From a virus: DNA of 64,000 nt. Positions 1-64,000 of the stretch are shown piece after piece (the stretch's first letter is position 1; every line of letters starts with the position of its first letter). A program made the position numbers and the translations under genes. The notes beneath the pieces were generated by a model, which worked only from the letters and a program-made list of their open reading frames with translations, did no database searches and had not been told where the DNA came from. Location: positions 14,692 through 78,691 of IMG/VR virus record IMGVR_UViG_3300025695_000007; one strand, written 5' to 3'.

Positions 1-2
1 AG

Positions 3-410
3 TACTATCCTGACCTCAAGTGTGGCTGGAGCTACGCTATGCAGTGCATCGATCCTGCTGATGGAAAAGTCAAAGTAGTAAACCTAAAGAAGAAGCTGTG
101 GGAGCAAATTATTACTGCTGCAGAAGACTTGGGCGATCCTACAGATAAAGAGACTGGCTGGGACGTATGTTTCAAGCGAGTTAAAACAGGGCCTCTGCCA
201 TACAACGTAGAGTACCAATTGCAAGTACTAAAGTGCAAGCCTCGTCCACTAGATGAAAGCGAAGTGGCTTCTATTGCCGACCTCAAATCAATGGATGAAG
301 TAATGCCTCGTCCAACTCCAGATGCGCAGAAAGAGCTTCTTGACCGTGTACGTGCTCCATCTCAGGAGCAAATGGATGAGTCCCTCGAAGAAGAGTTTAA
401 TATTGGATGA
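3..410 (+). CDS. T5 D11-like putative ssDNA-binding protein (5' truncated by window)
   Basis: Frame open from base 3 (YYPDLKCGWSYAMQC...); acidic C-tail; directly upstream of D12/D13 as in T5. Confidence 0.7.
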   Translation, partial: YYPDLKCGWSYAMQCIDPADGKVKVVNLKKKLWEQIITAAEDLGDPTDKETGWDVCFKRVKTGPLPYNVEYQLQVLKCKPRPLDESEVASIADLKSMDEVMPRPTPDAQKELLDRVRAPSQEQMDESLEEEFNIG

Positions 411-1366
411 TCCTATTCACCGCAGATTGGCATATTAAACTAGGTCAAAAGAATGTGCCTGTACAGTGGGCATTGAATAGATATGATTTATTCTTTAAGC
501 AAATTAGAGAGATAGAATCAGAGTGTTCAATGCACATTATAGGCGGAGACCTTTTCGACCGATTGCCTACTATGGAAGAATTAGAACTGTACTTCTCGTT
601 TATCCGAGGAGTACAGATTCCAACAATAATATATGATGGCAATCATGAAGCTACAAAGAAAAGTAAAACTTTCTTTAGTCAGTTAAAGCAAGTTACTAGA
701 GATATCAATCCTCTAGTAACAATTCTGGATATATCGTATATTGATGATGGTTTAGGCTTTGGCATACTTCCTTATACAGAACTACATAAGAAAGGTGCTA
801 TAGAACATTTTAACAAGAATAAGCCTTTATTTACTCATGTTCGAGGAGAGATTCCTCCTCATGTAAAGCCAGAAATTGATCTCGATGATCTATCAGAGTT
901 CCCAGTGGTATTTGCAGGTGATCTACACTCTCACTCAAATACTCAAAGAAATATTGTGTACCCAGGTAGTCCTATGACAACTTCTTTTCATAGAAGTAAA
1001 GTCTCAACGGGGTATCTACTAATTGACGAAAATTCTTGGAGTTGGATGTGGGAAGAGTTTAAACTTCCTCAACTAATTCGTAAAACAGTAACCTCTACAG
1101 AAGATATGGTTGAGACAGACTACGACCACACTATCTATGAAATAGAGGGCGATATACAAGAATTAGCCGCAATTAAAAACTCAGACTTACTCGACAAGAA
1201 GGTAGTAAAACGAAACACTGAAGCAACTCTTATAATAGAAAAAGATATGACTATTGAAGAAGAGCTGTCAGAGTATCTAAACTACATATTGGGAATAAGT
1301 GAAGAAAAAATTACTGGAATACTAGGCACATTTAATGATTACTCTCAAACAGCTCAAATGGAATAA
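407..1366 (+). CDS. Recombination endonuclease, Mre11/SbcD-like (T5 D12)
   Basis: Metallophosphoesterase motifs ADWH, GDLFD, GNHE, GDLH, YPGSP. Confidence 0.93.
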   Translation: MILFTADWHIKLGQKNVPVQWALNRYDLFFKQIREIESECSMHIIGGDLFDRLPTMEELELYFSFIRGVQIPTIIYDGNHEATKKSKTFFSQLKQVTRDINPLVTILDISYIDDGLGFGILPYTELHKKGAIEHFNKNKPLFTHVRGEIPPHVKPEIDLDDLSEFPVVFAGDLHSHSNTQRNIVYPGSPMTTSFHRSKVSTGYLLIDENSWSWMWEEFKLPQLIRKTVTSTEDMVETDYDHTIYEIEGDIQELAAIKNSDLLDKKVVKRNTEATLIIEKDMTIEEELSEYLNYILGISEEKITGILGTFNDYSQTAQME

Positions 1367-3137
1367 CTGCTTCAGCTATGGAGCAGATAACGAGATAAAC
1401 TTAAATGACAGTACTCTTACTCAAATAATTGGTACAAACGGAATGGGCAAGTCGTCCATTCCGTTAATTATTGAGGAAGCTCTATACAATAAAAACTCGA
1501 AAGGAATCAAAAAAGCAGATATACCTAATCGTTATGTAAACAATGGGTACGATATCTACTTATCTTTTGAAAAAGAAGATTCACTATACGAGATAACTAT
1601 TAATAGAAAGGTCAACGTAAAAGTAAAGCTAGAAGAGAATGGTGTAGATATCTCTAGTCACACAGCTACAAATACCTATAAAACTATTCAAGAAATTCTA
1701 GGTATCGACTTTAAGACATTCAGTCAATTAGTTTATCAAAACACCAATAGTAGTTTACAATTCTTAACAGCAACAGATACCAATCGTAAAAAGTTTCTTA
1801 TTGACTTATTGCACTTGGAAGAATATGTTAAGCTGTTCGAAGTTTTTAAGGAGGCTGCAAAAACTAGCGCAACCAATTTAACAGCCATAGAATCAAAAAT
1901 AACTACTATTGAGAAGTGGCTTTCCGAAAATAAATTGAGCGATACATCCATACTTCCACTACTTGATGTTCAAATCGAGACGGAAGAAGATGAGAAAGAA
2001 TTACGTTCTCTTACGATAGAACTTCAAAATATTTCGGAAAAGAATAAGAAAATTTCAGAAAATAATAAATTTATAGAAATACTGAGTAGTATCAATATAG
2101 ATGAAGCGAATAAAATTAGCGCAACTGAAATTATATCTTATGATGCATTACAATCAGAAGCAGGAAGCCTGAAAGGAACTATAACAAGTTCTAAGGCTGC
2201 TTTAAGTAAATTGGAAGCATTAGGGCATAATTGTCCTACTTGTGAACAATCTATAGATGCTGAATTCAAGCAAGGATTAATTGATCTTGAAACGGCAAGG
2301 GCGAAGGAAGCCGCAGAGAAATTAACAAATGAAATTAACCCAGAAATTGACAGAATTAAAGCTAACAATTCAGACTATGAATATAAAAACCGTATTCAGC
2401 AAGATTGGGAGAGGGTTTATAAATCTATTGACCGCAATCTTCCGACGACTCAAATGGATCGGGAAGAGCTTGATAGAAGCATTCGGGGAATTCAAGGCAG
2501 AATACAGGATGCAAAAAACAAACTGGCAGATATCTCAGCTGAGAATGAAAGACGCACAAGACGAAACACCCGAATCCAAGTAATAGAAGAGCAGACTCAA
2601 GAGTTTGTAGATCAACTTACTGAAGCACAAGCATTATTAGATGCAGAGATGAGTTTAAACTCTAACTTAGAAATACTCAAAAAAGCTTTTAGTACTAATG
2701 GTCTGCTAGCTTATAAGATAGAAAATCTAGTAAAAGAGCTAGAAGAGTTGGTAAATTCCTACTTGGGAGAGTTGTCTGACGGAAGATTTACTTTAGAGTT
2801 TGTAGTTTCAAATGATAAATTAAATGTACAAGTTACAGACAATGGGAATATTATTGACATTCTAGCTCTGTCTAGTGGCGAGCTTGCAAGAGTTAATACT
2901 GCGACTCTTATAGCTATTCGTAAGCTAATGAGTAGTATATCAAGGTCTAAACTAAATATACTATTCTTAGATGAAGTAATCAATGTACTCGATGATTCAG
3001 GCAGAGAAAAACTAGTAGAAGTATTACTAGGAGAGGAAGAACTAAATACTTACGTAGTAAGTCATGGCTGGACTCACCCTCTACTTGAAAAAATAGAGAT
3101 TGCAAAGAAAGGCAGTATAAGTGTCTTAGAAAAATAA
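1335..3137 (+). CDS. Recombination ATPase, Rad50/SbcC-like (T5 D13)
   Basis: Walker A GTNGMGKSS, zinc hook CPTC, signature LSSGE, Walker B LFLDE, coiled coil. Confidence 0.95.
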   Translation: MITLKQLKWNNCFSYGADNEINLNDSTLTQIIGTNGMGKSSIPLIIEEALYNKNSKGIKKADIPNRYVNNGYDIYLSFEKEDSLYEITINRKVNVKVKLEENGVDISSHTATNTYKTIQEILGIDFKTFSQLVYQNTNSSLQFLTATDTNRKKFLIDLLHLEEYVKLFEVFKEAAKTSATNLTAIESKITTIEKWLSENKLSDTSILPLLDVQIETEEDEKELRSLTIELQNISEKNKKISENNKFIEILSSINIDEANKISATEIISYDALQSEAGSLKGTITSSKAALSKLEALGHNCPTCEQSIDAEFKQGLIDLETARAKEAAEKLTNEINPEIDRIKANNSDYEYKNRIQQDWERVYKSIDRNLPTTQMDREELDRSIRGIQGRIQDAKNKLADISAENERRTRRNTRIQVIEEQTQEFVDQLTEAQALLDAEMSLNSNLEILKKAFSTNGLLAYKIENLVKELEELVNSYLGELSDGRFTLEFVVSNDKLNVQVTDNGNIIDILALSSGELARVNTATLIAIRKLMSSISRSKLNILFLDEVINVLDDSGREKLVEVLLGEEELNTYVVSHGWTHPLLEKIEIAKKGSISVLEK

Positions 3138-3138
3138 T

Positions 3139-3585
3139 ATGGTTGATAGCAGAGCAAAAGGCGCTCGCGGAGAGTATCTAGTAAGAGATATGCTTCGCGA
3201 GTACACAGGCCTTAAATTCGAGAGAGTGCCAGCTTCTGGCGCTCTTGAATACTTAAAAGGGGATCTTTATGTTCCCAATGAAAGGAATCACTTTTGCATA
3301 GAAGTAAAAAACTATTCAGAGTCTCCACTTAATGATAAAATGTTTACTGCGGAAAAAACAAATAATTTAATTCGTTGGTGGACAAAAGTAGTTCTTCAAG
3401 CGGAGAATGGCGGACAAGAACCAATGTTGTTTTTTAAATATAATCGATCTAAAGTGTTTGTGGTTACTCGGGAAAAACCGAAGCAATGCCTCAAATATTT
3501 CTTTATTTCTTGGCTAAATTGTTATATAATGGTAGCTGAAGATTGGTTAGAGACAGAAGAAATAAATTTTATAGGAACACTCTAG
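3139..3585 (+). CDS. Holliday junction resolvase-like PD-(D/E)xK nuclease (T5 D14)
   Basis: SRAKGARGE N-terminus, GD...IEVK motif, synteny. Confidence 0.88.
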   Translation: MVDSRAKGARGEYLVRDMLREYTGLKFERVPASGALEYLKGDLYVPNERNHFCIEVKNYSESPLNDKMFTAEKTNNLIRWWTKVVLQAENGGQEPMLFFKYNRSKVFVVTREKPKQCLKYFFISWLNCYIMVAEDWLETEEINFIGTL

Positions 3586-4419
3586 ATGGCATTTAATTTT
3601 TCCGACAAAATAACAGGCTCAGGCAGAAACGCTACACTAATAGTAGACGCCTTAAACTTAGCTTTTCGATGGAAGCATCAAGGACGTACAGACTTTTGCG
3701 ATGATTATGTAAGAACTGTAGAGTCCTTAGCCAGGTCTTATGACTGTAGTAATGTAATTATTACTTCAGATCAAGGGTCTTCCTCGTATCGTAGAGAGAT
3801 TTCTCCTGAATACAAGCAAAATCGAAAAGATAAGTATGCCGAACAAAGCGAAGAAGAAAAGCAAGCATTTGCAGACTTCTTCGAAGAGTTCGAAAATACT
3901 TTAGAGGTTCTAGCAGATATGTTCCCTGTGTTACGATATCAAGGCGTAGAAGCCGATGACATAGCTGCACATCTAGTAAAGAACCGAAAAAGATATGGTC
4001 TTGGAGATATATGGTTAATCTCTAGTGACCGAGACTGGGACTTATTGATAGATGATAAAGTAGCCAGGTTTTCTTATGTAACACGAAAAGAAGTCACAGT
4101 AGATAATTGGGAGGAGCACTATGACGTTACTAGAGATGAATATATCTCTCTTAAGTGCTTGACCGGTGATAAAGGCGATAATGTTGCAGGAATACCTGGC
4201 ATCGGCCCAAAGCGTGCTTTAGACTTAATTCGTGAGTACGGAGACGCTATGGATATTTACAACAGCTTGCCTATAAACAGTAAGTATAAACATATACAAG
4301 CATTGAATGATAGTGGTGAACAATTACTTACTAATTATCAATTAATGGACTTAGTAACATATTGCGATGATGCGATAGGATCTGATAATATAGCAGATAT
4401 ACTACGGAAATTTGATTAA
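3586..4419 (+). CDS. Flap endonuclease / 5'-3' exonuclease (T5 D15)
   Basis: LIVDA, YKQNR, EADD, SSDRD, GDKGDNVAGIPGIGPK. Confidence 0.95.
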   Translation: MAFNFSDKITGSGRNATLIVDALNLAFRWKHQGRTDFCDDYVRTVESLARSYDCSNVIITSDQGSSSYRREISPEYKQNRKDKYAEQSEEEKQAFADFFEEFENTLEVLADMFPVLRYQGVEADDIAAHLVKNRKRYGLGDIWLISSDRDWDLLIDDKVARFSYVTRKEVTVDNWEEHYDVTRDEYISLKCLTGDKGDNVAGIPGIGPKRALDLIREYGDAMDIYNSLPINSKYKHIQALNDSGEQLLTNYQLMDLVTYCDDAIGSDNIADILRKFD

Positions 4420-6194
4420 TGAATATTGATATAAACTATAGAAGAGATAACTATTTATCTGAATTCAGTATTAAAACACTAGAAGACAGGTACTTGATAG
4501 ATGGGGAAATCTCTCCACAGGATGCTTTTGCACGTGCAGCAAAAACATTTGCAGATGATGAAGCACACGCACAGAGGCTCTACGACTACGCTAGTAAGTT
4601 ATGGTTTATGTTCTCTACCCCTATACTTAGCAACGGAGGAACCAAACGTGGATTACCTATTAGCTGTTTTCTTAACTATGTGGACGATAGCCGAGCTGGT
4701 ATTACCTCTCACTATACTGAGAATGCTTTTCTATCGTCAGTAGGTGGAGGCATTGGCGGAAGCTGGGACGGGGTCAGGAGCGTAGGCTCAAAAACGAGCA
4801 ATGGCTCCGAAAGTACAGGAGTAATACCCTTTCTCAAAGTAGTAGACGCAGAAATGTTGGCATTCTCTCAAGGAGTAACTCGTCGAGGCAGCTATGCTGC
4901 TTATCTTGACATGGGACACCCAGAGATTGAAGAGTTTCTAGACATTCGTAAGCCTACGGGTGGAGATATTAACCGTAAATCCATTAATCTACATCACGGC
5001 GTAGTAATTAGTGATAAATTTATGGAAATTATCGAAAATGCTACTCGAATTGAAGGATTTGATGACTCTTGGGATTTGATTGATCCACACAGTAAGCGAG
5101 TTACTAAAACTGTATCGGCAAAGGCACTCTGGGTAAAGCTTATTCAAAATCGTGTTGAAACGGGCGAGCCTTACATCATGTTTGGGGATACTGTGCAAGC
5201 TGCGTTACCCTCGTTCCAAAAAGAACTTGGATTAGTAGCACGTCAATCAAACCTTTGCTCTGAAATTACACTTGCAACAGATAAAGATCGTACTGCGGTT
5301 TGTTGCTTATCAAGTGTAAATCTAGAAGAATATGACGAGTGGAGAGACGACCCTAATTTCATTCCAGACTTAGTAAGAATGCTAGACAATGTATTAACAC
5401 ATTTTATTACGAACGCTCCTAATGAGCTAGAGAAAGCAAAATATAGTGCATTTAGGGAAAGAAGTATTGGTCTTGGGGCCATGGGCTTTCATGCACATTT
5501 ACAAAGGCATAATATTGCTTTTGAAAGTGCAATGGCAAAAGGCAGGAATATGCAAATGTTTAAGCATATTAAATCGGAGGCAGAACGTGCTACTCGAATT
5601 CTTGCGGAAGAGCGTGGTGAGTGTCCGGACGGAGTTGGTCATGGTGTTCGCAATGCTCATTTATTGGCTATCGCTCCTAATGCTTCTAGTAGTATTATCT
5701 GTGGTAATACTAGCCCAAGCATTGAACCCTACCGTGCTAATGCATATGTACAGAAAACTAAAACAGGCTCTTCGCTTATGAAGAATGAATACCTAGAGCA
5801 TCACTTAGATGAGATAGGGCATAACACTGAAGAAGTTTGGAAGAGTATTACAACGAATAATGGTTCAGTAGCACATTTAGACTTTTTAGATGATTGGACA
5901 AAAGATGTATTTAAGACAGCAGTAGAGATAGATCAAAGATGGGTAGTTGATATGGCTGCCGATAGGCAGAAAGAAATTTGTCAGGCTCAATCTTTGAATC
6001 TGTTTTTTCCTGGAAATGTCTCAAAGCAGGAACTTCATGCAGTACATATGATGGCTTGGAAGCAAAAAGTAAAAACTCTTTATTATTTGCGAAGCGAAGC
6101 GTTAAAAAGGGCAGATAATGTGTCAGTAGAGGCACTAAGGCAGTATATTTTCGATACAATCGATGAGGGCGCTTGTTTAGCGTGTGAGGGGTAG
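4419..6194 (+). CDS. nrdA: Class I ribonucleotide reductase alpha subunit (short, no ATP cone)
   Basis: ISCF, SNLCSEI, VCCL, IAPNASSS, TLYYLR, C-terminal CLAC. Confidence 0.96.
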   Translation: MNIDINYRRDNYLSEFSIKTLEDRYLIDGEISPQDAFARAAKTFADDEAHAQRLYDYASKLWFMFSTPILSNGGTKRGLPISCFLNYVDDSRAGITSHYTENAFLSSVGGGIGGSWDGVRSVGSKTSNGSESTGVIPFLKVVDAEMLAFSQGVTRRGSYAAYLDMGHPEIEEFLDIRKPTGGDINRKSINLHHGVVISDKFMEIIENATRIEGFDDSWDLIDPHSKRVTKTVSAKALWVKLIQNRVETGEPYIMFGDTVQAALPSFQKELGLVARQSNLCSEITLATDKDRTAVCCLSSVNLEEYDEWRDDPNFIPDLVRMLDNVLTHFITNAPNELEKAKYSAFRERSIGLGAMGFHAHLQRHNIAFESAMAKGRNMQMFKHIKSEAERATRILAEERGECPDGVGHGVRNAHLLAIAPNASSSIICGNTSPSIEPYRANAYVQKTKTGSSLMKNEYLEHHLDEIGHNTEEVWKSITTNNGSVAHLDFLDDWTKDVFKTAVEIDQRWVVDMAADRQKEICQAQSLNLFFPGNVSKQELHAVHMMAWKQKVKTLYYLRSEALKRADNVSVEALRQYIFDTIDEGACLACEG

Positions 6195-6195
6195 A

Positions 6196-7158
6196 ATGAG
6201 CAATTTATTAGAAGAAAGAGAGTATTACAAACCATTTAATTATCCGTGGGCTTTTGAACATTATAAAGCTCAACAGCAAATGCATTGGCTGCCAGATGAA
6301 GTAAATCTGGCAGACGATCTAAAAGACTATAGAGAAAAGTTGTCTCCTGGCAATCGACGCTTAGTCAATCAGATATTTCGTTTCTTTACACAGGCAGATG
6401 TAGATGTGTGCTGTGGGTATGCAAAGCATTACCTGCCCACATTTAAGCAACCTGAAGTACGAATGATGCTATCTGCATTTGCAGCAATGGAAGCAGTACA
6501 CCAAGAAGCGTACTCTTTATTACTCGAGACTCTTGGCTTTGACGATTCTGAGTACCAAAAGTTTTATGAGCACAAAGAGATGCTAGATAAGCATGAGCAT
6601 CTTTCAAACTTTGGTATGAGTACAAAAATGGACATAGCAAAGACTATGGCTATCTACTCAGGTTTTACAGAAGGAGTACAGCTCTTTAGTAGTTTTGCGA
6701 TTCTTCTTAACTTTCCTCGTCACAACCTTATGAAAGGTATGGGGCAGATTGTTACTTGGTCGATTCGAGATGAGAGCCTTCACGTAGAAGGCATGAGCCA
6801 GCTTTTCCGTACTTTTATTCAAGAGAACCCAGAGTTGTGGAATGATGAGCTGAAGTATGAAATATATTGTGCCGCAGAGCGTACTGTAGAATTGGAAGAT
6901 GCGTTTATTGATCTTTGCTTTGAAGGTGCAGATGTGCCAGACTTAACTCCAGAAGAAGTCAAGTCATATATTCGTTATATTGCAGATCGAAGATTACTAG
7001 GTCTAGGCATGAAGAAAATATTTCATAGCGAGAAGAATCCTCTTGGATGGTTAGATTATATGCTCAACGGGGTTGAACATACTAACTTCTTTGAGAATCG
7101 CGCCACTGAGTACTCAAAAGCGAGTACTACTGGTAACTGGCAAGATATATTTAAATAG
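6196..7158 (+). CDS. nrdB: Ribonucleotide reductase beta subunit
   Basis: FFTQAD, EAVHQEAY, RDESLH, NFFENRATEY; ATG at 6196 preferred. Confidence 0.96.
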   Translation: MSNLLEEREYYKPFNYPWAFEHYKAQQQMHWLPDEVNLADDLKDYREKLSPGNRRLVNQIFRFFTQADVDVCCGYAKHYLPTFKQPEVRMMLSAFAAMEAVHQEAYSLLLETLGFDDSEYQKFYEHKEMLDKHEHLSNFGMSTKMDIAKTMAIYSGFTEGVQLFSSFAILLNFPRHNLMKGMGQIVTWSIRDESLHVEGMSQLFRTFIQENPELWNDELKYEIYCAAERTVELEDAFIDLCFEGADVPDLTPEEVKSYIRYIADRRLLGLGMKKIFHSEKNPLGWLDYMLNGVEHTNFFENRATEYSKASTTGNWQDIFK

Positions 7159-7167
7159 GAGTCTATT

Positions 7168-7347
7168 ATGGCAAACGAAAGTATTAAACTTGACCTCTCA
7201 TTACAAGAGATCAATGTTATTCTAGCAGGATTGGGCGAAATGCCTGCAAAAACATCTGTTGGAGTAATTAATAAACTTCAAATGCAGGCAGGTCCGCAAG
7301 TGGTTCCTGAACCTGTTGAAGCAGAAAAGGAAGAAGGGGCTGAATAG
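7168..7347 (+). CDS. Small hypothetical protein (59 aa, MANESIKLDLSLQEINVILAGLGEMP...)
   Basis: Not in ORF track; AGGAG RBS upstream; ends inside terminator. Confidence 0.75.
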   Translation: MANESIKLDLSLQEINVILAGLGEMPAKTSVGVINKLQMQAGPQVVPEPVEAEKEEGAE

Positions 7348-7357
7348 CCCCTTTTTT
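7331..7357. terminator. Probable bidirectional intrinsic terminator between convergent replication and late regions
   Basis: AAGAA-GGGGCT-GAAT-AGCCCC-TTTTTT. Confidence 0.75.
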
Positions 7358-7501
7358 AGTATATCTGCATTAAAGAAGTTATCAACTACATAGTAGTCCA
7401 TTAAACTACACCGTATCTTATTTCCCAAGCCGCTATTGCTTCACGCTGCCTTGCTGTACTCTATTAAACTCAAGATACCACCCTTACTATTGCCATAATA
7501 A

Positions 7502-8245
7502 TCAGAATCCAAATGAAGCGACTTGTATAGCATAGAAATCATTTGCATCTAAACCTGAGACAGTTGCTGTAAAAGTCAAAGAAGTATTGCTTGGAGAAGA
7601 GCCGGAGTAAACGGAATAGTATTCGGTAGTTCCTCCATCTTTAGACACATCGCTTGTATAAGTTCCCCCTCCACTAACAGAAATTACTGGGGCGTTAGTT
7701 GAGTTACTAACATTAGCTGTAGCAAAAGAGAATACAGTACCTGAAGGAGTTGTTAAGCCTGTACTATAAGATGGTACTGACCCAGTTCCTATAGTGTCAT
7801 TACTTTGAACATTTACTGAACTTACGTCATGAGAGATCTCATAAACAGCTATGTTTGCCTGACCCTCATGTGCGGTACTTAATGATACCGATATTGATTG
7901 ATTTCCTGACAAAGTACTATTTGACAGATAAGCAATGCAAGAGGAGTTATAGTCACCAGAAGAATATGCTCTAGAAATTATTGTACAAACAACTCCTCCT
8001 ACTGTGACACTCGTATAAGGATCACTTGTGGATCCATTTGAGTCTCTTGATTGAATAACTAAAACTATAGTTTTGTTGCCAGTTGATAATGTTGTATTAC
8101 CTGTAAATGACGTATATGCGCTACCAGTACCTGATTGGGATACAATATTACCTACAAAAAATAAACTAGGCACTAAACTAGGCACGGAAGACGCTACAGA
8201 GGCAGCGCCCCATTTCCCTGCGGCGAACGTAGCAAGTAATGGCAT
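7502..8245 (-). CDS. Putative fibre-associated protein (Ser/Thr/Gly-rich, beta-rich)
   Basis: Start MPLLATF behind GGGAG RBS; last gene of fibre cluster. Confidence 0.6.
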   Translation of the reverse strand: MPLLATFAAGKWGAASVASSVPSLVPSLFFVGNIVSQSGTGSAYTSFTGNTTLSTGNKTIVLVIQSRDSNGSTSDPYTSVTVGGVVCTIISRAYSSGDYNSSCIAYLSNSTLSGNQSISVSLSTAHEGQANIAVYEISHDVSSVNVQSNDTIGTGSVPSYSTGLTTPSGTVFSFATANVSNSTNAPVISVSGGGTYTSDVSKDGGTTEYYSVYSGSSPSNTSLTFTATVSGLDANDFYAIQVASFGF

Positions 8246-8258
8246 AGTTATCTCCCTT

Positions 8259-10808
8259 TTATTCGTAAGTTGCGACTTGAGCAAGAACGTCAAACGAATT
8301 ATTTGATACTTTTATAACAGTAAAAGTATAAACTTCAGTACTATTGGGAGTTGCGCTAGTTGGCGCACCGCCTAACCACTTGATTGAAGCAGGAGCAGAG
8401 CCATCTATTGTTACATCAGTAACATAATATGCATTAGGGCCGTGGACTAAAGCAACAGCAAATGTCCTCACCCCTCCATTTTCCATTACAGAATTTAATG
8501 TAGCTGAAGTGGTCGCTGCAATATTAACCGTCCTATTCGCCTGCTGCCAATAAGGAGCGTAATAAACAGAATGCTTCTCAGCATATACATTGAATATGCC
8601 AGCTGAGGTAAAGTCTGTAAAAAATGCCTCTTCAATTCCAGTAGTTTTTATAGTGCCACTAGAAAATCCTGCGGTTTCTGCTGCATCTAATACATAAGGT
8701 TGAGCGTTTGGTAACTGATAGATGTATGCTTTACCAGAACTATTACCACCAGCATCATCTTCTAATTGAGCGCCAACAATTGCATAGTTACCGCTTATTG
8801 CTACTGGAAGACCAAAATAATCACTAGCACTTGTTGAATAAGCGTTGGGATTGTCGAGTGTATGAACCAGTGATCCAGTTGTTACATCGAAGATATATGC
8901 TTTACCTGATTGAGTACCACCAGCATCATCTTCAAACCAAGCGCCAACAATCGCATAGTTACCTGATATAGCTACCGACTCACCAAATCTATCATTAGCA
9001 CTTGTTGAATAAGCATTGGGATTGTCGAGTGTATGAAGTAAAGCACCTGTTGATACATTGAAAATATAGGCTTTACCGGAACTAGCACCACCAGCATCAT
9101 CTTCTAAATAAGCGCCAACAATCGCATAGTTACCTGATATAGCTACTGAAAGCCCAAAATTATCACCACCACTTGTTGAATAAGCATTTGGATTATCTAG
9201 CGTATGAAGTAATGCGCCAGTTGTGACGTTAAAAATATATGCTTTACCAGAACTATTACCCCCGGCATCATCTTCGTTTTTAGCACCAACAATCGCATAG
9301 TTACCTGATATTGCTACTGACCAACTAAAATAATCAGAGCTACTCGTTGAATAAGCGTTAGGATTGTCGAGTGTATGAACCAGTGATCCAGTTGTTACAT
9401 CGAAGATATATGCTTTACCTGATTGAGTACCACCAGCATCATCTTCATAAGAAGCGCCAACAATAGCATAATTACCAGATATGGCTACTGAGATACCAAA
9501 ATAATCACTAACACTAGTACCATAAGCGGTAGGATTGTCGAGTGTGTGAAGTAAAGCACCTGTTGTTACATCAAAGATATATGCTTTACCTGAACTAAGA
9601 TTACCAGCATCATCTTCGTTTTTAGCACCAACAATCGCATAGTTACCTGATATAGCTACTGAAAGCCCAAAATTATCACCACTACTATTACCATAAGCAT
9701 TTGGATTATCGAGTGTATGGACCAGTGATCCAGTAGTGACGTTAAAAATATATGCTTTACCAGAACTATTACCCCCGGCATCATCTTCTAAATAAGCGCC
9801 AACAATTGCATAGTTACCGCTTATTGCTACTGGAAGACCAAAATAATCACTAGCACTTGTTGAATAAGCGTTGGGGTTATCTAGCGTATGGAACAGCGAT
9901 GCTGTAAATGAAGACCCGCCTGAAGCATCAGCAAACGATAGAGTACCGGAACCATCAGTTGTTAAAACTTGACCTGCGTTCCCATTAGATACCGGCAAAG
10001 TCAAAGTGTATCCAGAATTATTTGTCATATCAGGAATTTTAATGACGACATTATTACCTGAAAAATGCCTTAGCTCAATTCCTGATTGTTGGTCCCCCCA
10101 ATCTTTTCGGATAGGGAGATAGTTTAATGGAGAGGTATATTGAAGAAGGCTAACCTCTGTAAGTTGACCTACCGCATATATCCCGTGATTATTACCATTT
10201 AAGATATTACCTAACGCAGGGGAAGAGTCTTCAAAAACACTGGAGATTCCGCCAGAAGCTGGTGTAGACCAAGACAGAGCACCGGAACCATTGGTAGTTA
10301 AAACTGTACCTTCAGTTCCGTCAGACGTTGGGAATGTGTACGAATTATTGAAGGTGATTGGACCAGTACTAGCAATCCCAATTCGAGTCTGGTTTTCGGT
10401 GAGTAAACTTATGGTCCCGCCGCCGGATTCACTAGTGCCTGCAATTAAAGACATGCTACTATTAGCGGTACTAATCGACAGCGGATTAACGTTTGATTGA
10501 ACCCCTGTAAGAGCAGCAGCATCCATAATCTTGAGCATTTCAGTTGATCCGCTCTTAAATAAAGCTGTTCCTGAAAATGCCTTCGAGTTTAAGTCAAGAT
10601 CACCACCCAACTGCGGAGTGGTATCTTCTACAACATTAGAGATGCCGCCAGAAGCATCAGTAAATGATAGCGTACCGGAACCATCAGTAGCTAGTACTTG
10701 ACCAGCAGTACCGTCAGTTGCGGGATAATTTAGCCCGCCCACTGAAGCTAAATCACCGTTTGCGTCTAAATTTCTTGTAAAATTTGATAATTTAAGGCTT
10801 GTTGACAT
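8259..10808 (-). CDS. Tail fibre/adhesin with seven FG-GAP-like repeats (beta-propeller)
   Basis: GQVLxTDGSGxLSF and EDTTPQLGGDLD fibre modules; 7 x 57-aa repeats with FG...AIVGA. Confidence 0.85.
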   Translation of the reverse strand: MSTSLKLSNFTRNLDANGDLASVGGLNYPATDGTAGQVLATDGSGTLSFTDASGGISNVVEDTTPQLGGDLDLNSKAFSGTALFKSGSTEMLKIMDAAALTGVQSNVNPLSISTANSSMSLIAGTSESGGGTISLLTENQTRIGIASTGPITFNNSYTFPTSDGTEGTVLTTNGSGALSWSTPASGGISSVFEDSSPALGNILNGNNHGIYAVGQLTEVSLLQYTSPLNYLPIRKDWGDQQSGIELRHFSGNNVVIKIPDMTNNSGYTLTLPVSNGNAGQVLTTDGSGTLSFADASGGSSFTASLFHTLDNPNAYSTSASDYFGLPVAISGNYAIVGAYLEDDAGGNSSGKAYIFNVTTGSLVHTLDNPNAYGNSSGDNFGLSVAISGNYAIVGAKNEDDAGNLSSGKAYIFDVTTGALLHTLDNPTAYGTSVSDYFGISVAISGNYAIVGASYEDDAGGTQSGKAYIFDVTTGSLVHTLDNPNAYSTSSSDYFSWSVAISGNYAIVGAKNEDDAGGNSSGKAYIFNVTTGALLHTLDNPNAYSTSGGDNFGLSVAISGNYAIVGAYLEDDAGGASSGKAYIFNVSTGALLHTLDNPNAYSTSANDRFGESVAISGNYAIVGAWFEDDAGGTQSGKAYIFDVTTGSLVHTLDNPNAYSTSASDYFGLPVAISGNYAIVGAQLEDDAGGNSSGKAYIYQLPNAQPYVLDAAETAGFSSGTIKTTGIEEAFFTDFTSAGIFNVYAEKHSVYYAPYWQQANRTVNIAATTSATLNSVMENGGVRTFAVALVHGPNAYYVTDVTIDGSAPASIKWLGGAPTSATPNSTEVYTFTVIKVSNNSFDVLAQVATYE
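8715..9900 (-). repeat. Seven tandem ~171-bp coding repeats
   Basis: HTLDNPNAY...VAISGNYAIVGA...EDDAGG..SGKAYIF repeated with high DNA identity. Confidence 0.92.
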
Positions 10809-10818
10809 TTAATGCTCC

Positions 10819-13800
10819 TTATGCCTGAGATTCTGACCAAGTGATGCGTGCAGAAGCTTGTAATGGACTTGATGCCGTAATACCTGATGTATCAGCAACT
10901 TGAATTGCAACAGTCAAGATATCTGGACCGTTGGGGAATGTTCCGTCACCGCCAAGAATCGAGTTACCCATGTCGATAACAGATGCAAGTGAGAAGTTAG
11001 TTGATGCACCCAAACGTTTACCGGCTGAGTCTGTTGTACCACCTGATGCACGGAACGAGAAGATTTCTGAACCGCCAGTTACTTCATCACCTGTATTGTG
11101 TTTCAATAGCTGTGATAGAGATGGTTGTTTAACACTTTCCCAAGCAACACGACTCAAGTCAGCGTTAAGAATCAACTTAACCTCACAGTCATGCGTTAGA
11201 ATCAAACCAACTTCTTGCAATTTCAATTGCATTCTGTTAATAATATCACGCTCACCAAGTTGTCCAGATACACCACCGTCAACAGAAGGTGCAAGACGCA
11301 ACGTAACAAGTGGAATAGTTGCTGTACCAAGGTTCAACCCATCACCACCGGTTGCGGGTTCACCAATATTAACAGTAGTGCCACCGCTTACGCTCGGATA
11401 TACAGCAGGATAGCTTCTTCCGCTTGATACGTAGATAGCCGCATATACTGTACTACCGCTGTATCGTGTGTAAGAAATTTCTTCCCCGTTCAACTCTCCA
11501 CCAGATGTGTAGAGTTTTGTGCCATTAGACAACTTAGCGCCATCTGTATCAGCAAACGGAATTTCAACATAGAAGTCAAATGTACGTTGCTGCTTGTTAG
11601 ATTCGAATATTAGCTGACTATTAGCGGTTGTTGTTGCAGTCAATGCTTGACCGTTTGTAAACGATAGCGAGTTCGATTGTGCTGTGAACAAGTACGCTTC
11701 ATCTTCGTCAAATCGACCATCCATAATTACCGATGTACCCCAGTGGAATAGTGTCGGTGCATATGTTGGGTTAGGACCGTTGACAACTTCATACTTAGCT
11801 GGAATGTTACCAGAACGCATATATGCTTCATCTAGCCTGTTGTTGTGAACGAATTCATGTACGTATCTTACATGACCTTCACGGTCTTTGAAGCCGAAAC
11901 GAATCTTACCAGCACCATACCATGAGTAATCCATGTAAGCCATCTGAATCTTGTGAATATCAAGATTGAAGCCTTCTGGTCCTGTACCGTCAGCACGGTC
12001 CAAATTCCACTCTGACTGAGGAACTTTAACATCAATAGTTTTTGTTAGAATGATGCTTGACTCCGATGTTCCACGATATTCTGGCTGTACGAACATTTCT
12101 GATCTAGAGTTAATCTTCGTGATCTTATATGACATACCACGAATAACTACATAGTCACCAACTGTAAGTTGAGTCGAGAAGTTTGTGTTTGTACCCAAAA
12201 TTGTGTTACTATTCTTGGTACAAGTAACAGTACCACTCAACTGCGTTGTTGATGATCTGCGACAGGCTTTAAGTTGTTGACCATCATATTCAAAGAAGAA
12301 TCCGTTCTGATAGTCAAACATACCAGCACGTGTGGCCGCATCAGAATATGAATCTACAACGTATTGAATGATGCCGCCAGGCAATGAAGTACCAGGCAAT
12401 CTAGGCAATGTAAACGTAAACGTTGACGGCGAAGTAGTTGTTACTTCATACGAGTCATTGTAAATAGAATCGTTTGCACCAGAGAACGTGACAAACAAGC
12501 CGTCAGATAGTCTGTGCGGATACTTAGTTGTTACTGTAACTGTTGTGCCTGAAGCCGTAATAGTATCAACGATTACGGGAGGGCTAAAGTTAATAGCAAG
12601 TGACGTTTGAATCCCCTTACCAGATTGGTAACGGAAGTATTTACGTGTCTGTCTGGTAATCTGTGAATATGGAGCAGTACCAGCTGCAATTTCAACGCCA
12701 CCATCAAACGGTCTGTGGACAGCATATCCGTCAGGTCTTGCATAGATTGCAGATTCAACAAAGTATTTTGTTGATGCTGATGTAAATCCTACGGGTCTAT
12801 CGAGCTGCATAATTTCATCATCTGCAATTGCAACAACCGTGAACGAGTTAAGCGAACCAGGTGTAGCAGTATTATCTTTAATAAAGATAGTGTCGCCCGG
12901 TTTAAAGTAACGCTTAAACAGAGTTTCGGTACCAGATAGAGTATCACTTGTTGATGTTGTCGCAACAGTACCTGCCGCTTCTGATACACCACTAATTGTT
13001 GATGATTCAATTCTATGTGTGCCTGTTCCAGCAGTCAAAGCAATAGCTGCTCCAGAAGCCCAATCATCGCTCGAGGCTGCAAGTTGGATATATTCATCAT
13101 CAACAACAATAACGTAATAATCATTATTATGGGTCAACCCACCAATACTTGCATTACCATTATTATTGTATGTTATAATTGTGCCATTTTGTAGTTTATG
13201 GCCTGATGATATATGAATATTATCATTTGCAATTGTGCTAGCATCTGTATCATAATCAATAGGATTAATCTGGAAGTTCGTTTGAATGCTTATGTCTGTA
13301 TCTGTAGTGCTTGTAGCCGTGTATGCGCCATCAACAGCACCGATCTCAGCCGATGTTGTTTCAAACGACAATGTAGCCGCCCCTGAATTTGTTAAGTTGA
13401 TTGTGAAATCGTTATTATTTTTCAATGCAATTCTGTCAGAGCTAACAACACTAGTCAAGTAATTTTGTTGATTAGTTAGAGTTGGATAAATGAAATCTGT
13501 TGCAATATCATCAATAATAGCTTGAGACAACTGCTGAGCTTGTGTCGTACCCCATGTTATTGCATCATCTACCGAAAACTGCACAAAAATTAACTTATCA
13601 CCTTCGACAGTGTAATTGTTTGGATACACATATCCGTTGACGCTACTACGAGTGTAGGAATAAGCATTCACTCCAGTTGTGCTATTAAACACTGATCTAT
13701 CACGTATTTTAATACACGCAACTATCATATCATTAGCAGAGCTTCCTCCGGCTCTAAGCCAAGAGCATGAGTAGTAATAGTTCTTACCATTTGAAGAATA

Positions 13801-16320
13801 TGAAATTGCACTGGTATTCGATCCTGATCTAGATGTACCTTGACCAGACCAATACAAAGTCAAATACAGGTTCATACGAGCATAGCTATCCGTACCCATA
13901 TCAGGTTCAAAAACTGCAGCGTAGTATGGAATTGTGGAGTTTGCAGTCCAGTCGGTTCCTACCGCACCTATTTTATAACCAGAGTATAGCGTTGAATTCC
14001 AAGGATTATATACGCTTGATGATGAAATATCATCTACATATGGAGTGACATATTGATAGGTATTGACACTAGGCAGGAGGTATTGCCCAGTATTATATGC
14101 GAACGTTGAGTATGAAATATTAGTTGAGGATGAGTCAGTAATACGAAATCCGCTTGTGGTGGTTGAAGTCGATAGATTAACTCTACCAGATAAGTTTGTC
14201 ATATATGTATCAAGCGCACCATCAATTACGTTCCATGCGAATATATTTGTTTCACCTGGTTCGTGTACAACAGTACCAGATTGTGACGAAGGAGTTGTTC
14301 CGCCAGATGAATCAAATTTCAATTCAACATTGTCTGATAGCGAGTGTGCAGCAAGATAGAAGCTATTTTTAGTTGGATTGGCCTTGTTACCAACAAATGA
14401 ATAACTTCCTGTTGCATCATAAATTCTTGCAGAACCTTGACTCCAAACAATTCTAAATCTATCGTCCGATACAGCTTCTACTGTGTAGTTTCCAGAACTT
14501 AAATTTGTTCGAGACGTATTGTTGTATTGAACGCCAAGAGTACCGCTATTAACAGTTAATGATAACGGCAATCCAGTCAGCATTTCGTGACCGGCGGCAT
14601 AGAATGTGTCGCCTTCTTCGTCTTTTTTCAACGGCACCCAAAATGCTGTTCTACTTGAGTAGCTATCTGTAAAGCCGTTGCGACTGTTTGTAGAAGTACC
14701 ATATGAATAGAATCGAATATATCTTTGTGTAAAGATGTTGCCAGAATAAAAACTACTTGTATAATAACTGCCAGCAAATATAGAATCGTCTTCAATCCAA
14801 TTATATACGCCCGGTGTTGTGGAGGATTCGCCGTAAGATGAGTTCAATGTACTTGACTGATAATACGAAAGATTTTGATATCCGTGGAGCGCAGCCGTAC
14901 CAAACAAAATGCCCTTTCCGCTACTGCTGGTATAAGTAGATGCGTTACCCAATCCGTATCCCGAACCAAAGTATGATGCTAAGTCCCAACCAGATCCTAC
15001 ACCATTGTTACTATATGCACGTGTGTAGCCATAAGCGTAAGAATCGTTTGCTAATTTGGAACCTGACAATAGTTCATAAACAACACCGATACACGCACGA
15101 CCATAGTTGTATGTGCCAGCAGATGAAAAGTTGATTGCAGCACCGTTATATGTTGTAGTAAGTTGGATTGTGTTATCATCAACCCTTTTGATGTAATAAA
15201 CAGTCATTCTTGACAACCCACCAATTTGTGTGTCGCCAGAAGGTGGAATATAGAGAACACAATCATTGTCTCTCATTCCATGAGAGGTCCATGTGATTGT
15301 ATTATTTGTTGTGTCAACACCCGATGCATTGAACTTTGTCGAATGCATAGGAATATACTGTTTTGTTTCAGTAAGTGTTTGATCAAACGAAGTCAAATCA
15401 AAAGCTAGAGTATCTTCATAATCAACGTATGGTCGACCATCGGGTGCAGTTGATGTTGTTGAGTTAGTTAGACCCAATGTCTTCTTAGCAATAGTATTTG
15501 TCAGATAGAAGTTAGAATCTTGAACAAAACCGTGTGGGTTTGGAGTACTAATTGTCAGTGTCGAGTTAGCGGCCTCATCTGTGCTAAATCCATTATCTTT
15601 ATCATACGTAATTTGCGACCCACTGTAGAACTGACCTGGTGTAACCGCAGTGTAAGAAGAACCTATTGAACCTGTAATAGTCTGATTAGCATTAGCTTGA
15701 TAGATGAAAGAGTTTGGCAATACACTCTTTACTAGAAACTTACCTTCCGCTGTTCGAGATGCAAGACCTTGAACATCAATAGGTGTGCCAACAACTAGAC
15801 CATGCGGAATTGATGTGCTCACCGTGATTAAATCTGATCCAGCAGAGGCAGTAATATCAGTGATGAACGCAATTGCCGCATCGCCATCTGCGACATAGTA
15901 CGAGGGAACGTTTTGAGAAAGTTCAACAGTTTCCCATTTAGTTGGCTGAAGACCATATTCAAAGTCAGTATCGATAAGGTTTTGAGGAGTCGATACACGA
16001 ATTTTATGCACAGGATCCACATATGACTCATGCATATCCATGTCTTGATGTGGCGTATCTACGATAATCTGAAGAACACTATCATCGGTTGACCCCGCAG
16101 CTGAGGTGTCAAAATCTAAAGTGATGGTAGTTAACTCAGTTTGCTCATTGAATACTACCGAACTTGCACCTTTCGCTGAATCCGCAAAGTTGTAAATGAT
16201 AGTGCCTGTGCTAACGTCTGTTATAAGAAGTAGCTCTTCTTGTTTCACATACGCTTCAACAGTAATCGTATCATTTACTGAGTCAAAAGTGTAGTAAGAA
16301 TTAATAATCTTCTTTGCCAT
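10819..16320 (-). CDS. Very large virion structural protein (1833 aa)
   Basis: RVSTPQNLIDTDFEYGLQPTKWE, RYQSGKG and YSWYGAG motifs, which I recall from large marine-phage structural proteins; repeated HGL/HxL beta modules. Confidence 0.7.
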   Translation of the reverse strand: MAKKIINSYYTFDSVNDTITVEAYVKQEELLLITDVSTGTIIYNFADSAKGASSVVFNEQTELTTITLDFDTSAAGSTDDSVLQIIVDTPHQDMDMHESYVDPVHKIRVSTPQNLIDTDFEYGLQPTKWETVELSQNVPSYYVADGDAAIAFITDITASAGSDLITVSTSIPHGLVVGTPIDVQGLASRTAEGKFLVKSVLPNSFIYQANANQTITGSIGSSYTAVTPGQFYSGSQITYDKDNGFSTDEAANSTLTISTPNPHGFVQDSNFYLTNTIAKKTLGLTNSTTSTAPDGRPYVDYEDTLAFDLTSFDQTLTETKQYIPMHSTKFNASGVDTTNNTITWTSHGMRDNDCVLYIPPSGDTQIGGLSRMTVYYIKRVDDNTIQLTTTYNGAAINFSSAGTYNYGRACIGVVYELLSGSKLANDSYAYGYTRAYSNNGVGSGWDLASYFGSGYGLGNASTYTSSSGKGILFGTAALHGYQNLSYYQSSTLNSSYGESSTTPGVYNWIEDDSIFAGSYYTSSFYSGNIFTQRYIRFYSYGTSTNSRNGFTDSYSSRTAFWVPLKKDEEGDTFYAAGHEMLTGLPLSLTVNSGTLGVQYNNTSRTNLSSGNYTVEAVSDDRFRIVWSQGSARIYDATGSYSFVGNKANPTKNSFYLAAHSLSDNVELKFDSSGGTTPSSQSGTVVHEPGETNIFAWNVIDGALDTYMTNLSGRVNLSTSTTTSGFRITDSSSTNISYSTFAYNTGQYLLPSVNTYQYVTPYVDDISSSSVYNPWNSTLYSGYKIGAVGTDWTANSTIPYYAAVFEPDMGTDSYARMNLYLTLYWSGQGTSRSGSNTSAISYSSNGKNYYYSCSWLRAGGSSANDMIVACIKIRDRSVFNSTTGVNAYSYTRSSVNGYVYPNNYTVEGDKLIFVQFSVDDAITWGTTQAQQLSQAIIDDIATDFIYPTLTNQQNYLTSVVSSDRIALKNNNDFTINLTNSGAATLSFETTSAEIGAVDGAYTATSTTDTDISIQTNFQINPIDYDTDASTIANDNIHISSGHKLQNGTIITYNNNGNASIGGLTHNNDYYVIVVDDEYIQLAASSDDWASGAAIALTAGTGTHRIESSTISGVSEAAGTVATTSTSDTLSGTETLFKRYFKPGDTIFIKDNTATPGSLNSFTVVAIADDEIMQLDRPVGFTSASTKYFVESAIYARPDGYAVHRPFDGGVEIAAGTAPYSQITRQTRKYFRYQSGKGIQTSLAINFSPPVIVDTITASGTTVTVTTKYPHRLSDGLFVTFSGANDSIYNDSYEVTTTSPSTFTFTLPRLPGTSLPGGIIQYVVDSYSDAATRAGMFDYQNGFFFEYDGQQLKACRRSSTTQLSGTVTCTKNSNTILGTNTNFSTQLTVGDYVVIRGMSYKITKINSRSEMFVQPEYRGTSESSIILTKTIDVKVPQSEWNLDRADGTGPEGFNLDIHKIQMAYMDYSWYGAGKIRFGFKDREGHVRYVHEFVHNNRLDEAYMRSGNIPAKYEVVNGPNPTYAPTLFHWGTSVIMDGRFDEDEAYLFTAQSNSLSFTNGQALTATTTANSQLIFESNKQQRTFDFYVEIPFADTDGAKLSNGTKLYTSGGELNGEEISYTRYSGSTVYAAIYVSSGRSYPAVYPSVSGGTTVNIGEPATGGDGLNLGTATIPLVTLRLAPSVDGGVSGQLGERDIINRMQLKLQEVGLILTHDCEVKLILNADLSRVAWESVKQPSLSQLLKHNTGDEVTGGSEIFSFRASGGTTDSAGKRLGASTNFSLASVIDMGNSILGGDGTFPNGPDILTVAIQVADTSGITASSPLQASARITWSESQA

Positions 16321-16326
16321 TTTATA

Positions 16327-16566
16327 TTATCCTAATGCAATTGAGTAAGCGATGGCGATTGCAGATGTAACACCCCCGCTGCCTCCTCCTTGGACTGATG
16401 CACCGCCAATGGTAACATCCCCGCCCGAACCAACAACAACATCTCCTGCAACATTTAAATCGTTACTAAGATGCGCGTCTCTAAATTTTGCTGTTGAGTG
16501 TCCCAAATCAGCGTCTGTATGTCCTGGAACTAGTCCATTATCAACTGTAAATGCTACTTTTGCCAT
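16327..16566 (-). CDS. Small fibre-associated protein
   Basis: AGGAG RBS; DLGHSTAKFRDAHL and C-terminal AIAYSIALG fibre-like motifs. Confidence 0.6.
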   Translation of the reverse strand: MAKVAFTVDNGLVPGHTDADLGHSTAKFRDAHLSNDLNVAGDVVVGSGGDVTIGGASVQGGGSGGVTSAIAIAYSIALG

Positions 16567-16577
16567 TATTATCTCCT

Positions 16578-18914
16578 TTATGAATCAATTAGCGTATAGG
16601 CAACCTTTACAGTTGAACTATTTGCTGAGGACATTGTCACTTCAAGTGCCGTATTTGTCGAAACATTAGCAACATCAAATGAGGCAAGAGCGCTGGCAGA
16701 CGTATACATAGTACCATAGGTTGTAATCTTAGGTGTTCCTCCATTAACCGTTAAAATTAAGGCTTCTGTAATTTGAGTATCGCCTGTTGTTCCGTCCGTG
16801 ATTGTTATAATTAATTTAGATCCAACGTAATCTGCGCTTGCATACATTACAACATTTGTTGCATTTGTTGTTGCAATTGTAGAGGTTAAGCTACCTTCTT
16901 TACGATGGTTACCTACTTGCAGCGTACCAGAAGTCGACACATTACCAGAAGAATCAACAGTAACAAGTTCGTGATTATCTAGAGTTGTAGAGTTAAAACC
17001 CCAAATAGCAATCTCATCACCATTCTCTGCGGCTGTTACAAGTGTTACAATACCTGTACTCTGTACAAATGACCACTGGCTATCATCTAGGTAAACACCA
17101 TTTTTGAATACCTGAACCTTGTCGTGTGTATTTACCGAGGTACCAAATGTCGATGTTGTTGAAGTCACATTGTAATAGTAATCTTCATATCCTGCGTAGC
17201 CAGCTTGTGCCCCACCGCCACCTGACACTGTAGTGAATGAGAAGTTACCGGAACCATCAGTCTGAAGTACTTGACCAGAAGTGCCGTCACTAATACCAAA
17301 GTCCAAAATAGATGTTGGTGTGCTTGTAAAGTTTGTGTAGTCAAGGTAGTGAGAGCCTTCTTGACCGTCAAGCAAGTCTGCATCTAGTCCAGAGGTTGTT
17401 CCATCAACTGTTTTAATTGCAGTCAACAACTCACTGGCGGTTGAATATGTTTCGCTTGTTAGATACCCAGAAGCGTTATTAAAAGAAATAACACCTGTTG
17501 CGCTATCATAACTAATATCACCCGTACCGCTAATTGCACCTCTTGCACGTGTGGCTGTGTGATAGAGGTTTGTGCCTTCAGACAAATCAGTTGTCGATTT
17601 GTTACTAAAGTCTGTATTGAATCTTGTAGTCGTATAGTAAAGATTTGTTGAACCTTCAGCCAGATCATCTGTATCAAATCCTGTTAGGTTATGAGTAGAT
17701 ATGTTTAGACCCCAACCCATATACTCATGCGCTGAACACTGATAATAAAGTGTCGCAGGAGTTGATTCGCTAACAACAATTTCTGTGTATGCGCCTGCAG
17801 AACCAGGCGTGCCGTTGTTTGTTACGCCAGTTGTATATGCAGTTGTTTTACCTTCATCATAATAGAATACAAGCGGATGACCTGAGTTAGACGCATCTGA
17901 CTGGTCAAAGCGATATGTCATTCCGGGAACCATATGCAAGAATGGCGCAAATGTTCCGTTTATCTTGTAGCCGTTTGCTGATCCATTATTGAATTGTGGA
18001 TGTGTTGCGTCTTTTGTATCAACAGTAACAGTGTATGTTTTTACATTTTCATATTGTATATTATTCGATTCACTTGTTAAGTATCCACTCAGATCGGGCG
18101 GTGTGTATGTGAATACACCGCTTGTATTATTATAAGAGAGATTTGCTGTGCCAGCGGTTGCAACTGTTACGGATAAATCTGTTAATCCGATTCCGCCACT
18201 ACCACCAGAAACAGTAGTAAACGTTAGACTACCGGAACCATCGGTTGTTAATACCTGACCTGCGCTTCCGTCAGACGTTGGGAATGAATATGCATCATTA
18301 AATCTGATTACACCAGTCGAACTAACTTCAATGCGTGTAGATCCACCAAATGGACCTGTTTTAAATGTTAATTTGTTTTCTACCCCAACGCCAAAGTCAT
18401 AAGTGTTTTCGACTATAACATTACCTCGGCGTGAACTGCTATTACCAACGCCACCGCTATACGCACCACCTTGTAAACTTACATCACCGCCTAATGACGA
18501 ATAAGAATTGCTAGGAGCTTTGCCTGTACCGCCTCTAAGTACAAGTTCGCCACCTTTACCATCTCCTATCACTGGGATGGTATCGCCTGCTTTAAGTAAT
18601 GTCACCAAAGTGCCTGTGTTACCACCTTGTAATTCTAAACTTGCACCAGGAATAGAAGCAATCGGTTCGGTACGACCTCTAATTATTCTACCATTAACGT
18701 CAAGATCACCACCTAGTTGAGGAGTAGTATCTTCAACGATATTTGAAATGCCGCTTAAAGCTCCTATCTCTACAACAGATTCGGTGCCATCATCTTTTTT
18801 GATAAACATTTTACCATCATATGTATTGATGGCAACTTCTCCAAGAGCTAGAGAAGAAGTGGAGGGTACAGCGGCCGGCGTAGCCGACCGCTTTAGCTTA
18901 ATAGTTTGTGCCAT
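16578..18914 (-). CDS. Tail fibre protein (Mtd_N-like anchor)
   Basis: IKLKRS...LALGEVAINTYDGKMF N-terminus; TDDLxEGxTNLY repeats; GLDADLLDG. Confidence 0.82.
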   Translation of the reverse strand: MAQTIKLKRSATPAAVPSTSSLALGEVAINTYDGKMFIKKDDGTESVVEIGALSGISNIVEDTTPQLGGDLDVNGRIIRGRTEPIASIPGASLELQGGNTGTLVTLLKAGDTIPVIGDGKGGELVLRGGTGKAPSNSYSSLGGDVSLQGGAYSGGVGNSSSRRGNVIVENTYDFGVGVENKLTFKTGPFGGSTRIEVSSTGVIRFNDAYSFPTSDGSAGQVLTTDGSGSLTFTTVSGGSGGIGLTDLSVTVATAGTANLSYNNTSGVFTYTPPDLSGYLTSESNNIQYENVKTYTVTVDTKDATHPQFNNGSANGYKINGTFAPFLHMVPGMTYRFDQSDASNSGHPLVFYYDEGKTTAYTTGVTNNGTPGSAGAYTEIVVSESTPATLYYQCSAHEYMGWGLNISTHNLTGFDTDDLAEGSTNLYYTTTRFNTDFSNKSTTDLSEGTNLYHTATRARGAISGTGDISYDSATGVISFNNASGYLTSETYSTASELLTAIKTVDGTTSGLDADLLDGQEGSHYLDYTNFTSTPTSILDFGISDGTSGQVLQTDGSGNFSFTTVSGGGGAQAGYAGYEDYYYNVTSTTSTFGTSVNTHDKVQVFKNGVYLDDSQWSFVQSTGIVTLVTAAENGDEIAIWGFNSTTLDNHELVTVDSSGNVSTSGTLQVGNHRKEGSLTSTIATTNATNVVMYASADYVGSKLIITITDGTTGDTQITEALILTVNGGTPKITTYGTMYTSASALASFDVANVSTNTALEVTMSSANSSTVKVAYTLIDS

Positions 18915-18961
18915 GTGGCTCTCCTAATAATACGTATATACGCTGGAGTTGAAAAAGTTTT

Positions 18962-20935
18962 TTAGAATGTTCCGCCATCAAGTTGAGTTACAGAGAGAAC
19001 TCCGGCAAGGTAGGATAGGCCATCCCCTGCAAGCGAAGACTTAAGTTGTAAGTCTCCTGCAGATATCTCAATACCTCCAGCAGAAGCAACATTTACAGTA
19101 AATTCGCTACCTGTTAAGGTTAGTCCTGCACCTGCAGTATAAGTACCTGCTCCTGAGAACTGTACAAAAGATACCGCATCTGTGCCTACAGTAGCTACTG
19201 GCTCACCTAATACCCAACCTGTATCAGCATACTGAGTACCATGAGTAACAAATATGAAGTCACCCCCCGCCATTTCTGCAGGAGTATCAAAATCTTCAGC
19301 ACGAGTCAAGACAGTTGTCGAGGTTAGAACATAAATACCATTATGAGCAGAAGTTGCTTCACCTGCAACAATGATGCGATCACCGGTGGTAATATCTGTA
19401 TCGCCGTCTAAATCTCCGCCCGGTATATCAAGAGCAGTAGAAAGAGTTAGGGTTGCTCCTACGCCTGAAGTCCCGTTGTCATAAGTAACTGTATTACCAG
19501 TTATAGTAGCAAGAGGGCTTGTAATAATAGCATGAGCAGCGGCATGTACATGTAAGCCTTCTGCAACGGTATCAACATAGTTTTTAGTAGCTGCATCTGA
19601 ACCATTTACTGGTTCTGCTAGTCCAGTAATTCGAGAGCTATTAACAGATACAGAGCCAGAGCCATTAGGATTAAGAGATATATCTCCATTAGTATCCGTA
19701 GATGCAATTTGATTGCCATTAAAGTTTAGATTATCAACCGTAAGTTCTGTTACTCCTGCTAAAGAAGTAGAAGTAGTTCCAAGTTCTAGAGTAGTGGAGC
19801 CTAAAGTTACAGATGAATTTGCAAGTTTTGCATTTGTAATCGCACCCGTGGCAATAGTAAAATCACCAGTTGCAGAAGTATAAGTAATACCTCCAGAAGC
19901 TGTAAAATGAGAACGAATCTCTGCTGCAGAAGGTCCAGTATAAGTAATGACTCCAGTAGAAGAGTTATAACTTAAAGATCCATCGCCTCCCGCATCAGTA
20001 ACACTAATAGCTGAACGTGAACGAGTATCTGTATAGTAAAGGTTTGTTGCACCTTCAGATAAATCGTCAGTATCGGCTAATGCAAGTTTTGAATCGAACA
20101 TTGCTTCGCCGCGTGCAGTCGTCCAATAAAGGTTAGTTACCCCTTCGGATACATTATCAGTTGTTTTGTTGGCTAAATCAGCATCAAAGTCGGCCGATTT
20201 GTAAGTGGTTACACTAAATTCACCGGTTGTACTGTTATAGCTTAAATCACCCGCTGCACTAAAGAGCCCTCGAACTTCTGCATCTGTACGCTCTGTAAAA
20301 GAGAACTCTCCAGTAGTAGAGTTATAGGATAAATCTCCTGCAGCACTAACTAATCCACGTATTTCTGCGTCTGAAAGACCTGTAAAAGTAACTTCATTAT
20401 TTGTAACAGTAGCGGTAATATTTGTACCACCAGTAAAAGTGAGAGTTTCTCCTGTAGTAAACGTATCCGAGCTAGTACCATCAGATAGAGTAAAGCTTCC
20501 AGAAGGAATAGCTGCCCAAGAAAGTTGTCCACTACCGTTTGTCTTTAGAAAGTAATTTGCCAGACCATCTGCTTGAGGCCAATTTTGTCCGTCAAGGATT
20601 AGGTTTCCTGTGCCATTTGGAGTGATTTCTATGTCGCCGTTAAGATCAGTGGAGACAATAGAGTTACCATTTAAAGTAATATTATCAACATTTAATACGT
20701 CAAGCTTACTGCTTGAATCAACAATAAGAGCACTACTAGCAGTTACAGTTCCTGCAGTATGATCGAGCAAGTCGGTAAAAAACTTACCACCAATGGCATC
20801 TATATCTCCCGTACCACCTCCAGGACGACCTATAAACAGTTTATTGCTGTTTGCAGAATACGCCAGTTCTCCGTTTTGTAAGCTAGAAGGAGACGCTGTA
20901 GTAGTACTTCTTTTAATTTTCAATATTTGAGTCAT
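18962..20935 (-). CDS. Tail fibre protein (Mtd_N-like anchor)
   Basis: LKIKRS...LQNGELAYS; YNSTTGEF repeats; DAATKNYVD; NGIYV...LTRAEDFD. Confidence 0.82.
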   Translation of the reverse strand: MTQILKIKRSTTTASPSSLQNGELAYSANSNKLFIGRPGGGTGDIDAIGGKFFTDLLDHTAGTVTASSALIVDSSSKLDVLNVDNITLNGNSIVSTDLNGDIEITPNGTGNLILDGQNWPQADGLANYFLKTNGSGQLSWAAIPSGSFTLSDGTSSDTFTTGETLTFTGGTNITATVTNNEVTFTGLSDAEIRGLVSAAGDLSYNSTTGEFSFTERTDAEVRGLFSAAGDLSYNSTTGEFSVTTYKSADFDADLANKTTDNVSEGVTNLYWTTARGEAMFDSKLALADTDDLSEGATNLYYTDTRSRSAISVTDAGGDGSLSYNSSTGVITYTGPSAAEIRSHFTASGGITYTSATGDFTIATGAITNAKLANSSVTLGSTTLELGTTSTSLAGVTELTVDNLNFNGNQIASTDTNGDISLNPNGSGSVSVNSSRITGLAEPVNGSDAATKNYVDTVAEGLHVHAAAHAIITSPLATITGNTVTYDNGTSGVGATLTLSTALDIPGGDLDGDTDITTGDRIIVAGEATSAHNGIYVLTSTTVLTRAEDFDTPAEMAGGDFIFVTHGTQYADTGWVLGEPVATVGTDAVSFVQFSGAGTYTAGAGLTLTGSEFTVNVASAGGIEISAGDLQLKSSLAGDGLSYLAGVLSVTQLDGGTF

Positions 20936-20953
20936 TTTAAAAATTCCATTGGG

Positions 20954-21331
20954 CTAAAAAGCCCCTGCGTCCACCGTATCGGAATTAGGAGAGTCGTTGC
21001 CTATCATTATAGGAACCCACTCTACTACTCCTGGACTTACTTCTCGGTAAACATAGAGTTGCTGTGTGTCCGGGTTATACCATTGGTCTCCTTGCTCAAG
21101 ATTAGAGCCAGTAGGAATATCTACAGAACGAAAAGACTGATCTGCAAGTTGCTGTAATGCTTCTTGTAAGTTTTCAGCAGTTATACTATTGTAAGGAGTT
21201 ACTAAAACATTTTCTGAAGACATTTCTAGCCCTAAGCTAGAAACAAATGCTAAGTTAGCAGTAACTTCAGTTACAGAAGTAGATACCTCAAGCTGAGATA
21301 TATATGGAGCTATTTCTATAGTAATTGCCAT
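20954..21331 (-). CDS. Putative fibre attachment protein
   Basis: NLQEALQQL and GDQWYNP motifs; between collar and fibre genes. Confidence 0.55.
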   Translation of the reverse strand: MAITIEIAPYISQLEVSTSVTEVTANLAFVSSLGLEMSSENVLVTPYNSITAENLQEALQQLADQSFRSVDIPTGSNLEQGDQWYNPDTQQLYVYREVSPGVVEWVPIMIGNDSPNSDTVDAGAF

Positions 21332-21669
21332 TATCTTGTAACTTCTTGAGTAATTGTAACTTGACCTTCAAGTAGTCTTGTTACATTTACATCGCCTGAA
21401 GAATAAATTTCTAAATCGTAGAAGTATAAACCAGCAGAAATTGCACTAGTCACTCCATTTGCTAACTCCATCTTTATTTTTCCGCCGACAGCATCTACAA
21501 CTGTACAAGTAAACGAAGCTACTAAAGTTGCATCCGCTTTTTTTGAACGCATCTGAGCTCGGGCACTCCACCCAGTTAAATTTTTAGGGGATCCATCCTC
21601 AGAAAGAGTCAACTGAATCGCAAAATCCGATCCTTGATCTATTATAAGGTTATAAGCTGCAGCAGTCAT
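21331..21669 (-). CDS. Tail collar/baseplate beta-sandwich protein (p132/BppU-like)
   Basis: IDQGSDF...LTGWSARAQMR...YFYDLEI...RLLEG. Confidence 0.75.
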   Translation of the reverse strand: MTAAAYNLIIDQGSDFAIQLTLSEDGSPKNLTGWSARAQMRSKKADATLVASFTCTVVDAVGGKIKMELANGVTSAISAGLYFYDLEIYSSGDVNVTRLLEGQVTITQEVTR

Positions 21670-21689
21670 TCTTTTTTCTCCATGTTGAA

Positions 21690-21718
21690 ATTATAACAAA
21701 GCGAACATTTTAAGTCAA
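21690..21718 (-). promoter_or_regulatory. Sigma70 promoter for side-fibre operon
   Basis: TTGACT-17-TATAAT on minus strand. Confidence 0.8.
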
Positions 21719-21743
21719 GAAATATTTTTGGTCAGGTATTTGT

Positions 21744-22073
21744 TTATACTAATTCGTACCTAACTAATCCAATTTCGTTCTCGCGTTTCGAAAGTTCAAT
21801 TTCGTGTATAGCTTTTAATTGGGTTAAAAACTCTTCTCCACCATTTGCTTGTATAACCCAATTTGCTAGAGTATCCGTACTTATTTGATCTACAGGAATA
21901 AAGGTATCTTGAGATAAAGCGGTTACATCGAGTACTGCTTCAACCATTCCTTGCGTTGAGACCCCGTTGCGAGAGAAAGTAATCTTTAAAAGTGCTTTTC
22001 CTACTACATTTGTAAAAGCTTCTTTTTCAGGATAGACAAATAAGTCTAGTATTTCATAAGTTGTTTCTATCAT
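21744..22073 (-). CDS. Hypothetical tail-fibre accessory protein
   Basis: GGAGG RBS; FIPVDQ...WV motif; follows tail-tip genes. Confidence 0.6.
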   Translation of the reverse strand: MIETTYEILDLFVYPEKEAFTNVVGKALLKITFSRNGVSTQGMVEAVLDVTALSQDTFIPVDQISTDTLANWVIQANGGEEFLTQLKAIHEIELSKRENEIGLVRYELV

Positions 22074-22104
22074 GTTGTTATTCCTCCATAAAAAGATATT
22101 ATTG

Positions 22105-22551
22105 CTATACTCTTGCTATATCTGCTACACTATAATTTACACCTCCAAGAGGTTGATTAGTAAATGTCCAAGTGCCGGGTTTTTTAAAATAGGTGTAACC
22201 ACCAACGCTGTAACTAAACGGGACTCCGAAAGAGGTACCACTAAACGATGCTATTTGTGCATTATTCCAGTATATTAGCACTGTCCAAGGGGAGCTTTGT
22301 CTTTGTGCCCATCCATAAATAGTACCAGAAAGACTGGCACTTGTATAAGTAACTTTAGTAGCCCCTCGCAACTCATACATACTTATAGTACTTCCGGATG
22401 CTGGATTTATTCCATCCGCACCAGAGTACTGACTATTCGCTGCTAAATATCTAATATTTGATGAATTAAGAGAGAGCGTAGCGTTTGAAGAATTGCCTAG
22501 CTCAGTATTTATATTAGCAAAACTAATTGATCCACTAGTTGGAAGAGTCAT
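22105..22551 (-). CDS. Putative receptor-binding/tip-associated protein
   Basis: MTLPTSGSISFANINTELG N-terminus, typical of genes that follow S74-chaperone fibres. Confidence 0.6.
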   Translation of the reverse strand: MTLPTSGSISFANINTELGNSSNATLSLNSSNIRYLAANSQYSGADGINPASGSTISMYELRGATKVTYTSASLSGTIYGWAQRQSSPWTVLIYWNNAQIASFSGTSFGVPFSYSVGGYTYFKKPGTWTFTNQPLGGVNYSVADIARV

Positions 22552-25500
22552 TCTTCAATTCCTCTACTTCAGCTTTTAATTCTTTAATTGCTTCTATTAA
22601 TAAACCTACTAAATTACCATAAGCAAGTGTTAGAGTGCCATCTTCTGTATGTCCTACAGCTTCTGGTAATATCTTCAATACGTCTTGTGCAATAAGTCCT
22701 GTTTGGCTTTCTCCTGTATCTATACGGTCAAATGTGTAACCTGTTAGTGCAGATACTTTCTCTAAAGCATTTGGTATTACCTCTAAATTTTGCTTTAGTT
22801 TAACATCTGAATAAGCAGTGATATTACCTCCAGCAGTAATAGCTCCACCAACAACTAAATTTAGAGCGAATAAACCTGTTCCATCTGATTGCAAAGTTAT
22901 GCCGGTATCGTTATACCCTCCTCCAAAATAAGCACTTCCATCTACGGTTAAGCTACCGTTAAACGATCCAGAGCCCGTGCTAGATATTGTGACCCCGCTA
23001 CTGCCATATCCTCCTGCAAATGTTGAAGTACTACCAGAAGAAAATGTTCCTTTTACTATAACATTTCCATCGAACGATCCAGAGCCCGTGCTAGATAGTG
23101 TGACGCCGCTGCTGCCATAGCCTCCTCCAACATTAAGACTTGTTGGATTAAAACTCCCTGCTGTTATACTTCCATCTACGATCAGATTTCCATTAAACGA
23201 TCCAGATCCCGTATCAGATATTGTAACCCCGCTACTACCGTATCCTCCCGCAAAATTAGTTGTAGAGTATGTATCGAAAATACCGTCTACTCTAGCGGTT
23301 CCACGAAAATGTGAGGTAGTCTTAGTAAGAGTAGTTCCGTCATAAAAAGAACCTCCACCAATATAAATTTGACCTCCAGTTGCAACTTCAAGAGTAGGTA
23401 ATCCATTTTGTCTAACAAGAAAAGCTGAAGTACCTTCACCAATTTTTACCACCATATCATTGTTATCGGCCCAAGAAGCAGTGGAATTTTTGTAGAAAGA
23501 CGCAACAATTCCGCTGGTAGAGGCAAAAGCTGCTGCAGATGTAGAAGAAGTTCCTGCAGTAGATATAGCCACAAGAGCCGTAGAGTTAGTAGTATCTGTA
23601 GTCGTAAATAAGCCCGCAGTAGTATAGTTAGTGCTCTCTACAGCTATACCAGTGGTCGATAGCCCAAAAGAATAATCTGTCTCAACTGTTCTAACCCCAC
23701 TTTTTATTTTATCTACGGTTAAAGTATTGGTTTGTATAAATCCGCCATCTATTTGGGTTACAGTAGCTCCATTATACTCTAATTCATTTGATCCTCCAGT
23801 ACCTGTTCCAGAGCTAAAGGTTACAACGCCTGCAAAATTATGTCCTAAAGTAGCGGAATCAATGCTTAGCCCTGTACTTGTAGAATTTGCAGTAGTTTCC
23901 AAAGCTTTCCATCTACGTACATAGTATTGTGCGCTGGTACCTGCCCCCATTTCTGGAGGTATAGTGTTCCATTGAGTACTACCTGTGCCTATATTTGTAC
24001 CTGAAACAGCTCCTGTACTCCATGTATAAATACCGCTCGGAGTAGTTGCAGGAGTTCCTGCAGATTGATAATATAAGTACCCCTCTGCTCTTCTTAGCCC
24101 ATTTGCTCCTGTAGCTCCCGGTAGCCCATTTGTTCCTGCACTAGATTTACTAAAAGTTTGTTTTTGAGTACCAGTAACTAAGTTCTCTATATTAAGTGTA
24201 TAAGTAATTAGTGCGGTATCGGCAGTCATGTTACTATGATCACCAATTGTAAACGGGTTACCAGTAACACTTGTAGTTCCTGCAGTAATATTACTTGCAC
24301 TTACACTTACAGAAAATTGTCCTGCAGCAGGTGTACCTGTAACACTATTTAATTCTACGCCACCTTTATATACTTCTATAGAAGTTCCCGATTCAGAATA
24401 AGTACTAACAGTTCCAGAACTGTCAGCTGTAAAAGAGTGAGCTGCATTGGTCATAACTACCGTATAACCATCTATACCATCGTCGCCGTCTACCCCATCG
24501 GCCACGTAAAATATAGATATAGTATCAAAAGCTATTTCAGTCGTAGGAGCTGCAGCCTCTGCTACTCCTACACGAATGCTTAAAGGATTCCCTGCCCAAC
24601 CAGAAGATAGACTTGGAATAGTATAACTAAATGTATCAGAATCTCCTGTTCCATCAGTATAAGAGGTTTCGTCAGTTATACCGTCTCCTGTAAACTTAAA
24701 GTAAGGGTCTGTAAAGTTTGAAGCAGTTGCAGTAAATGTTAAAGTGCCGCTAGGAGAAGGATTTGCTCCTGTATCATCATAAACTACAGAGTAGTCATTA
24801 GAAGTTAAACGAACTAACTTTCCTGCCCCGCCTGCTGCTCCGTCTTTTACAAAAGGTATAGTAATATCTGCAGTAGACTGTTTGTTTGTATTACTTTCAT
24901 CTAGTTCTTCCGCTACTGTGACAGAGAATACTAAGTCGGTTAAACTATACTCATCTACTTTATCAAGAGTTTTTGTAGCTACAAAGTTCGTTCCAGCAGA
25001 AAATACAGTATCTGCTGTCTGAGATATTTCAGAATTATCAAACCCGGTTCCTGTAAATTTAAACACAGGATTTTTATACCCAAAAGCAGTAGCAGTTAAT
25101 ATTAAATTAGTATAGTTAGTAGTGAGTACTTCATCCCCATCAAAATTAAGGAAAGTAGGATTTACAGTAAGTATAACATTTCTAGGAGACTTGCCTAAAT
25201 CTGGATTTATAGCTAAATTTATAGGGTACGCCTTAAAAGTCCCGCTGTCATTTCTAACTGAATAAATAACAGAATCATCATTCTTATTAAATCTAAATTC
25301 ATTTCTATATGCTTCTACGGAAGATATAGCAGTAGAAAAGCTCTTATCTATACGAACATCTGTGGCTGAAGCAATATAAACTACTTTAGCTGCTTGAGTG
25401 CTGCTAAACTTAATAATATCTCCGACCTGAAGAGAAGTATCAAAACCACTACCAGTAACTTTATTTGAGTCTGCAGATACACTTACTGTTCCTATAGAAG

Positions 25501-28500
25501 TCCAGTTACTTGTGTGCGTAGTATTTCCTGTTCCTGCGTTATAGAAATATCCATACCCTAAGTCTTGGTCTTTGTAGTATTTAATCAGCTTGAGTGGATC
25601 AGTATCGTCTCCATCAATCATTATGTAATGAGAAGCAAGCTCTGCCTCATCATTCGTAAAGGTAGAGAAATCTAAAGAAGGTATAGTACTACAATCCTGA
25701 GTATACTCAGTTACAGGAATACCATCAAACGTTCTTACTAATTGAGGATTGCCTATAGGGGATAAAGAGTATGCCTTATCCTCTAAAGTAAAAGTACCTA
25801 CAGAAGTTACAAATGCAGGAGACGATAAAACTCCTCCCAAAGCCATGCCAAACACTCGAGGAACGGCTTGGCGTGCAGGATCCTCTATAGTGAAGGTTGT
25901 TTTTGTAGTATCTGATCTTCTTCCGTTTTGGGCTACTGTACGAACTGCAAGCGTAAAAGTACCTATCGGTAAATCTAACCCTGATAAGCTAGTTTGATTT
26001 CTAGAAACTTTAAGAGTAGTAGGGAACCCAGGAATATTACCTGAAACCTCAAAATAATCTATATAATCATAAACATTACCGTTTGAGTCTAGGGGGTTGT
26101 CCCAACTTAAAATAACGTCATCTTTTAGTTGCCCAGAATTTAAATCACTAATTATTACATAAGCATTACGAGGCGCAGGAATACTTTCCGTCGAATCAGG
26201 AGGACTGAAAACAGGGTCTTGAGTAGATAATACAAAATTATCGTCTACAGCCGCATATTTTTCATTATAAAACTCTACTGCAGTAATTCCATAAATGTTC
26301 TTAGACTCTTCAGATATAGAAAGAATCTTATACATTTTTTTAGAGCCTTCTACTTCTACGCCAGAAATACTTTCTTTCAATACCCAAACACTTTCTGCGC
26401 TTGGAGTAGTAGAGAACGCACCACTAACAGTAAGAGAAGTTATTCCCGTGCCAGAAGCTGTAGAAACTGTTTGAGTCTCTACATTTGTATAAGGCTTCCA
26501 AGTTACGTCTACATAATCACCACTATCGTCGAGTATATTACTCGCCTCATTTTCTGTATCAATAGTTGCACCCTCGATTACATCTCCACGAGAGTAGGAA
26601 ACGGTTCCAATAGTAGCAGATTCTTGAGCAAGAGTAGCAACGCTATCAGTAAACAGTACACTAAGTTCATAGTCTGAGCCAGAGTTTAGCTCAATCTCAC
26701 GATCCAAAGGTATTGTTGTAGTGTTACGAGTACCTGTATTACTAACTCGTCCACTATATTTTAAATTGCCTGGATAACGATCAGAGTCTTGAACATTGAT
26801 AATATCCCCCGGAGCTATAAACGCTGCATTGATTGCTGTCTTGAAAGATACAAGCTCAGTTTGATTAACAGCCGTCCACAGTTTCCAACGACCATATCGA
26901 AGTGCTTGACCTTCAGTAGTTGCGCCAAAAGCTACTGCTTCTTCAGAGATAATTCTACCAGTGTTAATAATATTGTCACGATCTTCTACTATTAGATTCT
27001 CTAGCTTATAGTTTGCTGCAGGGTTATTCCAAGTTACAACTATTTGATTTGCACGAGTTTTACTGCCAGTAGTCTCATATCCAAATGCTCCATCAATAAC
27101 ATTTGATTTTGAGAAGTTATAAATAGGATCGCCAGGCTGGTCAGTAACAGTATAAACCTCACCATCCATCCAATAGATCATGCTTCGGAATACAGTGGCT
27201 AAGTCTTTTACTATTTTATAAGCATCAGACGCCTGCGTAAAGTAAACATTTGTAGTAAATCGAGGCTCAAAACCACCTGCCCCGTCAGGAACGAGTTCAT
27301 CACAGTATCGTGCAATTCGATAAAGAGCGTATTTATCAATCTCATCTTCATTCAACCAATCTCCAAGACCATAACGATTGTTTGTAAGAATATCGTAGAA
27401 TACCCAAGCAGGATTGTTTGTATAAACTTTATCCGCACGGAAATTTCCATCCCAGTCTTGATAAGATGAAGTGATAGCACCCGTAGATACGTTTCGATTG
27501 TATGTAGCAGTACTGTTTACACCTTCATCTCTCGTAACATAGTTTGAAGGTACTTTTACTTTTATGCCCTTACAGTGGTAAGTTCGAGTAGGAACATTCT
27601 GAAAATCTTTTGAGTTTATTCTTACTTTTGCCATTGCAGTAAGAGGATAAGAAAGATTTTCTTTAATAATACTATTTAAAGAGGTAATTGAACCATCAGA
27701 CTGAGTAGTATAATTAGTATTTACAGTATTTGTTCCAGCATTGTAGGCTTGGTCGTTATTTGTAGTACGTGTTATCTTTACCTTAAAATCTGTAAAAGGC
27801 TGGTACTGTCGCATATCTATTATTTCTTCAAATATGCGAGGAGCGTTACTTTGAGCTAAGTGCTCAACATTTTGAGTTATATTTTGGTAAGCCCCAAAAG
27901 CACCATCTCTCTCTACTGCAACATACATATTGTATCGTACAGTTGCTGCTGTCTGCTCACCTTTTTCGTTACGATTCCATAGCTGCCCGTATGTAAAAGT
28001 TACTCGAACTTCATCTACTTCTTCTGCTTGAGCTGTTGTAAGTCCAAAGCCAGAAGCAGACGTACCTGTGTACTCTACAGTAGGATTATCTGTTTCTCCA
28101 GTGTCTGCATAAAGAACAGGGCTAAAAGGAGAAAAAGAGCCTCCAGGTCCTAATGCTATAGAGCCTACGCCTGTTCCTGCAGCATCTGAAAAAGCAGGCT
28201 GTATTAAGTTACCGTTTCTAAACTGTACATCAAAGCTGTTGTGTTTTGAACCACTAGATACTCGATCAATAAGAGAAACTGTCTCATAGCTTGTACCGCT
28301 CAAATCACACTTATAACTACCAGTATTACCTGGAAAATTAGAGGCAAGAGTTAAAGTATTCGAAGATATAGAGCTTACTTGAAACTTTCCATCAACAACT
28401 ACAGTATATGTTCCGTTTGATAGAGCAGGATTAAGATCCATGCCAGGTAAAGGAATACATTTAGCCACTGTACTAGAAGTATAACTTTCTACGTATCCTT

Positions 28501-29683
28501 CAAATACCGTGCTTGAGTTTGAGTCCAATAGACGAATTATTGCTACTTGAGCAAAGTTTGTTCTATCATACTCCATTGCAGCAGTAAATATTCCAGTACT
28601 GGAAGTAATTGTTACAGAGTTTGCAGACCCCGTTACTGAACTACGAACAACAGAAGCTGAGCTCGAGCCATAGTTTCTTACAATAATAAACTTAGTACCA
28701 TTTTCAGTATCGGCTTCTATATCTTTAGTATGCCCATTTCTATCGATAGTTACAGAAGTGCTATTAAGTGTAAAGTCAAACTCTACTGGAGTTTCTGATA
28801 ATCTTACAAAACTTTGTGCAGTTACTTGGGCAGGGTCGTCATTTAGAAATACAGAAGTACCTCCATCTACGAGTCCATAGATAGGGCCTTCTGAGATGAT
28901 ATCAGTAAAAAGAATGTCTTGGCTATTTCTAGATGCAGTTACGCCTGTTATAGGATCTATTACTTGGCTTATATTTCCGCCGTTTCTCTCCATCTGGTCT
29001 TCGAAGTATCCTTCTATATCACCTTTTGGAAGATTTATTATTTCTCCATTGTATGTTATGGTATTGTCACTAGACGTGATTCTCTTTGACCCATGAATCA
29101 TTTCAAAAGATACAGGATATCCAGGAACACGAAGCTCTCCATAAAGAAGAGGAATAGGCATACCTTCGACAATGTTTTGTTCTGCTCCATTAAATAAGTA
29201 GCCTTCATCTTCTTGATCTACTGCAGGGTCAGGAGCCATAAGTTGCTGAATGCCAGTTATAGCTAGGTTTGTTGCTAAAGCAAGAGCAGCATTTGCCAAA
29301 GTGGCAGGTACCCAACTAGTAGTGACAGAGGTCATATAGGTATAAAGACTCATTCCTCCAGTTGGTATAAATAGTATTGCAGCAATCAATGCTGCTGTAA
29401 GAATCTTGGCTCCCCCAGATTTAGAACCGGCAGCAATAGGAGTAATAATTATATCGCCTTCACGAAGAGGCAGTAAACATTCTAAGGGCGAGTCAAGTTC
29501 CTGTCCGCCAACTTCAATATGAAAACCAATATCACACTCAGCAGCATCTATAAAATATTTCTTAAGTCCAGGCTTATTTGCATCTAGTAGACGCAGGGCA
29601 TCCTTAACGCTATCTCCATAAAAAGAGTGCTGTGCTCCAAATTTTAAAGCGAGTTCGCCTTCAAGATAAATGCTACGTTTCAT
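22535..29683 (-). CDS. Tail tip protein: gpI-like + gpJ-like + fibre + peptidase S74 chaperone
   Basis: N-terminal gpI features (YLFNG...GMPIPLLYGE); gpJ motifs ISEGPI, YTNNPAW, EPRF; C-terminal YSDVKLK, GLIAQDV, LIEAIKEL. Confidence 0.9.
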   Translation of the reverse strand: MKRSIYLEGELALKFGAQHSFYGDSVKDALRLLDANKPGLKKYFIDAAECDIGFHIEVGGQELDSPLECLLPLREGDIIITPIAAGSKSGGAKILTAALIAAILFIPTGGMSLYTYMTSVTTSWVPATLANAALALATNLAITGIQQLMAPDPAVDQEDEGYLFNGAEQNIVEGMPIPLLYGELRVPGYPVSFEMIHGSKRITSSDNTITYNGEIINLPKGDIEGYFEDQMERNGGNISQVIDPITGVTASRNSQDILFTDIISEGPIYGLVDGGTSVFLNDDPAQVTAQSFVRLSETPVEFDFTLNSTSVTIDRNGHTKDIEADTENGTKFIIVRNYGSSSASVVRSSVTGSANSVTITSSTGIFTAAMEYDRTNFAQVAIIRLLDSNSSTVFEGYVESYTSSTVAKCIPLPGMDLNPALSNGTYTVVVDGKFQVSSISSNTLTLASNFPGNTGSYKCDLSGTSYETVSLIDRVSSGSKHNSFDVQFRNGNLIQPAFSDAAGTGVGSIALGPGGSFSPFSPVLYADTGETDNPTVEYTGTSASGFGLTTAQAEEVDEVRVTFTYGQLWNRNEKGEQTAATVRYNMYVAVERDGAFGAYQNITQNVEHLAQSNAPRIFEEIIDMRQYQPFTDFKVKITRTTNNDQAYNAGTNTVNTNYTTQSDGSITSLNSIIKENLSYPLTAMAKVRINSKDFQNVPTRTYHCKGIKVKVPSNYVTRDEGVNSTATYNRNVSTGAITSSYQDWDGNFRADKVYTNNPAWVFYDILTNNRYGLGDWLNEDEIDKYALYRIARYCDELVPDGAGGFEPRFTTNVYFTQASDAYKIVKDLATVFRSMIYWMDGEVYTVTDQPGDPIYNFSKSNVIDGAFGYETTGSKTRANQIVVTWNNPAANYKLENLIVEDRDNIINTGRIISEEAVAFGATTEGQALRYGRWKLWTAVNQTELVSFKTAINAAFIAPGDIINVQDSDRYPGNLKYSGRVSNTGTRNTTTIPLDREIELNSGSDYELSVLFTDSVATLAQESATIGTVSYSRGDVIEGATIDTENEASNILDDSGDYVDVTWKPYTNVETQTVSTASGTGITSLTVSGAFSTTPSAESVWVLKESISGVEVEGSKKMYKILSISEESKNIYGITAVEFYNEKYAAVDDNFVLSTQDPVFSPPDSTESIPAPRNAYVIISDLNSGQLKDDVILSWDNPLDSNGNVYDYIDYFEVSGNIPGFPTTLKVSRNQTSLSGLDLPIGTFTLAVRTVAQNGRRSDTTKTTFTIEDPARQAVPRVFGMALGGVLSSPAFVTSVGTFTLEDKAYSLSPIGNPQLVRTFDGIPVTEYTQDCSTIPSLDFSTFTNDEAELASHYIMIDGDDTDPLKLIKYYKDQDLGYGYFYNAGTGNTTHTSNWTSIGTVSVSADSNKVTGSGFDTSLQVGDIIKFSSTQAAKVVYIASATDVRIDKSFSTAISSVEAYRNEFRFNKNDDSVIYSVRNDSGTFKAYPINLAINPDLGKSPRNVILTVNPTFLNFDGDEVLTTNYTNLILTATAFGYKNPVFKFTGTGFDNSEISQTADTVFSAGTNFVATKTLDKVDEYSLTDLVFSVTVAEELDESNTNKQSTADITIPFVKDGAAGGAGKLVRLTSNDYSVVYDDTGANPSPSGTLTFTATASNFTDPYFKFTGDGITDETSYTDGTGDSDTFSYTIPSLSSGWAGNPLSIRVGVAEAAAPTTEIAFDTISIFYVADGVDGDDGIDGYTVVMTNAAHSFTADSSGTVSTYSESGTSIEVYKGGVELNSVTGTPAAGQFSVSVSASNITAGTTSVTGNPFTIGDHSNMTADTALITYTLNIENLVTGTQKQTFSKSSAGTNGLPGATGANGLRRAEGYLYYQSAGTPATTPSGIYTWSTGAVSGTNIGTGSTQWNTIPPEMGAGTSAQYYVRRWKALETTANSTSTGLSIDSATLGHNFAGVVTFSSGTGTGGSNELEYNGATVTQIDGGFIQTNTLTVDKIKSGVRTVETDYSFGLSTTGIAVESTNYTTAGLFTTTDTTNSTALVAISTAGTSSTSAAAFASTSGIVASFYKNSTASWADNNDMVVKIGEGTSAFLVRQNGLPTLEVATGGQIYIGGGSFYDGTTLTKTTSHFRGTARVDGIFDTYSTTNFAGGYGSSGVTISDTGSGSFNGNLIVDGSITAGSFNPTSLNVGGGYGSSGVTLSSTGSGSFDGNVIVKGTFSSGSTSTFAGGYGSSGVTISSTGSGSFNGSLTVDGSAYFGGGYNDTGITLQSDGTGLFALNLVVGGAITAGGNITAYSDVKLKQNLEVIPNALEKVSALTGYTFDRIDTGESQTGLIAQDVLKILPEAVGHTEDGTLTLAYGNLVGLLIEAIKELKAEVEELKNDSSN
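22870..23260 (-). repeat. Four 35-40 aa coding repeats (GGYGSSGVTISxTGSGSF)
   Basis: Three close copies about 120 bp apart plus one degenerate copy. Confidence 0.8.
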
Positions 29684-30362
29684 ATCTGTATATTCCAGTT
29701 AAGTACTTTTTCCATAAAGGATATAAATTTTCTCTACAAGAAAGTCTATTTACGGCATGATGAAAGAAAATATCATTACCAGTGTAGACCCCGCAATGGT
29801 TGGGAACCGAAGCTCCCATTGTAAATATCAATAAATCATTGGGCTGTAAGTTTTCTACTTTACTAAATCCCCATTCTTGAATATGTTCGTCTGTAAAGTA
29901 GTTATGCCCGTGTTCCCACCAATCATCTAAGTAGGGTAATCTGTTCTGTAATTCTAAACCTAAGTACTCTTTGTAATAGTCCTTACACGCCTCAAGACAG
30001 TCAAACTTACCAAACTCATACTCTCGTCCTATTAAAGGATTGACTTTTACTTTTGGTTCCAGTATATTTAATTTCATATCTGGATAGCTAAAAATATAGT
30101 AAGGTATTCCTAAAGAATTACAGTATTTTTTATCGTTCTCACTTGCTTCATTCGTCCAGTCTATATGGTTATGGACTATTGCGAAAATATCCGCCCGCCT
30201 CTTTACTGAAATATAGTCTGTAGGATCAAGTACAAAGTCTTCGTCTTCTTCTGCTAAATTTTTACAAGGAAAATATTGCTTTTTACCTTTTACTATTGCA
30301 ATTATACCACAAGCCTCTCGTGGAAATTCTCCCCTAAAGTGCTCCTGAATCTCATCAATCAT
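29673..30362 (-). CDS. Tail assembly protein K-like (JAB + NlpC/P60)
   Basis: PREACG, HNH...SEND, FDC, NHCGVY. Confidence 0.92.
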   Translation of the reverse strand: MIDEIQEHFRGEFPREACGIIAIVKGKKQYFPCKNLAEEDEDFVLDPTDYISVKRRADIFAIVHNHIDWTNEASENDKKYCNSLGIPYYIFSYPDMKLNILEPKVKVNPLIGREYEFGKFDCLEACKDYYKEYLGLELQNRLPYLDDWWEHGHNYFTDEHIQEWGFSKVENLQPNDLLIFTMGASVPNHCGVYTGNDIFFHHAVNRLSCRENLYPLWKKYLTGIYRYET

Positions 30363-31360
30363 CTAAACTTTCGGCTTCCTATAAATGCTCCAAAAGGTAA
30401 TATTTTGCCAGTATTTTTCTCGGTAGAAGGATCTGAATTACTACCACTGGGAGACTGAGGTTTAAATTGGAATCTACATTTACATGAAGATAGTTTTTTA
30501 CCGCACACATCTCCCTTCGACCAATAAATAGAGTTTAATCCAGGGGCGTTGCCTGTGCTAGCAAGATTGCATTTCCATACTGTTATTTGATTTCCATCGT
30601 CATACTCTACGTACTGTCCCGCAGAATAAGCGGTTCCAGCAGAATAAGTAGTATAAGTTTTATATTGTCCGGCTGTCCAACCTGTCATAGTAGAACCTGC
30701 AGGAACTATGGGCTCGTCATCTTCTGTAAAATATGCCTTGTGCGTATTGACCCCGCCAGCGCCATCTGCATAAGAAACCACACTATTCTTATCCCAAATA
30801 CAGCCGCCTTTTTGTGCTAAACTATAACCTTGATATTGCCAAGAACAGTACTTTCCTATAACCTTTCTATTAGGTAAAGTTATTCCTGATAGATCATAAG
30901 GAGCTGCTAGTTCATAAGTTACTGCAGTATTACTTTCTCCAGAGATTCTATCAATAATAAACTTACGAATAGGAAACTCTACGGGCGGACTAGCGTCCCC
31001 TATTTCTCCTACTAAGTATTTTTTAAGAGTAGTGCGTTTTGTAACTCTTTCGCCTACAAGATTCTCTGCTTTAATATTACCTATTGCTGCTGAGAAAGTA
31101 TTTGCTACATTTGCAACTGTTAGACTAGGTCGATTAATAGCTCCATCAGCACCTAACTCTACCCCGTCCATTACAATTGGAAACGCAACATACTCTCTTA
31201 TAGTATAAGGACTAGTACGATCTCTAAACTGTACAGTACTTAAATCTTCTTCTAAGCCTGAGTGAAAGTATAGAGTTGTGCCTTCTATAGTAATCTCATA
31301 AAGCTCTACTAGCTCACTTCCAGGTTCTTGTAGTTGTATTACTTCAATTAACTCGCTCAT
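30359..31360 (-). CDS. Minor tail protein L-like
   Basis: RPSLTVAN, CSWQY...C, DVCGKKLSSCKCRF, LPFGAF. Confidence 0.92.
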   Translation of the reverse strand: MSELIEVIQLQEPGSELVELYEITIEGTTLYFHSGLEEDLSTVQFRDRTSPYTIREYVAFPIVMDGVELGADGAINRPSLTVANVANTFSAAIGNIKAENLVGERVTKRTTLKKYLVGEIGDASPPVEFPIRKFIIDRISGESNTAVTYELAAPYDLSGITLPNRKVIGKYCSWQYQGYSLAQKGGCIWDKNSVVSYADGAGGVNTHKAYFTEDDEPIVPAGSTMTGWTAGQYKTYTTYSAGTAYSAGQYVEYDDGNQITVWKCNLASTGNAPGLNSIYWSKGDVCGKKLSSCKCRFQFKPQSPSGSNSDPSTEKNTGKILPFGAFIGSRKFR

Positions 31361-31749
31361 GCTTCATATACTCGTCTAAAAGTTGCTGATACTGAATAAA
31401 ATCCATCATGCTGGTAACTTTGACTATAGTTTTGACAAACTACTTTAATTGCTAATTCTCCACCGACAGCGTTATCATCTGGTATTGTATAAGTAAAAGA
31501 AGTAACTCCTTTTAAAGATGCAAAGTATCCAGTAATACCATCAATCTCTGCTGCAGTACGATTATTAAACGTCACACTAAAAGTTTCGTCTATAGAATTA
31601 ATACCGTCAGCAAGACGTTGCTCATAGCCATCTCCAAACTTAGCCACAAGTACACGAGGGGTAGACTGTCTTCCAATACCCCTGTCGGGCAGTATTTCTA
31701 ATTCTCCCCCGACAGCGTTCTCATCTGGTATTTTAAATCCTAGTGCCAT
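31357..31749 (-). CDS. Minor tail protein M-like
   Basis: KFGDGYEQRLADGIN, ATFRRVYE. Confidence 0.9.
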   Translation of the reverse strand: MALGFKIPDENAVGGELEILPDRGIGRQSTPRVLVAKFGDGYEQRLADGINSIDETFSVTFNNRTAAEIDGITGYFASLKGVTSFTYTIPDDNAVGGELAIKVVCQNYSQSYQHDGFYSVSATFRRVYEA

Positions 31750-31767
31750 TTTGTTACTCCCTGTAGG

Positions 31768-32052
31768 TTACTTACCTATACTTTCTTTTTGATACCTTAA
31801 ATCAGTTTGTATTATTAAAACTTGTTTTTGCAAATCTATTACTTGTTCTTCAAGTTTTCTAATGTCTGGAAATACATAATTGTTTTGATTGCTTCTAAGG
31901 CTTTTTGTTTCATCATAATTATTATCAATTTTTTCCATCACAGTTGCATACCCCCAAGTAGCAACCGACACTATAGCAAGAATTTGTATTAACCAGACTA
32001 TGCTTATAGTGATTTCTGACTTATCATTAAGTTCAGGTGGCTTTGATGTCAT
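31768..32052 (-). CDS. Hypothetical protein (one TM segment + coiled coil)
   Basis: TAATG-coupled to tape measure; hydrophobic N-terminal stretch. Confidence 0.6.
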   Translation of the reverse strand: MTSKPPELNDKSEITISIVWLIQILAIVSVATWGYATVMEKIDNNYDETKSLRSNQNNYVFPDIRKLEEQVIDLQKQVLIIQTDLRYQKESIGK

Positions 32053-35000
32053 TATGCGGCCCCGTAGGGATTTAATATACCTCCTGAGCGTTTTTGATTT
32101 TGTAGCTCTTGCTGTACTGCTCTTGCAATAACTTGTCCAAGATTTCCTGCTTGTGCAGAATCTTGTTGAGTATTTGTAGACGCATTTCCTTGATTATCAA
32201 CAGATACGTTTACAGTAACATTATTTTGCTGTCCTGCACCCTGCATACTTACAGGAATTGACTTTCCGTCTGGCAAAGGAACTACAGCTTCTGTTCCATG
32301 TAACATTGCTGGGTATCCCGCGTTTGCTCCACGAGCAATACCTCCAGAAGCATATCCATTCATGTCTTTTCCGTTTGAAACTATTCCTCCATACCTTTTT
32401 GAGGGTACTCCTAAGAAGTTTCCAAAGCTGCTTCCCCCTAGTGCGCCTTCTAGTAGTCTCATCATTAACATTTTTGCTATAATATCTCCTAAGTTTTTTA
32501 GCATACTTAGAGCCATGTCTGCAAAAGCTTGTTTGGCTGATTTAGTTCCGTCTATTAAAGAAGAAAACGCAGAAGAGAGACTACTTTGAAGAGTATTACC
32601 TAATTGAAGACCCATACTTTTAATATCGTCCATGCCATCTTCAGTAACTTTTATATTTTCAAGAGTGGCAGCTCTTCTATTGCCTAACTCTTCTAGCTCT
32701 TGTGCAATTGCTGCAATTCTTAATGAACTAATATCAGTTCCAAGCTCTAAAGTCCTGGCTTCGATTGTAGCATCTATGGTTTTTAATTCCAGTAATTTTT
32801 CTCTAAGAGCTATCTCTGACTGTGCTCTAGTAGCAAACTCTCCTGAGAGTCTAGAGGTTTGCATTCTTTCAATATTTAACTCGCGCTCCTCTGTTTTAAG
32901 GCTAGAATATGTATTTGCTAGTGTAGTTAACTTATTCTCTAAGTCAGCTAGTCCCATTCCGGTAGCATCTTGAAACTCTTCATTTAATGCTGACGCTCCC
33001 ATTCCTAGAGTGCCTACAGTATCCTCCATTGCTTTTCTTACGTCTCTGAGTTTAGCTTTTAAGTCATCTATGCCTTCTATAGAGCTAAAAGCTTCTGAAG
33101 GACTGGCCCCTACAACATCTAAAGTATTTCTAAATCCTTCAAAATTTGCAACTGCTTCTGCTCCAGACTTTTCAAGAGTTTGTACGTCTCCAATAAAAGC
33201 TGCTATTCCTAGTGGGGTAGAAAAGTCTGCATTTTGCCATTTTCGACCCAACTCTCCCATTAATCCTGGCAATTGAGATGCGTAGCCTAAAGCTTCTCGA
33301 AGCCCTGTAATCAGAGTACTCTGTCTTTCTGGATCTGTAGTATTAAGGGCAGATATTCCAATATTCGAAAGTCCTGTAGTGCTAACAGCTCTTGCTCCTA
33401 TTAAAGCATCTTGAAAGCTTGTTGTATCTTTCAATTTTTTATAGTTTTCTATCATAGAGGCTAAAGATGAATTAAGACGATCAATATTTGTCTTTGCAGC
33501 ATCAAACTTTTCATTTAAAACATCCTGGGCAAGTGCTCCTTCTTGAATGCTTTCAAGTCCTTCACCTAAATCACTCTTAGCAAACATGTCTACGAAACTT
33601 GCTGTACCTTCAGATACATCTCCTAGTACTTCAGTACCGGCTCTCATAGTAGCTATAAAATTGTCGAATTTTTCATCTACTATTGCTAATTTTTCTACAT
33701 TTTCTGCAGCCGAGTTAAAATTTAAAAGCCTTAATCCAGCACCTATTTTTTCTCCTACTATTCTTATAAACCCTGTTAAGTATCCCACACTATTATCTAA
33801 TAAGGTTAATATAGCATTTTGTACAAAAGTAATTACTTTTACTATTCCTTTTCCTGGGCCTGATTGTACAAATCTATCTACAAGCCCCAATATTGAGAGT
33901 GTAATATCATATATACTACGCTTTAGCTCCTTGAAACCTTCTATTAAGATAGTTATAGACCCAATTATTCCAAGAACTCCCAGAGCTTTATTGAGAACTT
34001 TTCCCGCAGTAGAAGCTACGTTGGACATACCTTTCATGGTAACTGCAAAGCCTTTGCCCCCTACTGCCCATACTTGCTTAATACGAAGCCAAGCCTTTTT
34101 ATGCACAGATACAAATTTCATAGACCAAGTAGAGTGACTTGCAGTCATTTTCTTTAAGGTATCTTCAAAGTTTCGAACTCTCTTTATGTTTTCTCCTGCA
34201 AAAATACCTGTTGTTATTTGTCCAGTTTTTTTGTATTGAGCTTCAGCAGCTTTAAATGCTTTTCTAAGATTGCTCTCATCCGCTTTATTTAAAGAGGTAG
34301 GATCTGAAGCTAATTTTGTTAAAATTTTTGATGAGGAGCCTCTTTGTACAAAACCTGCAGCTTGTTTTTGCCCTTTTAAACTAGCCTTTGCTTTTGATTG
34401 TTCTAAAGCTGATATCGCTTGTTTTTGAGAATCAGTTAGAGATTTTATACTTGCAGAAGCCTTCTCAGACATTCTAGTAAAACGATCTCCTAAACTATCT
34501 ATTGCTTCCCCCATTTCTTCTGTCGGGATAGCTGCTTTAAATATAGAGAGTCCTAACATTCCGAAAACTGCTATGGCTGCTACTGCTGATCTATTTATAA
34601 TATTTGCGAAACCTTCAAAAATAGGTAAAACAAACTGAGTTGCTTTTTTAACTATCTCATCAAAAGTAACGCTTAATTGCTCGAAGGGATTTTTAAAATC
34701 TGCGGAGTCTAGTGAACCAAACATATTGTTTATCTGTCTATTTACTTCAGCTAATACAGCCTGGCCTCTTTCATACTCTGTTAAAGATTTTGCTGCTTTA
34801 TTATTAGCGGCTGCAAATCTTTTTGTAGCTGTCTCTAGTCGAAGAGTGATTCCTAGTTCGTCTAGTAATTCTGGTTCTGCTTTTGATACACCTCTTAAAA
34901 GTCTATTGAAAGTATCTTCGTAACTTCTCCCTAGTGCTGCTGAAATTTTAACGGCATCATCAGTTAATTTTGTAAGCTGGCCTGTTGTAAAGCCTTTAGC

Positions 35001-35432
35001 TGCACCTATAGCCGCTGCTTCTGCGGCCTGTCCATAATTCAAATATCCTTGAGAAGCCTCTTGCAATGAAGTAGAGATTGAAGACAGCATAGACCCTGTA
35101 CTAGCGGCGTAGGCATTTTGAGCAGATATTAAGTTCTTATAGTTTGCGGCCTGTGTAAGAAAATTAAATGCAGCGGATAGAGCAAAAACATTTGCAGCAA
35201 GAGTTGCATACGCAGGAACAAGCCCTCCGGTTATGCCCTGAGCCATCTTCGAAAAGTTTTTAGTACTGTTAGACGAGGCTTTAGCAGCGCCTTTTAAGCG
35301 TCTATCTGCATTTTGAGAGCCTGCTGCGAGACCGTTGAGACTATCCGCGGCTTTTTTAGCTTTGTTTCCAACGGCTTTTAAATTACCGTCATCGTCTACT
35401 TTTACTTTTATCTTTATCGTATTTTCAGCCAT
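32052..35432 (-). CDS. Tail tape measure protein
   Basis: 1126 aa helical Ala/Gly-rich; EPELLDELG; C-terminal HGTEAVVPL; position after chaperones. Confidence 0.92.
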   Translation of the reverse strand: MAENTIKIKVKVDDDGNLKAVGNKAKKAADSLNGLAAGSQNADRRLKGAAKASSNSTKNFSKMAQGITGGLVPAYATLAANVFALSAAFNFLTQAANYKNLISAQNAYAASTGSMLSSISTSLQEASQGYLNYGQAAEAAAIGAAKGFTTGQLTKLTDDAVKISAALGRSYEDTFNRLLRGVSKAEPELLDELGITLRLETATKRFAAANNKAAKSLTEYERGQAVLAEVNRQINNMFGSLDSADFKNPFEQLSVTFDEIVKKATQFVLPIFEGFANIINRSAVAAIAVFGMLGLSIFKAAIPTEEMGEAIDSLGDRFTRMSEKASASIKSLTDSQKQAISALEQSKAKASLKGQKQAAGFVQRGSSSKILTKLASDPTSLNKADESNLRKAFKAAEAQYKKTGQITTGIFAGENIKRVRNFEDTLKKMTASHSTWSMKFVSVHKKAWLRIKQVWAVGGKGFAVTMKGMSNVASTAGKVLNKALGVLGIIGSITILIEGFKELKRSIYDITLSILGLVDRFVQSGPGKGIVKVITFVQNAILTLLDNSVGYLTGFIRIVGEKIGAGLRLLNFNSAAENVEKLAIVDEKFDNFIATMRAGTEVLGDVSEGTASFVDMFAKSDLGEGLESIQEGALAQDVLNEKFDAAKTNIDRLNSSLASMIENYKKLKDTTSFQDALIGARAVSTTGLSNIGISALNTTDPERQSTLITGLREALGYASQLPGLMGELGRKWQNADFSTPLGIAAFIGDVQTLEKSGAEAVANFEGFRNTLDVVGASPSEAFSSIEGIDDLKAKLRDVRKAMEDTVGTLGMGASALNEEFQDATGMGLADLENKLTTLANTYSSLKTEERELNIERMQTSRLSGEFATRAQSEIALREKLLELKTIDATIEARTLELGTDISSLRIAAIAQELEELGNRRAATLENIKVTEDGMDDIKSMGLQLGNTLQSSLSSAFSSLIDGTKSAKQAFADMALSMLKNLGDIIAKMLMMRLLEGALGGSSFGNFLGVPSKRYGGIVSNGKDMNGYASGGIARGANAGYPAMLHGTEAVVPLPDGKSIPVSMQGAGQQNNVTVNVSVDNQGNASTNTQQDSAQAGNLGQVIARAVQQELQNQKRSGGILNPYGAA

Positions 35433-35860
35433 TAGCCTTGTACATTATGGGTGTAGTTCTTACCACCGCTTTTAGCTTTACGCTCTTCTGCTTTTCGTTT
35501 TCTATCTGCTTCTTCAGATCTATATCCCATTAATATTCTTTCATACAATTTCATAAAATATAATATAACTTTTGGATCTTGTACTTCGTAAATATCAAAT
35601 AATTGTGAGCAATGTGACCAGTCTTTTCCACAATAAGTGCCGGACATACCTTCCCAGACATCTGATAGTAAATTAAACATAAAAAATGCCACTTGTACCT
35701 CTGCCGGAAAATCCGACTCGGTAAGTGGCATCTTTTGGGGATCGGGTTCTTCACCCAATTGCTCGCATATCTGTAGATATTGATCTATAGATATTGGTGA
35801 AGACTGTTCTTTCACATAACGAGCAAGTAAATCCTGAATATGGGCTACTTGCTCCCAGTA
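35432..35860 (-). CDS. Tail assembly chaperone, T segment (reached by -1 frameshift)
   Basis: Frame open from slippery site 35860-35866; no RBS at the track's GTG (35815). Confidence 0.8.
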   Translation of the reverse strand, partial: YWEQVAHIQDLLARYVKEQSSPISIDQYLQICEQLGEEPDPQKMPLTESDFPAEVQVAFFMFNLLSDVWEGMSGTYCGKDWSHCSQLFDIYEVQDPKVILYFMKLYERILMGYRSEEADRKRKAEERKAKSGGKNYTHNVQG

Positions 35861-35866
35861 AAATTT
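35821..35866 (-). other. Programmed -1 frameshift signal (A_AAU_UUU + downstream hairpin)
   Basis: Heptamer 35860-35866, 5-nt spacer, 9-bp stem GAGCAAGTA/TACTTGCTC. Confidence 0.82.
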
Positions 35867-36285
35867 TCAAGATTTGAAACAGTATCTGTAATCCAAGAAT
35901 CAAAACTATTAGAATTACGCATTAGTAATTCCGCATTGTCTTGTGTAAAAGGTAGTTCATCGTCAGGATTCTGTTTCGAAATATCCACCAAAAGAAACTC
36001 TTCTAAGTATGAAAATTTCAAGCCAGACCAACCTTTGATAACTGCACTTACATACTCTTCCAGAAACTTATCTTCATCTAAATTTTCTTCTGGCTGATGA
36101 GTACGCTTATTAAATTTTGTGCTAACACATCTCTTTCGAAGTTTTAGTAATTCATCTCTGCCCAAGTAACAAATATCTACAGTAAATCCTTTATACCCAG
36201 GAAAGTCAATAGATACTGTCTTGCTTGGAGTTAATAAACTCGCTAATGAAACTGGAGCGGCTTTAGAAGTTACTGAATCTGTCAT
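35845..36285 (-). CDS. Tail assembly chaperone G
   Basis: IKGWSGL...PFTQDNAELL; between tail tube and tape measure. Confidence 0.85.
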   Translation of the reverse strand: MTDSVTSKAAPVSLASLLTPSKTVSIDFPGYKGFTVDICYLGRDELLKLRKRCVSTKFNKRTHQPEENLDEDKFLEEYVSAVIKGWSGLKFSYLEEFLLVDISKQNPDDELPFTQDNAELLMRNSNSFDSWITDTVSNLENFTGSK

Positions 36286-36310
36286 TGTATATCCTTTTAT
36301 TGTTTTTATG

Positions 36311-36343
36311 AAAACAAGCGGGGGTTTTTACACCCCCACTTTT
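36311..36343 (-). terminator. Hairpin/possible terminator downstream of tail tube gene
   Basis: GGGGGT/ACCCCC stem followed by CTTGTTTT on minus strand. Confidence 0.5.
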
Positions 36344-36352
36344 ATTGTTATT

Positions 36353-36381
36353 AGTATAGAAGATCTCAACATAAAAGTCAA
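36353..36381 (-). promoter_or_regulatory. Sigma70 promoter for chaperone/tape-measure operon
   Basis: TTGACT-17-TATACT. Confidence 0.75.
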
Positions 36382-36403
36382 GAACTATTTTTCTATGCTA
36401 ACA

Positions 36404-37525
36404 CTATGCACCCTTGTAAGTAAGCGTAACTTCGTCTGTTAATTCAATGCTGCTTGGTAGAGCATTGAAATTCGTTTCAAGAGAAATTACATCTTCAATA
36501 GAGTGAGTAGGAATGTCTACGTGAGCAGTAGGCATTGCTAGCTCTAGTGCTGGAGCGGAAGTTCCACCAACTTTAAATGTAAGTGCAAAAGAGTTAGTAA
36601 CAACATTTGAAATTGACTTAACATCTTGGAAGAAGTCAGTAGACTTATTTGTTCCAGCCGTATCTTTTAGTAGATAACAAGTAAAGCTTCCACTTACTGC
36701 TCGACCACCAGTTACGTGACCAATTGGAACATTCACTACACCTAGCTCTTCTGGAGTAATGTAAGTAATATTATTAGTAATAGTAATACTACCACCAGTA
36801 AGAGTAAGATCGTAAGAGGCTTCTAACTCATCAACAGTATCGCCATCAGGATCCTGAGTAGTAGGTACAATTGTTAATTGTGTGAGACGGTTACGAATAA
36901 AGTTGTCTGTGGCTGTAACGTCTTCGTAGATAGTAGCAGTAGGAAGACCTGTTGCTGTATCATCCACAATTTCTGCTGCAAAGCCTGACCAATCAATCAT
37001 TGCAATACCGTCAATTTCAAAGTTAAGAGTTGCTTCATTAACAACGGCATTTGTTAACTTATACACTTTCTTGTTTGCATTACCTACAACAAAGTAGATA
37101 CTTGCGGTACCTAGAGTAGACTTATTTGAGTTCGAAAAGTCAATATTTAAGTCTGTTGTATCCGCAGTAAATCCTGGGAAGGTATTGGATGCATAAGCAG
37201 CAGATCCTGCCATTAGTGCCCATAATACTTCTTCTACTGCGTGATGGTTTGCTGCTGTATCTGCAGCGCCCGCACCTGTTCCTGCTGAAACGAACGGACG
37301 TACATAAGTACTAAAAGACCACTCTGCTGGGGCTAGAGAGTCGTTAAATGCGCGACGACCCCGCTTACTAGTGCCTGCAGAATCTTCCATCTCTGAAAGA
37401 GCGATTTCAGATACGTTTGTAGCCTGTGAAAAACTGAAACCGTCGAGTACAGGAAGTTCCCATACATTGGCTCCAATTTCCACGTAAACTTTAGTATCGC
37501 GACTAAAATATAATTGTTGTGCCAT
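36404..37525 (-). CDS. Major tail tube protein (T5 pb6-like)
   Basis: SRDTKV, LDGFSFSQ, FNDSLAPAEWSFSTYVRP; synteny. Confidence 0.88.
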   Translation of the reverse strand: MAQQLYFSRDTKVYVEIGANVWELPVLDGFSFSQATNVSEIALSEMEDSAGTSKRGRRAFNDSLAPAEWSFSTYVRPFVSAGTGAGAADTAANHHAVEEVLWALMAGSAAYASNTFPGFTADTTDLNIDFSNSNKSTLGTASIYFVVGNANKKVYKLTNAVVNEATLNFEIDGIAMIDWSGFAAEIVDDTATGLPTATIYEDVTATDNFIRNRLTQLTIVPTTQDPDGDTVDELEASYDLTLTGGSITITNNITYITPEELGVVNVPIGHVTGGRAVSGSFTCYLLKDTAGTNKSTDFFQDVKSISNVVTNSFALTFKVGGTSAPALELAMPTAHVDIPTHSIEDVISLETNFNALPSSIELTDEVTLTYKGA

Positions 37526-37585
37526 TACTTTCTCCTATATTCTTGAAAAGACTTGGACTTGAACCTTTGTTCTTGCCAGTATTTT

Positions 37586-38038
37586 CTAGTATCGAACCTC
37601 TATTGTCATCTCACCGACTCCATATGGTTCAAGCACACCCTCATCAGTATCGATACTAATGATTGTGATTTGATGCGTATATTGTGCTACGCCTTTTCTA
37701 TCTATATACTGCAGTCTGGAGTTATCCTCCAATACTACTTCTACATCTTCCAATAACTTATCTAAGTCTTCTACAGAGTCTTCGGAGTTTACGTAACATC
37801 TTAAAGTTACGCTCATAAAACGGTCTTTATAACCCCCACCTTGATACTCTCGAGTTTCTGACCCCGCATTTAAGTGTACTGCTGGAAATTCTTCTATCTC
37901 ATCCCAGAATTTTAATCTTGGATGAACATTCTCAAATAAGTTTGTAAGGTATTCTCCGTTTCCATTAATACCTTTTAATTTATCTACTAGAGCATTTACA
38001 ATGGCTTGCCTTCTAGTACTATAAGTTCTTGTAGCCAT
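37586..38038 (-). CDS. Tail terminator (T5 p142-like)
   Basis: FWDEIEEFP, SIDTDEGVLEPYGVGE. Confidence 0.82.
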   Translation of the reverse strand: MATRTYSTRRQAIVNALVDKLKGINGNGEYLTNLFENVHPRLKFWDEIEEFPAVHLNAGSETREYQGGGYKDRFMSVTLRCYVNSEDSVEDLDKLLEDVEVVLEDNSRLQYIDRKGVAQYTHQITIISIDTDEGVLEPYGVGEMTIEVRY

Positions 38039-39396
38039 TATTGTCTCCTAGTGTATAATCTTCCGGTTACCATTTCTGCAGCTATTTCTCGTATTGATCT
38101 ATCAATTAATTTACGAGGGTCTCTATCTGTGCTTCCTTGAGCGAATCCTGGCTCGAAAGTTTGATAGGGGTACAGTTGGTAAGTATACCCTACAGAAGGA
38201 AATCCTTGAGCTGTTTTACTTACGTCTGTAATTTTAACTCCTGACGCAAATCTTCCTGTCTGATATTCTAATCCAGGAAGATCCATGTTTTTTGCTACTA
38301 CTGCATTAATTCTAGTATTTAAAGCCGCATATAGTTTTACTTGTGAAAACCCCGTGCTTTTTGGTTTTCTTGTCCTGCCTCTTGCCGGGGTTGCTTTTGA
38401 ATTTTTTACTCTTCTTTTTGAAGTCCCTGCAATTACTGTTTTAACTGGTGCAGGCGATCTCTTTGGTTTTTTTGTCTTTTTTGTAGCTGTAACATTTCTA
38501 GCTTTTGTTAATGTACTTACTACTGTATGAGCCGTTAGCTCTAGTGAGTCTTCTTTTAGAGATTTACTTCCTTTTCTGTTCCACCAGTCTTGCTTAGACG
38601 CCCACGAAGAAATAGCTTCTTCTAACTTTGGTTTAATATTCTTCCAATCATTTGGCTCACTTCCTCCAAAGTTTTTTCTATAACTGCCAATATCTACTGA
38701 AATTAAATAATCTTCTTTAATTGATACATTTAAGTCCGAGTCTGTTTGAAACATTAAATCAAAGTCTCCAAACATATCTCTTAAAGATGTTATTTCTTCA
38801 GAGGACATAAAATCTGAAAAATACTTCGAAGTTTCTAAAAAAGCGAAAGCTTTAGTTAACTGCGCAGCTCCAATTGTAGTTCCTTTATGGTGTATTTCTA
38901 TACCTGTTTTGAACTGAGCTACTTGACTAGCTTGTGCTGCTGCACTAAAATCCATTCCGGGATTTTGTTCAACAAGACTTTTTGCGTCCGTTAAAGTTTT
39001 ATTAGATTGTTTTAATTTTCTATTAACATAACGAACTCCTGTTTTTTTAATAATTTCTAAAGGTACAGTAGAATTTTTATTACTTGTATAAACTACTACT
39101 CTTCCTTTTATACTTCCTGGCGCAAAATAAGATTTAGTCTTAGGATCTTTTAAATGATTTTCTAAGTCTTTTATTGCTGCTTTTGCTGCAAAATCAAAAA
39201 TTTTCCAGCCTTTTGGATCAGGTAAGTCTGGGCTCTTTTCTAGAACTCTATTATACGAATCTCTATAGGATTCTTTAATATTTTCAAGCGTAATTGTAAC
39301 AATGTGTTTATTTCTTGTAAGCTGCTTTCTGGTGCTTTTTCCATCGGCTATTCTAAAAACTTCTTTTAATAGTTTTTTTGTAAGCTGCTTTGACAT
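38038..39396 (-). CDS. Tail completion/neck protein (T5 p143-like, extended)
   Basis: Basic; C-terminal TGRFA...YTY...PY.TFE...RDPRKLI. Confidence 0.75.
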   Translation of the reverse strand: MSKQLTKKLLKEVFRIADGKSTRKQLTRNKHIVTITLENIKESYRDSYNRVLEKSPDLPDPKGWKIFDFAAKAAIKDLENHLKDPKTKSYFAPGSIKGRVVVYTSNKNSTVPLEIIKKTGVRYVNRKLKQSNKTLTDAKSLVEQNPGMDFSAAAQASQVAQFKTGIEIHHKGTTIGAAQLTKAFAFLETSKYFSDFMSSEEITSLRDMFGDFDLMFQTDSDLNVSIKEDYLISVDIGSYRKNFGGSEPNDWKNIKPKLEEAISSWASKQDWWNRKGSKSLKEDSLELTAHTVVSTLTKARNVTATKKTKKPKRSPAPVKTVIAGTSKRRVKNSKATPARGRTRKPKSTGFSQVKLYAALNTRINAVVAKNMDLPGLEYQTGRFASGVKITDVSKTAQGFPSVGYTYQLYPYQTFEPGFAQGSTDRDPRKLIDRSIREIAAEMVTGRLYTRRQ

Positions 39397-39986
39397 TAGA
39401 AGTTTTTGTATAAGTCTAGAACGCGTTTAATATGGTCAGGGAAAGCAACATTATTACGCTGACTAGTACTTGCTTGATTTTGTACTGAAGCACCTGCAAG
39501 TGTGCGGCGCTCTTTGTGCTCATCTTTGATATAGTAAGTAATCAAATCAATAACTGCAAGCTGTAAATCTGCAGGAACAGTTTCATACCCCGCAGTGTAG
39601 ACTACTCTTACCGCTCCAGGGCCTTTTGCCCAGTTACGATAATTTCTACCTCCAGTAGTTCTCATCACAGTATCAGTAGAACTATCGAAGTAATACTCAT
39701 ATGAAGCCTCTGTAAGCGTTACATAACTGTCTTGGTAAGAGTCTCTTTCTTCGACAGACACAATCGTGTTTACAGGACTTTCAGTAAGCTGTATTATGTG
39801 AGTATCCCAATTAATATTAATAACTTCTGTTTTATTAGTAGAGTAGTAGTCTACAATACTGTTACCGCAGTAAGTTTTTATTAATTGACTCACAGATGGA
39901 ATCAAAGCCTCAATACGCAAGTCTTCTTTCGGAGACTGAATACCTTCAGCTTCTTTGTATTCTTCTAGTGTAATTAAGTTTGCCAT
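39396..39986 (-). CDS. Head completion/head-tail connector (T5 p144-like)
   Basis: LITLEEYK, YTAGY...PADLQLA, FPDHIKRVLDLY. Confidence 0.85.
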   Translation of the reverse strand: MANLITLEEYKEAEGIQSPKEDLRIEALIPSVSQLIKTYCGNSIVDYYSTNKTEVININWDTHIIQLTESPVNTIVSVEERDSYQDSYVTLTEASYEYYFDSSTDTVMRTTGGRNYRNWAKGPGAVRVVYTAGYETVPADLQLAVIDLITYYIKDEHKERRTLAGASVQNQASTSQRNNVAFPDHIKRVLDLYKNF

Positions 39987-40000
39987 ATAAGTCAATTAAT

Positions 40001-40030
40001 AAAAACTTGGGGGAGCGAACTCCCCCTCGT
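40001..40030 (-). terminator. Intrinsic terminator after capsid gene
   Basis: GGGGGAG-TTCG-CTCCCCC then AAGTTTTT. Confidence 0.82.
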
Positions 40031-40043
40031 TTTCTGGTTCAGA

Positions 40044-41408
40044 TTAAACTGCGAGGTCGATCTTAACAGCTGAACGGTTACCTGCTGTATCTGCAACCAA
40101 CTCTTCAAAGCCGAGTGATTGAGTAGCAACGATAACACGACGCTGGTTACCAACTTCGTAGTCTTGCTCAACGCTAACGCCACGGAGACGTGGGATTGCG
40201 TAGTTACGAGTGTTAACGGCAAATGCAACTGGAACACCGTCTGCCTCTGAGCCGAAGCTGTCAGAAACGATAACAGGTGAGCCATAAACAGCACCGATTG
40301 CACCAGTGATCTTAGTAGCGATATCAGAACCTACGTCTGTGATATCTGCAAAACCGGCATCTTCGATAAGCTCGAAGTAACGAGCCTGGCTAACGATGTA
40401 GGCAACATCCATAGGATTGATACCATACTTACCCATGTCCTTACGACATGCAAGTAGTTTAGCCGCAGTAAGAGCCTCAGAACCCCCAATGCTAAGAGTA
40501 TCAGCATTTGCAGTAGCATAACCGTCAAGGCCAGTAATTGAACCAGAACCGTTAACAATTGCATTATCAACAGCACGTGCGTGTGCACGAGCAACTGACT
40601 CAACGAGCATAGGCATCAAGTTAATGAGGACTTCTTCGTCAATGTGGTTATCCATGTAAGTCTGTGAGATCAGACGATAAGCATTCAGAATTACTTGTGA
40701 AGGCTTATAGCTGTTGTCTGAATCACCACGGTTTTCCAAGTTACCAGCAGCAGCTGCACCAGTTTGGAAAGTTGCAGGCTCTACGTCAGGCTGGATTGGA
40801 AGTACAGTAGCTGCACCATTTACAGGGATTTCGCGGAAAAGACCAGCAGTTCGGAGGTTAAGAGTAACTTCCTTCTCGATTTGACGAGAAACTTCTTGGT
40901 CAATATCAGCAGCAGTTGCAGCATATGCAATACCTGCTTTTTCTTGAATGTTACGAGCAAAGTTAGTATCCCAACCTTTGCCAGTCATAACACCTAGAAG
41001 GTGAGCGTGCATGAAGTCTTTGCCCCACTTAGTGAGGTCGCCTTGTGCGCCACGATCAGAGAAAGTACGCTTTGAATCGCGCATTTTCGCCATCTCTTCG
41101 CTCTTCTCTTCAAGCTCTTTCTTGAAAGAAGCGAGAACTTCGTTGTAGCTTGCATCTTTCTCAGCGAGTTTCGCTTCGAGGTCTTCTTGTAGACGCTCTG
41201 CACCAGTCTCAACAGCAGTAACTACCGCTGATTTAACTTGCTCTTCTTGAGCTGCTTTGGCTTCTGCCTCTGCTGCTGCTTTTTCTTGCTCAGCTTTTTC
41301 AGCTGCTTTTTGCTCGGCTTGCTTCATTGCAATATTAGCAGCAGTTTGCTCCGCTACTTTTTTAGCAAAAGCTTCCAAGTCGATTTCTGGAGTATTAACT
41401 TCAGACAT
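40044..41408 (-). CDS. Major capsid protein from internal start (454 aa)
   Basis: AGGAG-atcaaa-ATG in frame at 41408. Confidence 0.8.
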   Translation of the reverse strand: MSEVNTPEIDLEAFAKKVAEQTAANIAMKQAEQKAAEKAEQEKAAAEAEAKAAQEEQVKSAVVTAVETGAERLQEDLEAKLAEKDASYNEVLASFKKELEEKSEEMAKMRDSKRTFSDRGAQGDLTKWGKDFMHAHLLGVMTGKGWDTNFARNIQEKAGIAYAATAADIDQEVSRQIEKEVTLNLRTAGLFREIPVNGAATVLPIQPDVEPATFQTGAAAAGNLENRGDSDNSYKPSQVILNAYRLISQTYMDNHIDEEVLINLMPMLVESVARAHARAVDNAIVNGSGSITGLDGYATANADTLSIGGSEALTAAKLLACRKDMGKYGINPMDVAYIVSQARYFELIEDAGFADITDVGSDIATKITGAIGAVYGSPVIVSDSFGSEADGVPVAFAVNTRNYAIPRLRGVSVEQDYEVGNQRRVIVATQSLGFEELVADTAGNRSAVKIDLAV

Positions 41409-42023
41409 TTTGATCTCCTGTTGTGCGGATAATTCCGCCTTTTCCGGTGTGTCACTAGCTACGCTAGAGGTATTGACCTCGTCCTTAGCCAGAGTCTGAC
41501 CGGCTAGATCTACACGATTTGTGAAAGTTTTCTTGAACTCCTCATACTCATCCATCGAGTTAAAGGATTTCGCCAAAGAGAAAGTAGCTGCCTGATTGCA
41601 AGGTACGGAAACAACCGAAACTTCAAACAACTCAGCGTCCTTAATCATTAATCCATCAGTTTCCTTAATATAATCCGCATCCTTGACTCGGAAACCGACA
41701 GAAAAGGCTCCAAGGACACCGTCTTTAACTAACTCAGCAACATTGCCAGGGGCACTTTTGCTAATCTTGCATTCTAATTCCAGACCATTAGGACCAGCTT
41801 TCATACCAGTCGCACGACCAATTGGTCGATCATAGTCATGGTTGAAAAGAATAATAGGATTCTTTTCAAAGTTTGCTAGCCCACCTTTTGTCCATGCTTC
41901 GTGAGATATAGAATCTCCAGCACGGTCAAAGTCAGCAGTACTAGCCATCCCACGAATCATTACACTGCCATCTTCTGCAGCTTGTGATTTAAATGTGGAG
42001 GTAAGATTAAATATTTTTTCCAT
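40044..42023 (-). CDS. Prohead protease - HK97-fold major capsid fusion ORF
   Basis: Protease motifs LFNHD, FSVGF, EVSVVSVPCN in first ~160 aa, then coiled-coil delta domain and capsid domain. Confidence 0.9.
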   Translation of the reverse strand: MEKIFNLTSTFKSQAAEDGSVMIRGMASTADFDRAGDSISHEAWTKGGLANFEKNPIILFNHDYDRPIGRATGMKAGPNGLELECKISKSAPGNVAELVKDGVLGAFSVGFRVKDADYIKETDGLMIKDAELFEVSVVSVPCNQAATFSLAKSFNSMDEYEEFKKTFTNRVDLAGQTLAKDEVNTSSVASDTPEKAELSAQQEIKMSEVNTPEIDLEAFAKKVAEQTAANIAMKQAEQKAAEKAEQEKAAAEAEAKAAQEEQVKSAVVTAVETGAERLQEDLEAKLAEKDASYNEVLASFKKELEEKSEEMAKMRDSKRTFSDRGAQGDLTKWGKDFMHAHLLGVMTGKGWDTNFARNIQEKAGIAYAATAADIDQEVSRQIEKEVTLNLRTAGLFREIPVNGAATVLPIQPDVEPATFQTGAAAAGNLENRGDSDNSYKPSQVILNAYRLISQTYMDNHIDEEVLINLMPMLVESVARAHARAVDNAIVNGSGSITGLDGYATANADTLSIGGSEALTAAKLLACRKDMGKYGINPMDVAYIVSQARYFELIEDAGFADITDVGSDIATKITGAIGAVYGSPVIVSDSFGSEADGVPVAFAVNTRNYAIPRLRGVSVEQDYEVGNQRRVIVATQSLGFEELVADTAGNRSAVKIDLAV

Positions 42024-42345
42024 CTTCTTTTACCTCTGCTTTTGCAGGCTCAGCCTTGGGTACTTCAATTTTTACAGGCTTTGGCTTTGGTACTTCTATC
42101 TTTGGTTTTTCTATTTTTACTTCTGGTAATTTAGGTTTAGTAGCCATAAGCCAAAGTTCTGGCTCATTTCTTTCTAACATAATAACCATACGAGAGTAAG
42201 AACGAAAAATTCTACGAATGTTTGAAAGTAGAACTGGTTTATCTGCAGCTTCTACATATTCTGCTTGAGAAAGAACTTTTCCTTTTTCAGCAAAAAACAT
42301 GGCTACATCTTGTAGTACTTTCTTGATTTGTGCCTTATTCGACAT
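42007..42345 (-). CDS. Hypothetical protein, Pro/Lys/Glu-rich C-terminus
   Basis: AGGAG RBS before MSNKAQ; position of T5 decoration gene but no recognisable similarity. Confidence 0.65.
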   Translation of the reverse strand: MSNKAQIKKVLQDVAMFFAEKGKVLSQAEYVEAADKPVLLSNIRRIFRSYSRMVIMLERNEPELWLMATKPKLPEVKIEKPKIEVPKPKPVKIEVPKAEPAKAEVKEDGKNI

Positions 42346-43537
42346 CTGTGTCTCCTTCGGTAGGTCTTCCACCCAAATCTGGGTTTGCTGCGCTGCCTGC
42401 AATATTCGCAGGAACTCTTAAATCGCTGTGACCTTCTACGGCTTCAAAACCTAGGTTATCACGAGCTTCATTTGGGGTAATAATTCCTGCGTTTACAAGA
42501 GCAGAATAGTATTGCGCGGAGTCGCGCAGTTCTGGTTGCAATGCTGGAATATTTGTAATATCTTCTGATAGCTCATACCCAAAAAATCTTTCTAAAGCAA
42601 AGTTTAATTTCTTTACTATAGGCAATACGGTTTCTAAATAATACAACCGCATATTCGGACGAAGATTAGCATTATTTCCAGAATCTAGTAAGATTGGAGG
42701 TACGCCAAGTGCTTTTAAAATAGTCTTTTCAGTTTCTTCTGTAGCACTTTGAAAGTCTAACTCTTTAAAGTTTACGTTTGAAATAGAGTCTACTTCAATA
42801 CCACCATCAAGAATAAGAGGTCTACGGCCTCCTGCGTCTGGCTTATAACGTGCTTGCCAAGACATGAGCATACGCTCTTTAATTTTCTCTGAAAGAGTAT
42901 TAGGACTTTTAAGTACGAGTCCTGGAACTGCACCATTCTTAAAGAAGTTATCTTGAAAAGATCTCATGCTCGACATTAACTTCATAGTACGAAGAGCAGG
43001 GCTTAAACGTGGAACTCCTCTATAAATAGAGTAGAACGAATTTTCTTTAACGTGAATAATTTCACTAGGAGAGTAAGTTATTCTCTCGTTAAAAGTAAAC
43101 TTTTCAATGTAAGTAGTATCACTTGCATGAATAATCATCTTATCTGCTGGAAGATGATACAAGTGTACTCCATCAAAATAAATAAAGATATTTCCGTCAA
43201 GGATTAAATCAATAATACAGTTTCTACGAAAAGTATTTATATCCTGAAAAGGATTAGGCTCAGTATTGAGAAGAAGATCTACTCTACTGCGCTTTATACC
43301 TTTCTGTACGGCAGTGCCCTTTGTAGGCATTCCAACGATGGTATTAATTTCGGCAGCATCATCTACAATCATGTTGACGCCACGATTAACAATTTCTAAT
43401 TCTTCGTAGGCACGCTCGTATGAATAAGTTGGCTCTCTAGTAGGCTCAATTTTATTATCGTAGTATGGTTGCGCAGGATTCAGTTTTTCTTCCAAATCTT
43501 CAGGCTTTCTACCTAGTAATGTATCATACCACGCCAT
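42335..43537 (-). CDS. Portal protein (HK97 family)
   Basis: DLILDGN, FFKNGAVPG, LGVPPILL, ITPNEAR. Confidence 0.94.
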   Translation of the reverse strand: MAWYDTLLGRKPEDLEEKLNPAQPYYDNKIEPTREPTYSYERAYEELEIVNRGVNMIVDDAAEINTIVGMPTKGTAVQKGIKRSRVDLLLNTEPNPFQDINTFRRNCIIDLILDGNIFIYFDGVHLYHLPADKMIIHASDTTYIEKFTFNERITYSPSEIIHVKENSFYSIYRGVPRLSPALRTMKLMSSMRSFQDNFFKNGAVPGLVLKSPNTLSEKIKERMLMSWQARYKPDAGGRRPLILDGGIEVDSISNVNFKELDFQSATEETEKTILKALGVPPILLDSGNNANLRPNMRLYYLETVLPIVKKLNFALERFFGYELSEDITNIPALQPELRDSAQYYSALVNAGIITPNEARDNLGFEAVEGHSDLRVPANIAGSAANPDLGGRPTEGDTDVE

Positions 43538-43907
43538 GTTTAGTTCTCTGTATTTCTACCCAGTTCTCTTGCTTTTTAGCTGTAGCTAGAGAAGGATCTT
43601 TGCCATAAATAGAGTGTAGCTGTAGATGATGTGCATGGCATAAAGTTACTGTATAGTCATATAACTCTGCGTGCTTTTCTTCTATAAACTCATCTCTCCA
43701 TACGACAATGTATTCGTCAGTATAGTGATCAGGGCGTGTAGCCTGTTTTTCTTTCAACCACTCAGAGAGTAGAGGACTTAAACTGTAAAAATGATGAAAG
43801 TCTAGTTTCTCTGTACTTTCACAAATGTAGCAAGCCCCTGCTTTTTGGTATTGGGACTTTGCTTTGTCCCGAATATACTTAACTCTGTCTCTTTTTAGCT
43901 GTGCCAT
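43524..43907 (-). CDS. HNH endonuclease (T5 nicking/packaging-type)
   Basis: CYIC...FHH...TLCHAHH...LH; between TerL and portal as in T5. Confidence 0.82.
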   Translation of the reverse strand: MAQLKRDRVKYIRDKAKSQYQKAGACYICESTEKLDFHHFYSLSPLLSEWLKEKQATRPDHYTDEYIVVWRDEFIEEKHAELYDYTVTLCHAHHLQLHSIYGKDPSLATAKKQENWVEIQRTKHGVV

Positions 43908-43935
43908 GTGGTTTCTTTTCTACTTTGATAACGAA

Positions 43936-43964
43936 ATTATAGCTAACTTGAGGTTTGTTGTCAA
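43936..43964 (-). promoter_or_regulatory. Sigma70 promoter for head operon
   Basis: TTGACA-17-TATAAT. Confidence 0.85.
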
Positions 43965-43987
43965 ACACTATTTTTAACCATGTCCTA

Positions 43988-45292
43988 TTAGAATGTGGTC
44001 TGCGAAGTTTCAAACGAGTACAAAGCATATCGAAGAGCATCTGCCATATGCGATGCTTTGTTATGCTTGGGCTTCTCCTTTAATAGATTAGGGTTTGGGT
44101 CCCATTGGTATTGGTCTAAGCAAGATAAAGTCTCGAAACACCTCTGATCTACAATAAGATTATTATTATCAACTATTGCTGCTACATGACCTATACCATC
44201 AATAATGGACTTCTTTGCATTTATTGTACTAATATCATAATTCTGCGCAAAGTCAAATCGAGTTTGAGCAGCCGCAGAATCTATGTAAATAAAGTCTATA
44301 TCATACTTATTTATAGCATCTCTAATTTCTTCTGCATGTTTCTCTGTAGTTTTTTCAGAGTCGTAGTACTCTCCGAGTACATAATATTTTCCAGTATCCC
44401 AGTCATATGCTATTACACAAAAAGCGGTAGGATCTCTAAAGCCTACGTCTAACCCTGCGAATATATCCATACCAGTAGTGTCTAATTCTGATAAATCTGC
44501 AACACATTCTTCAGCATTAAAGTTCCAAATTTGTCCTTCATAAGTATTAAAATCCGCTTCGTATTCTTGCTTAAACTCTGACTCGCTCATAGACTTCTTG
44601 GCTTCGTCTACATCATGTTGACTCATGCGAGGATTATCTTTGTAGGTTGCTTTTATACTTATCCATTCAGGAAACTCAGCAGAGAATCCTCTGTCAAAAA
44701 ATTTTGCAAACCAGTTATTCTTTCCTCGTGGAGTAGAAATAAAAATTGCTTTTGAATTATCTTTATCGAGTGTGGGGCGCAAAGAAACATTAAAAGCTTC
44801 CTCTCCGTCTGTAAGTGCCGCCTCATCAAAGATAATTAGATCGTAAGAACGCCCTACAGAAGAGTCTACCTGATTTACAGAACCCATTCGTACCGTAGAA
44901 CCATTTGATATTTCTATAACTTTATCCTTTGCATTATCCCTTGTAACTTCGAGATCGAAGTGCTTAATAAGTGTTCTTTGCAGATCAAAGGAGATTTGAG
45001 AGAGGGAGTAGTTAGGGGACATGATAAGTATATTTGATTTTGGAACAAGTGAAACTAGTTGCCCTATAATATTTGCAATATAGGTTTTTCCCTGCCGTCT
45101 GGAGAGTGCTGCTGTCACAAAGCGATATTTTGGATTATTTATAGCATTTATAAGTGCTATTTGAGAGGGCAAAGGGTCGATTCCTAATAAATCCAGATAA
45201 GGATCAATAGGTAGTTTTAGAAATCGAGACCCTGAGTCTAGTTCTTGTATCTTTGTATATGGAACATCTACCCTACTAACTTGTACTGCCAT
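43988..45292 (-). CDS. terL: Terminase large subunit
   Basis: SRRQGKT, IIFDEA, ISTPRG, GLDVGFRD, HMADALRY. Confidence 0.96.
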   Translation of the reverse strand: MAVQVSRVDVPYTKIQELDSGSRFLKLPIDPYLDLLGIDPLPSQIALINAINNPKYRFVTAALSRRQGKTYIANIIGQLVSLVPKSNILIMSPNYSLSQISFDLQRTLIKHFDLEVTRDNAKDKVIEISNGSTVRMGSVNQVDSSVGRSYDLIIFDEAALTDGEEAFNVSLRPTLDKDNSKAIFISTPRGKNNWFAKFFDRGFSAEFPEWISIKATYKDNPRMSQHDVDEAKKSMSESEFKQEYEADFNTYEGQIWNFNAEECVADLSELDTTGMDIFAGLDVGFRDPTAFCVIAYDWDTGKYYVLGEYYDSEKTTEKHAEEIRDAINKYDIDFIYIDSAAAQTRFDFAQNYDISTINAKKSIIDGIGHVAAIVDNNNLIVDQRCFETLSCLDQYQWDPNPNLLKEKPKHNKASHMADALRYALYSFETSQTTF

Positions 45293-45633
45293 TATTCTTT
45301 TTTTCCACTATTTGCGTATAAACCAAACCAAGCAGCTCCTGCTCCTACAATTACTGAAATTAGACCTGCTTGTTCCATGGTAGGGGCTTCTAAAGCCATA
45401 AACCATTTTGAACTTGAATAGAGTAAATAAATATAAGTAGTAATAAATATTCTTGGAAAGATACGCCAAGCATCTATTGCAACTGCCAAGTCTTTTATTT
45501 TTTGGTATCGAGCTTCCGGTGGGGGAGCTTCTGGAGCCGCTGCTGCTGCATCTTCAAGTTCATCAATACGATCTAGTAGAGCGTTGTATTTATCTAAGTC
45601 TACTTGTACTTCATTTCGAGTATTATCTTCCAT
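45292..45633 (-). CDS. Two-TM membrane protein (holin-like?)
   Basis: DAWRIFPR followed by two hydrophobic helices. Confidence 0.6.
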   Translation of the reverse strand: MEDNTRNEVQVDLDKYNALLDRIDELEDAAAAAPEAPPPEARYQKIKDLAVAIDAWRIFPRIFITTYIYLLYSSSKWFMALEAPTMEQAGLISVIVGAGAAWFGLYANSGKKE

Positions 45634-45645
45634 TTAGTTTTCCAA

Positions 45646-46341
45646 TTATACCGGATCTAGTATTAGATCGAATGACCCCGTTGCGGGAAAGTTATTTCCA
45701 GTAGTTGTTGCTCGGAAATCTATATCCATCTTCGGAGGAAGATAGAAAGGAACAGAGTAAGTTTGAGTAAAAGTTGTTTCGTATAACTCAAGCTGTGCAC
45801 GTATTCGGAAAGTTCCTCCAAAGTCACGAGTATATAATTTAAACTCAGCGTCCCCTCCTTTACCAATACCTGCGGTAAACTGGGTTCCGTAAGCACGAGT
45901 ATTCGCAGGCACGGTGTATACACACATAAGAGTTTGACTATCTCCTATTTTTATATGCCCTACGACAGTGCCTGTACCTGAAACTGTACGAGCAGTAATG
46001 GTTCCTACATTTGCTGCATCATCGCTATAAATCATACGATATATACGCTTAAAAGTATTTTGAGTAGGAACAGCTGTAAGTCCTGTCATTGTTACAGTTT
46101 CTTGTTGCAGAACATAATCTGCATCAAGACCATAAACCGTCAGAGACCCCGTATCGGAGGCAGAAGTACTAATAAGGTATAAAGTTTGGGGATTATCAAG
46201 TGCAGACCATGGGTACGCTCCGCCTTGTGTCCAAAGGGTTTGAGTGCCTGAAACAAGATTTGGATTTGCTCCAAATTTGTGTTCAAAAACGTAGTCTCGT
46301 TCTGCGCCTCTAGCAATGTCTAATCCGTATGCTCCAATCAT
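45646..46341 (-). CDS. Hypothetical (probably virion-associated) protein
   Basis: TAATG-coupled start MIGAY; IARG...KFGANP, YTVPA motifs. Confidence 0.65.
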   Translation of the reverse strand: MIGAYGLDIARGAERDYVFEHKFGANPNLVSGTQTLWTQGGAYPWSALDNPQTLYLISTSASDTGSLTVYGLDADYVLQQETVTMTGLTAVPTQNTFKRIYRMIYSDDAANVGTITARTVSGTGTVVGHIKIGDSQTLMCVYTVPANTRAYGTQFTAGIGKGGDAEFKLYTRDFGGTFRIRAQLELYETTFTQTYSVPFYLPPKMDIDFRATTTGNNFPATGSFDLILDPV

Positions 46342-46643
46342 TACCATTTTACCTTATCGGCCCAATAAGCTGCGCTCATTTTGCCCTTTGCAATATTCTT
46401 TGCATGACGAGCCTTAAACGAGGCGCGCTTCTTTTTCATTGCAGCAGACTCACCAGCTTTAGGCTTGCCCGCAGTCTTTGCGCCTTGCTGACCGAAACGA
46501 ATAGTCTTTACTTTTGTTCCCACTTTTGCTACTACGATGTGAGACTTCTTAGGATGGCCAGGAGTTCTACGAGGTTTATTGTAGCCTGATACCTTAGCTC
46601 TTTTAAGTCTGGAGTCTTTCTTTTTACCTTTTCTTACCGCCAC
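46341..46643 (-). CDS. Highly basic small protein
   Basis: IRFGQQG...FKARH...AAYWA; Lys/Arg-rich; start uncertain. Confidence 0.72.
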   Translation of the reverse strand: MAVRKGKKKDSRLKRAKVSGYNKPRRTPGHPKKSHIVVAKVGTKVKTIRFGQQGAKTAGKPKAGESAAMKKKRASFKARHAKNIAKGKMSAAYWADKVKW

Positions 46644-46905
46644 GTCGTTGTCTCTTACGAGCATATGTTTTCACATAAGTCGGCTTGCCTCCAGGATTCC
46701 CTGCTGCACGCTTTCTTCGAATAGCGGAGCGTTTTTGTGCTGGAGTCATTTTTGCTGCTTTGGCAGCTGGAACGCATTTAGGGTATTTTCCTTTTTTTGC
46801 CTTACTACGACCGCAGGGCTGATATCCCCCGCCTTTTTTCGGACGAGAAATATCTACCCATTTTTCTTTAAACCACTTAGTAAGACCACCTCTAGGCTTA
46901 GCCAT
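46624..46905 (-). CDS. Highly basic small protein (DUF5872-like)
   Basis: GLTKWFKEKWVD...CGR...YPKCVP. Confidence 0.72.
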   Translation of the reverse strand: MAKPRGGLTKWFKEKWVDISRPKKGGGYQPCGRSKAKKGKYPKCVPAAKAAKMTPAQKRSAIRRKRAAGNPGGKPTYVKTYARKRQRRGGKKR

Positions 46906-46970
46906 TACTTTTTACGCTTTTTCTTTGGCTTGGGCGTATAAGGCCCTCCACTACAACTAGGTCCGTGCAT
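46905..46970 (-). CDS. 21-aa basic peptide MHGPSCSGGPYTPKPKKKRKK
   Basis: Exactly fills the gap with TAATG overlaps at both ends; not in track. Confidence 0.65.
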   Translation of the reverse strand: MHGPSCSGGPYTPKPKKKRKK

Positions 46971-47155
46971 TACTTACTCCCCATGCGGTATCTACCGCCT
47001 CGTGCCTTGTAAGTCTTTACAAGCCACCCGTTTGCATAAGCTGAAGGATATACTTTAAACTTACGCTTTGCTTCGGACTTTACTTTCGCATAAAGCCGTT
47101 TATTTGTAGGTACGGGTTTTTTCTTTGTTACTTTTCGTCGCTTTTTGACAGCCAT
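46970..47155 (-). CDS. Highly basic small protein
   Basis: PTNKRLY...YPSAYANGWLVKTYKARGGRY. Confidence 0.72.
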   Translation of the reverse strand: MAVKKRRKVTKKKPVPTNKRLYAKVKSEAKRKFKVYPSAYANGWLVKTYKARGGRYRMGSK

Positions 47156-47352
47156 TGCTCTAGCTCTGCCTTTTCGATAACACCATCATCGTCTAGGTCT
47201 GCATCCAAGATGCTTTCTTCAACTACGGCTCCAGCTAGACGTACTTTGATACCCGCAGCATCTTTAGCTTCCTGCTCGTTATTGTAGATTCCTACTACTT
47301 TTCCGCTTTCTTCGACAATCCACATGTCTCGCTTTTGTCTGATTGTTCGCAT
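47128..47352 (-). CDS. Small acidic hypothetical protein with EF-hand-like loop
   Basis: Start MRTIRQ after AGGAG; DLDDDGVIEKAE. Confidence 0.6.
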   Translation of the reverse strand: MRTIRQKRDMWIVEESGKVVGIYNNEQEAKDAAGIKVRLAGAVVEESILDADLDDDGVIEKAELEQWLSKSDEK

Positions 47353-47471
47353 TCTTCCTTCTCCTTTTTGGAACCGAATATCAAGTCCCAACCTGTTGCA
47401 TAAGCGTTATCGTCTCGTCCTTTTCTTGGCTTGCTTCCTTTTCCCGCTTCGCTTTTTGGGTTTCCAGCCAT
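47295..47471 (-). CDS. 58-aa protein (MAGNPKSEAGKGSKPRK...WDLIFG...)
   Basis: AGGAG-7nt-ATG; overlaps both neighbours; not in track. Confidence 0.65.
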   Translation of the reverse strand: MAGNPKSEAGKGSKPRKGRDDNAYATGWDLIFGSKKEKEECEQSDKSETCGLSKKAEK

Positions 47472-47595
47472 GTTCTACTCCTTGTAGTAATTTTACCATC
47501 TTTCTAGCAGAGGTCTTACTTTTTGCCTTTGCTTTCTTTTTAAGTTTCTTGCCGCTCTTCTTGTAGACTGTTGTTCCTTTAATCGTATAAGGCAT
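47407..47595 (-). CDS. Highly basic small protein
   Basis: Extremely Lys/Arg-rich; LLQGVEHGWKP. Confidence 0.68.
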   Translation of the reverse strand: MPYTIKGTTVYKKSGKKLKKKAKAKSKTSARKMVKLLQGVEHGWKPKKRSGKRKQAKKRTRR

Positions 47596-47962
47596 GATAA
47601 AATCTGTGTGAGCCTACGGCAACATAACTGCTACCTGCCCATCTTGGCCGTACGTAGTGCGCATGGTACCAAAGAGCTCCTGAAGTAGGGTCTTCGTACT
47701 TTGAGTAAACCATCGCAACGTAAATTGCTTGTTTCCAAGCAGCCAAATCTTTAGGATTATCTGACTTACCGTCACAGTACCACGAAAATTGACATCGATG
47801 TCGCTGTTCTCCTCCATCTTTCACAACTCCACAATAGGAGTTCGGAAAGAGGGACGATTCGACACGATTCTCAACTACGTGAGCAACTGCAAGTTGAGAT
47901 AAGAAATCCTCGCTTCTGGCCTCGAAGTAAATATTCAAGGCCATACACATGAGAACTGTCAC
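47579..47962 (-). CDS. Cell wall hydrolase SleB-like (Hydrolase_2)
   Basis: IYFEARSE, VVENRV, CQFSWYCDGK, GALWYHA, GSHRFY. Confidence 0.93.
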   Translation of the reverse strand: MTVLMCMALNIYFEARSEDFLSQLAVAHVVENRVESSLFPNSYCGVVKDGGEQRHRCQFSWYCDGKSDNPKDLAAWKQAIYVAMVYSKYEDPTSGALWYHAHYVRPRWAGSSYVAVGSHRFYHALYD

Positions 47963-48171
47963 CTCGCAAATACAGTAACGACAAGGCCTGCTAGAAAGAC
48001 AATAACTGCACCACCAACGGCTACAATTCGTCCTTCTATGCGCTCAACAGCCTTTTCGATATCGCCAAGACGCTGAAAGTTTGTCTTCCAACGTTCTTCG
48101 CACTGTACCTCATGCCGATCTAATTGATTCTCGAGCGTATGTATTCGCTCTTCAACTCTATCCTCCACCAT
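47959..48171 (-). CDS. Coiled-coil protein with C-terminal TM (possible lysis accessory)
   Basis: HEVQCEERW coiled coil plus hydrophobic tail. Confidence 0.6.
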   Translation of the reverse strand: MVEDRVEERIHTLENQLDRHEVQCEERWKTNFQRLGDIEKAVERIEGRIVAVGGAVIVFLAGLVVTVFAR

Positions 48172-48619
48172 TGAGTAATTTCTCCATCAACTTTCCATAG
48201 TTTCCTTGACCAAAAGGTATAGCTTCATTAATTTGAACATTTGTCTGGTTCTTGATTGAGGCGGAAGAAGCTTTCTCAAGCTCTACTTGTGCCTTAATCT
48301 CGTCCATACGCATTTTATGAGCCATCTGTAGTAGGTCTGCTAAATCTTTCTTAGAATAGATTCCTGTTTCAGTTGCTTCTTCAAGTTTTGAAGCTATTAT
48401 ATCGTCCATAACCGAAGCAATATTCCCTCGGTTGCGATATCCCATATCAAGGTACACGGTGTCAATGTACTGCTTTACTTCTCTTTTGTTCAGGGTAGAC
48501 ACAACCGTATCTTCAGCAATGCTAAGATAGTTGCATACTTCACGAATATTTCCGTATTGTAAATACAGATTCGCTATTTCAATCCCTTCTGGAGATATTG
48601 TTGTTAATTCTTTTGCCAT
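48158..48619 (-). CDS. Terminase small subunit (T5-like)
   Basis: ISPEG...ANLYL, GYRNR, KLEE, NYGKLM; ATG at 48619. Confidence 0.8.
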   Translation of the reverse strand: MAKELTTISPEGIEIANLYLQYGNIREVCNYLSIAEDTVVSTLNKREVKQYIDTVYLDMGYRNRGNIASVMDDIIASKLEEATETGIYSKKDLADLLQMAHKMRMDEIKAQVELEKASSASIKNQTNVQINEAIPFGQGNYGKLMEKLLNGGG

Positions 48620-48625
48620 TTTTGA

Positions 48626-48654
48626 ATTATACTGCATGACACAATTAAAGTCAA
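48626..48654 (-). promoter_or_regulatory. Sigma70 promoter, probably leaderless TerS mRNA
   Basis: TTGACT-17-TATAAT, ATG 6 nt after -10. Confidence 0.8.
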
Positions 48655-48665
48655 GAAATTTTTTT

Positions 48666-49259
48666 CTATCCCCACTGTAAAGCCATTGCTGCTGCGATTC
48701 CAAAATAGGTAACGGAACGTTCGTGCCCAGAACCTCCGCCAAGTCGCGATTGCCCACTATCGGACTGATTTGCCCAACGAGGCTTACCGTCCACCCAGCG
48801 GGGTTCGACATATTCGCTAGGAACTAGGGCAGGTAAGTTTCGAAGCCACAAACCTGTCTTCTTTGAAGCATCTTCTCCAAAATCATAGGGTTGTACATAT
48901 TGAGGCTTGGGCATAAAATCAAGTCGAGTACTAATACATCCTACAGGATTCTCGATGCACATATGTTTTACAGGAGCTTTCCACAACTTTTCGATAAATT
49001 TTAAACTTTCCTCGGTTTTGAGAGCGCGCTCTGGTTGTCGCTTGTTCCAATGTAGTCCCGAGGCCGCTAGATAGGTACAGGGTGGATGTAAAATTGCCAT
49101 ATCCCACGAATTTTCATACAAAACTTTTACCACATCGTCGACAATATGAGGGCCGGGAGCTTCTGTTGGTAGTAAGTCGCACGAGATGGCCTCATGACCC
49201 ATTGCCAAGAAGCAGTCACGAACAACGCCGGAAAATTCACACCCAATTAATATTTTCAT
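48666..49259 (-). CDS. Short DNA cytosine-C5 methyltransferase-like protein
   Basis: CEFSG, SCDL, HPPCT, IENP, KKTGLW; ATG at 49259. Confidence 0.82.
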   Translation of the reverse strand: MKILIGCEFSGVVRDCFLAMGHEAISCDLLPTEAPGPHIVDDVVKVLYENSWDMAILHPPCTYLAASGLHWNKRQPERALKTEESLKFIEKLWKAPVKHMCIENPVGCISTRLDFMPKPQYVQPYDFGEDASKKTGLWLRNLPALVPSEYVEPRWVDGKPRWANQSDSGQSRLGGGSGHERSVTYFGIAAAMALQWG

Positions 49260-49265
49260 ACAAGT

Positions 49266-49294
49266 ATTATACTTCAATTTTTTGAAATTGTCAA
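49266..49294 (-). promoter_or_regulatory. Sigma70 promoter, probably leaderless methyltransferase mRNA
   Basis: TTGACA-17-TATAAT, ATG 6 nt after -10. Confidence 0.82.
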
Positions 49295-49390
49295 GAATTT
49301 TTTGCAATCGTCGTTTCCCCGCTACTTCGCGTGAAAAAGCGATTTTTGAAAATTTATAAAGTTGTACGTGTGGGGGAGCGCCTGGTCGCC

Positions 49391-49411
49391 AAATGAGAAT
49401 GAGTCTCATTA
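49391..49411. promoter_or_regulatory. Fur-box-like palindrome 1
   Basis: AAATGAGAATGAGTCTCATTA. Confidence 0.6.
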
Positions 49412-49494
49412 CCGCCCCCTCCTGGCATTTCATGTGACTTGCGGAACGATCGTTTTTTTAAGCGAAATTTAGATTTACTATCGAATTTTTTCAT

Positions 49495-49600
49495 TACACT
49501 TTTTTGCTCAATTTGCTACTATTACCTGGCTAGACAAGAGAGCGGGCAGGCAAAATTGATACAAAATAATACTTGCATTTTCCGCTCAATTTGCTAGAAT
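49495..49600 (+). promoter_or_regulatory. Tandem pre-early-type promoters
   Basis: TTACAC..TACTAT and TTGCAT..TGcTAGAAT, sharing repeat GCTCAATTTGCTA (49506, 49584). Confidence 0.6.
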
Positions 49601-49637
49601 GTACTCACTGACTAGGCGAGAGCCTCTCACTAAACCT

Positions 49638-49658
49638 AAATGATAATGATTCTTATTT
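49638..49658. promoter_or_regulatory. Fur-box-like palindrome 2, abutting RBS
   Basis: AAATGATAATGATTCTTATTT immediately before GGAG (49659-62). Confidence 0.65.
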
Positions 49659-49668
49659 GGAGAATACT

Positions 49669-49986
49669 ATGACAGTTTACACAAAAGAAATGCTTGGCGC
49701 TATGGTCAAAGCCTCTCCTCTCAATCTTGAAATTGCGAAAGACTTTGCTGCTACTTTTACAGAGCAAACTAAAAGCAAGGTTTCTGTCCAATCGGTTATC
49801 GCCAAGGCGAAAGCGGAAGGCATAGAATATATTGCGAAAGCACCCGCTGCAAAGCGAGCGAAAGGCGCGACCAAGACTCAATTGGTCGATGCTATCGCAA
49901 AAAAGACCAACGCCAAGTTGAGCGGACTCGAGAAGGCTACCGCACAGAGCTTGGCGAACTTGCTAGACTCACTTACTGGCTCTTAG
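49669..49986 (+). CDS. T5 A2/D3-family DNA-binding protein (105 aa)
   Basis: YT.E...SVQSVIAK...Y...TKTQLV..IA...GLEKA pattern shared with 54235-54555. Confidence 0.72.
   Translation: MTVYTKEMLGAMVKASPLNLEIAKDFAATFTEQTKSKVSVQSVIAKAKAEGIEYIAKAPAAKRAKGATKTQLVDAIAKKTNAKLSGLEKATAQSLANLLDSLTGS
49899..49956 (+). other. Probable programmed -1 frameshift signal (A_AAA_AAG + hairpin)
   Basis: In-phase heptamer 49899-49905, 5-nt spacer, stem CGCCAAGTT(49911-19)/AGCTTGGCG(49948-56). Confidence 0.68.
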
Positions 49987-50156
49987 ATTGGATTGGTACG
50001 GCTGCCTTAGCAGTCGCACCATTTATCATCGATTCACCCGAAGGAAAAACGTTAGCAGCGGTAGGGTTGAGCCTTCTCACACTACAAGCGATTCGCACTA
50101 GGACTTACAATCTCATCGCGCTGAATATTATTGGAATTATAGGTTATTTATCATGA
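49905..50156 (+). CDS. Start-less membrane ORF (about 3 hydrophobic segments) in -1 frame
   Basis: ...LTYWLLDWIGTAALAVAPFIIDSPEGKTLAAVGLSLLTLQAIRTRTYNLIALNIIGIIGYLS*; ATGA overlap with next gene. Confidence 0.7.
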   Translation, partial: DQRQVERTREGYRTELGELARLTYWLLDWIGTAALAVAPFIIDSPEGKTLAAVGLSLLTLQAIRTRTYNLIALNIIGIIGYLS

Positions 50157-50626
50157 TTATTTTCGACTTAGATCACACTGTTATCGACTCATCTCACCGC
50201 GCTGTCACGCGAGCAGATGGGACGCTTGATCTCGATGCATGGCGAGCTTGCTCGACTTGGGAATATATTTGCAGGGATTCGCTGCTACCGATTGCACAGC
50301 TATGGCGCTCAGCTATGAGACGAGGCGAGCATATTATTATATGTACAGCTCGCGTTATGACCGCTGCTGATTTTCTTTTTCTCGAAGCGTACGGCTTGCA
50401 ATTTAACGCTTGCCTCTCACGCGATGGCGAGAGAGACACTCGAGCAGATTGGGCATTGAAGCGCGACTTGCTCACTGATTATGCCCAATCCCTTGGCTTA
50501 TCATGGCGACGATTCGCTGCCGATTGCGTGGCATACGATGACAATAAAGCGATTCTCGATTATTACACTCATGCAGGGATTCTCGCGCATGATGCAATCG
50601 AACTCAATAAGAGGTTGGCACAATGA
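50153..50626 (+). CDS. HAD-superfamily phosphatase (PNKP phosphatase-like)
   Basis: IFDLDHT, ICTAR, K, AYDDN. Confidence 0.85.
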   Translation: MIIFDLDHTVIDSSHRAVTRADGTLDLDAWRACSTWEYICRDSLLPIAQLWRSAMRRGEHIIICTARVMTAADFLFLEAYGLQFNACLSRDGERDTRADWALKRDLLTDYAQSLGLSWRRFAADCVAYDDNKAILDYYTHAGILAHDAIELNKRLAQ

Positions 50627-51297
50627 ATAACGCTAAGAAAATAATTATGGTGCTCGATACCGAAACTGCCGATCTCACTGGTTCGGTTTACGATGTTGGC
50701 TACACGATCACCAATAAGCGCGGCGAGATTATTCTCTCGCGCAATTGGCTCGTTGAAGAAATTTTCACGGATGCGAAGAAGATGATGGGCGCATTCTATG
50801 CGGGGAAAATTTTTACGCACTATGCCCCCATGTTACAGCGCGGCGAAATTCGCCTCGCCCCTTGGCTCGAGATTGTCGAGACCATGCGAGCCGATATTCT
50901 AGAATATTCGGTTAATATTCTCGCTGCTTATAATCTGCCTTTTGACACTCGCGTTATGCGCAACACGCATTCCGCGCTAGGTTATACCGACAAAATTCTG
51001 CCGCACTCGCTTGACCAATTGTGTATTTGGCAATTTGCTTGCGAGACAAAACTGAATACTCGACTCTATAAAGATTTAGCGAAACAAAAGGGATGGGTTA
51101 GCGATGCAGGCAATATTCGCACGGGGGCAGAATACGCCTACCGATTTTGCGCGGGGGATTGGGGTTTTATTGAAGATCACACAGCTTTGAGCGATGCAAT
51201 TATCGAGACCGAAATTCTCGCTCGCTGCTTTGCTACTGGCGCAAAAATTCCCTACAACAAGAAATCTGCAATGCCTTGGAGGATTGTAAATGCCTAG
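50623..51297 (+). CDS. DEDDh 3'-5' exonuclease (DnaQ-like)
   Basis: LDTET, AYNLPFD, HTALSDA. Confidence 0.88.
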   Translation: MNNAKKIIMVLDTETADLTGSVYDVGYTITNKRGEIILSRNWLVEEIFTDAKKMMGAFYAGKIFTHYAPMLQRGEIRLAPWLEIVETMRADILEYSVNILAAYNLPFDTRVMRNTHSALGYTDKILPHSLDQLCIWQFACETKLNTRLYKDLAKQKGWVSDAGNIRTGAEYAYRFCAGDWGFIEDHTALSDAIIETEILARCFATGAKIPYNKKSAMPWRIVNA

Positions 51298-51901
51298 CAA
51301 GAAAAAATTATTAGCGGAATTGAACCGACTGGTTGAAAACAATAGCGACTCGCTCGCTATTGTTTTCGAGGGCAGGGATTCGGCAGGAAAGAGCGGCACA
51401 ATTAAAATGCTCTCTCAATATCTGCCGCCGAATTTATTCTCAATTGAGCATTCCAAGAAACCTAGCAAGCGCGCTATGCGAAATTGGTTCGGTTACTGGA
51501 ATAAGCGTTTACCTAAGCGCGGGCAGGTTCGATTTTTTGATCGCTCATGGTATAGCCGTGCATTGGTGCAGCGCGTGAATGCATGGTGCAGCGAGAAACA
51601 AGCGCAAAATTTTCTAGCGAACGTTTCCGATTGGGAACAGCAATCAGGAACGCGCATTATTAAATTCTATTTATCGATCTCAAAGGACGAACAACAATAC
51701 AGACTGAACAAGCGAAGAAAATCGCCTCTCACCTATTGGAAATTTTCCGCTAATGATAAACTTGCTCTTGATTCTTTTGACCGCATGACACTCGCGAAAG
51801 AAGAATGCATCGGCGCGGATTGGATCGTTGTCGATTACAATGACAAACGGGCAGGTCGCATCGCTTTATTGGAACGCTTGATTCAGGAGTTAAAAAAATG
51901 A
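51290..51901 (+). CDS. ppk2: Polyphosphate kinase 2 family protein
   Basis: VFEGRDSAGKSGTIK, FDRSWY, KFYLSISKDEQ..R, P...WKFS..D. Confidence 0.92.
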   Translation: MPSKKKLLAELNRLVENNSDSLAIVFEGRDSAGKSGTIKMLSQYLPPNLFSIEHSKKPSKRAMRNWFGYWNKRLPKRGQVRFFDRSWYSRALVQRVNAWCSEKQAQNFLANVSDWEQQSGTRIIKFYLSISKDEQQYRLNKRRKSPLTYWKFSANDKLALDSFDRMTLAKEECIGADWIVVDYNDKRAGRIALLERLIQELKK

Positions 51902-52287
51902 CTTGCTATGTTGCAATTGCTGCGGATATAAATAATAAGCTAGAAACTTTTTATTATATAAAAATCGGTCAAACTCGAGGTTTTCCTAATGCGCGTTGCA
52001 ACGCTCAACGATTGAAACTTGTTTGGACGACTCATTACCAAGAAAAAATCCTCCTAGCTCTTGCCTTCGATATATTCGGAGAATCGGCGCATGATTATAG
52101 ATGTTGTGGCTATACCGAATCCTTTGGAAACTTTCAGACAGCAATTGAAGCGTTTAACAATACTTTATTGCTTGCAGAAACTTTACAGGGTAATTGGGTT
52201 TCTTTTGATAGAAGACGAAAAAAACCTTGCTATGACTTGCACCCGATGGCGGAACACTTGATACAGGAAATTAAAAATGGACAATAA
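51898..52287 (+). CDS. Hypothetical protein (IKIGQT, T5orf172/GIY-YIG-like start)
   Basis: AGGAG RBS; ATGA overlap. Confidence 0.55.
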   Translation: MTCYVAIAADINNKLETFYYIKIGQTRGFPNARCNAQRLKLVWTTHYQEKILLALAFDIFGESAHDYRCCGYTESFGNFQTAIEAFNNTLLLAETLQGNWVSFDRRRKKPCYDLHPMAEHLIQEIKNGQ

Positions 52288-52366
52288 CTTTTTTACTGCC
52301 TTGCTTTTCATTTTCGTTTTCGGCATGGCATTTTATTTACCAATCGGTTTTTTACTCTCATTCTAA
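52277..52366 (+). CDS. 29-aa hydrophobic peptide
   Basis: MDNNFFTALLFIFVFGMAFYLPIGFLLSF; AGGA RBS; precedes terminator. Confidence 0.5.
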   Translation: MDNNFFTALLFIFVFGMAFYLPIGFLLSF

Positions 52367-52380
52367 AACACACATTCCAG

Positions 52381-52421
52381 AAAATCCGCGTTAGCTCCAG
52401 GGCTCTCGCGGATTTTTTTTT
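52381..52421. terminator. Intrinsic terminator ending pre-early operon (possibly bidirectional)
   Basis: AAAATCCGCG...CGCGGATTTTTTTTT. Confidence 0.82.
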
Positions 52422-52469
52422 GTCCGATAAAAAACGGGCATTCCAGAATCGCCAGGGCTGGACGATCCC

Positions 52470-52490
52470 AAATGAGAATCATTCTCATTT
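52470..52490. promoter_or_regulatory. Fur-box-like palindrome 3 (perfect 10-1-10)
   Basis: AAATGAGAAT-C-ATTCTCATTT. Confidence 0.68.
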
Positions 52491-52499
52491 CGGCGCCCC

Positions 52500-52772
52500 G
52501 GCGCCAGTGCGAAAGCGAAGTGGAATTACGATGGTGTCGCTCGCGCCATTGTACCAAATCGAGCGGGGTTTGTCAAGTCTTTTTTTGAGGTTCGGTGAAA
52601 TTAGTCCGGGCAGGGCTAGTCTCCGCAGATAGTAAAGCATTTACTTGCATAAACCCCGCAACGATTATTAAAGTAATTGCTTTAATAACGAGGCGCCGAA
52701 GTGCAAAGTCGAAAATCAACGCAAATGGTGGGCCGCGCCGATTATAGCAGACCCCCACGGGGTTTGTCAAGT
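52500..52772 (-). repeat. Two degenerate ~80-bp units, each with a leftward sigma70 promoter
   Basis: GGCGCC..AGTGC.AAAG.CGAA...ATGGTG...CGCGCC...CGGGGTTTGTCAAGT twice; TTGACA-17-TACAAT (52548-76), TTGACA-18-TATAAT (52741-70). Confidence 0.75.
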
Positions 52773-52874
52773 GTTATTTACAATTTCCTTAAATTAATCC
52801 CACACGCTTGGTCTTCTGAGACCCCGTAGAAACCCCGCAACGGGGTTTATGTGTAAAAAACTTAAATTTTTACA

Positions 52875-52943
52875 CATATCGAGGCAAATATGAGTAAATT
52901 TTAGAAAAATTACCCATATGCGAGGCAAATTCTAGTAAATTTG
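52875..52943 (+). repeat. Imperfect direct repeat, ~41-bp period
   Basis: CATAT(G)CGAGGCAAAT..AGTAAATTT twice. Confidence 0.7.
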
Positions 52944-53035
52944 GGCCAATGGTAGCAAAAAACAGTTGACAAAAACCCCGCGTCGGCCCCCGGAATTAGA
53001 GTGCGTTCCCTGCCCGTCCATGCCTCAAATATATC

Positions 53036-53064
53036 TTGACGAAGTGGTAGAACTTTAGTATAAT
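53036..53064 (+). promoter_or_regulatory. Early sigma70 promoter
   Basis: TTGACG-17-TATAAT. Confidence 0.8.
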
Positions 53065-53092
53065 ATATACATTCTTAAAAAAGGAAGAAAAA

Positions 53093-53260
53093 ATGAGAAA
53101 CAATCTACTTGAGTTAGTCGACGAAGGCTGGTTAAACAACAGAGAAGTTTTAATCGCTTGTATTAAGTACATGAGCGAAGATGAAGTAAAAGATATGATG
53201 GAAGTAAACGAATACACTGATCTTTGGACACGATATCAGGAGTGGATAGCCGATGACTAG
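53093..53260 (+). CDS. Small acidic hypothetical protein (55 aa)
   Basis: MRNNLLELVDEG...KYMSEDEV; AAGGA RBS; not in track. Confidence 0.7.
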   Translation: MRNNLLELVDEGWLNNREVLIACIKYMSEDEVKDMMEVNEYTDLWTRYQEWIADD

Positions 53261-53444
53261 TATGAAAGACTGTGATGACCTAATCACTGAATTAGTAAAG
53301 AAATGGAAAGCAAACCAGGAAGGCTATACTAACTATGCTGAGATATGTGGTAGACTCATGGCATTGTTAGGAGATGCAGCCTATAACCACCCAGAAGTCT
53401 ATAGAATGCTACAGGACCGACATGCTAGAATTGGAAGTAATTAG
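53253..53444 (+). CDS. Hypothetical protein
   Basis: AGGAG RBS; overlaps upstream stop. Confidence 0.6.
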   Translation: MTSMKDCDDLITELVKKWKANQEGYTNYAEICGRLMALLGDAAYNHPEVYRMLQDRHARIGSN

Positions 53445-53838
53445 TAAAGAATGGAATAAGCATGAGTTAGAAGCGTGTATACAATCAATGGTATACGCTT
53501 GGAACGTACTGGAGATAAAGAACAAAACAAGAGTGATAGTAAAGTTTCTCCCTGCCCATAGCACTTATGTTGGGTTGACAGAACAGGAGCGATTGAAAGA
53601 ATACACAATTAGAATGTACTATAACCCCGACGGGGTCGATGCAATGATGAAGACTGCAATGCATGAGATGGTTCATGTAGCACAGTTTCGAAGTGGAAAA
53701 CTTCGCTATGAACCCGTTATGGTTTGGTATGACGGAACAATGGACAGTGATGATCTAGCATATCTTGATGCTCCCTGGGAGAAAGAAGCATACGCTATGG
53801 AAGAACTGCTTTTTAAACAAGTGATGAAGCCCTCTTAG
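53422..53838 (+). CDS. Zincin-like metallopeptidase
   Basis: HEMVHVAQ (HExxH), PWEKEAY. Confidence 0.8.
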   Translation: MLELEVISKEWNKHELEACIQSMVYAWNVLEIKNKTRVIVKFLPAHSTYVGLTEQERLKEYTIRMYYNPDGVDAMMKTAMHEMVHVAQFRSGKLRYEPVMVWYDGTMDSDDLAYLDAPWEKEAYAMEELLFKQVMKPS

Positions 53839-53849
53839 GAGGGTTTTTT
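53828..53849 (+). terminator. Intrinsic terminator
   Basis: GCCCTC-TTAG-GAGGGT-TTTTT. Confidence 0.75.
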
Positions 53850-53870
53850 CTTATGTGTTGAAAAAAATTC

Positions 53871-53899
53871 TTGACAATTTTAAGAAAGTTTAGTATAAT
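53871..53899 (+). promoter_or_regulatory. Early sigma70 promoter
   Basis: TTGACA-17-TATAAT with A-rich UP element. Confidence 0.85.
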
Positions 53900-53927
53900 A
53901 TACACATAATGAAAAAAGGAGACAGCA

Positions 53928-54023
53928 ATGTCTGATTATGAACACGACGAAGTAAAAGCCGTAACGGGGTTGATACTGATCATAGGAGCCATTATATGGG
54001 CAATATTATACAGCTTGTTGTAG
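53928..54023 (+). CDS. 31-aa single-TM peptide
   Basis: AGGAG RBS; MSDYEHDEVKAVTGLILIIGAIIWAILYSLL. Confidence 0.6.
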   Translation: MSDYEHDEVKAVTGLILIIGAIIWAILYSLL

Positions 54024-54238
54024 ACCCTACACCAAAAATAGAAGCACAAATTGAAAAATTAGAGTTGCTTCATAAAGAATTAGATGATTTAATGGAAGCT
54101 CTGAACGACTGCGAGTGGAGACTCGAAGAGCAGCAAGAAATCTATGAAGCACTACTCGCAAAGTACAAAGGCGAGATTCCATTAATCTGGAAAATATATT
54201 CAACAACACAAACAATTAGCGAGGAAGACTATCTATGA
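53996..54238 (+). CDS. Coiled-coil hypothetical protein
   Basis: AGGAG RBS; heptad pattern. Confidence 0.65.
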   Translation: MGNIIQLVVDPTPKIEAQIEKLELLHKELDDLMEALNDCEWRLEEQQEIYEALLAKYKGEIPLIWKIYSTTQTISEEDYL

Positions 54239-54555
54239 GCAATTATACTGAAGAACAAACCTTGCAGATGATTCAGGAGTACACTGCAACCCCGTCGAGA
54301 GCTACAGTAGAAGCATTGGCGGAGAAATACGAAAAGTCGATTAAGTCAATCATTGGTAAGCTAGCACGAGAAGGAGTTTATCAACGACAGAGTTATAAAA
54401 CGAAGACTGGAGACACACCAGTAACGAAAGAAGAGTTAGTAAATGAAATCGCGGCGGGGTTGAGCATAGACCCAGAAAAGCTAGTAGGACTAGAGAAATC
54501 TCCAAAGCAAACACTAAAGAATATTGCGGAAAAACTAGGTGCCCTAGGGATATAA
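54235..54555 (+). CDS. T5 D3-like DNA-binding protein
   Basis: NYTEE...SIIGKLAREGVY...KEELV..IA...LEKSPK..L. Confidence 0.78.
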   Translation: MSNYTEEQTLQMIQEYTATPSRATVEALAEKYEKSIKSIIGKLAREGVYQRQSYKTKTGDTPVTKEELVNEIAAGLSIDPEKLVGLEKSPKQTLKNIAEKLGALGI

Positions 54556-54573
54556 TTCCATAAAATTACACAC

Positions 54574-54611
54574 AAACCCGTTATCGATTAGAAGTCTTTA
54601 ACGGGTTTTTT
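54574..54611. terminator. Intrinsic terminator
   Basis: AAACCCGTTA...TAACGGGTTTTTT. Confidence 0.78.
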
Positions 54612-54619
54612 ATTGTTCG

Positions 54620-54930
54620 CGAATTGAGCGCAATTATGTGTGTTTTTAAAAGACGCAACTTTGGAAAGGAGTTTTAGAGGTTGTAGCGGGGTTGTTTGAC
54701 CCCGTCGGGGTGTTTGTAGAATTATTTGGTTATCCGATTGATATTGGTCATCGGTCTCGCTTAGTGGTTAATGCGAAGTCATTATGGGAATTATGCTAGC
54801 TCGATACTAACCTCGATAATTTTGTGGGATACCCTATGGTACTTCCGTACCAGAGGTACTCGCACACATATCATCACAGTACTTTCGCTAGCATCTGGTT
54901 TTAAGTAGACCTGATTGTATATCAAAATAT
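54620..54930 (-). ncRNA. Candidate structured ncRNA
   Basis: ORF-free, downstream of promoter 54937-65; nested stems with GGAA tetraloop. Confidence 0.4.
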
Positions 54931-54936
54931 GAATTT

Positions 54937-54965
54937 ATTATACCATGAGTTTTAGCAGAAGTAAA
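54937..54965 (-). promoter_or_regulatory. Leftward sigma70 promoter
   Basis: TTTACT-17-TATAAT with TG extension. Confidence 0.65.
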
Positions 54966-55046
54966 GTATCTTTTTTGCCCATGTGATAGAGCAACGGGGT
55001 TGTGCGGGGCTTCAGAAACAAAAAAATATTCTAAAACCCTGCAGGA

Positions 55047-55373
55047 CTAACCTAAAGGTATGGACTCAAGATCGTATTCTATGGCTGGATCGATAGGTGG
55101 GAATTCGTAAGGTTCGTTCGTGTTTCTCTTCATCTCTTTCTCTAACCCTGCCCATTCTACAATGTAAGGCTTCCAGCTTTCTCCCTTATCATGCAGAGGG
55201 CAGACTCGTCTACAGAGATTGTAGATAGGTACATCCCACAAATTATTGTCGTTACAGTATGCAGCTACACTTCTGCTTTGAGTAATACCTGCAAGTATGT
55301 GTAGCTCATCTTTGGTGAGGGAAAAGAGTTCAAGTTGCTGATAAATCATTCTATTCATTCCTTTACAATACAT
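55047..55373 (-). CDS. Hypothetical protein
   Basis: Last gene of leftward early operon; start uncertain. Confidence 0.6.
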   Translation of the reverse strand: MYCKGMNRMIYQQLELFSLTKDELHILAGITQSRSVAAYCNDNNLWDVPIYNLCRRVCPLHDKGESWKPYIVEWAGLEKEMKRNTNEPYEFPPIDPAIEYDLESIPLG

Positions 55374-55627
55374 GCATTTGGACCGTGAATTATTTCATTG
55401 CCCCACCAAACAGAAAGAGTAGTAGCAACTCCAACTGCAGCAGCAGTAGCAACAGGAGCTGCTATTACGAGAGTAGTTCCAAATAATCCACCTACAAGCA
55501 CAGAGCTAGAAGTAGCGCAAAAAGTATTTCGATTTGAATAACTATAGGGATCTGCGTAAGAAAGTGAAGTATTTCTTTCTACTGTAGCACAAGAGGTAAG
55601 AAGTAAGAAAGGTATAACTCTTAACAT
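55355..55627 (-). CDS. Putative lipoprotein
   Basis: MLRVIPFLLLTS-C lipobox; hydrophobic Gly/Ala hairpin. Confidence 0.62.
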   Translation of the reverse strand: MLRVIPFLLLTSCATVERNTSLSYADPYSYSNRNTFCATSSSVLVGGLFGTTLVIAAPVATAAAVGVATTLSVWWGNEIIHGPNACIVKE

Positions 55628-55860
55628 TAGTACCTCAAGTGCTGAAAATATTTACCAATCAGAAAGAAACCGAGAGCACTTTCTTTTGCTTTTGGACTCT
55701 TCGTAGCTTTGTGCATTTCCTTCAATGCCCACTCCCAACCTTGCACATCATCCAGACCTTCAGGAGCTTCCTCCACTTCAGTAAAGTGCCAGGAATTCTT
55801 ATCAAGCAGCTCTAGGTATTCAACCATGTGCTTTGCAATCTTTTGATAGGGTTCTTTCAT
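55627..55860 (-). CDS. Hypothetical protein
   Basis: Coupled at both ends. Confidence 0.62.
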   Translation of the reverse strand: MKEPYQKIAKHMVEYLELLDKNSWHFTEVEEAPEGLDDVQGWEWALKEMHKATKSPKAKESALGFFLIGKYFQHLRY

Positions 55861-56069
55861 GAGTATCCTCTTGTTACCTCAATCTCTTGCGATTCAAGCA
55901 TTTCTATCTTGAGTTCACGAAACGTCATCTCCATGAGAAAGATAGCGTCATTCATGAACTCAAGAGTTACATTTATATCTTCGTTTTTGAGCGCAAGCCT
56001 GGCTTCGTTTACGACTCCGATTGTTTGAAGGAGGGTTTCTGAGGCTGCTGCTCTTGCTTCTGTATCCAT
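55857..56069 (-). CDS. Hypothetical protein
   Basis: ATGA overlap with downstream gene. Confidence 0.58.
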   Translation of the reverse strand: MDTEARAAASETLLQTIGVVNEARLALKNEDINVTLEFMNDAIFLMEMTFRELKIEMLESQEIEVTRGYS

Positions 56070-56164
56070 TTTCGTTGCTCTTCTCTAGTAGTATATGGGA
56101 ATGCACAATGAGTGCAGGTGTTCTTCAGTATGTGGCCTACGCCACAAGCGATGCACTTAATCAA
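56009..56164 (-). CDS. Small zinc-ribbon protein (51 aa)
   Basis: TTGA overlap with upstream stop; CIAC...CTHC; not in track. Confidence 0.5.
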   Translation of the reverse strand: MIKCIACGVGHILKNTCTHCAFPYTTREEQRKWIQKQEQQPQKPSFKQSES

Positions 56165-56541
56165 AGACCAAGTACCCCAACTAAGTCAGGCTCAAAGTAG
56201 TTTGGACCTTTCATGACCTTGCCCATTTCATTCTTCTGAGCATAACCATCTACGAGCTTTGACATATTGCTTTCATGAACTTCTTCAAAACAGGCGTCCA
56301 GATCGATACCATAAGCATGACCAGTACCATATATAACATAGAGAAGATCAGTAAGTGCATCCGCTACCTCTACAAGATTACGATCATCATGTGCTTCAAT
56401 CAGCTCAGACATTTCTTCCTCAATCAGAGCAATTCGAAGAGCAATAGTATCACTCTCAGGAAAGTGAGGATCTACATGAACTTCTTGATCACACGCTTCC
56501 ATGAAGTCCCCAACTTTCTCAAAATTCGTTACATCAATCAT
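56161..56541 (-). CDS. MazG-like NTP pyrophosphohydrolase
   Basis: LIEEEMSEL, EVADALTDLLYV, VHESNMSK, GKVMKGPNY. Confidence 0.9.
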   Translation of the reverse strand: MIDVTNFEKVGDFMEACDQEVHVDPHFPESDTIALRIALIEEEMSELIEAHDDRNLVEVADALTDLLYVIYGTGHAYGIDLDACFEEVHESNMSKLVDGYAQKNEMGKVMKGPNYFEPDLVGVLGL

Positions 56542-56722
56542 TTTGTTGCCTTTTGCGTTCGCGTATTATCGCTGCTTGTCTTTTCTTGTTGCGCTTGAGG
56601 CAGGGCTTTACATATTGCTGCCTCTCACGATACTCCATCAGTATTTCGTCGTTGTTCATCTTTCGTTTGAACACGCGAAGTGCTGCATCCACGTTTCCAT
56701 TTCTAACTGTTACTCTTGGCAC
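56534..56722 (-). CDS. rpsU: Ribosomal protein bS21
   Basis: VTVRNGNVDAALRVFKRK...ILMEYRERQQYVKP..KR. Confidence 0.9.
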   Translation of the reverse strand: MPRVTVRNGNVDAALRVFKRKMNNDEILMEYRERQQYVKPCLKRNKKRQAAIIRERKRQQND

Positions 56723-56909
56723 TCTTTCTCCTTACAAGTTCATTTTGAACCTTTTGCTTTACCTTTGGCTTTGCATTGTTTGCCGTAAGGTACTCTTCCA
56801 AGACTTTCTTGGGCATTGATTTCATGTAGTGGTGTACATTTGTTTTTACCTGCGTTCCATCTGCATTCTTCTTAAACTTTACTTCACTTGGCTTAAACTT
56901 AATTCCCAT
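56703..56909 (-). CDS. Basic hypothetical protein
   Basis: PKVKQKVQNELVRR; GAGG RBS. Confidence 0.65.
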   Translation of the reverse strand: MGIKFKPSEVKFKKNADGTQVKTNVHHYMKSMPKKVLEEYLTANNAKPKVKQKVQNELVRRKSAKSNS

Positions 56910-57078
56910 TTCTAGTCCTCTTGATAATAAAACCCTTCCTGCGAAGGTACTGTACTTTTTTGTAAATCGAATTCTCTGTTCTACCTGGAAGCATTTCCAG
57001 TAGTTGTTCCATAGAGACTTCGTTATAATGCTTACGAAGCACCTCTACTTCTTTTGATTTCCACATTTGTTTTTTCAT
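56899..57078 (-). CDS. Myb/SANT-like HTH protein (probably leaderless)
   Basis: WKSKEVEVLRKHY...LPGRTENSIYKK; ATG 7 nt after -10. Confidence 0.7.
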   Translation of the reverse strand: MKKQMWKSKEVEVLRKHYNEVSMEQLLEMLPGRTENSIYKKVQYLRRKGFIIKRTRNGN

Positions 57079-57085
57079 TTTGTAT

Positions 57086-57183
57086 ATTATAATAAATTTC
57101 ACCATATTTGTCAAGTATAAAATATGCGAAGTTGAAAGGAAGGAAAAATTTTTCTTGACATCATGGTGAATTTTCATTATAAT
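57086..57183. promoter_or_regulatory. Divergent pair of consensus sigma70 promoters
   Basis: Minus TTGACA-17-TATAAT (57086-114); plus TTGACA-17-TATAAT (57155-183). Confidence 0.88.
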
Positions 57184-57213
57184 ATACATATTGTAAAATT
57201 TAAGGAAAAAATC

Positions 57214-57366
57214 ATGGATTGGATCGAGTACGGTATCTACGGGGTTTGTCTAGTTGGAAGCGGACTCGCAAGTTATGATATAGGTTTTAAGAGGGGAGTT
57301 AGCGACTGTCTAACTCATCTAGAAAGTGAAGGATACATAACATTGGAACACGACGATGACGAATGA
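57214..57366 (+). CDS. Small membrane protein
   Basis: AAGGA RBS before MDWIEY. Confidence 0.6.
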   Translation: MDWIEYGIYGVCLVGSGLASYDIGFKRGVSDCLTHLESEGYITLEHDDDE

Positions 57367-57496
57367 ATGCGAAATCTGTGGCATGGATTGCGGAGTAGAT
57401 TTAATCTGTGAACAATGCCTAGTAGAAATTGAAGAAAACGATTACTCAGAGCCAGACGAAGCGCAAGAGTGGCATGACTTCGACCCGGAGTGTTAA
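57356..57496 (+). CDS. 46-aa Cys-rich acidic protein (..PDEAQEWHDFDPEC)
   Basis: CEIC...CEQC; fills gap; not in track. Confidence 0.62.
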   Translation: MTNECEICGMDCGVDLICEQCLVEIEENDYSEPDEAQEWHDFDPEC

Positions 57497-57498
57497 AT

Positions 57499-57738
57499 AT
57501 GAAGACACGATTTGATCTAGAAGAAGATATCTTGTCATGTTGGCAAGTGACAGAAGAGCTCAAAGTTATACTTGATGCTCTAGAGCATGACTCTGTTTTC
57601 CAAGATATGGAGGCTGAATATAGTGATAAGTTGATGAATCTGCTTATCGGCATAAGAGCCATGAATGAGTTAAGATTTAATAAGTTGTTCAGTACCTTCA
57701 GTGAAGTATGTTTTCCACCTCCTGAGAGGAATAAATGA
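57499..57738 (+). CDS. Hypothetical protein
   Basis: RFDLEEDILSCW...LIGI...LRFNKLF; GGAG RBS. Confidence 0.68.
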   Translation: MKTRFDLEEDILSCWQVTEELKVILDALEHDSVFQDMEAEYSDKLMNLLIGIRAMNELRFNKLFSTFSEVCFPPPERNK

Positions 57739-57789
57739 ATAGATATCAAACTATCCGTAAGTTAATAACTTCGAAGCAGAGACCTTATA

Positions 57790-57987
57790 ATGCCCACAAC
57801 AAACATAGAAATGAGACTGGACATTCTGTACAGAATGATGATGACAGACCTGCACCTGGAGGATCCAGCACTAGTGAAGAGCTATTGCAATCACTGCATG
57901 AGCAAGTGGGATCAACTGACAGACAAGGATAAAGATTTTGTAAACCGTGCGTATGCGTGCGTAGTAAAGAGAGAGAAATATGGATAA
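57790..57987 (+). CDS. Hypothetical protein
   Basis: Overlaps downstream start; competes with 57735-57932 frame. Confidence 0.5.
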   Translation: MPTTNIEMRLDILYRMMMTDLHLEDPALVKSYCNHCMSKWDQLTDKDKDFVNRAYACVVKREKYG

Positions 57988-58228
57988 GAAACTTACAGCA
58001 CTTATACTTACTATGGAAGAGTGTGGAGAACTAACCCAAGCATGCTCGAAAGTAATACGTCGCGGCGGGGACGAAAAGAGTATTAGCGATCTAGCAGATG
58101 AAGCAGGTGATGTACTCTGTCTGATTGAATTACTCGTTAGACTTGGACACCTACGCCAGATTGACTTAGACGAACGAAAGAAAATGAAAAAATTAAAACT
58201 CAAAAGCTGGAGTAATTTGTATGATTAA
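57980..58228 (+). CDS. Short MazG-like protein
   Basis: MEECGELTQACSK...DEAGDV. Confidence 0.75.
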   Translation: MDKKLTALILTMEECGELTQACSKVIRRGGDEKSISDLADEAGDVLCLIELLVRLGHLRQIDLDERKKMKKLKLKSWSNLYD

Positions 58229-58403
58229 AGAAACTTTTAAAGATGTAAACTCTGGAATCCATATCGAAATTATCAACAATGGATATACAATTGAAGTGAG
58301 CGGCAGAAACGTTGAAGAAGAATGGAAAACTTGCAAGCTCTACTGTTCAAATATAGACGATCTGGCAGAACAGCTAGAGGCAGCAAGAGAGCTACATGTC
58401 TAA
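58221..58403 (+). CDS. Hypothetical protein
   Basis: NGYTIEVSGR..EEWK; GGAG RBS. Confidence 0.65.
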   Translation: MIKETFKDVNSGIHIEIINNGYTIEVSGRNVEEEWKTCKLYCSNIDDLAEQLEAARELHV

Positions 58404-58572
58404 TAATAAAACCTGCCCAGAGTGTGGAGAAGAGTTCGAAGTTATACTAGAAGGTGCAGAGTATTGCAGCTATGAGTGTGAAATAGATGCAAACAGTACG
58501 TATGTCGAAATGAAATTTACTACTGCTGCAGATATGCTTGCAGAAGAGTTAGACAAAATAAAAAATACTTGA
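58396..58572 (+). CDS. Small zinc-finger protein (58 aa)
   Basis: CPECGEEF...YCSYEC; not in track. Confidence 0.62.
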   Translation: MSNNKTCPECGEEFEVILEGAEYCSYECEIDANSTYVEMKFTTAADMLAEELDKIKNT

Positions 58573-58597
58573 CAATTTGCTTTTTTCTCTGTATAAT
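58569..58597 (+). promoter_or_regulatory. Early sigma70 promoter
   Basis: TTGACA-17-TATAAT. Confidence 0.85.
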
Positions 58598-58627
58598 GTA
58601 TTTATAAACTGAGAGAAGGATACAATA

Positions 58628-58822
58628 ATGACAATGCCAAGAGAAAGAAAAGTTGCTGTAAAGAATACTGAAGCGTTTTTGCTTGCCTTATGTGACGCAG
58701 ATCAAACTCCTGGTGTTCCCAGTGAGATTCGTTTACGGGCGCGAGGGCTGCTCAAGCATTACCCAAGTGACTATTATATGGAACAGGCTGCTGAGTTAGC
58801 CCCTTCAGTCTTTGGAGGATAA
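58628..58822 (+). CDS. BPSL0761-like small protein
   Basis: MTMP.ER..AV...FL..L...TP.VP..IR..A..LLKHYP. Confidence 0.7.
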   Translation: MTMPRERKVAVKNTEAFLLALCDADQTPGVPSEIRLRARGLLKHYPSDYYMEQAAELAPSVFGG

Positions 58823-58825
58823 AAA

Positions 58826-59086
58826 ATGAATAAGGTAAGTGTAGAAATAGAAGCAAGCTCTTGGCTAGATGTAAACGGAATAGAGACTATAGTCTATATT
58901 GGCGATGTAGATATGCCTCAAGTAGTGAAGACAGAGACCTTAGAATCCCTTATTGACAATACGCTCGAATCGTACGAATTCGAGGGCAAAATTGCTAATA
59001 TTCACAAAGAAGAGGTAGAACAACTTCTTGCAATGTTAAAAAATGCGTCTGAATACGCCGAGAAAAAAGTACGAGAGATGCCATAA
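58826..59086 (+). CDS. Hypothetical protein
   Basis: GGAGG RBS. Confidence 0.65.
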   Translation: MNKVSVEIEASSWLDVNGIETIVYIGDVDMPQVVKTETLESLIDNTLESYEFEGKIANIHKEEVEQLLAMLKNASEYAEKKVREMP

Positions 59087-59094
59087 AAAATTTC

Positions 59095-59123
59095 TTGACA
59101 AACTGCTCAAAATTGCGTATAAT
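59095..59123 (+). promoter_or_regulatory. Strong sigma70 promoter
   Basis: TTGACA-17-TATAAT. Confidence 0.87.
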
Positions 59124-59129
59124 ATATTT

Positions 59130-59537
59130 TTAGTTGAGAGAACAACTTTAAAAAACCGGAGCGGTAACCCCAGGCCTCACACTTCGTAACAAAGTTAACT
59201 CTGGCGCATCACAAAGCGTTAATCGTGCAGTCCTAAGGTTCTCAAATCTTTCACAGTCTGATAAATGTGTAAACTTGAGCGTGTCATTCAACGCAGTGAA
59301 TGTGGTATAGTAACGCAGATGTTCTCGGATCGGGTAGTACCGTAAGCAGCTTCCCATAGCTGCAACTACCACCTAATTTCTACTACTACTGTTCCAGCGA
59401 GTAGAGGCACACTCTTCGCCTAACGAGTGTGCAGCAGGGGGGTGACGTCCTGCTTGAAAAAACGCCCACCTAATTCTAGGTCAGAGCAGCCTTTAATGCT
59501 CAATATGCGGCACTCTCTGTTTGGGGAGGGCCTTTTT
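59130..59537 (+). ncRNA. Candidate ~400-nt structured ncRNA(s)
   Basis: No RBS-led ORF between promoter and terminator-like hairpin 59509-37; several GC-rich stems. Confidence 0.5.
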
Positions 59538-59600
59538 GTGTAAGGATAAAACGCCGAAAGGGTTTTATAAAGTCCCACCGAAAGGGGGAAGGAGATATGT

Positions 59601-60017
59601 ATGACAACACATAAATTGTCCATGGCAGACCTACCTAAGTTCTTCTTAGGGTTTGACCGCTTAGAAAATGACTTCTTTGCAAGTACAGTAGATGGAGGTT
59701 ATCCTCGTTATAACGTCGTAAAAGCAGGAGAGACTGACTATAGAGTCGAGATCGCAGTTCCTGGATGGCATAAAGAGGATATTAAAATCTCGCTACATAA
59801 AAATGTACTTAGCGTAAAAGGCACTACAAAGCAGACAGAAAATCCAAACGAAACATACGTTTACAAAGGATTGAGTGGTAAATGTTTTACCCGCAATTTC
59901 AGAGTAGGCGATCATATTAAACTTTCAAAAGCGTATATGAGCCGGGGACTGCTTTGTATCGATCTTCAGGAAGAGGTTCCTGAGGAAGATCGTCCCATTA
60001 CCATAGCGATTAATTAG
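59601..60017 (+). CDS. Small heat shock protein Hsp20/IbpA-like
   Basis: LGFDRL, YPRYNV, EIAVPG, F.R.F, GLL.I.L..VPEE..P..I. Confidence 0.94.
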   Translation: MTTHKLSMADLPKFFLGFDRLENDFFASTVDGGYPRYNVVKAGETDYRVEIAVPGWHKEDIKISLHKNVLSVKGTTKQTENPNETYVYKGLSGKCFTRNFRVGDHIKLSKAYMSRGLLCIDLQEEVPEEDRPITIAIN

Positions 60018-60026
60018 GAGAAGTCA

Positions 60027-60143
60027 TTGAATAAGTTAAAGACTTACGATAGAGCATGCAGGTTTTGTGCGCTCGTAGAAGGAGTAGCATTGTGTGCAAT
60101 AAGCATAATGATACCTTTCAGTATCGTAGCAACCAATATGTAA
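60027..60143 (+). CDS. 38-aa hydrophobic peptide
   Basis: AGGAGA RBS, TTG start; CRFC plus TM. Confidence 0.5.
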   Translation: MNKLKTYDRACRFCALVEGVALCAISIMIPFSIVATNM

Positions 60144-60150
60144 GACCAGC

Positions 60151-60179
60151 GGGGTCGGGAGAAATCTCGACCCTTTTTT
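60151..60179 (+). terminator. Intrinsic terminator
   Basis: GGGTCGGGA-GAAA-TCTCGACCC-TTTTTT. Confidence 0.82.
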
Positions 60180-60193
60180 CTTTGGAGAAAAAT

Positions 60194-61468
60194 ATGATAA
60201 AAAAAGCTATAGCTATAAGCGTGGCGCTAGTAGGGACAGTGGACGCACAAACCTACACTGACGGCGTTGCAGATATTATCAATAACAACTGTGTAGTTTG
60301 TCACCGTGAAGGTGGCATAGGTCCCATGAGCTTTGAGACTTACGAGCAAGTACGTCCCTGGGCTCCTCTCATCTCAATGCGAGTAGCAAATCGAGAAATG
60401 CCTCCGTACGCATATGATCACGGTATCGGCATACAAGACTTACAAGGAGACTGGCGTCTCTCACAAGAAGAAATTGATTCAGTAGTGAATTGGGTCGCAG
60501 CGGGGTCATTATATGGCGATCCTGATAGAATAGTACAAGCACCTGAAATGAAAGATCCAGAAGCATGGAACTTCGAAGCAGACTTCGGCGCACCAGACGC
60601 AATCATTCCTTCAGTAGCTATTGACATTCCTGCAAACGGAAACGATCTGTGGCACAAGCATTTAGTACCAACAGGTCTTACTGAAGATCGATGCATCAAA
60701 GCAGTACAAGTAAAACCACGAGGCGAAGCAAAGGCAGTAGTACACCACGCTAACTCTAGTATTATTACTTCAGAAGGGCGTGAAGGCATGCTCACGGAGT
60801 ACGCTATGGGAAAGTGGGGAGAGATAGTTCCAGAAGGAGTATGTCGAACTATCCCAGCAGACGCACAAGTAAGTTGGGACATTCATATGTTTCCAGGTGG
60901 ACTTGGCGCAATGGCTCCAGGAGCGGTTATCAAAGACAACGTAGTGGAAATTGGACTTTGGTTATATACAGAAGAGGAAAGCGCACAACTGAAATACAAA
61001 CAAGATTTGAGTTTGTATCGCCTTGGAGATCAGGACGATTTAGTAGTCCCACCCAATGGATATGCAATGACACAGGGCTTTCACAGTTTCGATCATCCTG
61101 TACGTTTAGATAGTTTTCAGCCGCATGGTCACTTGCGTATGAATGCAGCGAGCCTTGAGATTTTTTACCCAGAAACTGGTCGCACTCAAGCCATAAGTCA
61201 GATATCTAAGTGGAGCGCTACGTGGCATCATAGTCATTTGTATGCTCCAGAAGTTGCACCTCTCATACCAGCAGGCGCTGTGATTGTACTCAAGCAATGG
61301 TATGACAATACTGCAAACAATCCAAATAATCCTGACCCAGATATGTTTGTAATGGGTGGCTCACGTACAGGAGATGAAATGACTCACGCTTGGCTTGCTA
61401 TCACACACCTAGATGACGAAGGATTTGAGCAATTGAAAGCACAGCGAAGTGCAATGGGAGATGATTAA
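60194..61468 (+). CDS. Exported cytochrome c - copper type II (PHM/DBH-like) monooxygenase fusion, copy 1
   Basis: Signal peptide; CVVCH...MPP; VVHH, DIH, PHGH, DEM copper ligands; GGAG RBS at ATG 60194. Confidence 0.82.
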   Translation: MIKKAIAISVALVGTVDAQTYTDGVADIINNNCVVCHREGGIGPMSFETYEQVRPWAPLISMRVANREMPPYAYDHGIGIQDLQGDWRLSQEEIDSVVNWVAAGSLYGDPDRIVQAPEMKDPEAWNFEADFGAPDAIIPSVAIDIPANGNDLWHKHLVPTGLTEDRCIKAVQVKPRGEAKAVVHHANSSIITSEGREGMLTEYAMGKWGEIVPEGVCRTIPADAQVSWDIHMFPGGLGAMAPGAVIKDNVVEIGLWLYTEEESAQLKYKQDLSLYRLGDQDDLVVPPNGYAMTQGFHSFDHPVRLDSFQPHGHLRMNAASLEIFYPETGRTQAISQISKWSATWHHSHLYAPEVAPLIPAGAVIVLKQWYDNTANNPNNPDPDMFVMGGSRTGDEMTHAWLAITHLDDEGFEQLKAQRSAMGDD

Positions 61469-61629
61469 TGACTAATTCAGTATTAAACATACACGGACTC
61501 AGCAAGGACGGTGCTCAGTGGGTTATTGACACTTTTGGAGAAGCTGCCAAAGAGTCTAACTATCAAACTAATAAAACTATGCAGATGTGGATAGAACAAT
61601 CCCAAGCAGTTTTAGATGAGGAAGAGTGA
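61468..61629 (+). CDS. Small acidic hypothetical protein (53 aa)
   Basis: TAATG and TGATG coupling; not in track. Confidence 0.6.
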   Translation: MTNSVLNIHGLSKDGAQWVIDTFGEAAKESNYQTNKTMQMWIEQSQAVLDEEE

Positions 61630-61775
61630 TGGCAGTTAGTATTATATTTTATGTTCTGTTATTAACACCACCTGTACTGTTTTTAGGATTGACCTACGGC
61701 GATAGAAAAGAAACAGGAAAGTGGTTCTGGCAAAAAGCGAAGTCAGGAGTTAATTCTGGCGCTAAATTTGGATAG
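61629..61775 (+). CDS. Small single-TM protein (48 aa)
   Basis: MAVSIIFYVLLLTPPVLFLGLTY...; coupled start. Confidence 0.58.
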   Translation: MAVSIIFYVLLLTPPVLFLGLTYGDRKETGKWFWQKAKSGVNSGAKFG

Positions 61776-61785
61776 GAGTAGATTA

Positions 61786-62154
61786 ATGCCAACATTAAAA
61801 CAAGCACGAAACGGTTTATGGGGTTCTTTAATTATATTTTTAGGACTTCTTGCATTTCAGTTCGTAGTATTATTAGGAGCAAGAACTTTATACGCACAAG
61901 AGGTAGACCTTAGTTCAGTAGAAATTAAATGGAAAACCTGTGCAGCATGTCACGGCACTAAGGCAGAGGGTAAGCCAGGGTTTCCTAGTTTAAACTGGAT
62001 GGAAGAAGATTACATTGTAGAAGCATTGACTGACTACAAGCAGATGATTAATCGTGGCGACATGAGTGGCATCATGTTTGGACAAGCCGCTACTCTATCA
62101 GATGAAGAGATAGAACTGATGGCGAAATATATCAAGGAGATGATCAATGACTAG
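61786..62154 (+). CDS. Monoheme cytochrome c (c553/c4-like)
   Basis: N-terminal TM/signal; CAACHG, PSL, YK...R, IM..QA..LSDEEI. Confidence 0.92.
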   Translation: MPTLKQARNGLWGSLIIFLGLLAFQFVVLLGARTLYAQEVDLSSVEIKWKTCAACHGTKAEGKPGFPSLNWMEEDYIVEALTDYKQMINRGDMSGIMFGQAATLSDEEIELMAKYIKEMIND

Positions 62155-63376
62155 ATTAAATTCAGCAGCTGCTACTCTCGGTATTATAGTATTGCTGCTC
62201 GGTCTTAGGGCAGAAGCTAGTGAATACGCAGAGAATGTAGCACCCATCTTTGTAGAGCAGTGCCAAAGCTGTCACCGTGAAGGTGGTATAGCACCATGGG
62301 CAATGACCGACTACAGAATGCTTCAAGCGTTTGCGCCTGCAATCAAAGAAGCAATAGTAAATCTAGAGATGCCTCCTGGGCAGATCAATCGTAAGTATGC
62401 AGATGTGATTATTAATCATCGTACACTTAGCGATTATGAGATGCAAACTATTGTATCTTGGATTGATGCCGGTGCACCTGTTGAAGGCGATAGAGATCCT
62501 CTAACAGAAACAGTGTACTCTACTTCAGAGTGGGTACACGGTGAGCCTGATATGATTGTTGAAGTACCTGCACAAGAGATACCTGCAGGCCCATCAGCAA
62601 TACCTTATCGTTATGTCGGTGTTGATTTAGGTCTCACTGAAGATAAGTGGCTACGGGGTTCAGAATATCTACCTTCAGAGCCTACTGTCATGCATCATAT
62701 GCTAAACTCAGTAGCAGTACCTGGCGAGCGCAATGGTAACATCTTGGGCACACAAGGTGCTGGTCAAGAAGAAATGAACTATGCTTCTATCAGTGCCTAT
62801 GTACCTGGAGGCGATCCTGACTTCTATGATGAGAATACTGGGGGACTGTTGCGGGCAGGTAGTAAAGTGAACTTGCAACTACATTACACACCAGATGGAA
62901 CACCTCGAACTGATAAAGCTCGAATTGGTTTGTACTTTCATGATGAAGGGGTAGTACCAGAAGAAAGAATGGCAGGCGACTGTGCTTGTATCTTTCCTGA
63001 CAAGTGGACACCAATTCCACCGTATGATCCTAACTTCATGCAAGAAGCAGATGTTGTTTTAAAGAATGATGTAATGCTGCATACGTTTCTACCTCATATG
63101 CATTTCCGTGGTAAAGCAATGCGAGCAACTGCATTCTATCCAGACGGCACAGAAGAAGAGCTGATTGATATTCCTCGTTATGAGTATGCTTGGCAGCTTT
63201 CATACACATGGAGAGAGCCTAAGTTCTTGCCTGCAGGAACTAGACTACATGTACAAGGATGGTTTGACAACTCAGCAGATAACCCTATGAACCCAGACCC
63301 CAGCAGAGAAGTACCTTGGGGACAGATGTCTGAAGATGAGATGTTTTTTGGAGCATTTACTTGGAAGAACTACTAA
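62147..63376 (+). CDS. Exported cytochrome c - copper type II monooxygenase fusion, copy 2
   Basis: Signal peptide; CQSCH...MPP; VMHH, QLHY, PHMH, DEM. Confidence 0.85.
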   Translation: MTRLNSAAATLGIIVLLLGLRAEASEYAENVAPIFVEQCQSCHREGGIAPWAMTDYRMLQAFAPAIKEAIVNLEMPPGQINRKYADVIINHRTLSDYEMQTIVSWIDAGAPVEGDRDPLTETVYSTSEWVHGEPDMIVEVPAQEIPAGPSAIPYRYVGVDLGLTEDKWLRGSEYLPSEPTVMHHMLNSVAVPGERNGNILGTQGAGQEEMNYASISAYVPGGDPDFYDENTGGLLRAGSKVNLQLHYTPDGTPRTDKARIGLYFHDEGVVPEERMAGDCACIFPDKWTPIPPYDPNFMQEADVVLKNDVMLHTFLPHMHFRGKAMRATAFYPDGTEEELIDIPRYEYAWQLSYTWREPKFLPAGTRLHVQGWFDNSADNPMNPDPSREVPWGQMSEDEMFFGAFTWKNY

Positions 63377-63493
63377 TAAATATTTCAGTAGCCGGCCTGT
63401 TATTCCTCGCACTATATGTGTGGGGAATAATGGGAATTACGTTCGTAGAGTATGTACGAGAAAGCGAAGATCCGTTCTTCAAAGGCACACGTA

Positions 63494-63619
63494 ATGATTG
63501 AATTAGATCCAAAACATTTATTTATAGCAATAGTAATATGTGCTTTAGCCGCTGGAATCAGCAGTAAAGTTAAAGCAGGAGTCGAAAGACCAGAGATTAA
63601 GATATGTGGGGAGGAATAA
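63494..63619 (+). CDS. Small hydrophobic protein (41 aa)
   Basis: MIELDPKHLFIAIVICALAAG... Confidence 0.4.
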   Translation: MIELDPKHLFIAIVICALAAGISSKVKAGVERPEIKICGEE

Positions 63620-63966
63620 TAGGCTCCATAGCGGGGCTAGGACAAACTTGGCTAGAGGGCAAAAACAGTAAGATGAAAGCCAAAGCCGAGGCGGAAGCCA
63701 AGGTAATAGTAACAGCGGCACAGAGTAAAGCAGATTGGGAATCAATCATGGCAGCTAACTCTGGGTCTTCGTGGAAAGATGAGTGGCTAACACTACTCTT
63801 CAGTATTCCTATGATATTGTGCTTCTTTCCTCAAACTGTAGAATATGTTCATGCAGGCTTTCAAGCTCTTGAAGAAATGCCAGCATGGTATCAATACACA
63901 CTTAGCGTAATTGTTGCAGCATCATTTGGTGTACGAGCAGCAGTAGGATTTATGGGCAAAAAATGA
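63604..63966 (+). CDS. Putative holin (3TM holin-like)
   Basis: SWKDEW, P.WYQY...ASFGVR; directly before endolysin-like start. Confidence 0.72.
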   Translation: MWGGIIGSIAGLGQTWLEGKNSKMKAKAEAEAKVIVTAAQSKADWESIMAANSGSSWKDEWLTLLFSIPMILCFFPQTVEYVHAGFQALEEMPAWYQYTLSVIVAASFGVRAAVGFMGKK

Positions 63967-64000
63967 ATGTAGACAGACTACAAAAGCAGTTAGAAATTGA
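63963..64000 (+). CDS. Probable endolysin, 5' fragment
   Basis: MNVDRLQKQLEI resembles T4-type lysozyme N-termini; ATGA overlap with holin; only 12 codons visible. Confidence 0.5.
   Translation, partial: MNVDRLQKQLEI

Follow-up and report, generated by a model that had tools for sequence, protein, structure and literature searches.

Three Fur-box-like palindromes lie within 3.1 kb of a phage genome of 78.7 kb and have no counterpart elsewhere in it. The question raised by this locus is which protein reads them. An earlier note on the 64,000-nt stretch analyzed here (the window) had proposed that host Fur binds these sites and could thereby control the first-injected DNA of a lytic phage.

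Three palindromes around a short operon

All three palindromes were found where the earlier note had placed them, with every letter exact and with lengths of 19-21 bp. We scored them against the 19-bp inverted repeat AATGANAATNATTNTCATT, the consensus of gammaproteobacterial Fur, in which 16 positions are specified. Relative to a perfect copy, boxes 1 and 2 each carry 2-3 mismatches and box 3 carries 0-1. Their uniqueness, noticed before within the window only, extends to the whole genome of 78,691 bp, in which the next best site matches at 13 of 16 positions and ten sites match at 12. Dinucleotide shuffling (n=100) yielded zero palindrome matches, and the chance expectation is zero. The features of the locus are as follows.

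48158-48811, minus strand: small terminase subunit gene (phrog_3802, 6.5e-39), directly left of the terminus element
49342-49420, plus strand: conserved left-terminus element, composed of ..GTTGTACGTG, a G run, a GC-rich stretch, box 1 and ACCGCCCCC
49391-49411, no strand: box 1, Fur-box-like palindrome, 15/16 consensus positions
49494-49600, plus strand: predicted tandem extended -10 promoters (repeat family D18), read from the sequence
49638-49658, no strand: box 2, Fur-box-like palindrome, 15/16 consensus positions
49669-49986, plus strand: g1, first gene of the operon, A2-like small protein (profile match to the A2 family)
50153-50626, plus strand: HAD phosphatase, homologue of T5 dmp (deoxynucleoside-5'-monophosphatase; tblastn, phrog_415, PF25109)
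50623-51297, plus strand: DnaQ-like exonuclease-type protein (phrog_20187, 6e-46; phrog_192, 3e-5)
51290-51901, plus strand: polyphosphate kinase 2 (PPK2; PF03976, 1.8e-47)
51898-52287, plus strand: g5, 129 aa, function not assigned, absent from relatives
52381-52421, no strand: terminator-like hairpin closing the operon, AAAATCCGCG...CGCGGATTTT followed by a T run
52470-52490, no strand: box 3, perfect palindrome, 16/16 consensus positions
52491-52522, no strand: conserved GC-rich palindrome CGGCGCC..GGCGCC, then AGTGCGAAAGCG
52548-52576, minus strand: predicted leftward sigma-70 promoter aimed at box 3 (TTGACA, 17 nt, TACAAT, with TG)
54235-54555, plus strand: second A2-like paralogue (phrog_1725, 'DNA binding protein')

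Boxes 1 and 3 bracket the g1-HAD-exonuclease-PPK2-g5 operon and share their flanks, as had been suspected: over 31 nt of box plus flank they are 84% identical (repeat family D4). The succession of tandem promoters, box 2 and the GGAG/ATG of the first gene can likewise be read directly from the sequence. The first of these promoters is represented by TGcTACTAT (49514-49522) and the second by TTGCAT, 16 nt and TGcTAGAAT (49573-49600, the last motif at 49592-49600). The TGCTAnnAT motifs are kept in the relatives L004 and L005, and the region is presumably active as a promoter. Counted from the second promoter, box 2 covers about +31 to +51, with a single nucleotide between its end and the GGAG.

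Only box 2 occupies an operator-like place in this phage, as boxes 1 and 3 overlap no promoter. Box 1 is about 85-100 bp away from any predicted promoter. Box 3 lies 50 bp past the operon terminator, which a simple terminator scan had missed because of its long loop; it abuts the GC-rich palindrome and is at about +51 to +71 from the predicted leftward promoter, itself conserved in L004 and L005. Because of the higher GC content of the operon, we considered that the boxes might be recombination scars around a newly acquired cassette. This idea was discarded, since the relatives share the operon as well as the elements flanking it on both sides. We also dismissed hairpin promoters of the N4 type, as read by a virion RNA polymerase: the large genes code for a tape measure and a tail fibre resembling J, which makes the phage a siphovirus. 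Two side remarks on iron-related genes proved correct, with the two chains of a class I RNR, large and small, encoded at 4419-7158 and a cytochrome c at 61768-62154.

Relationship to the terminal repeats of T5-like phages

The phage is related to T5, but only distantly, and does not count as T5-like in the strict sense. Its genome measures 78.7 kb versus about 105-125 kb in Demerecviridae. TerL is 45-49% identical to that of Demerecviridae (about 48% for T5) and groups, at 48-49% identity, with those of long-terminal-repeat packagers, the Demerecviridae; the portal and capsid proteins show 36% and 26% identity. By these protein comparisons, the phage represents a sister lineage of Demerecviridae and not a member. 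We found no near-identical cultured relative, and a first search gave only an 80-nt match. GC content was uninformative for host assignment.

In spite of this distance, the locus resembles the first-step-transfer region of T5. The idea of a pre-early, first-step-transfer-like module agrees with a dmp homologue, an A2-like first gene and the position of box 1 in the left-end element of T5-like genomes. The HAD phosphatase is 39% identical to KIT04 dmp and 30% identical over 177 aa to T5 dmp (tblastn). g1 is a paralogue of 54235-54555, and the joint family of both proteins aligns with the A2 family of T5 and Vibrio phages with an hhalign probability of 95.4% (E 1.7e-8); BLASTP with 54235-54555 gave KIT04 A2 (2e-6) and T5 A2 (9e-5). 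Pfam and PHROG searches with g1 and g5 were without match. A1, the remaining pre-early gene looked for, was not found by tblastn at E 1e-3. In Vibrio T5-like phages and Epseptimavirus, dmp, A1 and A2 are transcribed toward the genome end, whereas the operon of this phage runs away from it. The operon also differs in spanning just 3.1 kb, in having no A1 and in including the exonuclease-like gene and PPK2.

Box 1 together with its flanks matches 402 phage records, almost all of them T5-like. Taken together with some 80 nt of flanking sequence, box 1 is 76-78% identical to its counterparts in Ermolyevavirinae (KIT04, PVo5, VF16, phi3) and Epseptimavirus, and the complete left-terminus element is 78% identical to positions 167-249 of Vibrio phage KIT04, where it adjoins dmp. 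The order CC-box-ACCGCCCCC and the adjacent dmp are common to the termini of Vibrio T5-like phages and Epseptimavirus. The element is located 17 bp from the annotated genome end in VF16 and 29 bp in phi3, and T5 has a degenerate copy 14 bp from its end. On these alignments, box 1 is part of a conserved left-terminus element homologous to the ends of T5-like genomes. The record is a circularised metagenome assembly with an end overlap of 127 bp, and we predict its physical left end to lie near 49362-49377.

Box 3 has its counterpart in the injection-stop region of T5. It is identical at 20 of 21 positions to T5 9655-9675 (AY543070), within Repeat Region 3/iss, and in both phages the site follows the last rightward pre-early gene and its terminator; KIT04, PVo5 and VF16 show a box-3-type site at the same place. 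The left terminal repeat of T5 contains copies 1-4 of direct repeat C and palindromes E, G, H and I (AY587007; Davison, bioRxiv 10.1101/866236). In T5, the copies of the box coincide with direct repeat C, as annotated, and with palindromes E, G and I, and they adjoin the 7.9% nick and the calculated shear point 9618 (Davison, bioRxiv 10.1101/866236), a source that mentions neither Fur nor iron. Alignment and position thus identify the boxes as homologous to long-known terminal-repeat elements of T5-like phages, and box 3 as corresponding to the repeat block of the T5 injection-stop region. The two loci differ in that T5 has five phased copies near paired DnaA boxes and nine DRD repeats, while the window has one copy and a GC-rich palindrome instead. 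Paired DnaA boxes (IRD'/IRC') are not found beside the block in the window, where a single inverted TTTTACACA pair is present 370 bp off (52850/52868), and DnaA-consensus boxes are not enriched (7 found, 7.6 expected). A DnaA-box cluster like that of T5 iss is therefore absent.

The boxes are conserved both in the IMG/VR relatives and in T5-like phages, as the proposal had led us to expect. In L004 and L005, box 2 occurs at the same place with a conserved core GAGAATCATTCT. All IMG/VR relatives retain the terminus-element flanks, the small terminase gene and the GC-rich palindrome, and Vibrio T5-like phages have this palindrome in a TCGGCGCGCC version. In L005 and L006 the box has shifted to the other side of ACCGCCCCC. 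The box is missing from L007-L010 and L013-L015, all of which retain the terminus element and the GC palindrome. Among these, L007-L010 and L013 yielded an A2-like gene, and the retrieved L014 and L015 loci yielded none. Among the IMG/VR relatives we also found 11 cases of a TTGACA-17-TAWAAT-GGCGCS-box arrangement, which puts the box at about +4 to +23. In seven T5-like genomes (T5, chee130_1, bux, KIT04, PVo5, VF16 and phi3), the motif at ≤2 mismatches is confined to the terminal repeat or its immediate neighborhood.

Fur and its competitors as candidate binding proteins

We favor Fur as the binding protein since the boxes read like the strongest natural Fur operators. On scoring, all three palindromes reached the level of proven sites. 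A scan of E. coli K-12 with ≤2 mismatches gave 22 sites versus one for the control, and with ≤1 mismatch only gpmA, yoeA, nohD(nohB) and ryhB remained. gpmA, yoeA, nohA/nohB and ryhB are the four strongest Fur clusters of this organism, three of which were gel-shifted (Chen et al. 2007, PMC2189734), and the window boxes match as well as these four. In the fepD-entS and fecA regions, the Fur clusters are located between promoter and start codon (PMC2189734), a placement resembling that of box 2. The window sites differ from E. coli operators in belonging to a lytic phage and in that two of the three are away from a promoter. They are also single 19-21-mers with GC-rich flanks, unlike the 6-bp-phased arrays of overlapping hexamers found in strong natural Fur operators and in T5. 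In marine gammaproteobacterial MAGs that hold relatives of the phage, the same pattern precedes iron-uptake genes (three TonB-dependent receptors, an iron-type binding protein and HemS/ChuX) and an ECF sigma factor, although such binning is weak evidence for the host. The boxes of IHF, ArgR, Zur, PurR and NrdR presumably fit the sequence more poorly than the Fur box does.

Based on these observations, we consider the palindromes to be protein-binding sites of a pre-early module shared with T5, with iron-loaded host Fur as their most likely ligand; we give this reading a probability of roughly 0.48. Each box would bind one dimer of iron-loaded Fur, or two. With Fur in place, RNA polymerase would be stopped at box 2, and likewise at the boxes located about +4 to +23 of consensus promoters in the relatives. 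Fur would further tag the two ends of the DNA that enters first, so that pre-early expression, and possibly the injection pause, would be coupled to the iron status of the host. The sequences of the boxes are shown here along with their rarity, homology, placement and quality as Fur operators; we infer Fur binding, repression, iron dependence, the first entry of this DNA and a role in the injection pause. A difficulty of the Fur reading is that the benefit of Fur-repressed earliest genes to a lytic phage is not obvious.

The main rival to Fur is a phage protein, most plausibly the A2-like products of g1 and 54235-54555. Made from the first transcripts, it would bind box 2 for autoregulation and shut-off of the pre-early genes and bind boxes 1 and 3 to handle the first-transferred DNA, comparable to T5 A2 in second-step transfer, and the likeness to Fur boxes would be convergence or mimicry. 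The annotation of T5 A2 describes it as binding DNA and as necessary for second-step transfer. Box 2 sits directly between the promoters and the ribosome-binding site of an A2-like gene, which fits an autoregulated phage repressor equally well, and the boxes right behind strong promoters in the relatives show the classic layout of a shut-off repressor. Restriction of the boxes to the pre-early region in 7/7 T5-like genomes points the same way. On the other hand, the A2 family is strongly diverged (26-30% identity), and the box shows almost no variation among phages with only 26-48% identity in A2 and TerL, which is evidence against a fast-evolving phage binder. So are the absence of the box, with no substitute palindrome at equivalent spots, in L007-L010 and L013 despite their A2-like genes, its displacement in L005 and L006, and the variation among T5-like genomes, which falls at consensus positions 6, 10 and 14, all degenerate in the Fur consensus. 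Moreover, the A2 promoters of T5, KIT04, VF16 and phi3 lack a box, and the perfect match of box 3 to the 16 Fur positions would be left as an unexplained coincidence. We therefore regard an A2-like binder as rather unlikely.

Two further explanations dispense with a regulator. Box 1, and perhaps box 3, could be a recognition or cut signal of the terminal repeat for terminase or another packaging or ejection protein. Box-1-type sites are found 14-29 bp from the physical left end of T5 (degenerate), VF16 and phi3 and just outside the annotated right repeat of chee130_1, and the small terminase gene is adjacent to the box 1 element. The right half of box 1, GTCTCATTA, is common to box and terminus element, and its off-consensus G at position 12 is conserved across the phage group, which suggests that this half-site serves the terminus element rather than Fur. 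Nevertheless, relatives without the palindrome still keep the terminus flanks (GTTGYRCGTG ... GTCTnnTAACCGCCCCC) and others have it displaced, so that palindrome and terminus signal are separable. Box-3-type sites lie 500-750 bp inside the repeat, away from its right boundary, and box 2 is not explicable in this way, which makes a packaging signal improbable. Alternatively, the palindromes could act as structures with no dedicated binder, either as RNA hairpins for stabilization, termination or processing or as DNA cruciforms. The sequence of box 3 folds on each strand into a hairpin of 9 bp (z -2.8 and -3.6), and its transcripts would come from the leftward promoter (52576-52548). The 5'-leader hairpin at box 2 is no better than shuffled sequence (z -0.9), and sequestration of the ribosome-binding site by such a hairpin was rejected on this basis. 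The differences in box 2 between the window and L004/L005 are not compensatory and leave the hexamer core intact, the stems are AT-rich without a following U run, and no Rfam family matched. As structure alone does not account for a fixed 19-bp sequence across hosts and phages, we judge this explanation very improbable.

A possible link between host iron and the two-step entry of phage DNA

To our knowledge, the two-step DNA injection of T5 has had no molecular explanation in about 60 years. The repeat block at its stop point has been catalogued since the 1980s, and we know of no binding protein assigned to it. In the literature searched, there was no link between Fur and T5 pre-early DNA or its repeat block. 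The motif persists almost unchanged in a far-removed marine lineage of about 79 kb with proteins at 26-48% identity, and it also occurs at the predicted leading end of the genome and just after strong promoters. A conserved motif next to drifted proteins, together with this placement, argues for a host protein that is itself conserved, and Fur is the one that the sequence suggests. Extended to the whole T5 supergroup, this lineage included, iron-loaded Fur might be the host protein that binds both ends of the first-transferred DNA (one site 14-29 bp off the leading end, the other being the block where injection pauses), gates pre-early transcription and helps to set or hold the pause, with host iron status being read at entry; in this wide form, we find the proposal doubtful. 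Should the Fur reading be false, the sites would still represent a conserved operator for some phage protein. Host Fur as a player in two-step injection is a testable, still unproven idea that, if true, would provide a concrete candidate factor for the injection pause and the first case of a lytic phage tying its earliest genes to host iron sensing.

Boxes, operon and lineage

Three Fur-box-like palindromes are present in the sequence where the earlier note had placed them, and boxes 1 and 3 bracket a five-gene operon (49669-52287) consisting of the A2-like gene g1, a HAD phosphatase gene, an exonuclease-like gene, PPK2 and g5.

Boxes and operon terminator, with agreement to the 16 specified positions of AATGANAATNATTNTCATT
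Box 1: 49391-49411, palindrome, 15/16 positions
Box 2: 49638-49658, palindrome, 15/16 positions
Box 3: 52470-52490, palindrome, 16/16 positions
Terminator-like hairpin: 52381-52421, closes the five-gene operon

With the perfect copy as query and up to three mismatches allowed, only these three places were matched, and 100 dinucleotide-preserving shuffles gave 0 matches, placing the boxes far beyond chance. The claim that no comparable site exists elsewhere was upheld as well: when the whole genome was scored against AATGANAATNATTNTCATT, the runner-up site reached 13/16, as opposed to 15, 15 and 16 for the boxes. The flanks said to be shared by boxes 1 and 3 were recovered as 31 nt of box and flank common to both at 84% identity. 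An isolated half-box (AAATGAGAAACAATCT, 53091-53106, 12/16) is located directly past a consensus promoter (53036-53064).

The record, of which the window is a part, comprises 78,691 bp, and its ends overlap by 127 bp, indicating a circularised assembly. A tape-measure protein and a J-like tail fibre identify the phage as a siphovirus. The best cultured matches of its large terminase are T5-like phages (Demerecviridae, 45-49% identity), and identity to this group is 36% for the portal, 48% for the prohead protease and 26% for the capsid protein. The HAD gene is a homologue of the T5 pre-early gene dmp, and an hhalign comparison places g1, together with its paralogue at 54235-54555, in the A2 family known from T5-like phages (probability 95.4%, E 1.7e-8); a homologue of A1 was looked for in the phage and not found. 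Based on the T5-like large terminase, the dmp homologue, the A2-like g1 and the lack of A1, we propose that the operon corresponds to the T5 pre-early region in reduced form. The phage represents a sister lineage of the T5-like phages, without any cultured representative.

Between the small terminase gene, located a short way left of box 1, and the terminus element (the conserved left-end sequence 49342-49420 containing box 1), a DNA methyltransferase gene (phrog_757, 48666-49259, – strand) with its own consensus promoter is inserted, which is missing there in 12 of 12 relatives. The GC content of the operon region 50001-52000 is 0.457, the genome average being 0.40. The phage also encodes the large and small chains of a class I ribonucleotide reductase (4419-7158) and a cytochrome c (61768-62154) flanked by two large proteins without Pfam match (60056-63376), haem-copper proteins according to the earlier note.

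Counterparts in T5-like phages

A 100-nt query around box 1 matched 402 phage records, nearly all T5-like, with hosts among Salmonella, Escherichia, Vibrio, Aeromonas, Klebsiella, Pectobacterium and Yersinia; a box 3 query gave similar matches. In seven T5-like genomes (T5, chee130_1, bux, KIT04, PVo5, VF16 and phi3), the box pattern (≤2 mismatches) is confined to the terminal repeat or its immediate side and missing from the other at least 100 kb, and the reversed pattern used as control gave 0-1 matches.

Two site classes are distinguishable. Sites of the box 1 type carry the flanks CC and ACCGCCCC and adjoin the 3′ end of dmp. Their distance to the left end is 17 bp in VF16, whose termini were predicted with PhageTerm, and 29 bp in phi3; in T5, a degenerate copy persists at 14 bp from the genome end. 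Because of this homology, the left end of our phage is expected near 49362-49377. Sites of the box 3 type are found past the last pre-early gene transcribed rightward and past its terminator, and abut a conserved GC-rich palindrome. In the T5 injection-stop region, they are annotated as the copies of direct repeat C and as palindromes E, G and I; right beside them lie the 7.9% nick and the point at which the first-transferred DNA is calculated to shear. Davison's comparative paper (bioRxiv 10.1101/866236) catalogued the T5 repeats without function and has no word of Fur or iron. The proposal that the boxes mark the first-injected DNA is well supported by homology to T5-like terminal repeats and stays putative for this phage itself.

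About 370 bp right of box 3, two inverted DnaA-consensus boxes (TTTTACACA, 52850-52876) are found 9 bp apart. They form the sole adjacent pair in the window, across which such boxes show no overall enrichment, and are reminiscent of the DnaA box pairs in T5's injection-stop region.

Likeness to Fur operators and candidate binders

E. coli K-12 contains 22 pattern sites at ≤2 mismatches, compared with 1 for the control. At ≤1 mismatch, four sites are left, located upstream of gpmA, ryhB, nohD and the TonB-dependent receptor gene yoeA. They are the very four clusters that ranked strongest for Fur in Chen et al. 2007 (PMC2189734), where three of them were confirmed by gel shift. Relatives with 72-77% identical terminases were binned into several marine Gammaproteobacteria genome bins, a weak hint at the host. 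Within these bins, the pattern (≤1 mismatch) is found upstream of three TonB-dependent receptor genes and also precedes genes for an iron-type periplasmic binding protein, HemS/ChuX haem utilisation and an ECF sigma factor. Because the pattern picks the top Fur clusters of E. coli K-12 and iron genes of the marine bins, the phage boxes qualify by sequence as first-rank Fur operators in the relevant bacteria.

Two strong Fur-box matches in E. coli K-12 lie upstream of DNA-packaging genes in cryptic lambdoid prophages. One (NC_000913.3, 580592-580610), between ylcI and nohD in DLP12, is equivalent to the cluster that Chen et al. 2007 (PMC2189734) assigned to nohB; the other, at 1636591, is tied to the nohA cluster of the same study by coordinate alone. 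Fur sites and phage packaging regions thus appear to be linked a second time, in a way that is unexplained.

For the phage boxes, host Fur is on sequence grounds the best-supported candidate binder, with a probability of about one in two. A number of observations speak for a conserved host factor. Across phages that share just 26-48% identity in their A2 and terminase proteins, the box is nearly invariant, and the positions varying among phage copies (6, 10 and 14) are the degenerate positions of the Fur consensus. In the more distant IMG/VR relatives L007-L010 and L013-L015, both the terminus element and the GC palindrome are preserved, with neither a box nor a substitute palindrome; an A2-like gene was detected in L007-L010 and L013, and the loci retrieved for L014 and L015 yielded none. 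Since L005 and L006 carry the box on the opposite side of ACCGCCCCC, it is a separable module whose position shifts while its sequence is kept. The main rival, binding by an A2-like phage protein, we regard as rather unlikely, even though the box placement would fit a phage shut-off repressor equally well: box 2 is positioned behind promoters and ahead of an A2-like gene, and 80 IMG/VR contigs with a perfect box contain 11 instances of TTGACA-17-TAWAAT followed by GGCGCS and a box at about +4 to +23. In box 1, the right half contains a conserved G that departs from the consensus, suggesting that the terminus element constrains this half-site. That the boxes act through nucleic-acid structure alone is a weak explanation, as the hairpin of the box 2 leader is no better than shuffles, changes in the relatives' sequences are not compensatory, and an Rfam search gave no family match.

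Promoters around the module and novelty of the boxes

A 43-nt inverted repeat (49265-49307 / 53858-53900, 86% complementary) contains two outward-facing consensus sigma-70 promoters (TTGACA-17-TATAAT), which flank the entire 4.5-kb block holding the boxes and may delimit a pre-early or terminal-repeat module. L008 (7780-8070) and other IMG/VR relatives harbor a GC-rich palindrome (CGGCGCGGCCGCGCC) beside AGTGCGAAAGCG as a module repeated three times in tandem, each copy with a perfect TTGACA-17-TATAAT promoter on the opposite strand that is predicted to fire into the palindrome. This arrangement appears to be a conserved promoter-operator unit without known binder, present even without Fur-like boxes.

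New here are the Fur-box-like motif in a distant marine lineage with a 79-kb genome, the contrast to relatives in which A2-like genes are retained and boxes are lacking, the box at the leading genome end, a position predicted by homology, and the operator-like box placement behind promoters.

What the first reader, a model, noticed from the sequence alone, without database searches (positions are those of the whole stretch)
60194..63376. Phage-encoded redox cluster: two heme c - copper monooxygenase fusions plus a cytochrome c
Seen: two diverged paralogues, each with signal peptide, CxxCH, a likely axial MPP, and the ligand pattern HH...H and HxH...M. They flank a monoheme cytochrome c and two small coupled ORFs, and sit between hsp20 and holin/endolysin among clearly phage genes. 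Established: those ligands match the CuH and CuM sites of peptidylglycine alpha-hydroxylating monooxygenase and dopamine beta-hydroxylase, which use ascorbate as reductant. Inference: the fused heme and the free cytochrome supply electrons from the host respiratory chain to a periplasmic O2-dependent hydroxylase, perhaps a heterodimer. Possible roles are modifying a receptor or envelope polymer, nutrient scavenging, or oxidative help for lysis. This is not a standard auxiliary metabolic gene set.
Basis: partly seen in the sequence, partly recalled or inferred. Interest (0 to 1): 0.86.

Follow-up and report, generated by a model that had tools for sequence, protein, structure and literature searches.

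The report
Phage haem-copper monooxygenase gene pair
A complete T5-like marine phage genome carries two exported enzymes, each a small cytochrome c fused to a two-copper oxygenase core like the animal enzymes that make noradrenaline and amidated hormones. A free cytochrome c gene lies between them; the pair is common in uncultured ocean phages, is related to genes of marine Pseudomonadales bacteria, and has an unknown substrate.

Summary
Gene A (60194-61468) and gene B (62147-63376) are paralogues (27% identity, E 4e-36). Each has a signal peptide, CxxCH, an invariant MPP and the copper ligand pattern HH..H / HxH..M.

The record is a complete 78.7-kb phage genome with direct terminal repeats, and its terminase is T5-like. 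The A-B pair recurs in at least 117 IMG/VR contigs. The 80 examined fall into six recurring neighbourhood types plus eight unclassified loci, and include T4-like phages. It is under strong purifying selection (dN/dS about 0.09-0.10).

A is up to 83% identical to genes of marine Pseudomonadales genomes that hold 13-16 matches to the family each. Viral B forms its own clade and has lost the AhpC/TSA domain of its nearest cellular relatives (52% identity).

The residues that anchor the substrate in PHM are not conserved, so the substrate is unknown. Electron supply through c-type cytochromes is inferred. Earlier notes of this scan report the same cassette on other DNA; I found no paper on it.

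The parts
59601..60017 (+). Hsp20 gene, the upstream neighbour (context only)
   Evidence: PF00011, E 3.1e-16. The same neighbour, family 33, is present in related T5-like loci.
60151..60174 (+). Terminator-like hairpin followed by a T-run, 20 nt before the start of A
   Evidence: 10-bp stem with 6 G-C pairs, then TTTTTCTTTG; sequence read.
60194..61468 (+). Gene A: signal peptide, monohaem cytochrome c domain and PHM/DBH-like two-copper core (424 aa)
61468..61629 (+). Small ORF s1 (53 aa), translationally coupled to A
   Evidence: ATG overlaps the stop of A and has a GGGAG site. Conserved in 4 related viral loci at 71-85%. No family hit.
61626..61775 (+). Small ORF s2 (49 aa, one hydrophobic segment); doubtful gene
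   Evidence: Open frame with a GAGGA site. No homologue in the 80 related loci and no family hit.
61786..62154 (+). Free monohaem class I cytochrome c with an N-terminal signal or anchor (122 aa from ATG 61786; 128 aa from TTG 61768)
   Evidence: PF00034, 34.3 bits, over the cut-off. AGGAG lies 7 nt before ATG 61786. Found between A and B in 10 of 80 related loci at 59-86%. Only distant relatives (43% or less) in the candidate host-type genomes.
62147..63376 (+). Gene B: signal peptide, monohaem cytochrome c domain and PHM/DBH-like two-copper core (409 aa)
63604..63966 (+). Downstream neighbour, phrog_2524 (unknown function), followed across the record junction by the endolysin (context only)
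   Evidence: phrog_2524, E 2e-36. Same order B - phrog_2524 - lysozyme - DenV-like in contiguous related loci L025, L036 and L037. Lysozyme at L127:90-536.

Best explanation
The region is a phage-borne auxiliary cassette. It encodes two exported paralogous enzymes, A and B. Each is an N-terminal monohaem c-type cytochrome domain fused to a PHM/DBH-type two-copper oxygenase core. This phage also carries an optional small soluble or anchored cytochrome c between them.

Shown:
- Homology and fold.
- Conservation of every metal ligand.
- Genuine residence in a complete T5-like phage genome.
- Recurrence across unrelated marine phages.
- Strong purifying selection.
- Relatives in marine Pseudomonadales genomes that hold many matches to the family.

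Inferred:
- After Sec export and haem attachment by the host Ccm system, the haem domain takes electrons from the periplasmic cytochrome c pool. That pool includes the phage's own cytochrome c and is ultimately fed by the bc1 complex or by periplasmic dehydrogenases.
- The haem domain passes electrons to CuH, doing the job that ascorbate does in animals.
- CuM, with its His2Met ligands, activates O2 and hydroxylates a C-H bond of a periplasmic substrate. That substrate is not peptidyl-glycine and remains unknown.
- During infection the phage thereby adds to or redirects a periplasmic oxidation capacity that its host lineage already uses heavily.
For: - Paralogy: E 4e-36.
- Invariant ligand positions across 46 and 47 diverse members and in 41/41 A and 53/53 B viral copies.
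- Profile against the PDB: DBH 4zel at 1.1e-8 and PHM at 6e-7. The HH, H, HxH and M positions align to the crystallographic ligands.
- Models: pLDDT 84.6 and 88.4.
- Relatives reach the PF03712 cut-off, and many carry AhpC/TSA plus cytochrome c.
- Phage identity: complete 78,691-bp record with direct terminal repeats (the repeat is 127 bp), T5-like terminase at 49%, and capsid, tail and ribonucleotide reductase genes.
- Recurrence: 117 IMG/VR contigs, with A adjacent to B in every locus that holds enough upstream DNA. Six recurring neighbourhood types, including gp23 | A | B | tail tube.
- Selection: median dN/dS 0.085 for A and 0.099 for B.
- Composition: GC 0.43 here against 0.48-0.60 in the cellular loci.
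- Cellular relatives: 38 of 401 sampled Pseudomonadales genomes, and 13-16 matches in each of five genomes. A reaches 83% identity.
- Free cytochrome c: PF00034 over the cut-off.
Against: - No biochemical evidence exists for any member of the haem-fused family that I could find.
- The window's own proteins do not hit PF01082 or PF03712.
- The PHM substrate-anchoring residues R240, N316 and Y318 align to non-conserved hydrophobic positions, so the chemistry could differ.
I could not measure the ligand geometry, the Cu-Cu distance or the haem-to-CuH distance.
- Fusion of many cellular relatives to a peroxiredoxin-type domain fits a peroxide or oxygen-reducing role as well as it fits a monooxygenase.
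- The host is not identified directly.
Confidence: 0.72

Rival explanations
1. The proteins have the PHM fold but work as a periplasmic electron sink or detoxifier. They would reduce O2 or H2O2 with cytochrome c electrons, acting as an oxidase or peroxidase, and would not hydroxylate an organic substrate. The benefit to the phage would be control of redox state or reactive oxygen late in infection.
For: - The nearest cellular relatives of B and many family members carry an N-terminal AhpC/TSA peroxiredoxin-type domain.
- The PHM substrate-binding residues are not conserved.
- The electron donor appears to be a cytochrome.
Against: - The full His3 / His2Met ligand set of coupled monooxygenases is invariant.
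- The 13-16 divergent matches per genome in cells suggest many substrates, not one universal reaction.
- The phage versions have lost the redoxin domain.
Confidence: 0.15
2. The pair works together with PQQ-dependent periplasmic dehydrogenases. The copper enzymes would hydroxylate C-H bonds. PQQ dehydrogenases would then oxidise the alcohols and return electrons through cytochrome c. This resembles the proposed coupling of particulate methane monooxygenase to methanol dehydrogenase.
For: - A canonical pqqA peptide gene (MWTKPxY..RLGFE[IV]TMY..) lies directly after B in 19 of 80 related viral loci.
- The genomes with many family matches also give 17-30 PF01011 matches each. Family members lie within 2 kb of such a gene at two loci in each of G685 and G606.
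- One relative, P0410, is fused to a PQQ_2-type beta-propeller.
Against: - This phage has no pqqA anywhere in its genome.
- About 0.45 adjacencies per genome are expected by chance (my estimate from the counts).
- PF13360 propellers often do not bind PQQ.
- The link is therefore optional at best.
Confidence: 0.1
3. The cluster is host DNA joined to phage DNA by misassembly, or a decaying passenger under no selection.
For: - GC is slightly higher here than the phage mean (0.43 against about 0.40).
- The cluster lies near the end of the record.
Against: - The same gene order, hsp20 - A - B - phrog_2524 - lysozyme, is contiguous in independent contigs L025, L036 and L037.
- The record has direct terminal repeats.
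- At least 117 viral contigs carry the pair.
- dN/dS is about 0.09-0.10.
- All ligand motifs are intact.
- Cellular homologue loci have GC 0.48-0.60.
Confidence: 0.02

Closest known systems
Peptidylglycine alpha-hydroxylating monooxygenase (PHM, EC 1.14.17.3; PDB 1PHM, 1OPM, 1SDW) and dopamine beta-hydroxylase (DBH; PDB 4ZEL)
   Same: - CuH (HH..H) and CuM (HxH..M) ligands align one to one, with similar spacing.
   Different: - Only 11-16% sequence identity.
- An N-terminal c-type haem domain replaces soluble ascorbate, or the DOMON domain of DBH, as the presumed electron entry point.
- The PHM substrate anchors R240, N316 and Y318 are absent.
- Bacterial or phage and periplasmic, not in animal secretory granules.
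- No direct Pfam hit for the window's proteins.
Uncharacterised bacterial family of cytochrome c - Cu2_monoox-like proteins, often with an N-terminal AhpC/TSA (redoxin) domain; sources label them 'mono/diheme cytochrome c family protein', 'cytochrome c551/c552' or 'hypothetical protein'
   Same: - A and B are members. 17,232 clusters at 50% identity match the profile at E <= 1e-3.
- Members share the invariant ligand set.
- A is 83% identical to a gene of a Pseudomonadales genome.
   Different: - The phage copies are the short form. B has lost the AhpC/TSA domain that its closest cellular relatives carry (52% identity).
- In some cellular loci (for example L111, L107, L108) A-like and B-like genes lie in the same gene cluster. 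A-like genes are usually next to a roughly 310-aa DUF4198/PKD-like protein. In three of those loci a roughly 400-aa Met/His-rich protein lies next to a B-like gene. The viral loci lack both partner proteins.
Published periplasmic or membrane redox auxiliary genes of marine phages (for example viral amoC, plastocyanin and PTOX in cyanophages; named from my own knowledge)
   Same: A host-derived redox or metalloenzyme gene carried by marine phages and kept under purifying selection.
   Different: - A different fold and different cofactors.
- Not present in any of 50,697 deposited phage records.
- Not found in the literature searched.

Membership tests
Copper type II monooxygenase superfamily (PHM/DBH/TBM; Pfam PF01082 + PF03712) | Catalytic core of two beta-sandwich domains | tested here: met
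   [not shown]
Copper type II monooxygenase superfamily (PHM/DBH/TBM; Pfam PF01082 + PF03712) | CuH site: three His (HH plus one His about 60-65 residues later) | tested here: met
   B has H183, H184, H246 and A has H184, H185, H231. All are invariant and align to the HH and H of DBH and PHM in the profile alignment.
Copper type II monooxygenase superfamily (PHM/DBH/TBM; Pfam PF01082 + PF03712) | CuM site: HxH plus a Met about 70-80 residues later | tested here: met
   B has H317, H319, M399 and A has H311, H313, M396. All are invariant and align to HTH..M314 of PHM.
Copper type II monooxygenase superfamily (PHM/DBH/TBM; Pfam PF01082 + PF03712) | Match to the curated Pfam models over the gathering score | tested here: not met
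   No PF01082 or PF03712 hit for A or B even at E <= 1. Relatives P0273 and P0293 reach PF03712 at 25.2 and 25.0 bits against a cut-off of 23. Membership therefore rests on the family profile and the fold.
Copper type II monooxygenase superfamily (PHM/DBH/TBM; Pfam PF01082 + PF03712) | Binds two coppers about 11 A apart and hydroxylates a substrate with O2 | not testable with these tools
This needs metal analysis and an activity assay.
PHM in the strict sense (EC 1.14.17.3) | Peptidyl-glycine carboxylate anchors R240, N316 and Y318 | tested here: not met
   In the profile alignment these positions face non-conserved hydrophobic residues of the family. A and B read L/F-x-P before HxH, and F-F-G-A or T-H-A-W after DEM.
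Class I c-type cytochrome (N-terminal domains of A and B; free cytochrome c) | CxxCH haem attachment motif with a distal Met ligand, and export to the periplasm | tested here: met
   CxxCH and M-P-P are invariant. N-terminal hydrophobic signal sequences are visible. The free cytochrome c passes PF00034 (34.3 against 21.3 bits). The fused domains score below the cut-off (17.5 and 12.7 bits), but relatives reach PF13442 at 37 bits. The axial role of the Met is inferred.
Phage auxiliary (host-derived) gene | Sits inside a bona fide phage genome, has cellular homologues, and is kept under selection | tested here: met
   Complete record with direct terminal repeats and phage hallmark genes. Cellular homologues at 83% (A) and 52% (B) identity. 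dN/dS 0.085 and 0.099.
AhpC/TSA-fused long form of the bacterial family | N-terminal redoxin domain of about 180 aa | tested here: not met
   A and B start with a signal peptide directly followed by the haem domain. The closest cellular B relative has AhpC/TSA at E 3e-10.

The most novel reading that the evidence does not exclude
The cassette is a self-contained, cytochrome-c-driven periplasmic C-H hydroxylase system that needs no ascorbate and no NAD(P)H. Many ocean phage lineages would spread it to reprogramme how marine Pseudomonadales oxidise dissolved organic matter. In some phages it would act together with PQQ dehydrogenases, which explains the adjacent pqqA. A and B would act on different substrates or on successive steps.
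Probability: 0.25. Interest if true: 0.85.

Novelty: new variant of a known kind. Interest (0 to 1): 0.7.

Why it matters
The PHM/DBH enzymes studied so far are eukaryotic, to my knowledge, and use ascorbate as reductant. How CuH is reduced, and how the electron then crosses to CuM, are long-debated questions. A very large bacterial family (over 17,000 clusters at 50% identity) has a haem c wired onto the same core. It offers a natural system in which the electron donor is built in.

At least two unrelated phage types, T5-like and T4-like, carry a conserved pair of these genes under strong purifying selection. In some phages the pair comes with its own cytochrome c or with pqqA. This points to an unrecognised way for ocean viruses to alter periplasmic oxidative metabolism in marine Pseudomonadales. 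Identifying the substrate would add a new reaction to virus-driven carbon or nutrient cycling.

Tried and rejected
**Searches that found nothing**
- Direct Pfam, NCBIfam and PHROGs scans of A and B gave only sub-threshold cytochrome c hits.
- Single-sequence phmmer against the PDB gave nothing useful.
- Megablast and tblastn against 50,697 GenBank phage records gave no match.
- Six literature searches found no paper on haem-fused PHM-like proteins or on such a phage gene.
- No pqqA in this phage genome.
- The phage cytochrome c has only distant relatives in the five candidate genomes.
- PHROGs gave no hit for the genes on the MAG contig L003, so I cannot say whether it is viral or cellular.

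**Tools or data not available**
Contexts came from the search for related loci and the genome search instead.
- Model coordinates are not exposed, so ligand clustering and the haem-Cu distance were not measured.

**Analyses that did not settle the question**
- The gene neighbourhoods of the closest cellular B relatives are ordinary metabolic genes and are not conserved.
- The cellular partner proteins (about 310 aa DUF4198/PKD-like; about 400 aa Met/His-rich) gave no Pfam hit and have no viral homologue.
- Trees place a cellular gene inside viral A, but an AU test does not reject a single viral A clade (p = 0.12). The number and direction of transfers is unresolved.
- PQQ dehydrogenase genes lie next to family members no more often than chance clearly allows.

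**Caveat on sources**
The Gammaproteobacteria tally includes two genomes flagged unpublished, G040 and G142. Only the statement that 38-39% identical long-form homologues occur in 3 of 300 sampled genomes rests partly on them.
Full report
**1. What is in the sequence**

The ORFs lie where the finding places them.

| Gene | Coordinates | Size | Notes |
|---|---|---|---|
| A | 60194-61468 | 424 aa | ATG behind a GGAG site, 20 nt after a terminator-like hairpin at 60151-60174 that follows hsp20 |
| s1 | 61468-61629 | 53 aa | coupled to A |
| s2 | 61626-61775 | 49 aa | doubtful gene |
| cytochrome c | 61786-62154 | 122 aa | best start is ATG 61786, behind AGGAG; TTG 61768 would give 128 aa |
| B | 62147-63376 | 409 aa | AAGGAG site; overlaps the end of the cytochrome c gene |

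A and B are paralogues: 27% identity over about 398 residues, E 4e-36. Both begin with a hydrophobic signal sequence. The haem motif follows (CVVCH in A, CQSCH in B), then an invariant M-P-P and the ligand pattern HH..H..HxH..M.

**2. What the proteins are**

Direct family scans fail. Pfam, NCBIfam and PHROGs gave only sub-threshold cytochrome c hits at the N-termini. Single-sequence searches of the PDB found nothing useful.

The family itself is huge. A profile of A, B and close relatives matched 17,232 clusters (at 50% identity) at E <= 1e-3 and 2,719 at E <= 1e-30. Many members are about 580-620 aa long, with an N-terminal AhpC/TSA domain. Some reach the PF03712 (Cu2_monoox_C) cut-off and give weak PF01082 hits.

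A 46-sequence alignment at 27% mean column identity leaves these positions of B invariant: C39, C42, H43, M75-P76-P77, H183, H184, H246, H317, H319 and M399. The equivalent positions of A are invariant in a second alignment.

The profile of the first alignment hits human dopamine beta-hydroxylase (4zel, E 1.1e-8) and rat PHM (E 6e-7). Each of the six crystallographic copper ligands faces its counterpart in those alignments.

AlphaFold models are confident:

| Protein | pLDDT | pTM |
|---|---|---|
| B | 84.6 | 0.80 |
| A | 88.4 | 0.84 |

|---|---|---|---|
| B | 21.3 | 20.4 | about 8.5 |
| A | 19.2 | 17.9 | about 8.4 |

The PHM-like reading is therefore supported by sequence and by fold.

The proteins are not PHM in the strict sense. 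The residues that hold the peptidyl-glycine carboxylate in PHM (R240, N316, Y318) face non-conserved hydrophobic positions. The substrate is unknown.

The middle gene is an ordinary class I monohaem cytochrome c (PF00034, 34.3 bits against a cut-off of 21.3).

**3. Is it really phage, and how common is it**

The window is bases 14692-78691 of a 78,691-bp IMG/VR record with direct terminal repeats, rated 100% complete. The repeat is 127 bp.

The genome encodes a large terminase, a head protease/capsid protein, a major tail protein, an SbcC-like nuclease and ribonucleotide reductase. The terminase is 48-49% identical to those of T5-like phages: Pectobacterium My1, Serratia Slocum and Vibrio T5-like phages.

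The cluster lies near the end of the record. The order across the junction is B - phrog_2524 - lysozyme - DenV-like gene. The same order is contiguous in independent related contigs. That rules out an end artefact.

No deposited phage genome (50,697 records) has a homologue of B. In contrast, 117 IMG/VR stretches encode it. In all 80 that were fetched, A lies directly upstream of B whenever enough DNA is present.

The neighbourhoods differ:
- 23 loci are T4-like. The order is scaffold, gp23, A, B, tail tube, UvsY, UvsW. Their gp23 is 68-69% identical to those of Methylophilales phage Melnitz and Pelagibacter phage HTVC008M.
- 12-14 loci are of the window's T5-like type.
- The remaining 43-45 loci comprise four further recurring neighbourhood types and eight unclassified or too-short loci. 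One of the four lies on contigs of 217-340 kb, beside a gp15-like tail sheath stabiliser.

The space between A and B varies from overlap to 682 nt. The cytochrome c fills it in 10 of 80 loci, s1 is there in 4, and s2 only here. In 19 of 80 loci a canonical pqqA peptide gene follows B directly. This phage has none.

**4. Selection and origin**

Pairwise Nei-Gojobori estimates among viral copies give a median dN/dS of 0.085 for A and 0.099 for B. Median dS is about 1.3-1.4, which is near saturation, so the ratio is approximate but clearly far below 1. All ligand motifs are intact in every copy.

Cellular relatives are frequent in GTDB Pseudomonadales. 38 of 401 sampled genomes have a match. Five genomes of 2.7-3.8 Mb gave 13-16 matches to the family each. 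The same five genomes also gave 17-30 matches each to the PQQ-dehydrogenase family PF01011.

A is 83% and 75% identical to two tandem genes of one such genome, and 65-70% identical to genes of others. B's best cellular match is 52% identical and carries an N-terminal AhpC/TSA domain.

In the cells, A-like genes are flanked by a secreted protein of about 310 aa (DUF4198/PKD-like by language-model features). A Met/His-rich protein of about 400 aa often lies nearby. In some genomes a B-like long form completes the run, as in L111. Neither partner protein has a homologue in any viral locus.

Homologues of the 310-aa partner are named by their sources as coming from Pseudohongiellaceae, Pseudohongiella, 'SAR86 cluster' and other marine gammaproteobacterial MAGs. 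That is the best available pointer to the host lineage. It also fits the T5-like phages found, whose recorded hosts (Pectobacterium, Serratia, Klebsiella, Vibrio, Salmonella) are gammaproteobacteria.

In a FastTree phylogeny, viral B (53 rows plus one MAG contig) is a single clade with 100% support on a long stem of 0.76. It is sister to AhpC-fused cellular proteins. Viral A is interleaved with cellular A-like genes. A likelihood tree of the A clade again nests one cellular gene inside viral A. However, an AU test does not reject a single viral clade (p = 0.12).

B is therefore an old, virus-specific, domain-trimmed lineage. A is much closer to cellular genes, and the number and direction of its transfers is unresolved. 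GC is 0.43 here against 0.48-0.60 in the cellular loci, which fits long residence in phages. Distances among A copies and among B copies correlate only moderately (r = 0.44, 0 of 2000 permutations as high). The two genes are usually inherited together but are also reshuffled.

**5. How it probably works**

Shown: two exported proteins with a haem c site and a complete PHM-type dicopper site, plus a free cytochrome c.

Inferred:
- The host Ccm system attaches the haem.
- The haem domain accepts electrons from periplasmic cytochrome c and reduces CuH.
- CuM activates O2 and hydroxylates an unknown substrate.

The many divergent matches per genome in the cellular carriers argue for many substrates. 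TonB-dependent receptors, an MFS transporter, a beta-lactamase-like protein and an M16 peptidase lie near some copies. This fits periplasmic processing of imported organic molecules, but it is circumstantial.

The main rival is an oxidase or peroxidase-type electron sink, suggested by the peroxiredoxin fusions. A PQQ-coupled scheme is a second possibility. It is suggested by pqqA adjacency in a quarter of the viral loci and by a relative fused to a PQQ_2 propeller. It cannot be essential here.

A role in lysis is unlikely, because the position beside lysis genes is peculiar to the T5-like phages.

**6. Novelty**

I found no publication on this family or on its presence in phages.

Earlier notes of this same scan describe the same cassette on other DNA. 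19 notes in at least 13 genomes match the search words, and look-alike stretches of B occur in 7 windows of 5 genomes. Several of those cases have pqqA. My results agree with those notes and were obtained independently.

I class it as a new variant of a known kind: a cytochrome-driven, phage-borne branch of the type II copper monooxygenases.

Noticed in passing
window 56534-56722 (-): A phage-encoded ribosomal protein S21 gene (phrog_21469, E 9e-11).
   Followed up: partly
window 56161-56541 (-) and 57980-58228 (+): Two separate MazG-like nucleotide pyrophosphohydrolase genes (phrog_671 at 2e-37; phrog_4856 at 5e-17) in the region of small genes upstream of hsp20.
   Followed up: partly
L027:11172, L045:11306, L047:11223, L079:11256 and 15 other viral loci: A canonical pqqA precursor peptide gene (MWTKPxY..RLGFE[IV]TMY..) starts 10-150 nt after the stop of B in 19 of 80 related viral loci. 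It is absent from this phage.
   Followed up: yes
G517, G659, G446, G685, G606 (GTDB Pseudomonadales genomes): Genomes of 2.7-3.8 Mb give 13-16 matches to the cytochrome c / copper monooxygenase family each, and 17-30 matches each to the PQQ dehydrogenase family PF01011. This is a marked joint expansion of periplasmic oxidoreductases.
   Followed up: partly
L111:4049-9196 (-), L103:7665-14708, L107:4300-9930: In cells, A-like genes sit beside a conserved secreted protein of about 310 aa that ends in a DQCCWTN motif (DUF4198/PKD-like). In three of these loci (for example L111 and L107) a Met/His-rich protein of about 400 aa lies directly next to a B-like gene. Neither has a Pfam hit, and both are absent from the viral loci.
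   Followed up: partly
P0265 (1251 aa), P0269 (1064 aa), P0410 (1181 aa): Natural fusions in the family. Two complete units occur in one chain (P0265, each with its own redoxin domain; P0269 with EF-hands). One unit is fused to a PQQ_2-type beta-propeller (P0410).
   Followed up: no
L003 (MAG contig JALRBG010000283.1, 6996 bp): The only close hit in GTDB genomes carries an N-terminally truncated A (241-265 aa open) directly followed by an intact B of the viral clade. Its other genes have no PHROG hit. It may be a phage fragment binned into the MAG.
   Followed up: partly
L009:3140-3514, with L045 and L033: In one viral neighbourhood type the pair is followed by an IscA-like Fe-S assembly gene (PF01521, E 2e-14) and a giant ORF of 2,600-2,900 aa.
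   Followed up: no
L027:11841-13913: On 217-340 kb viral contigs the pair is followed by a CHASE2 sensor / adenylate-guanylate cyclase gene (PF05226 at 1.5e-38; PF00211 at 2.6e-16). The same protein matches a PHROG of unknown function (phrog_35576).
   Followed up: no
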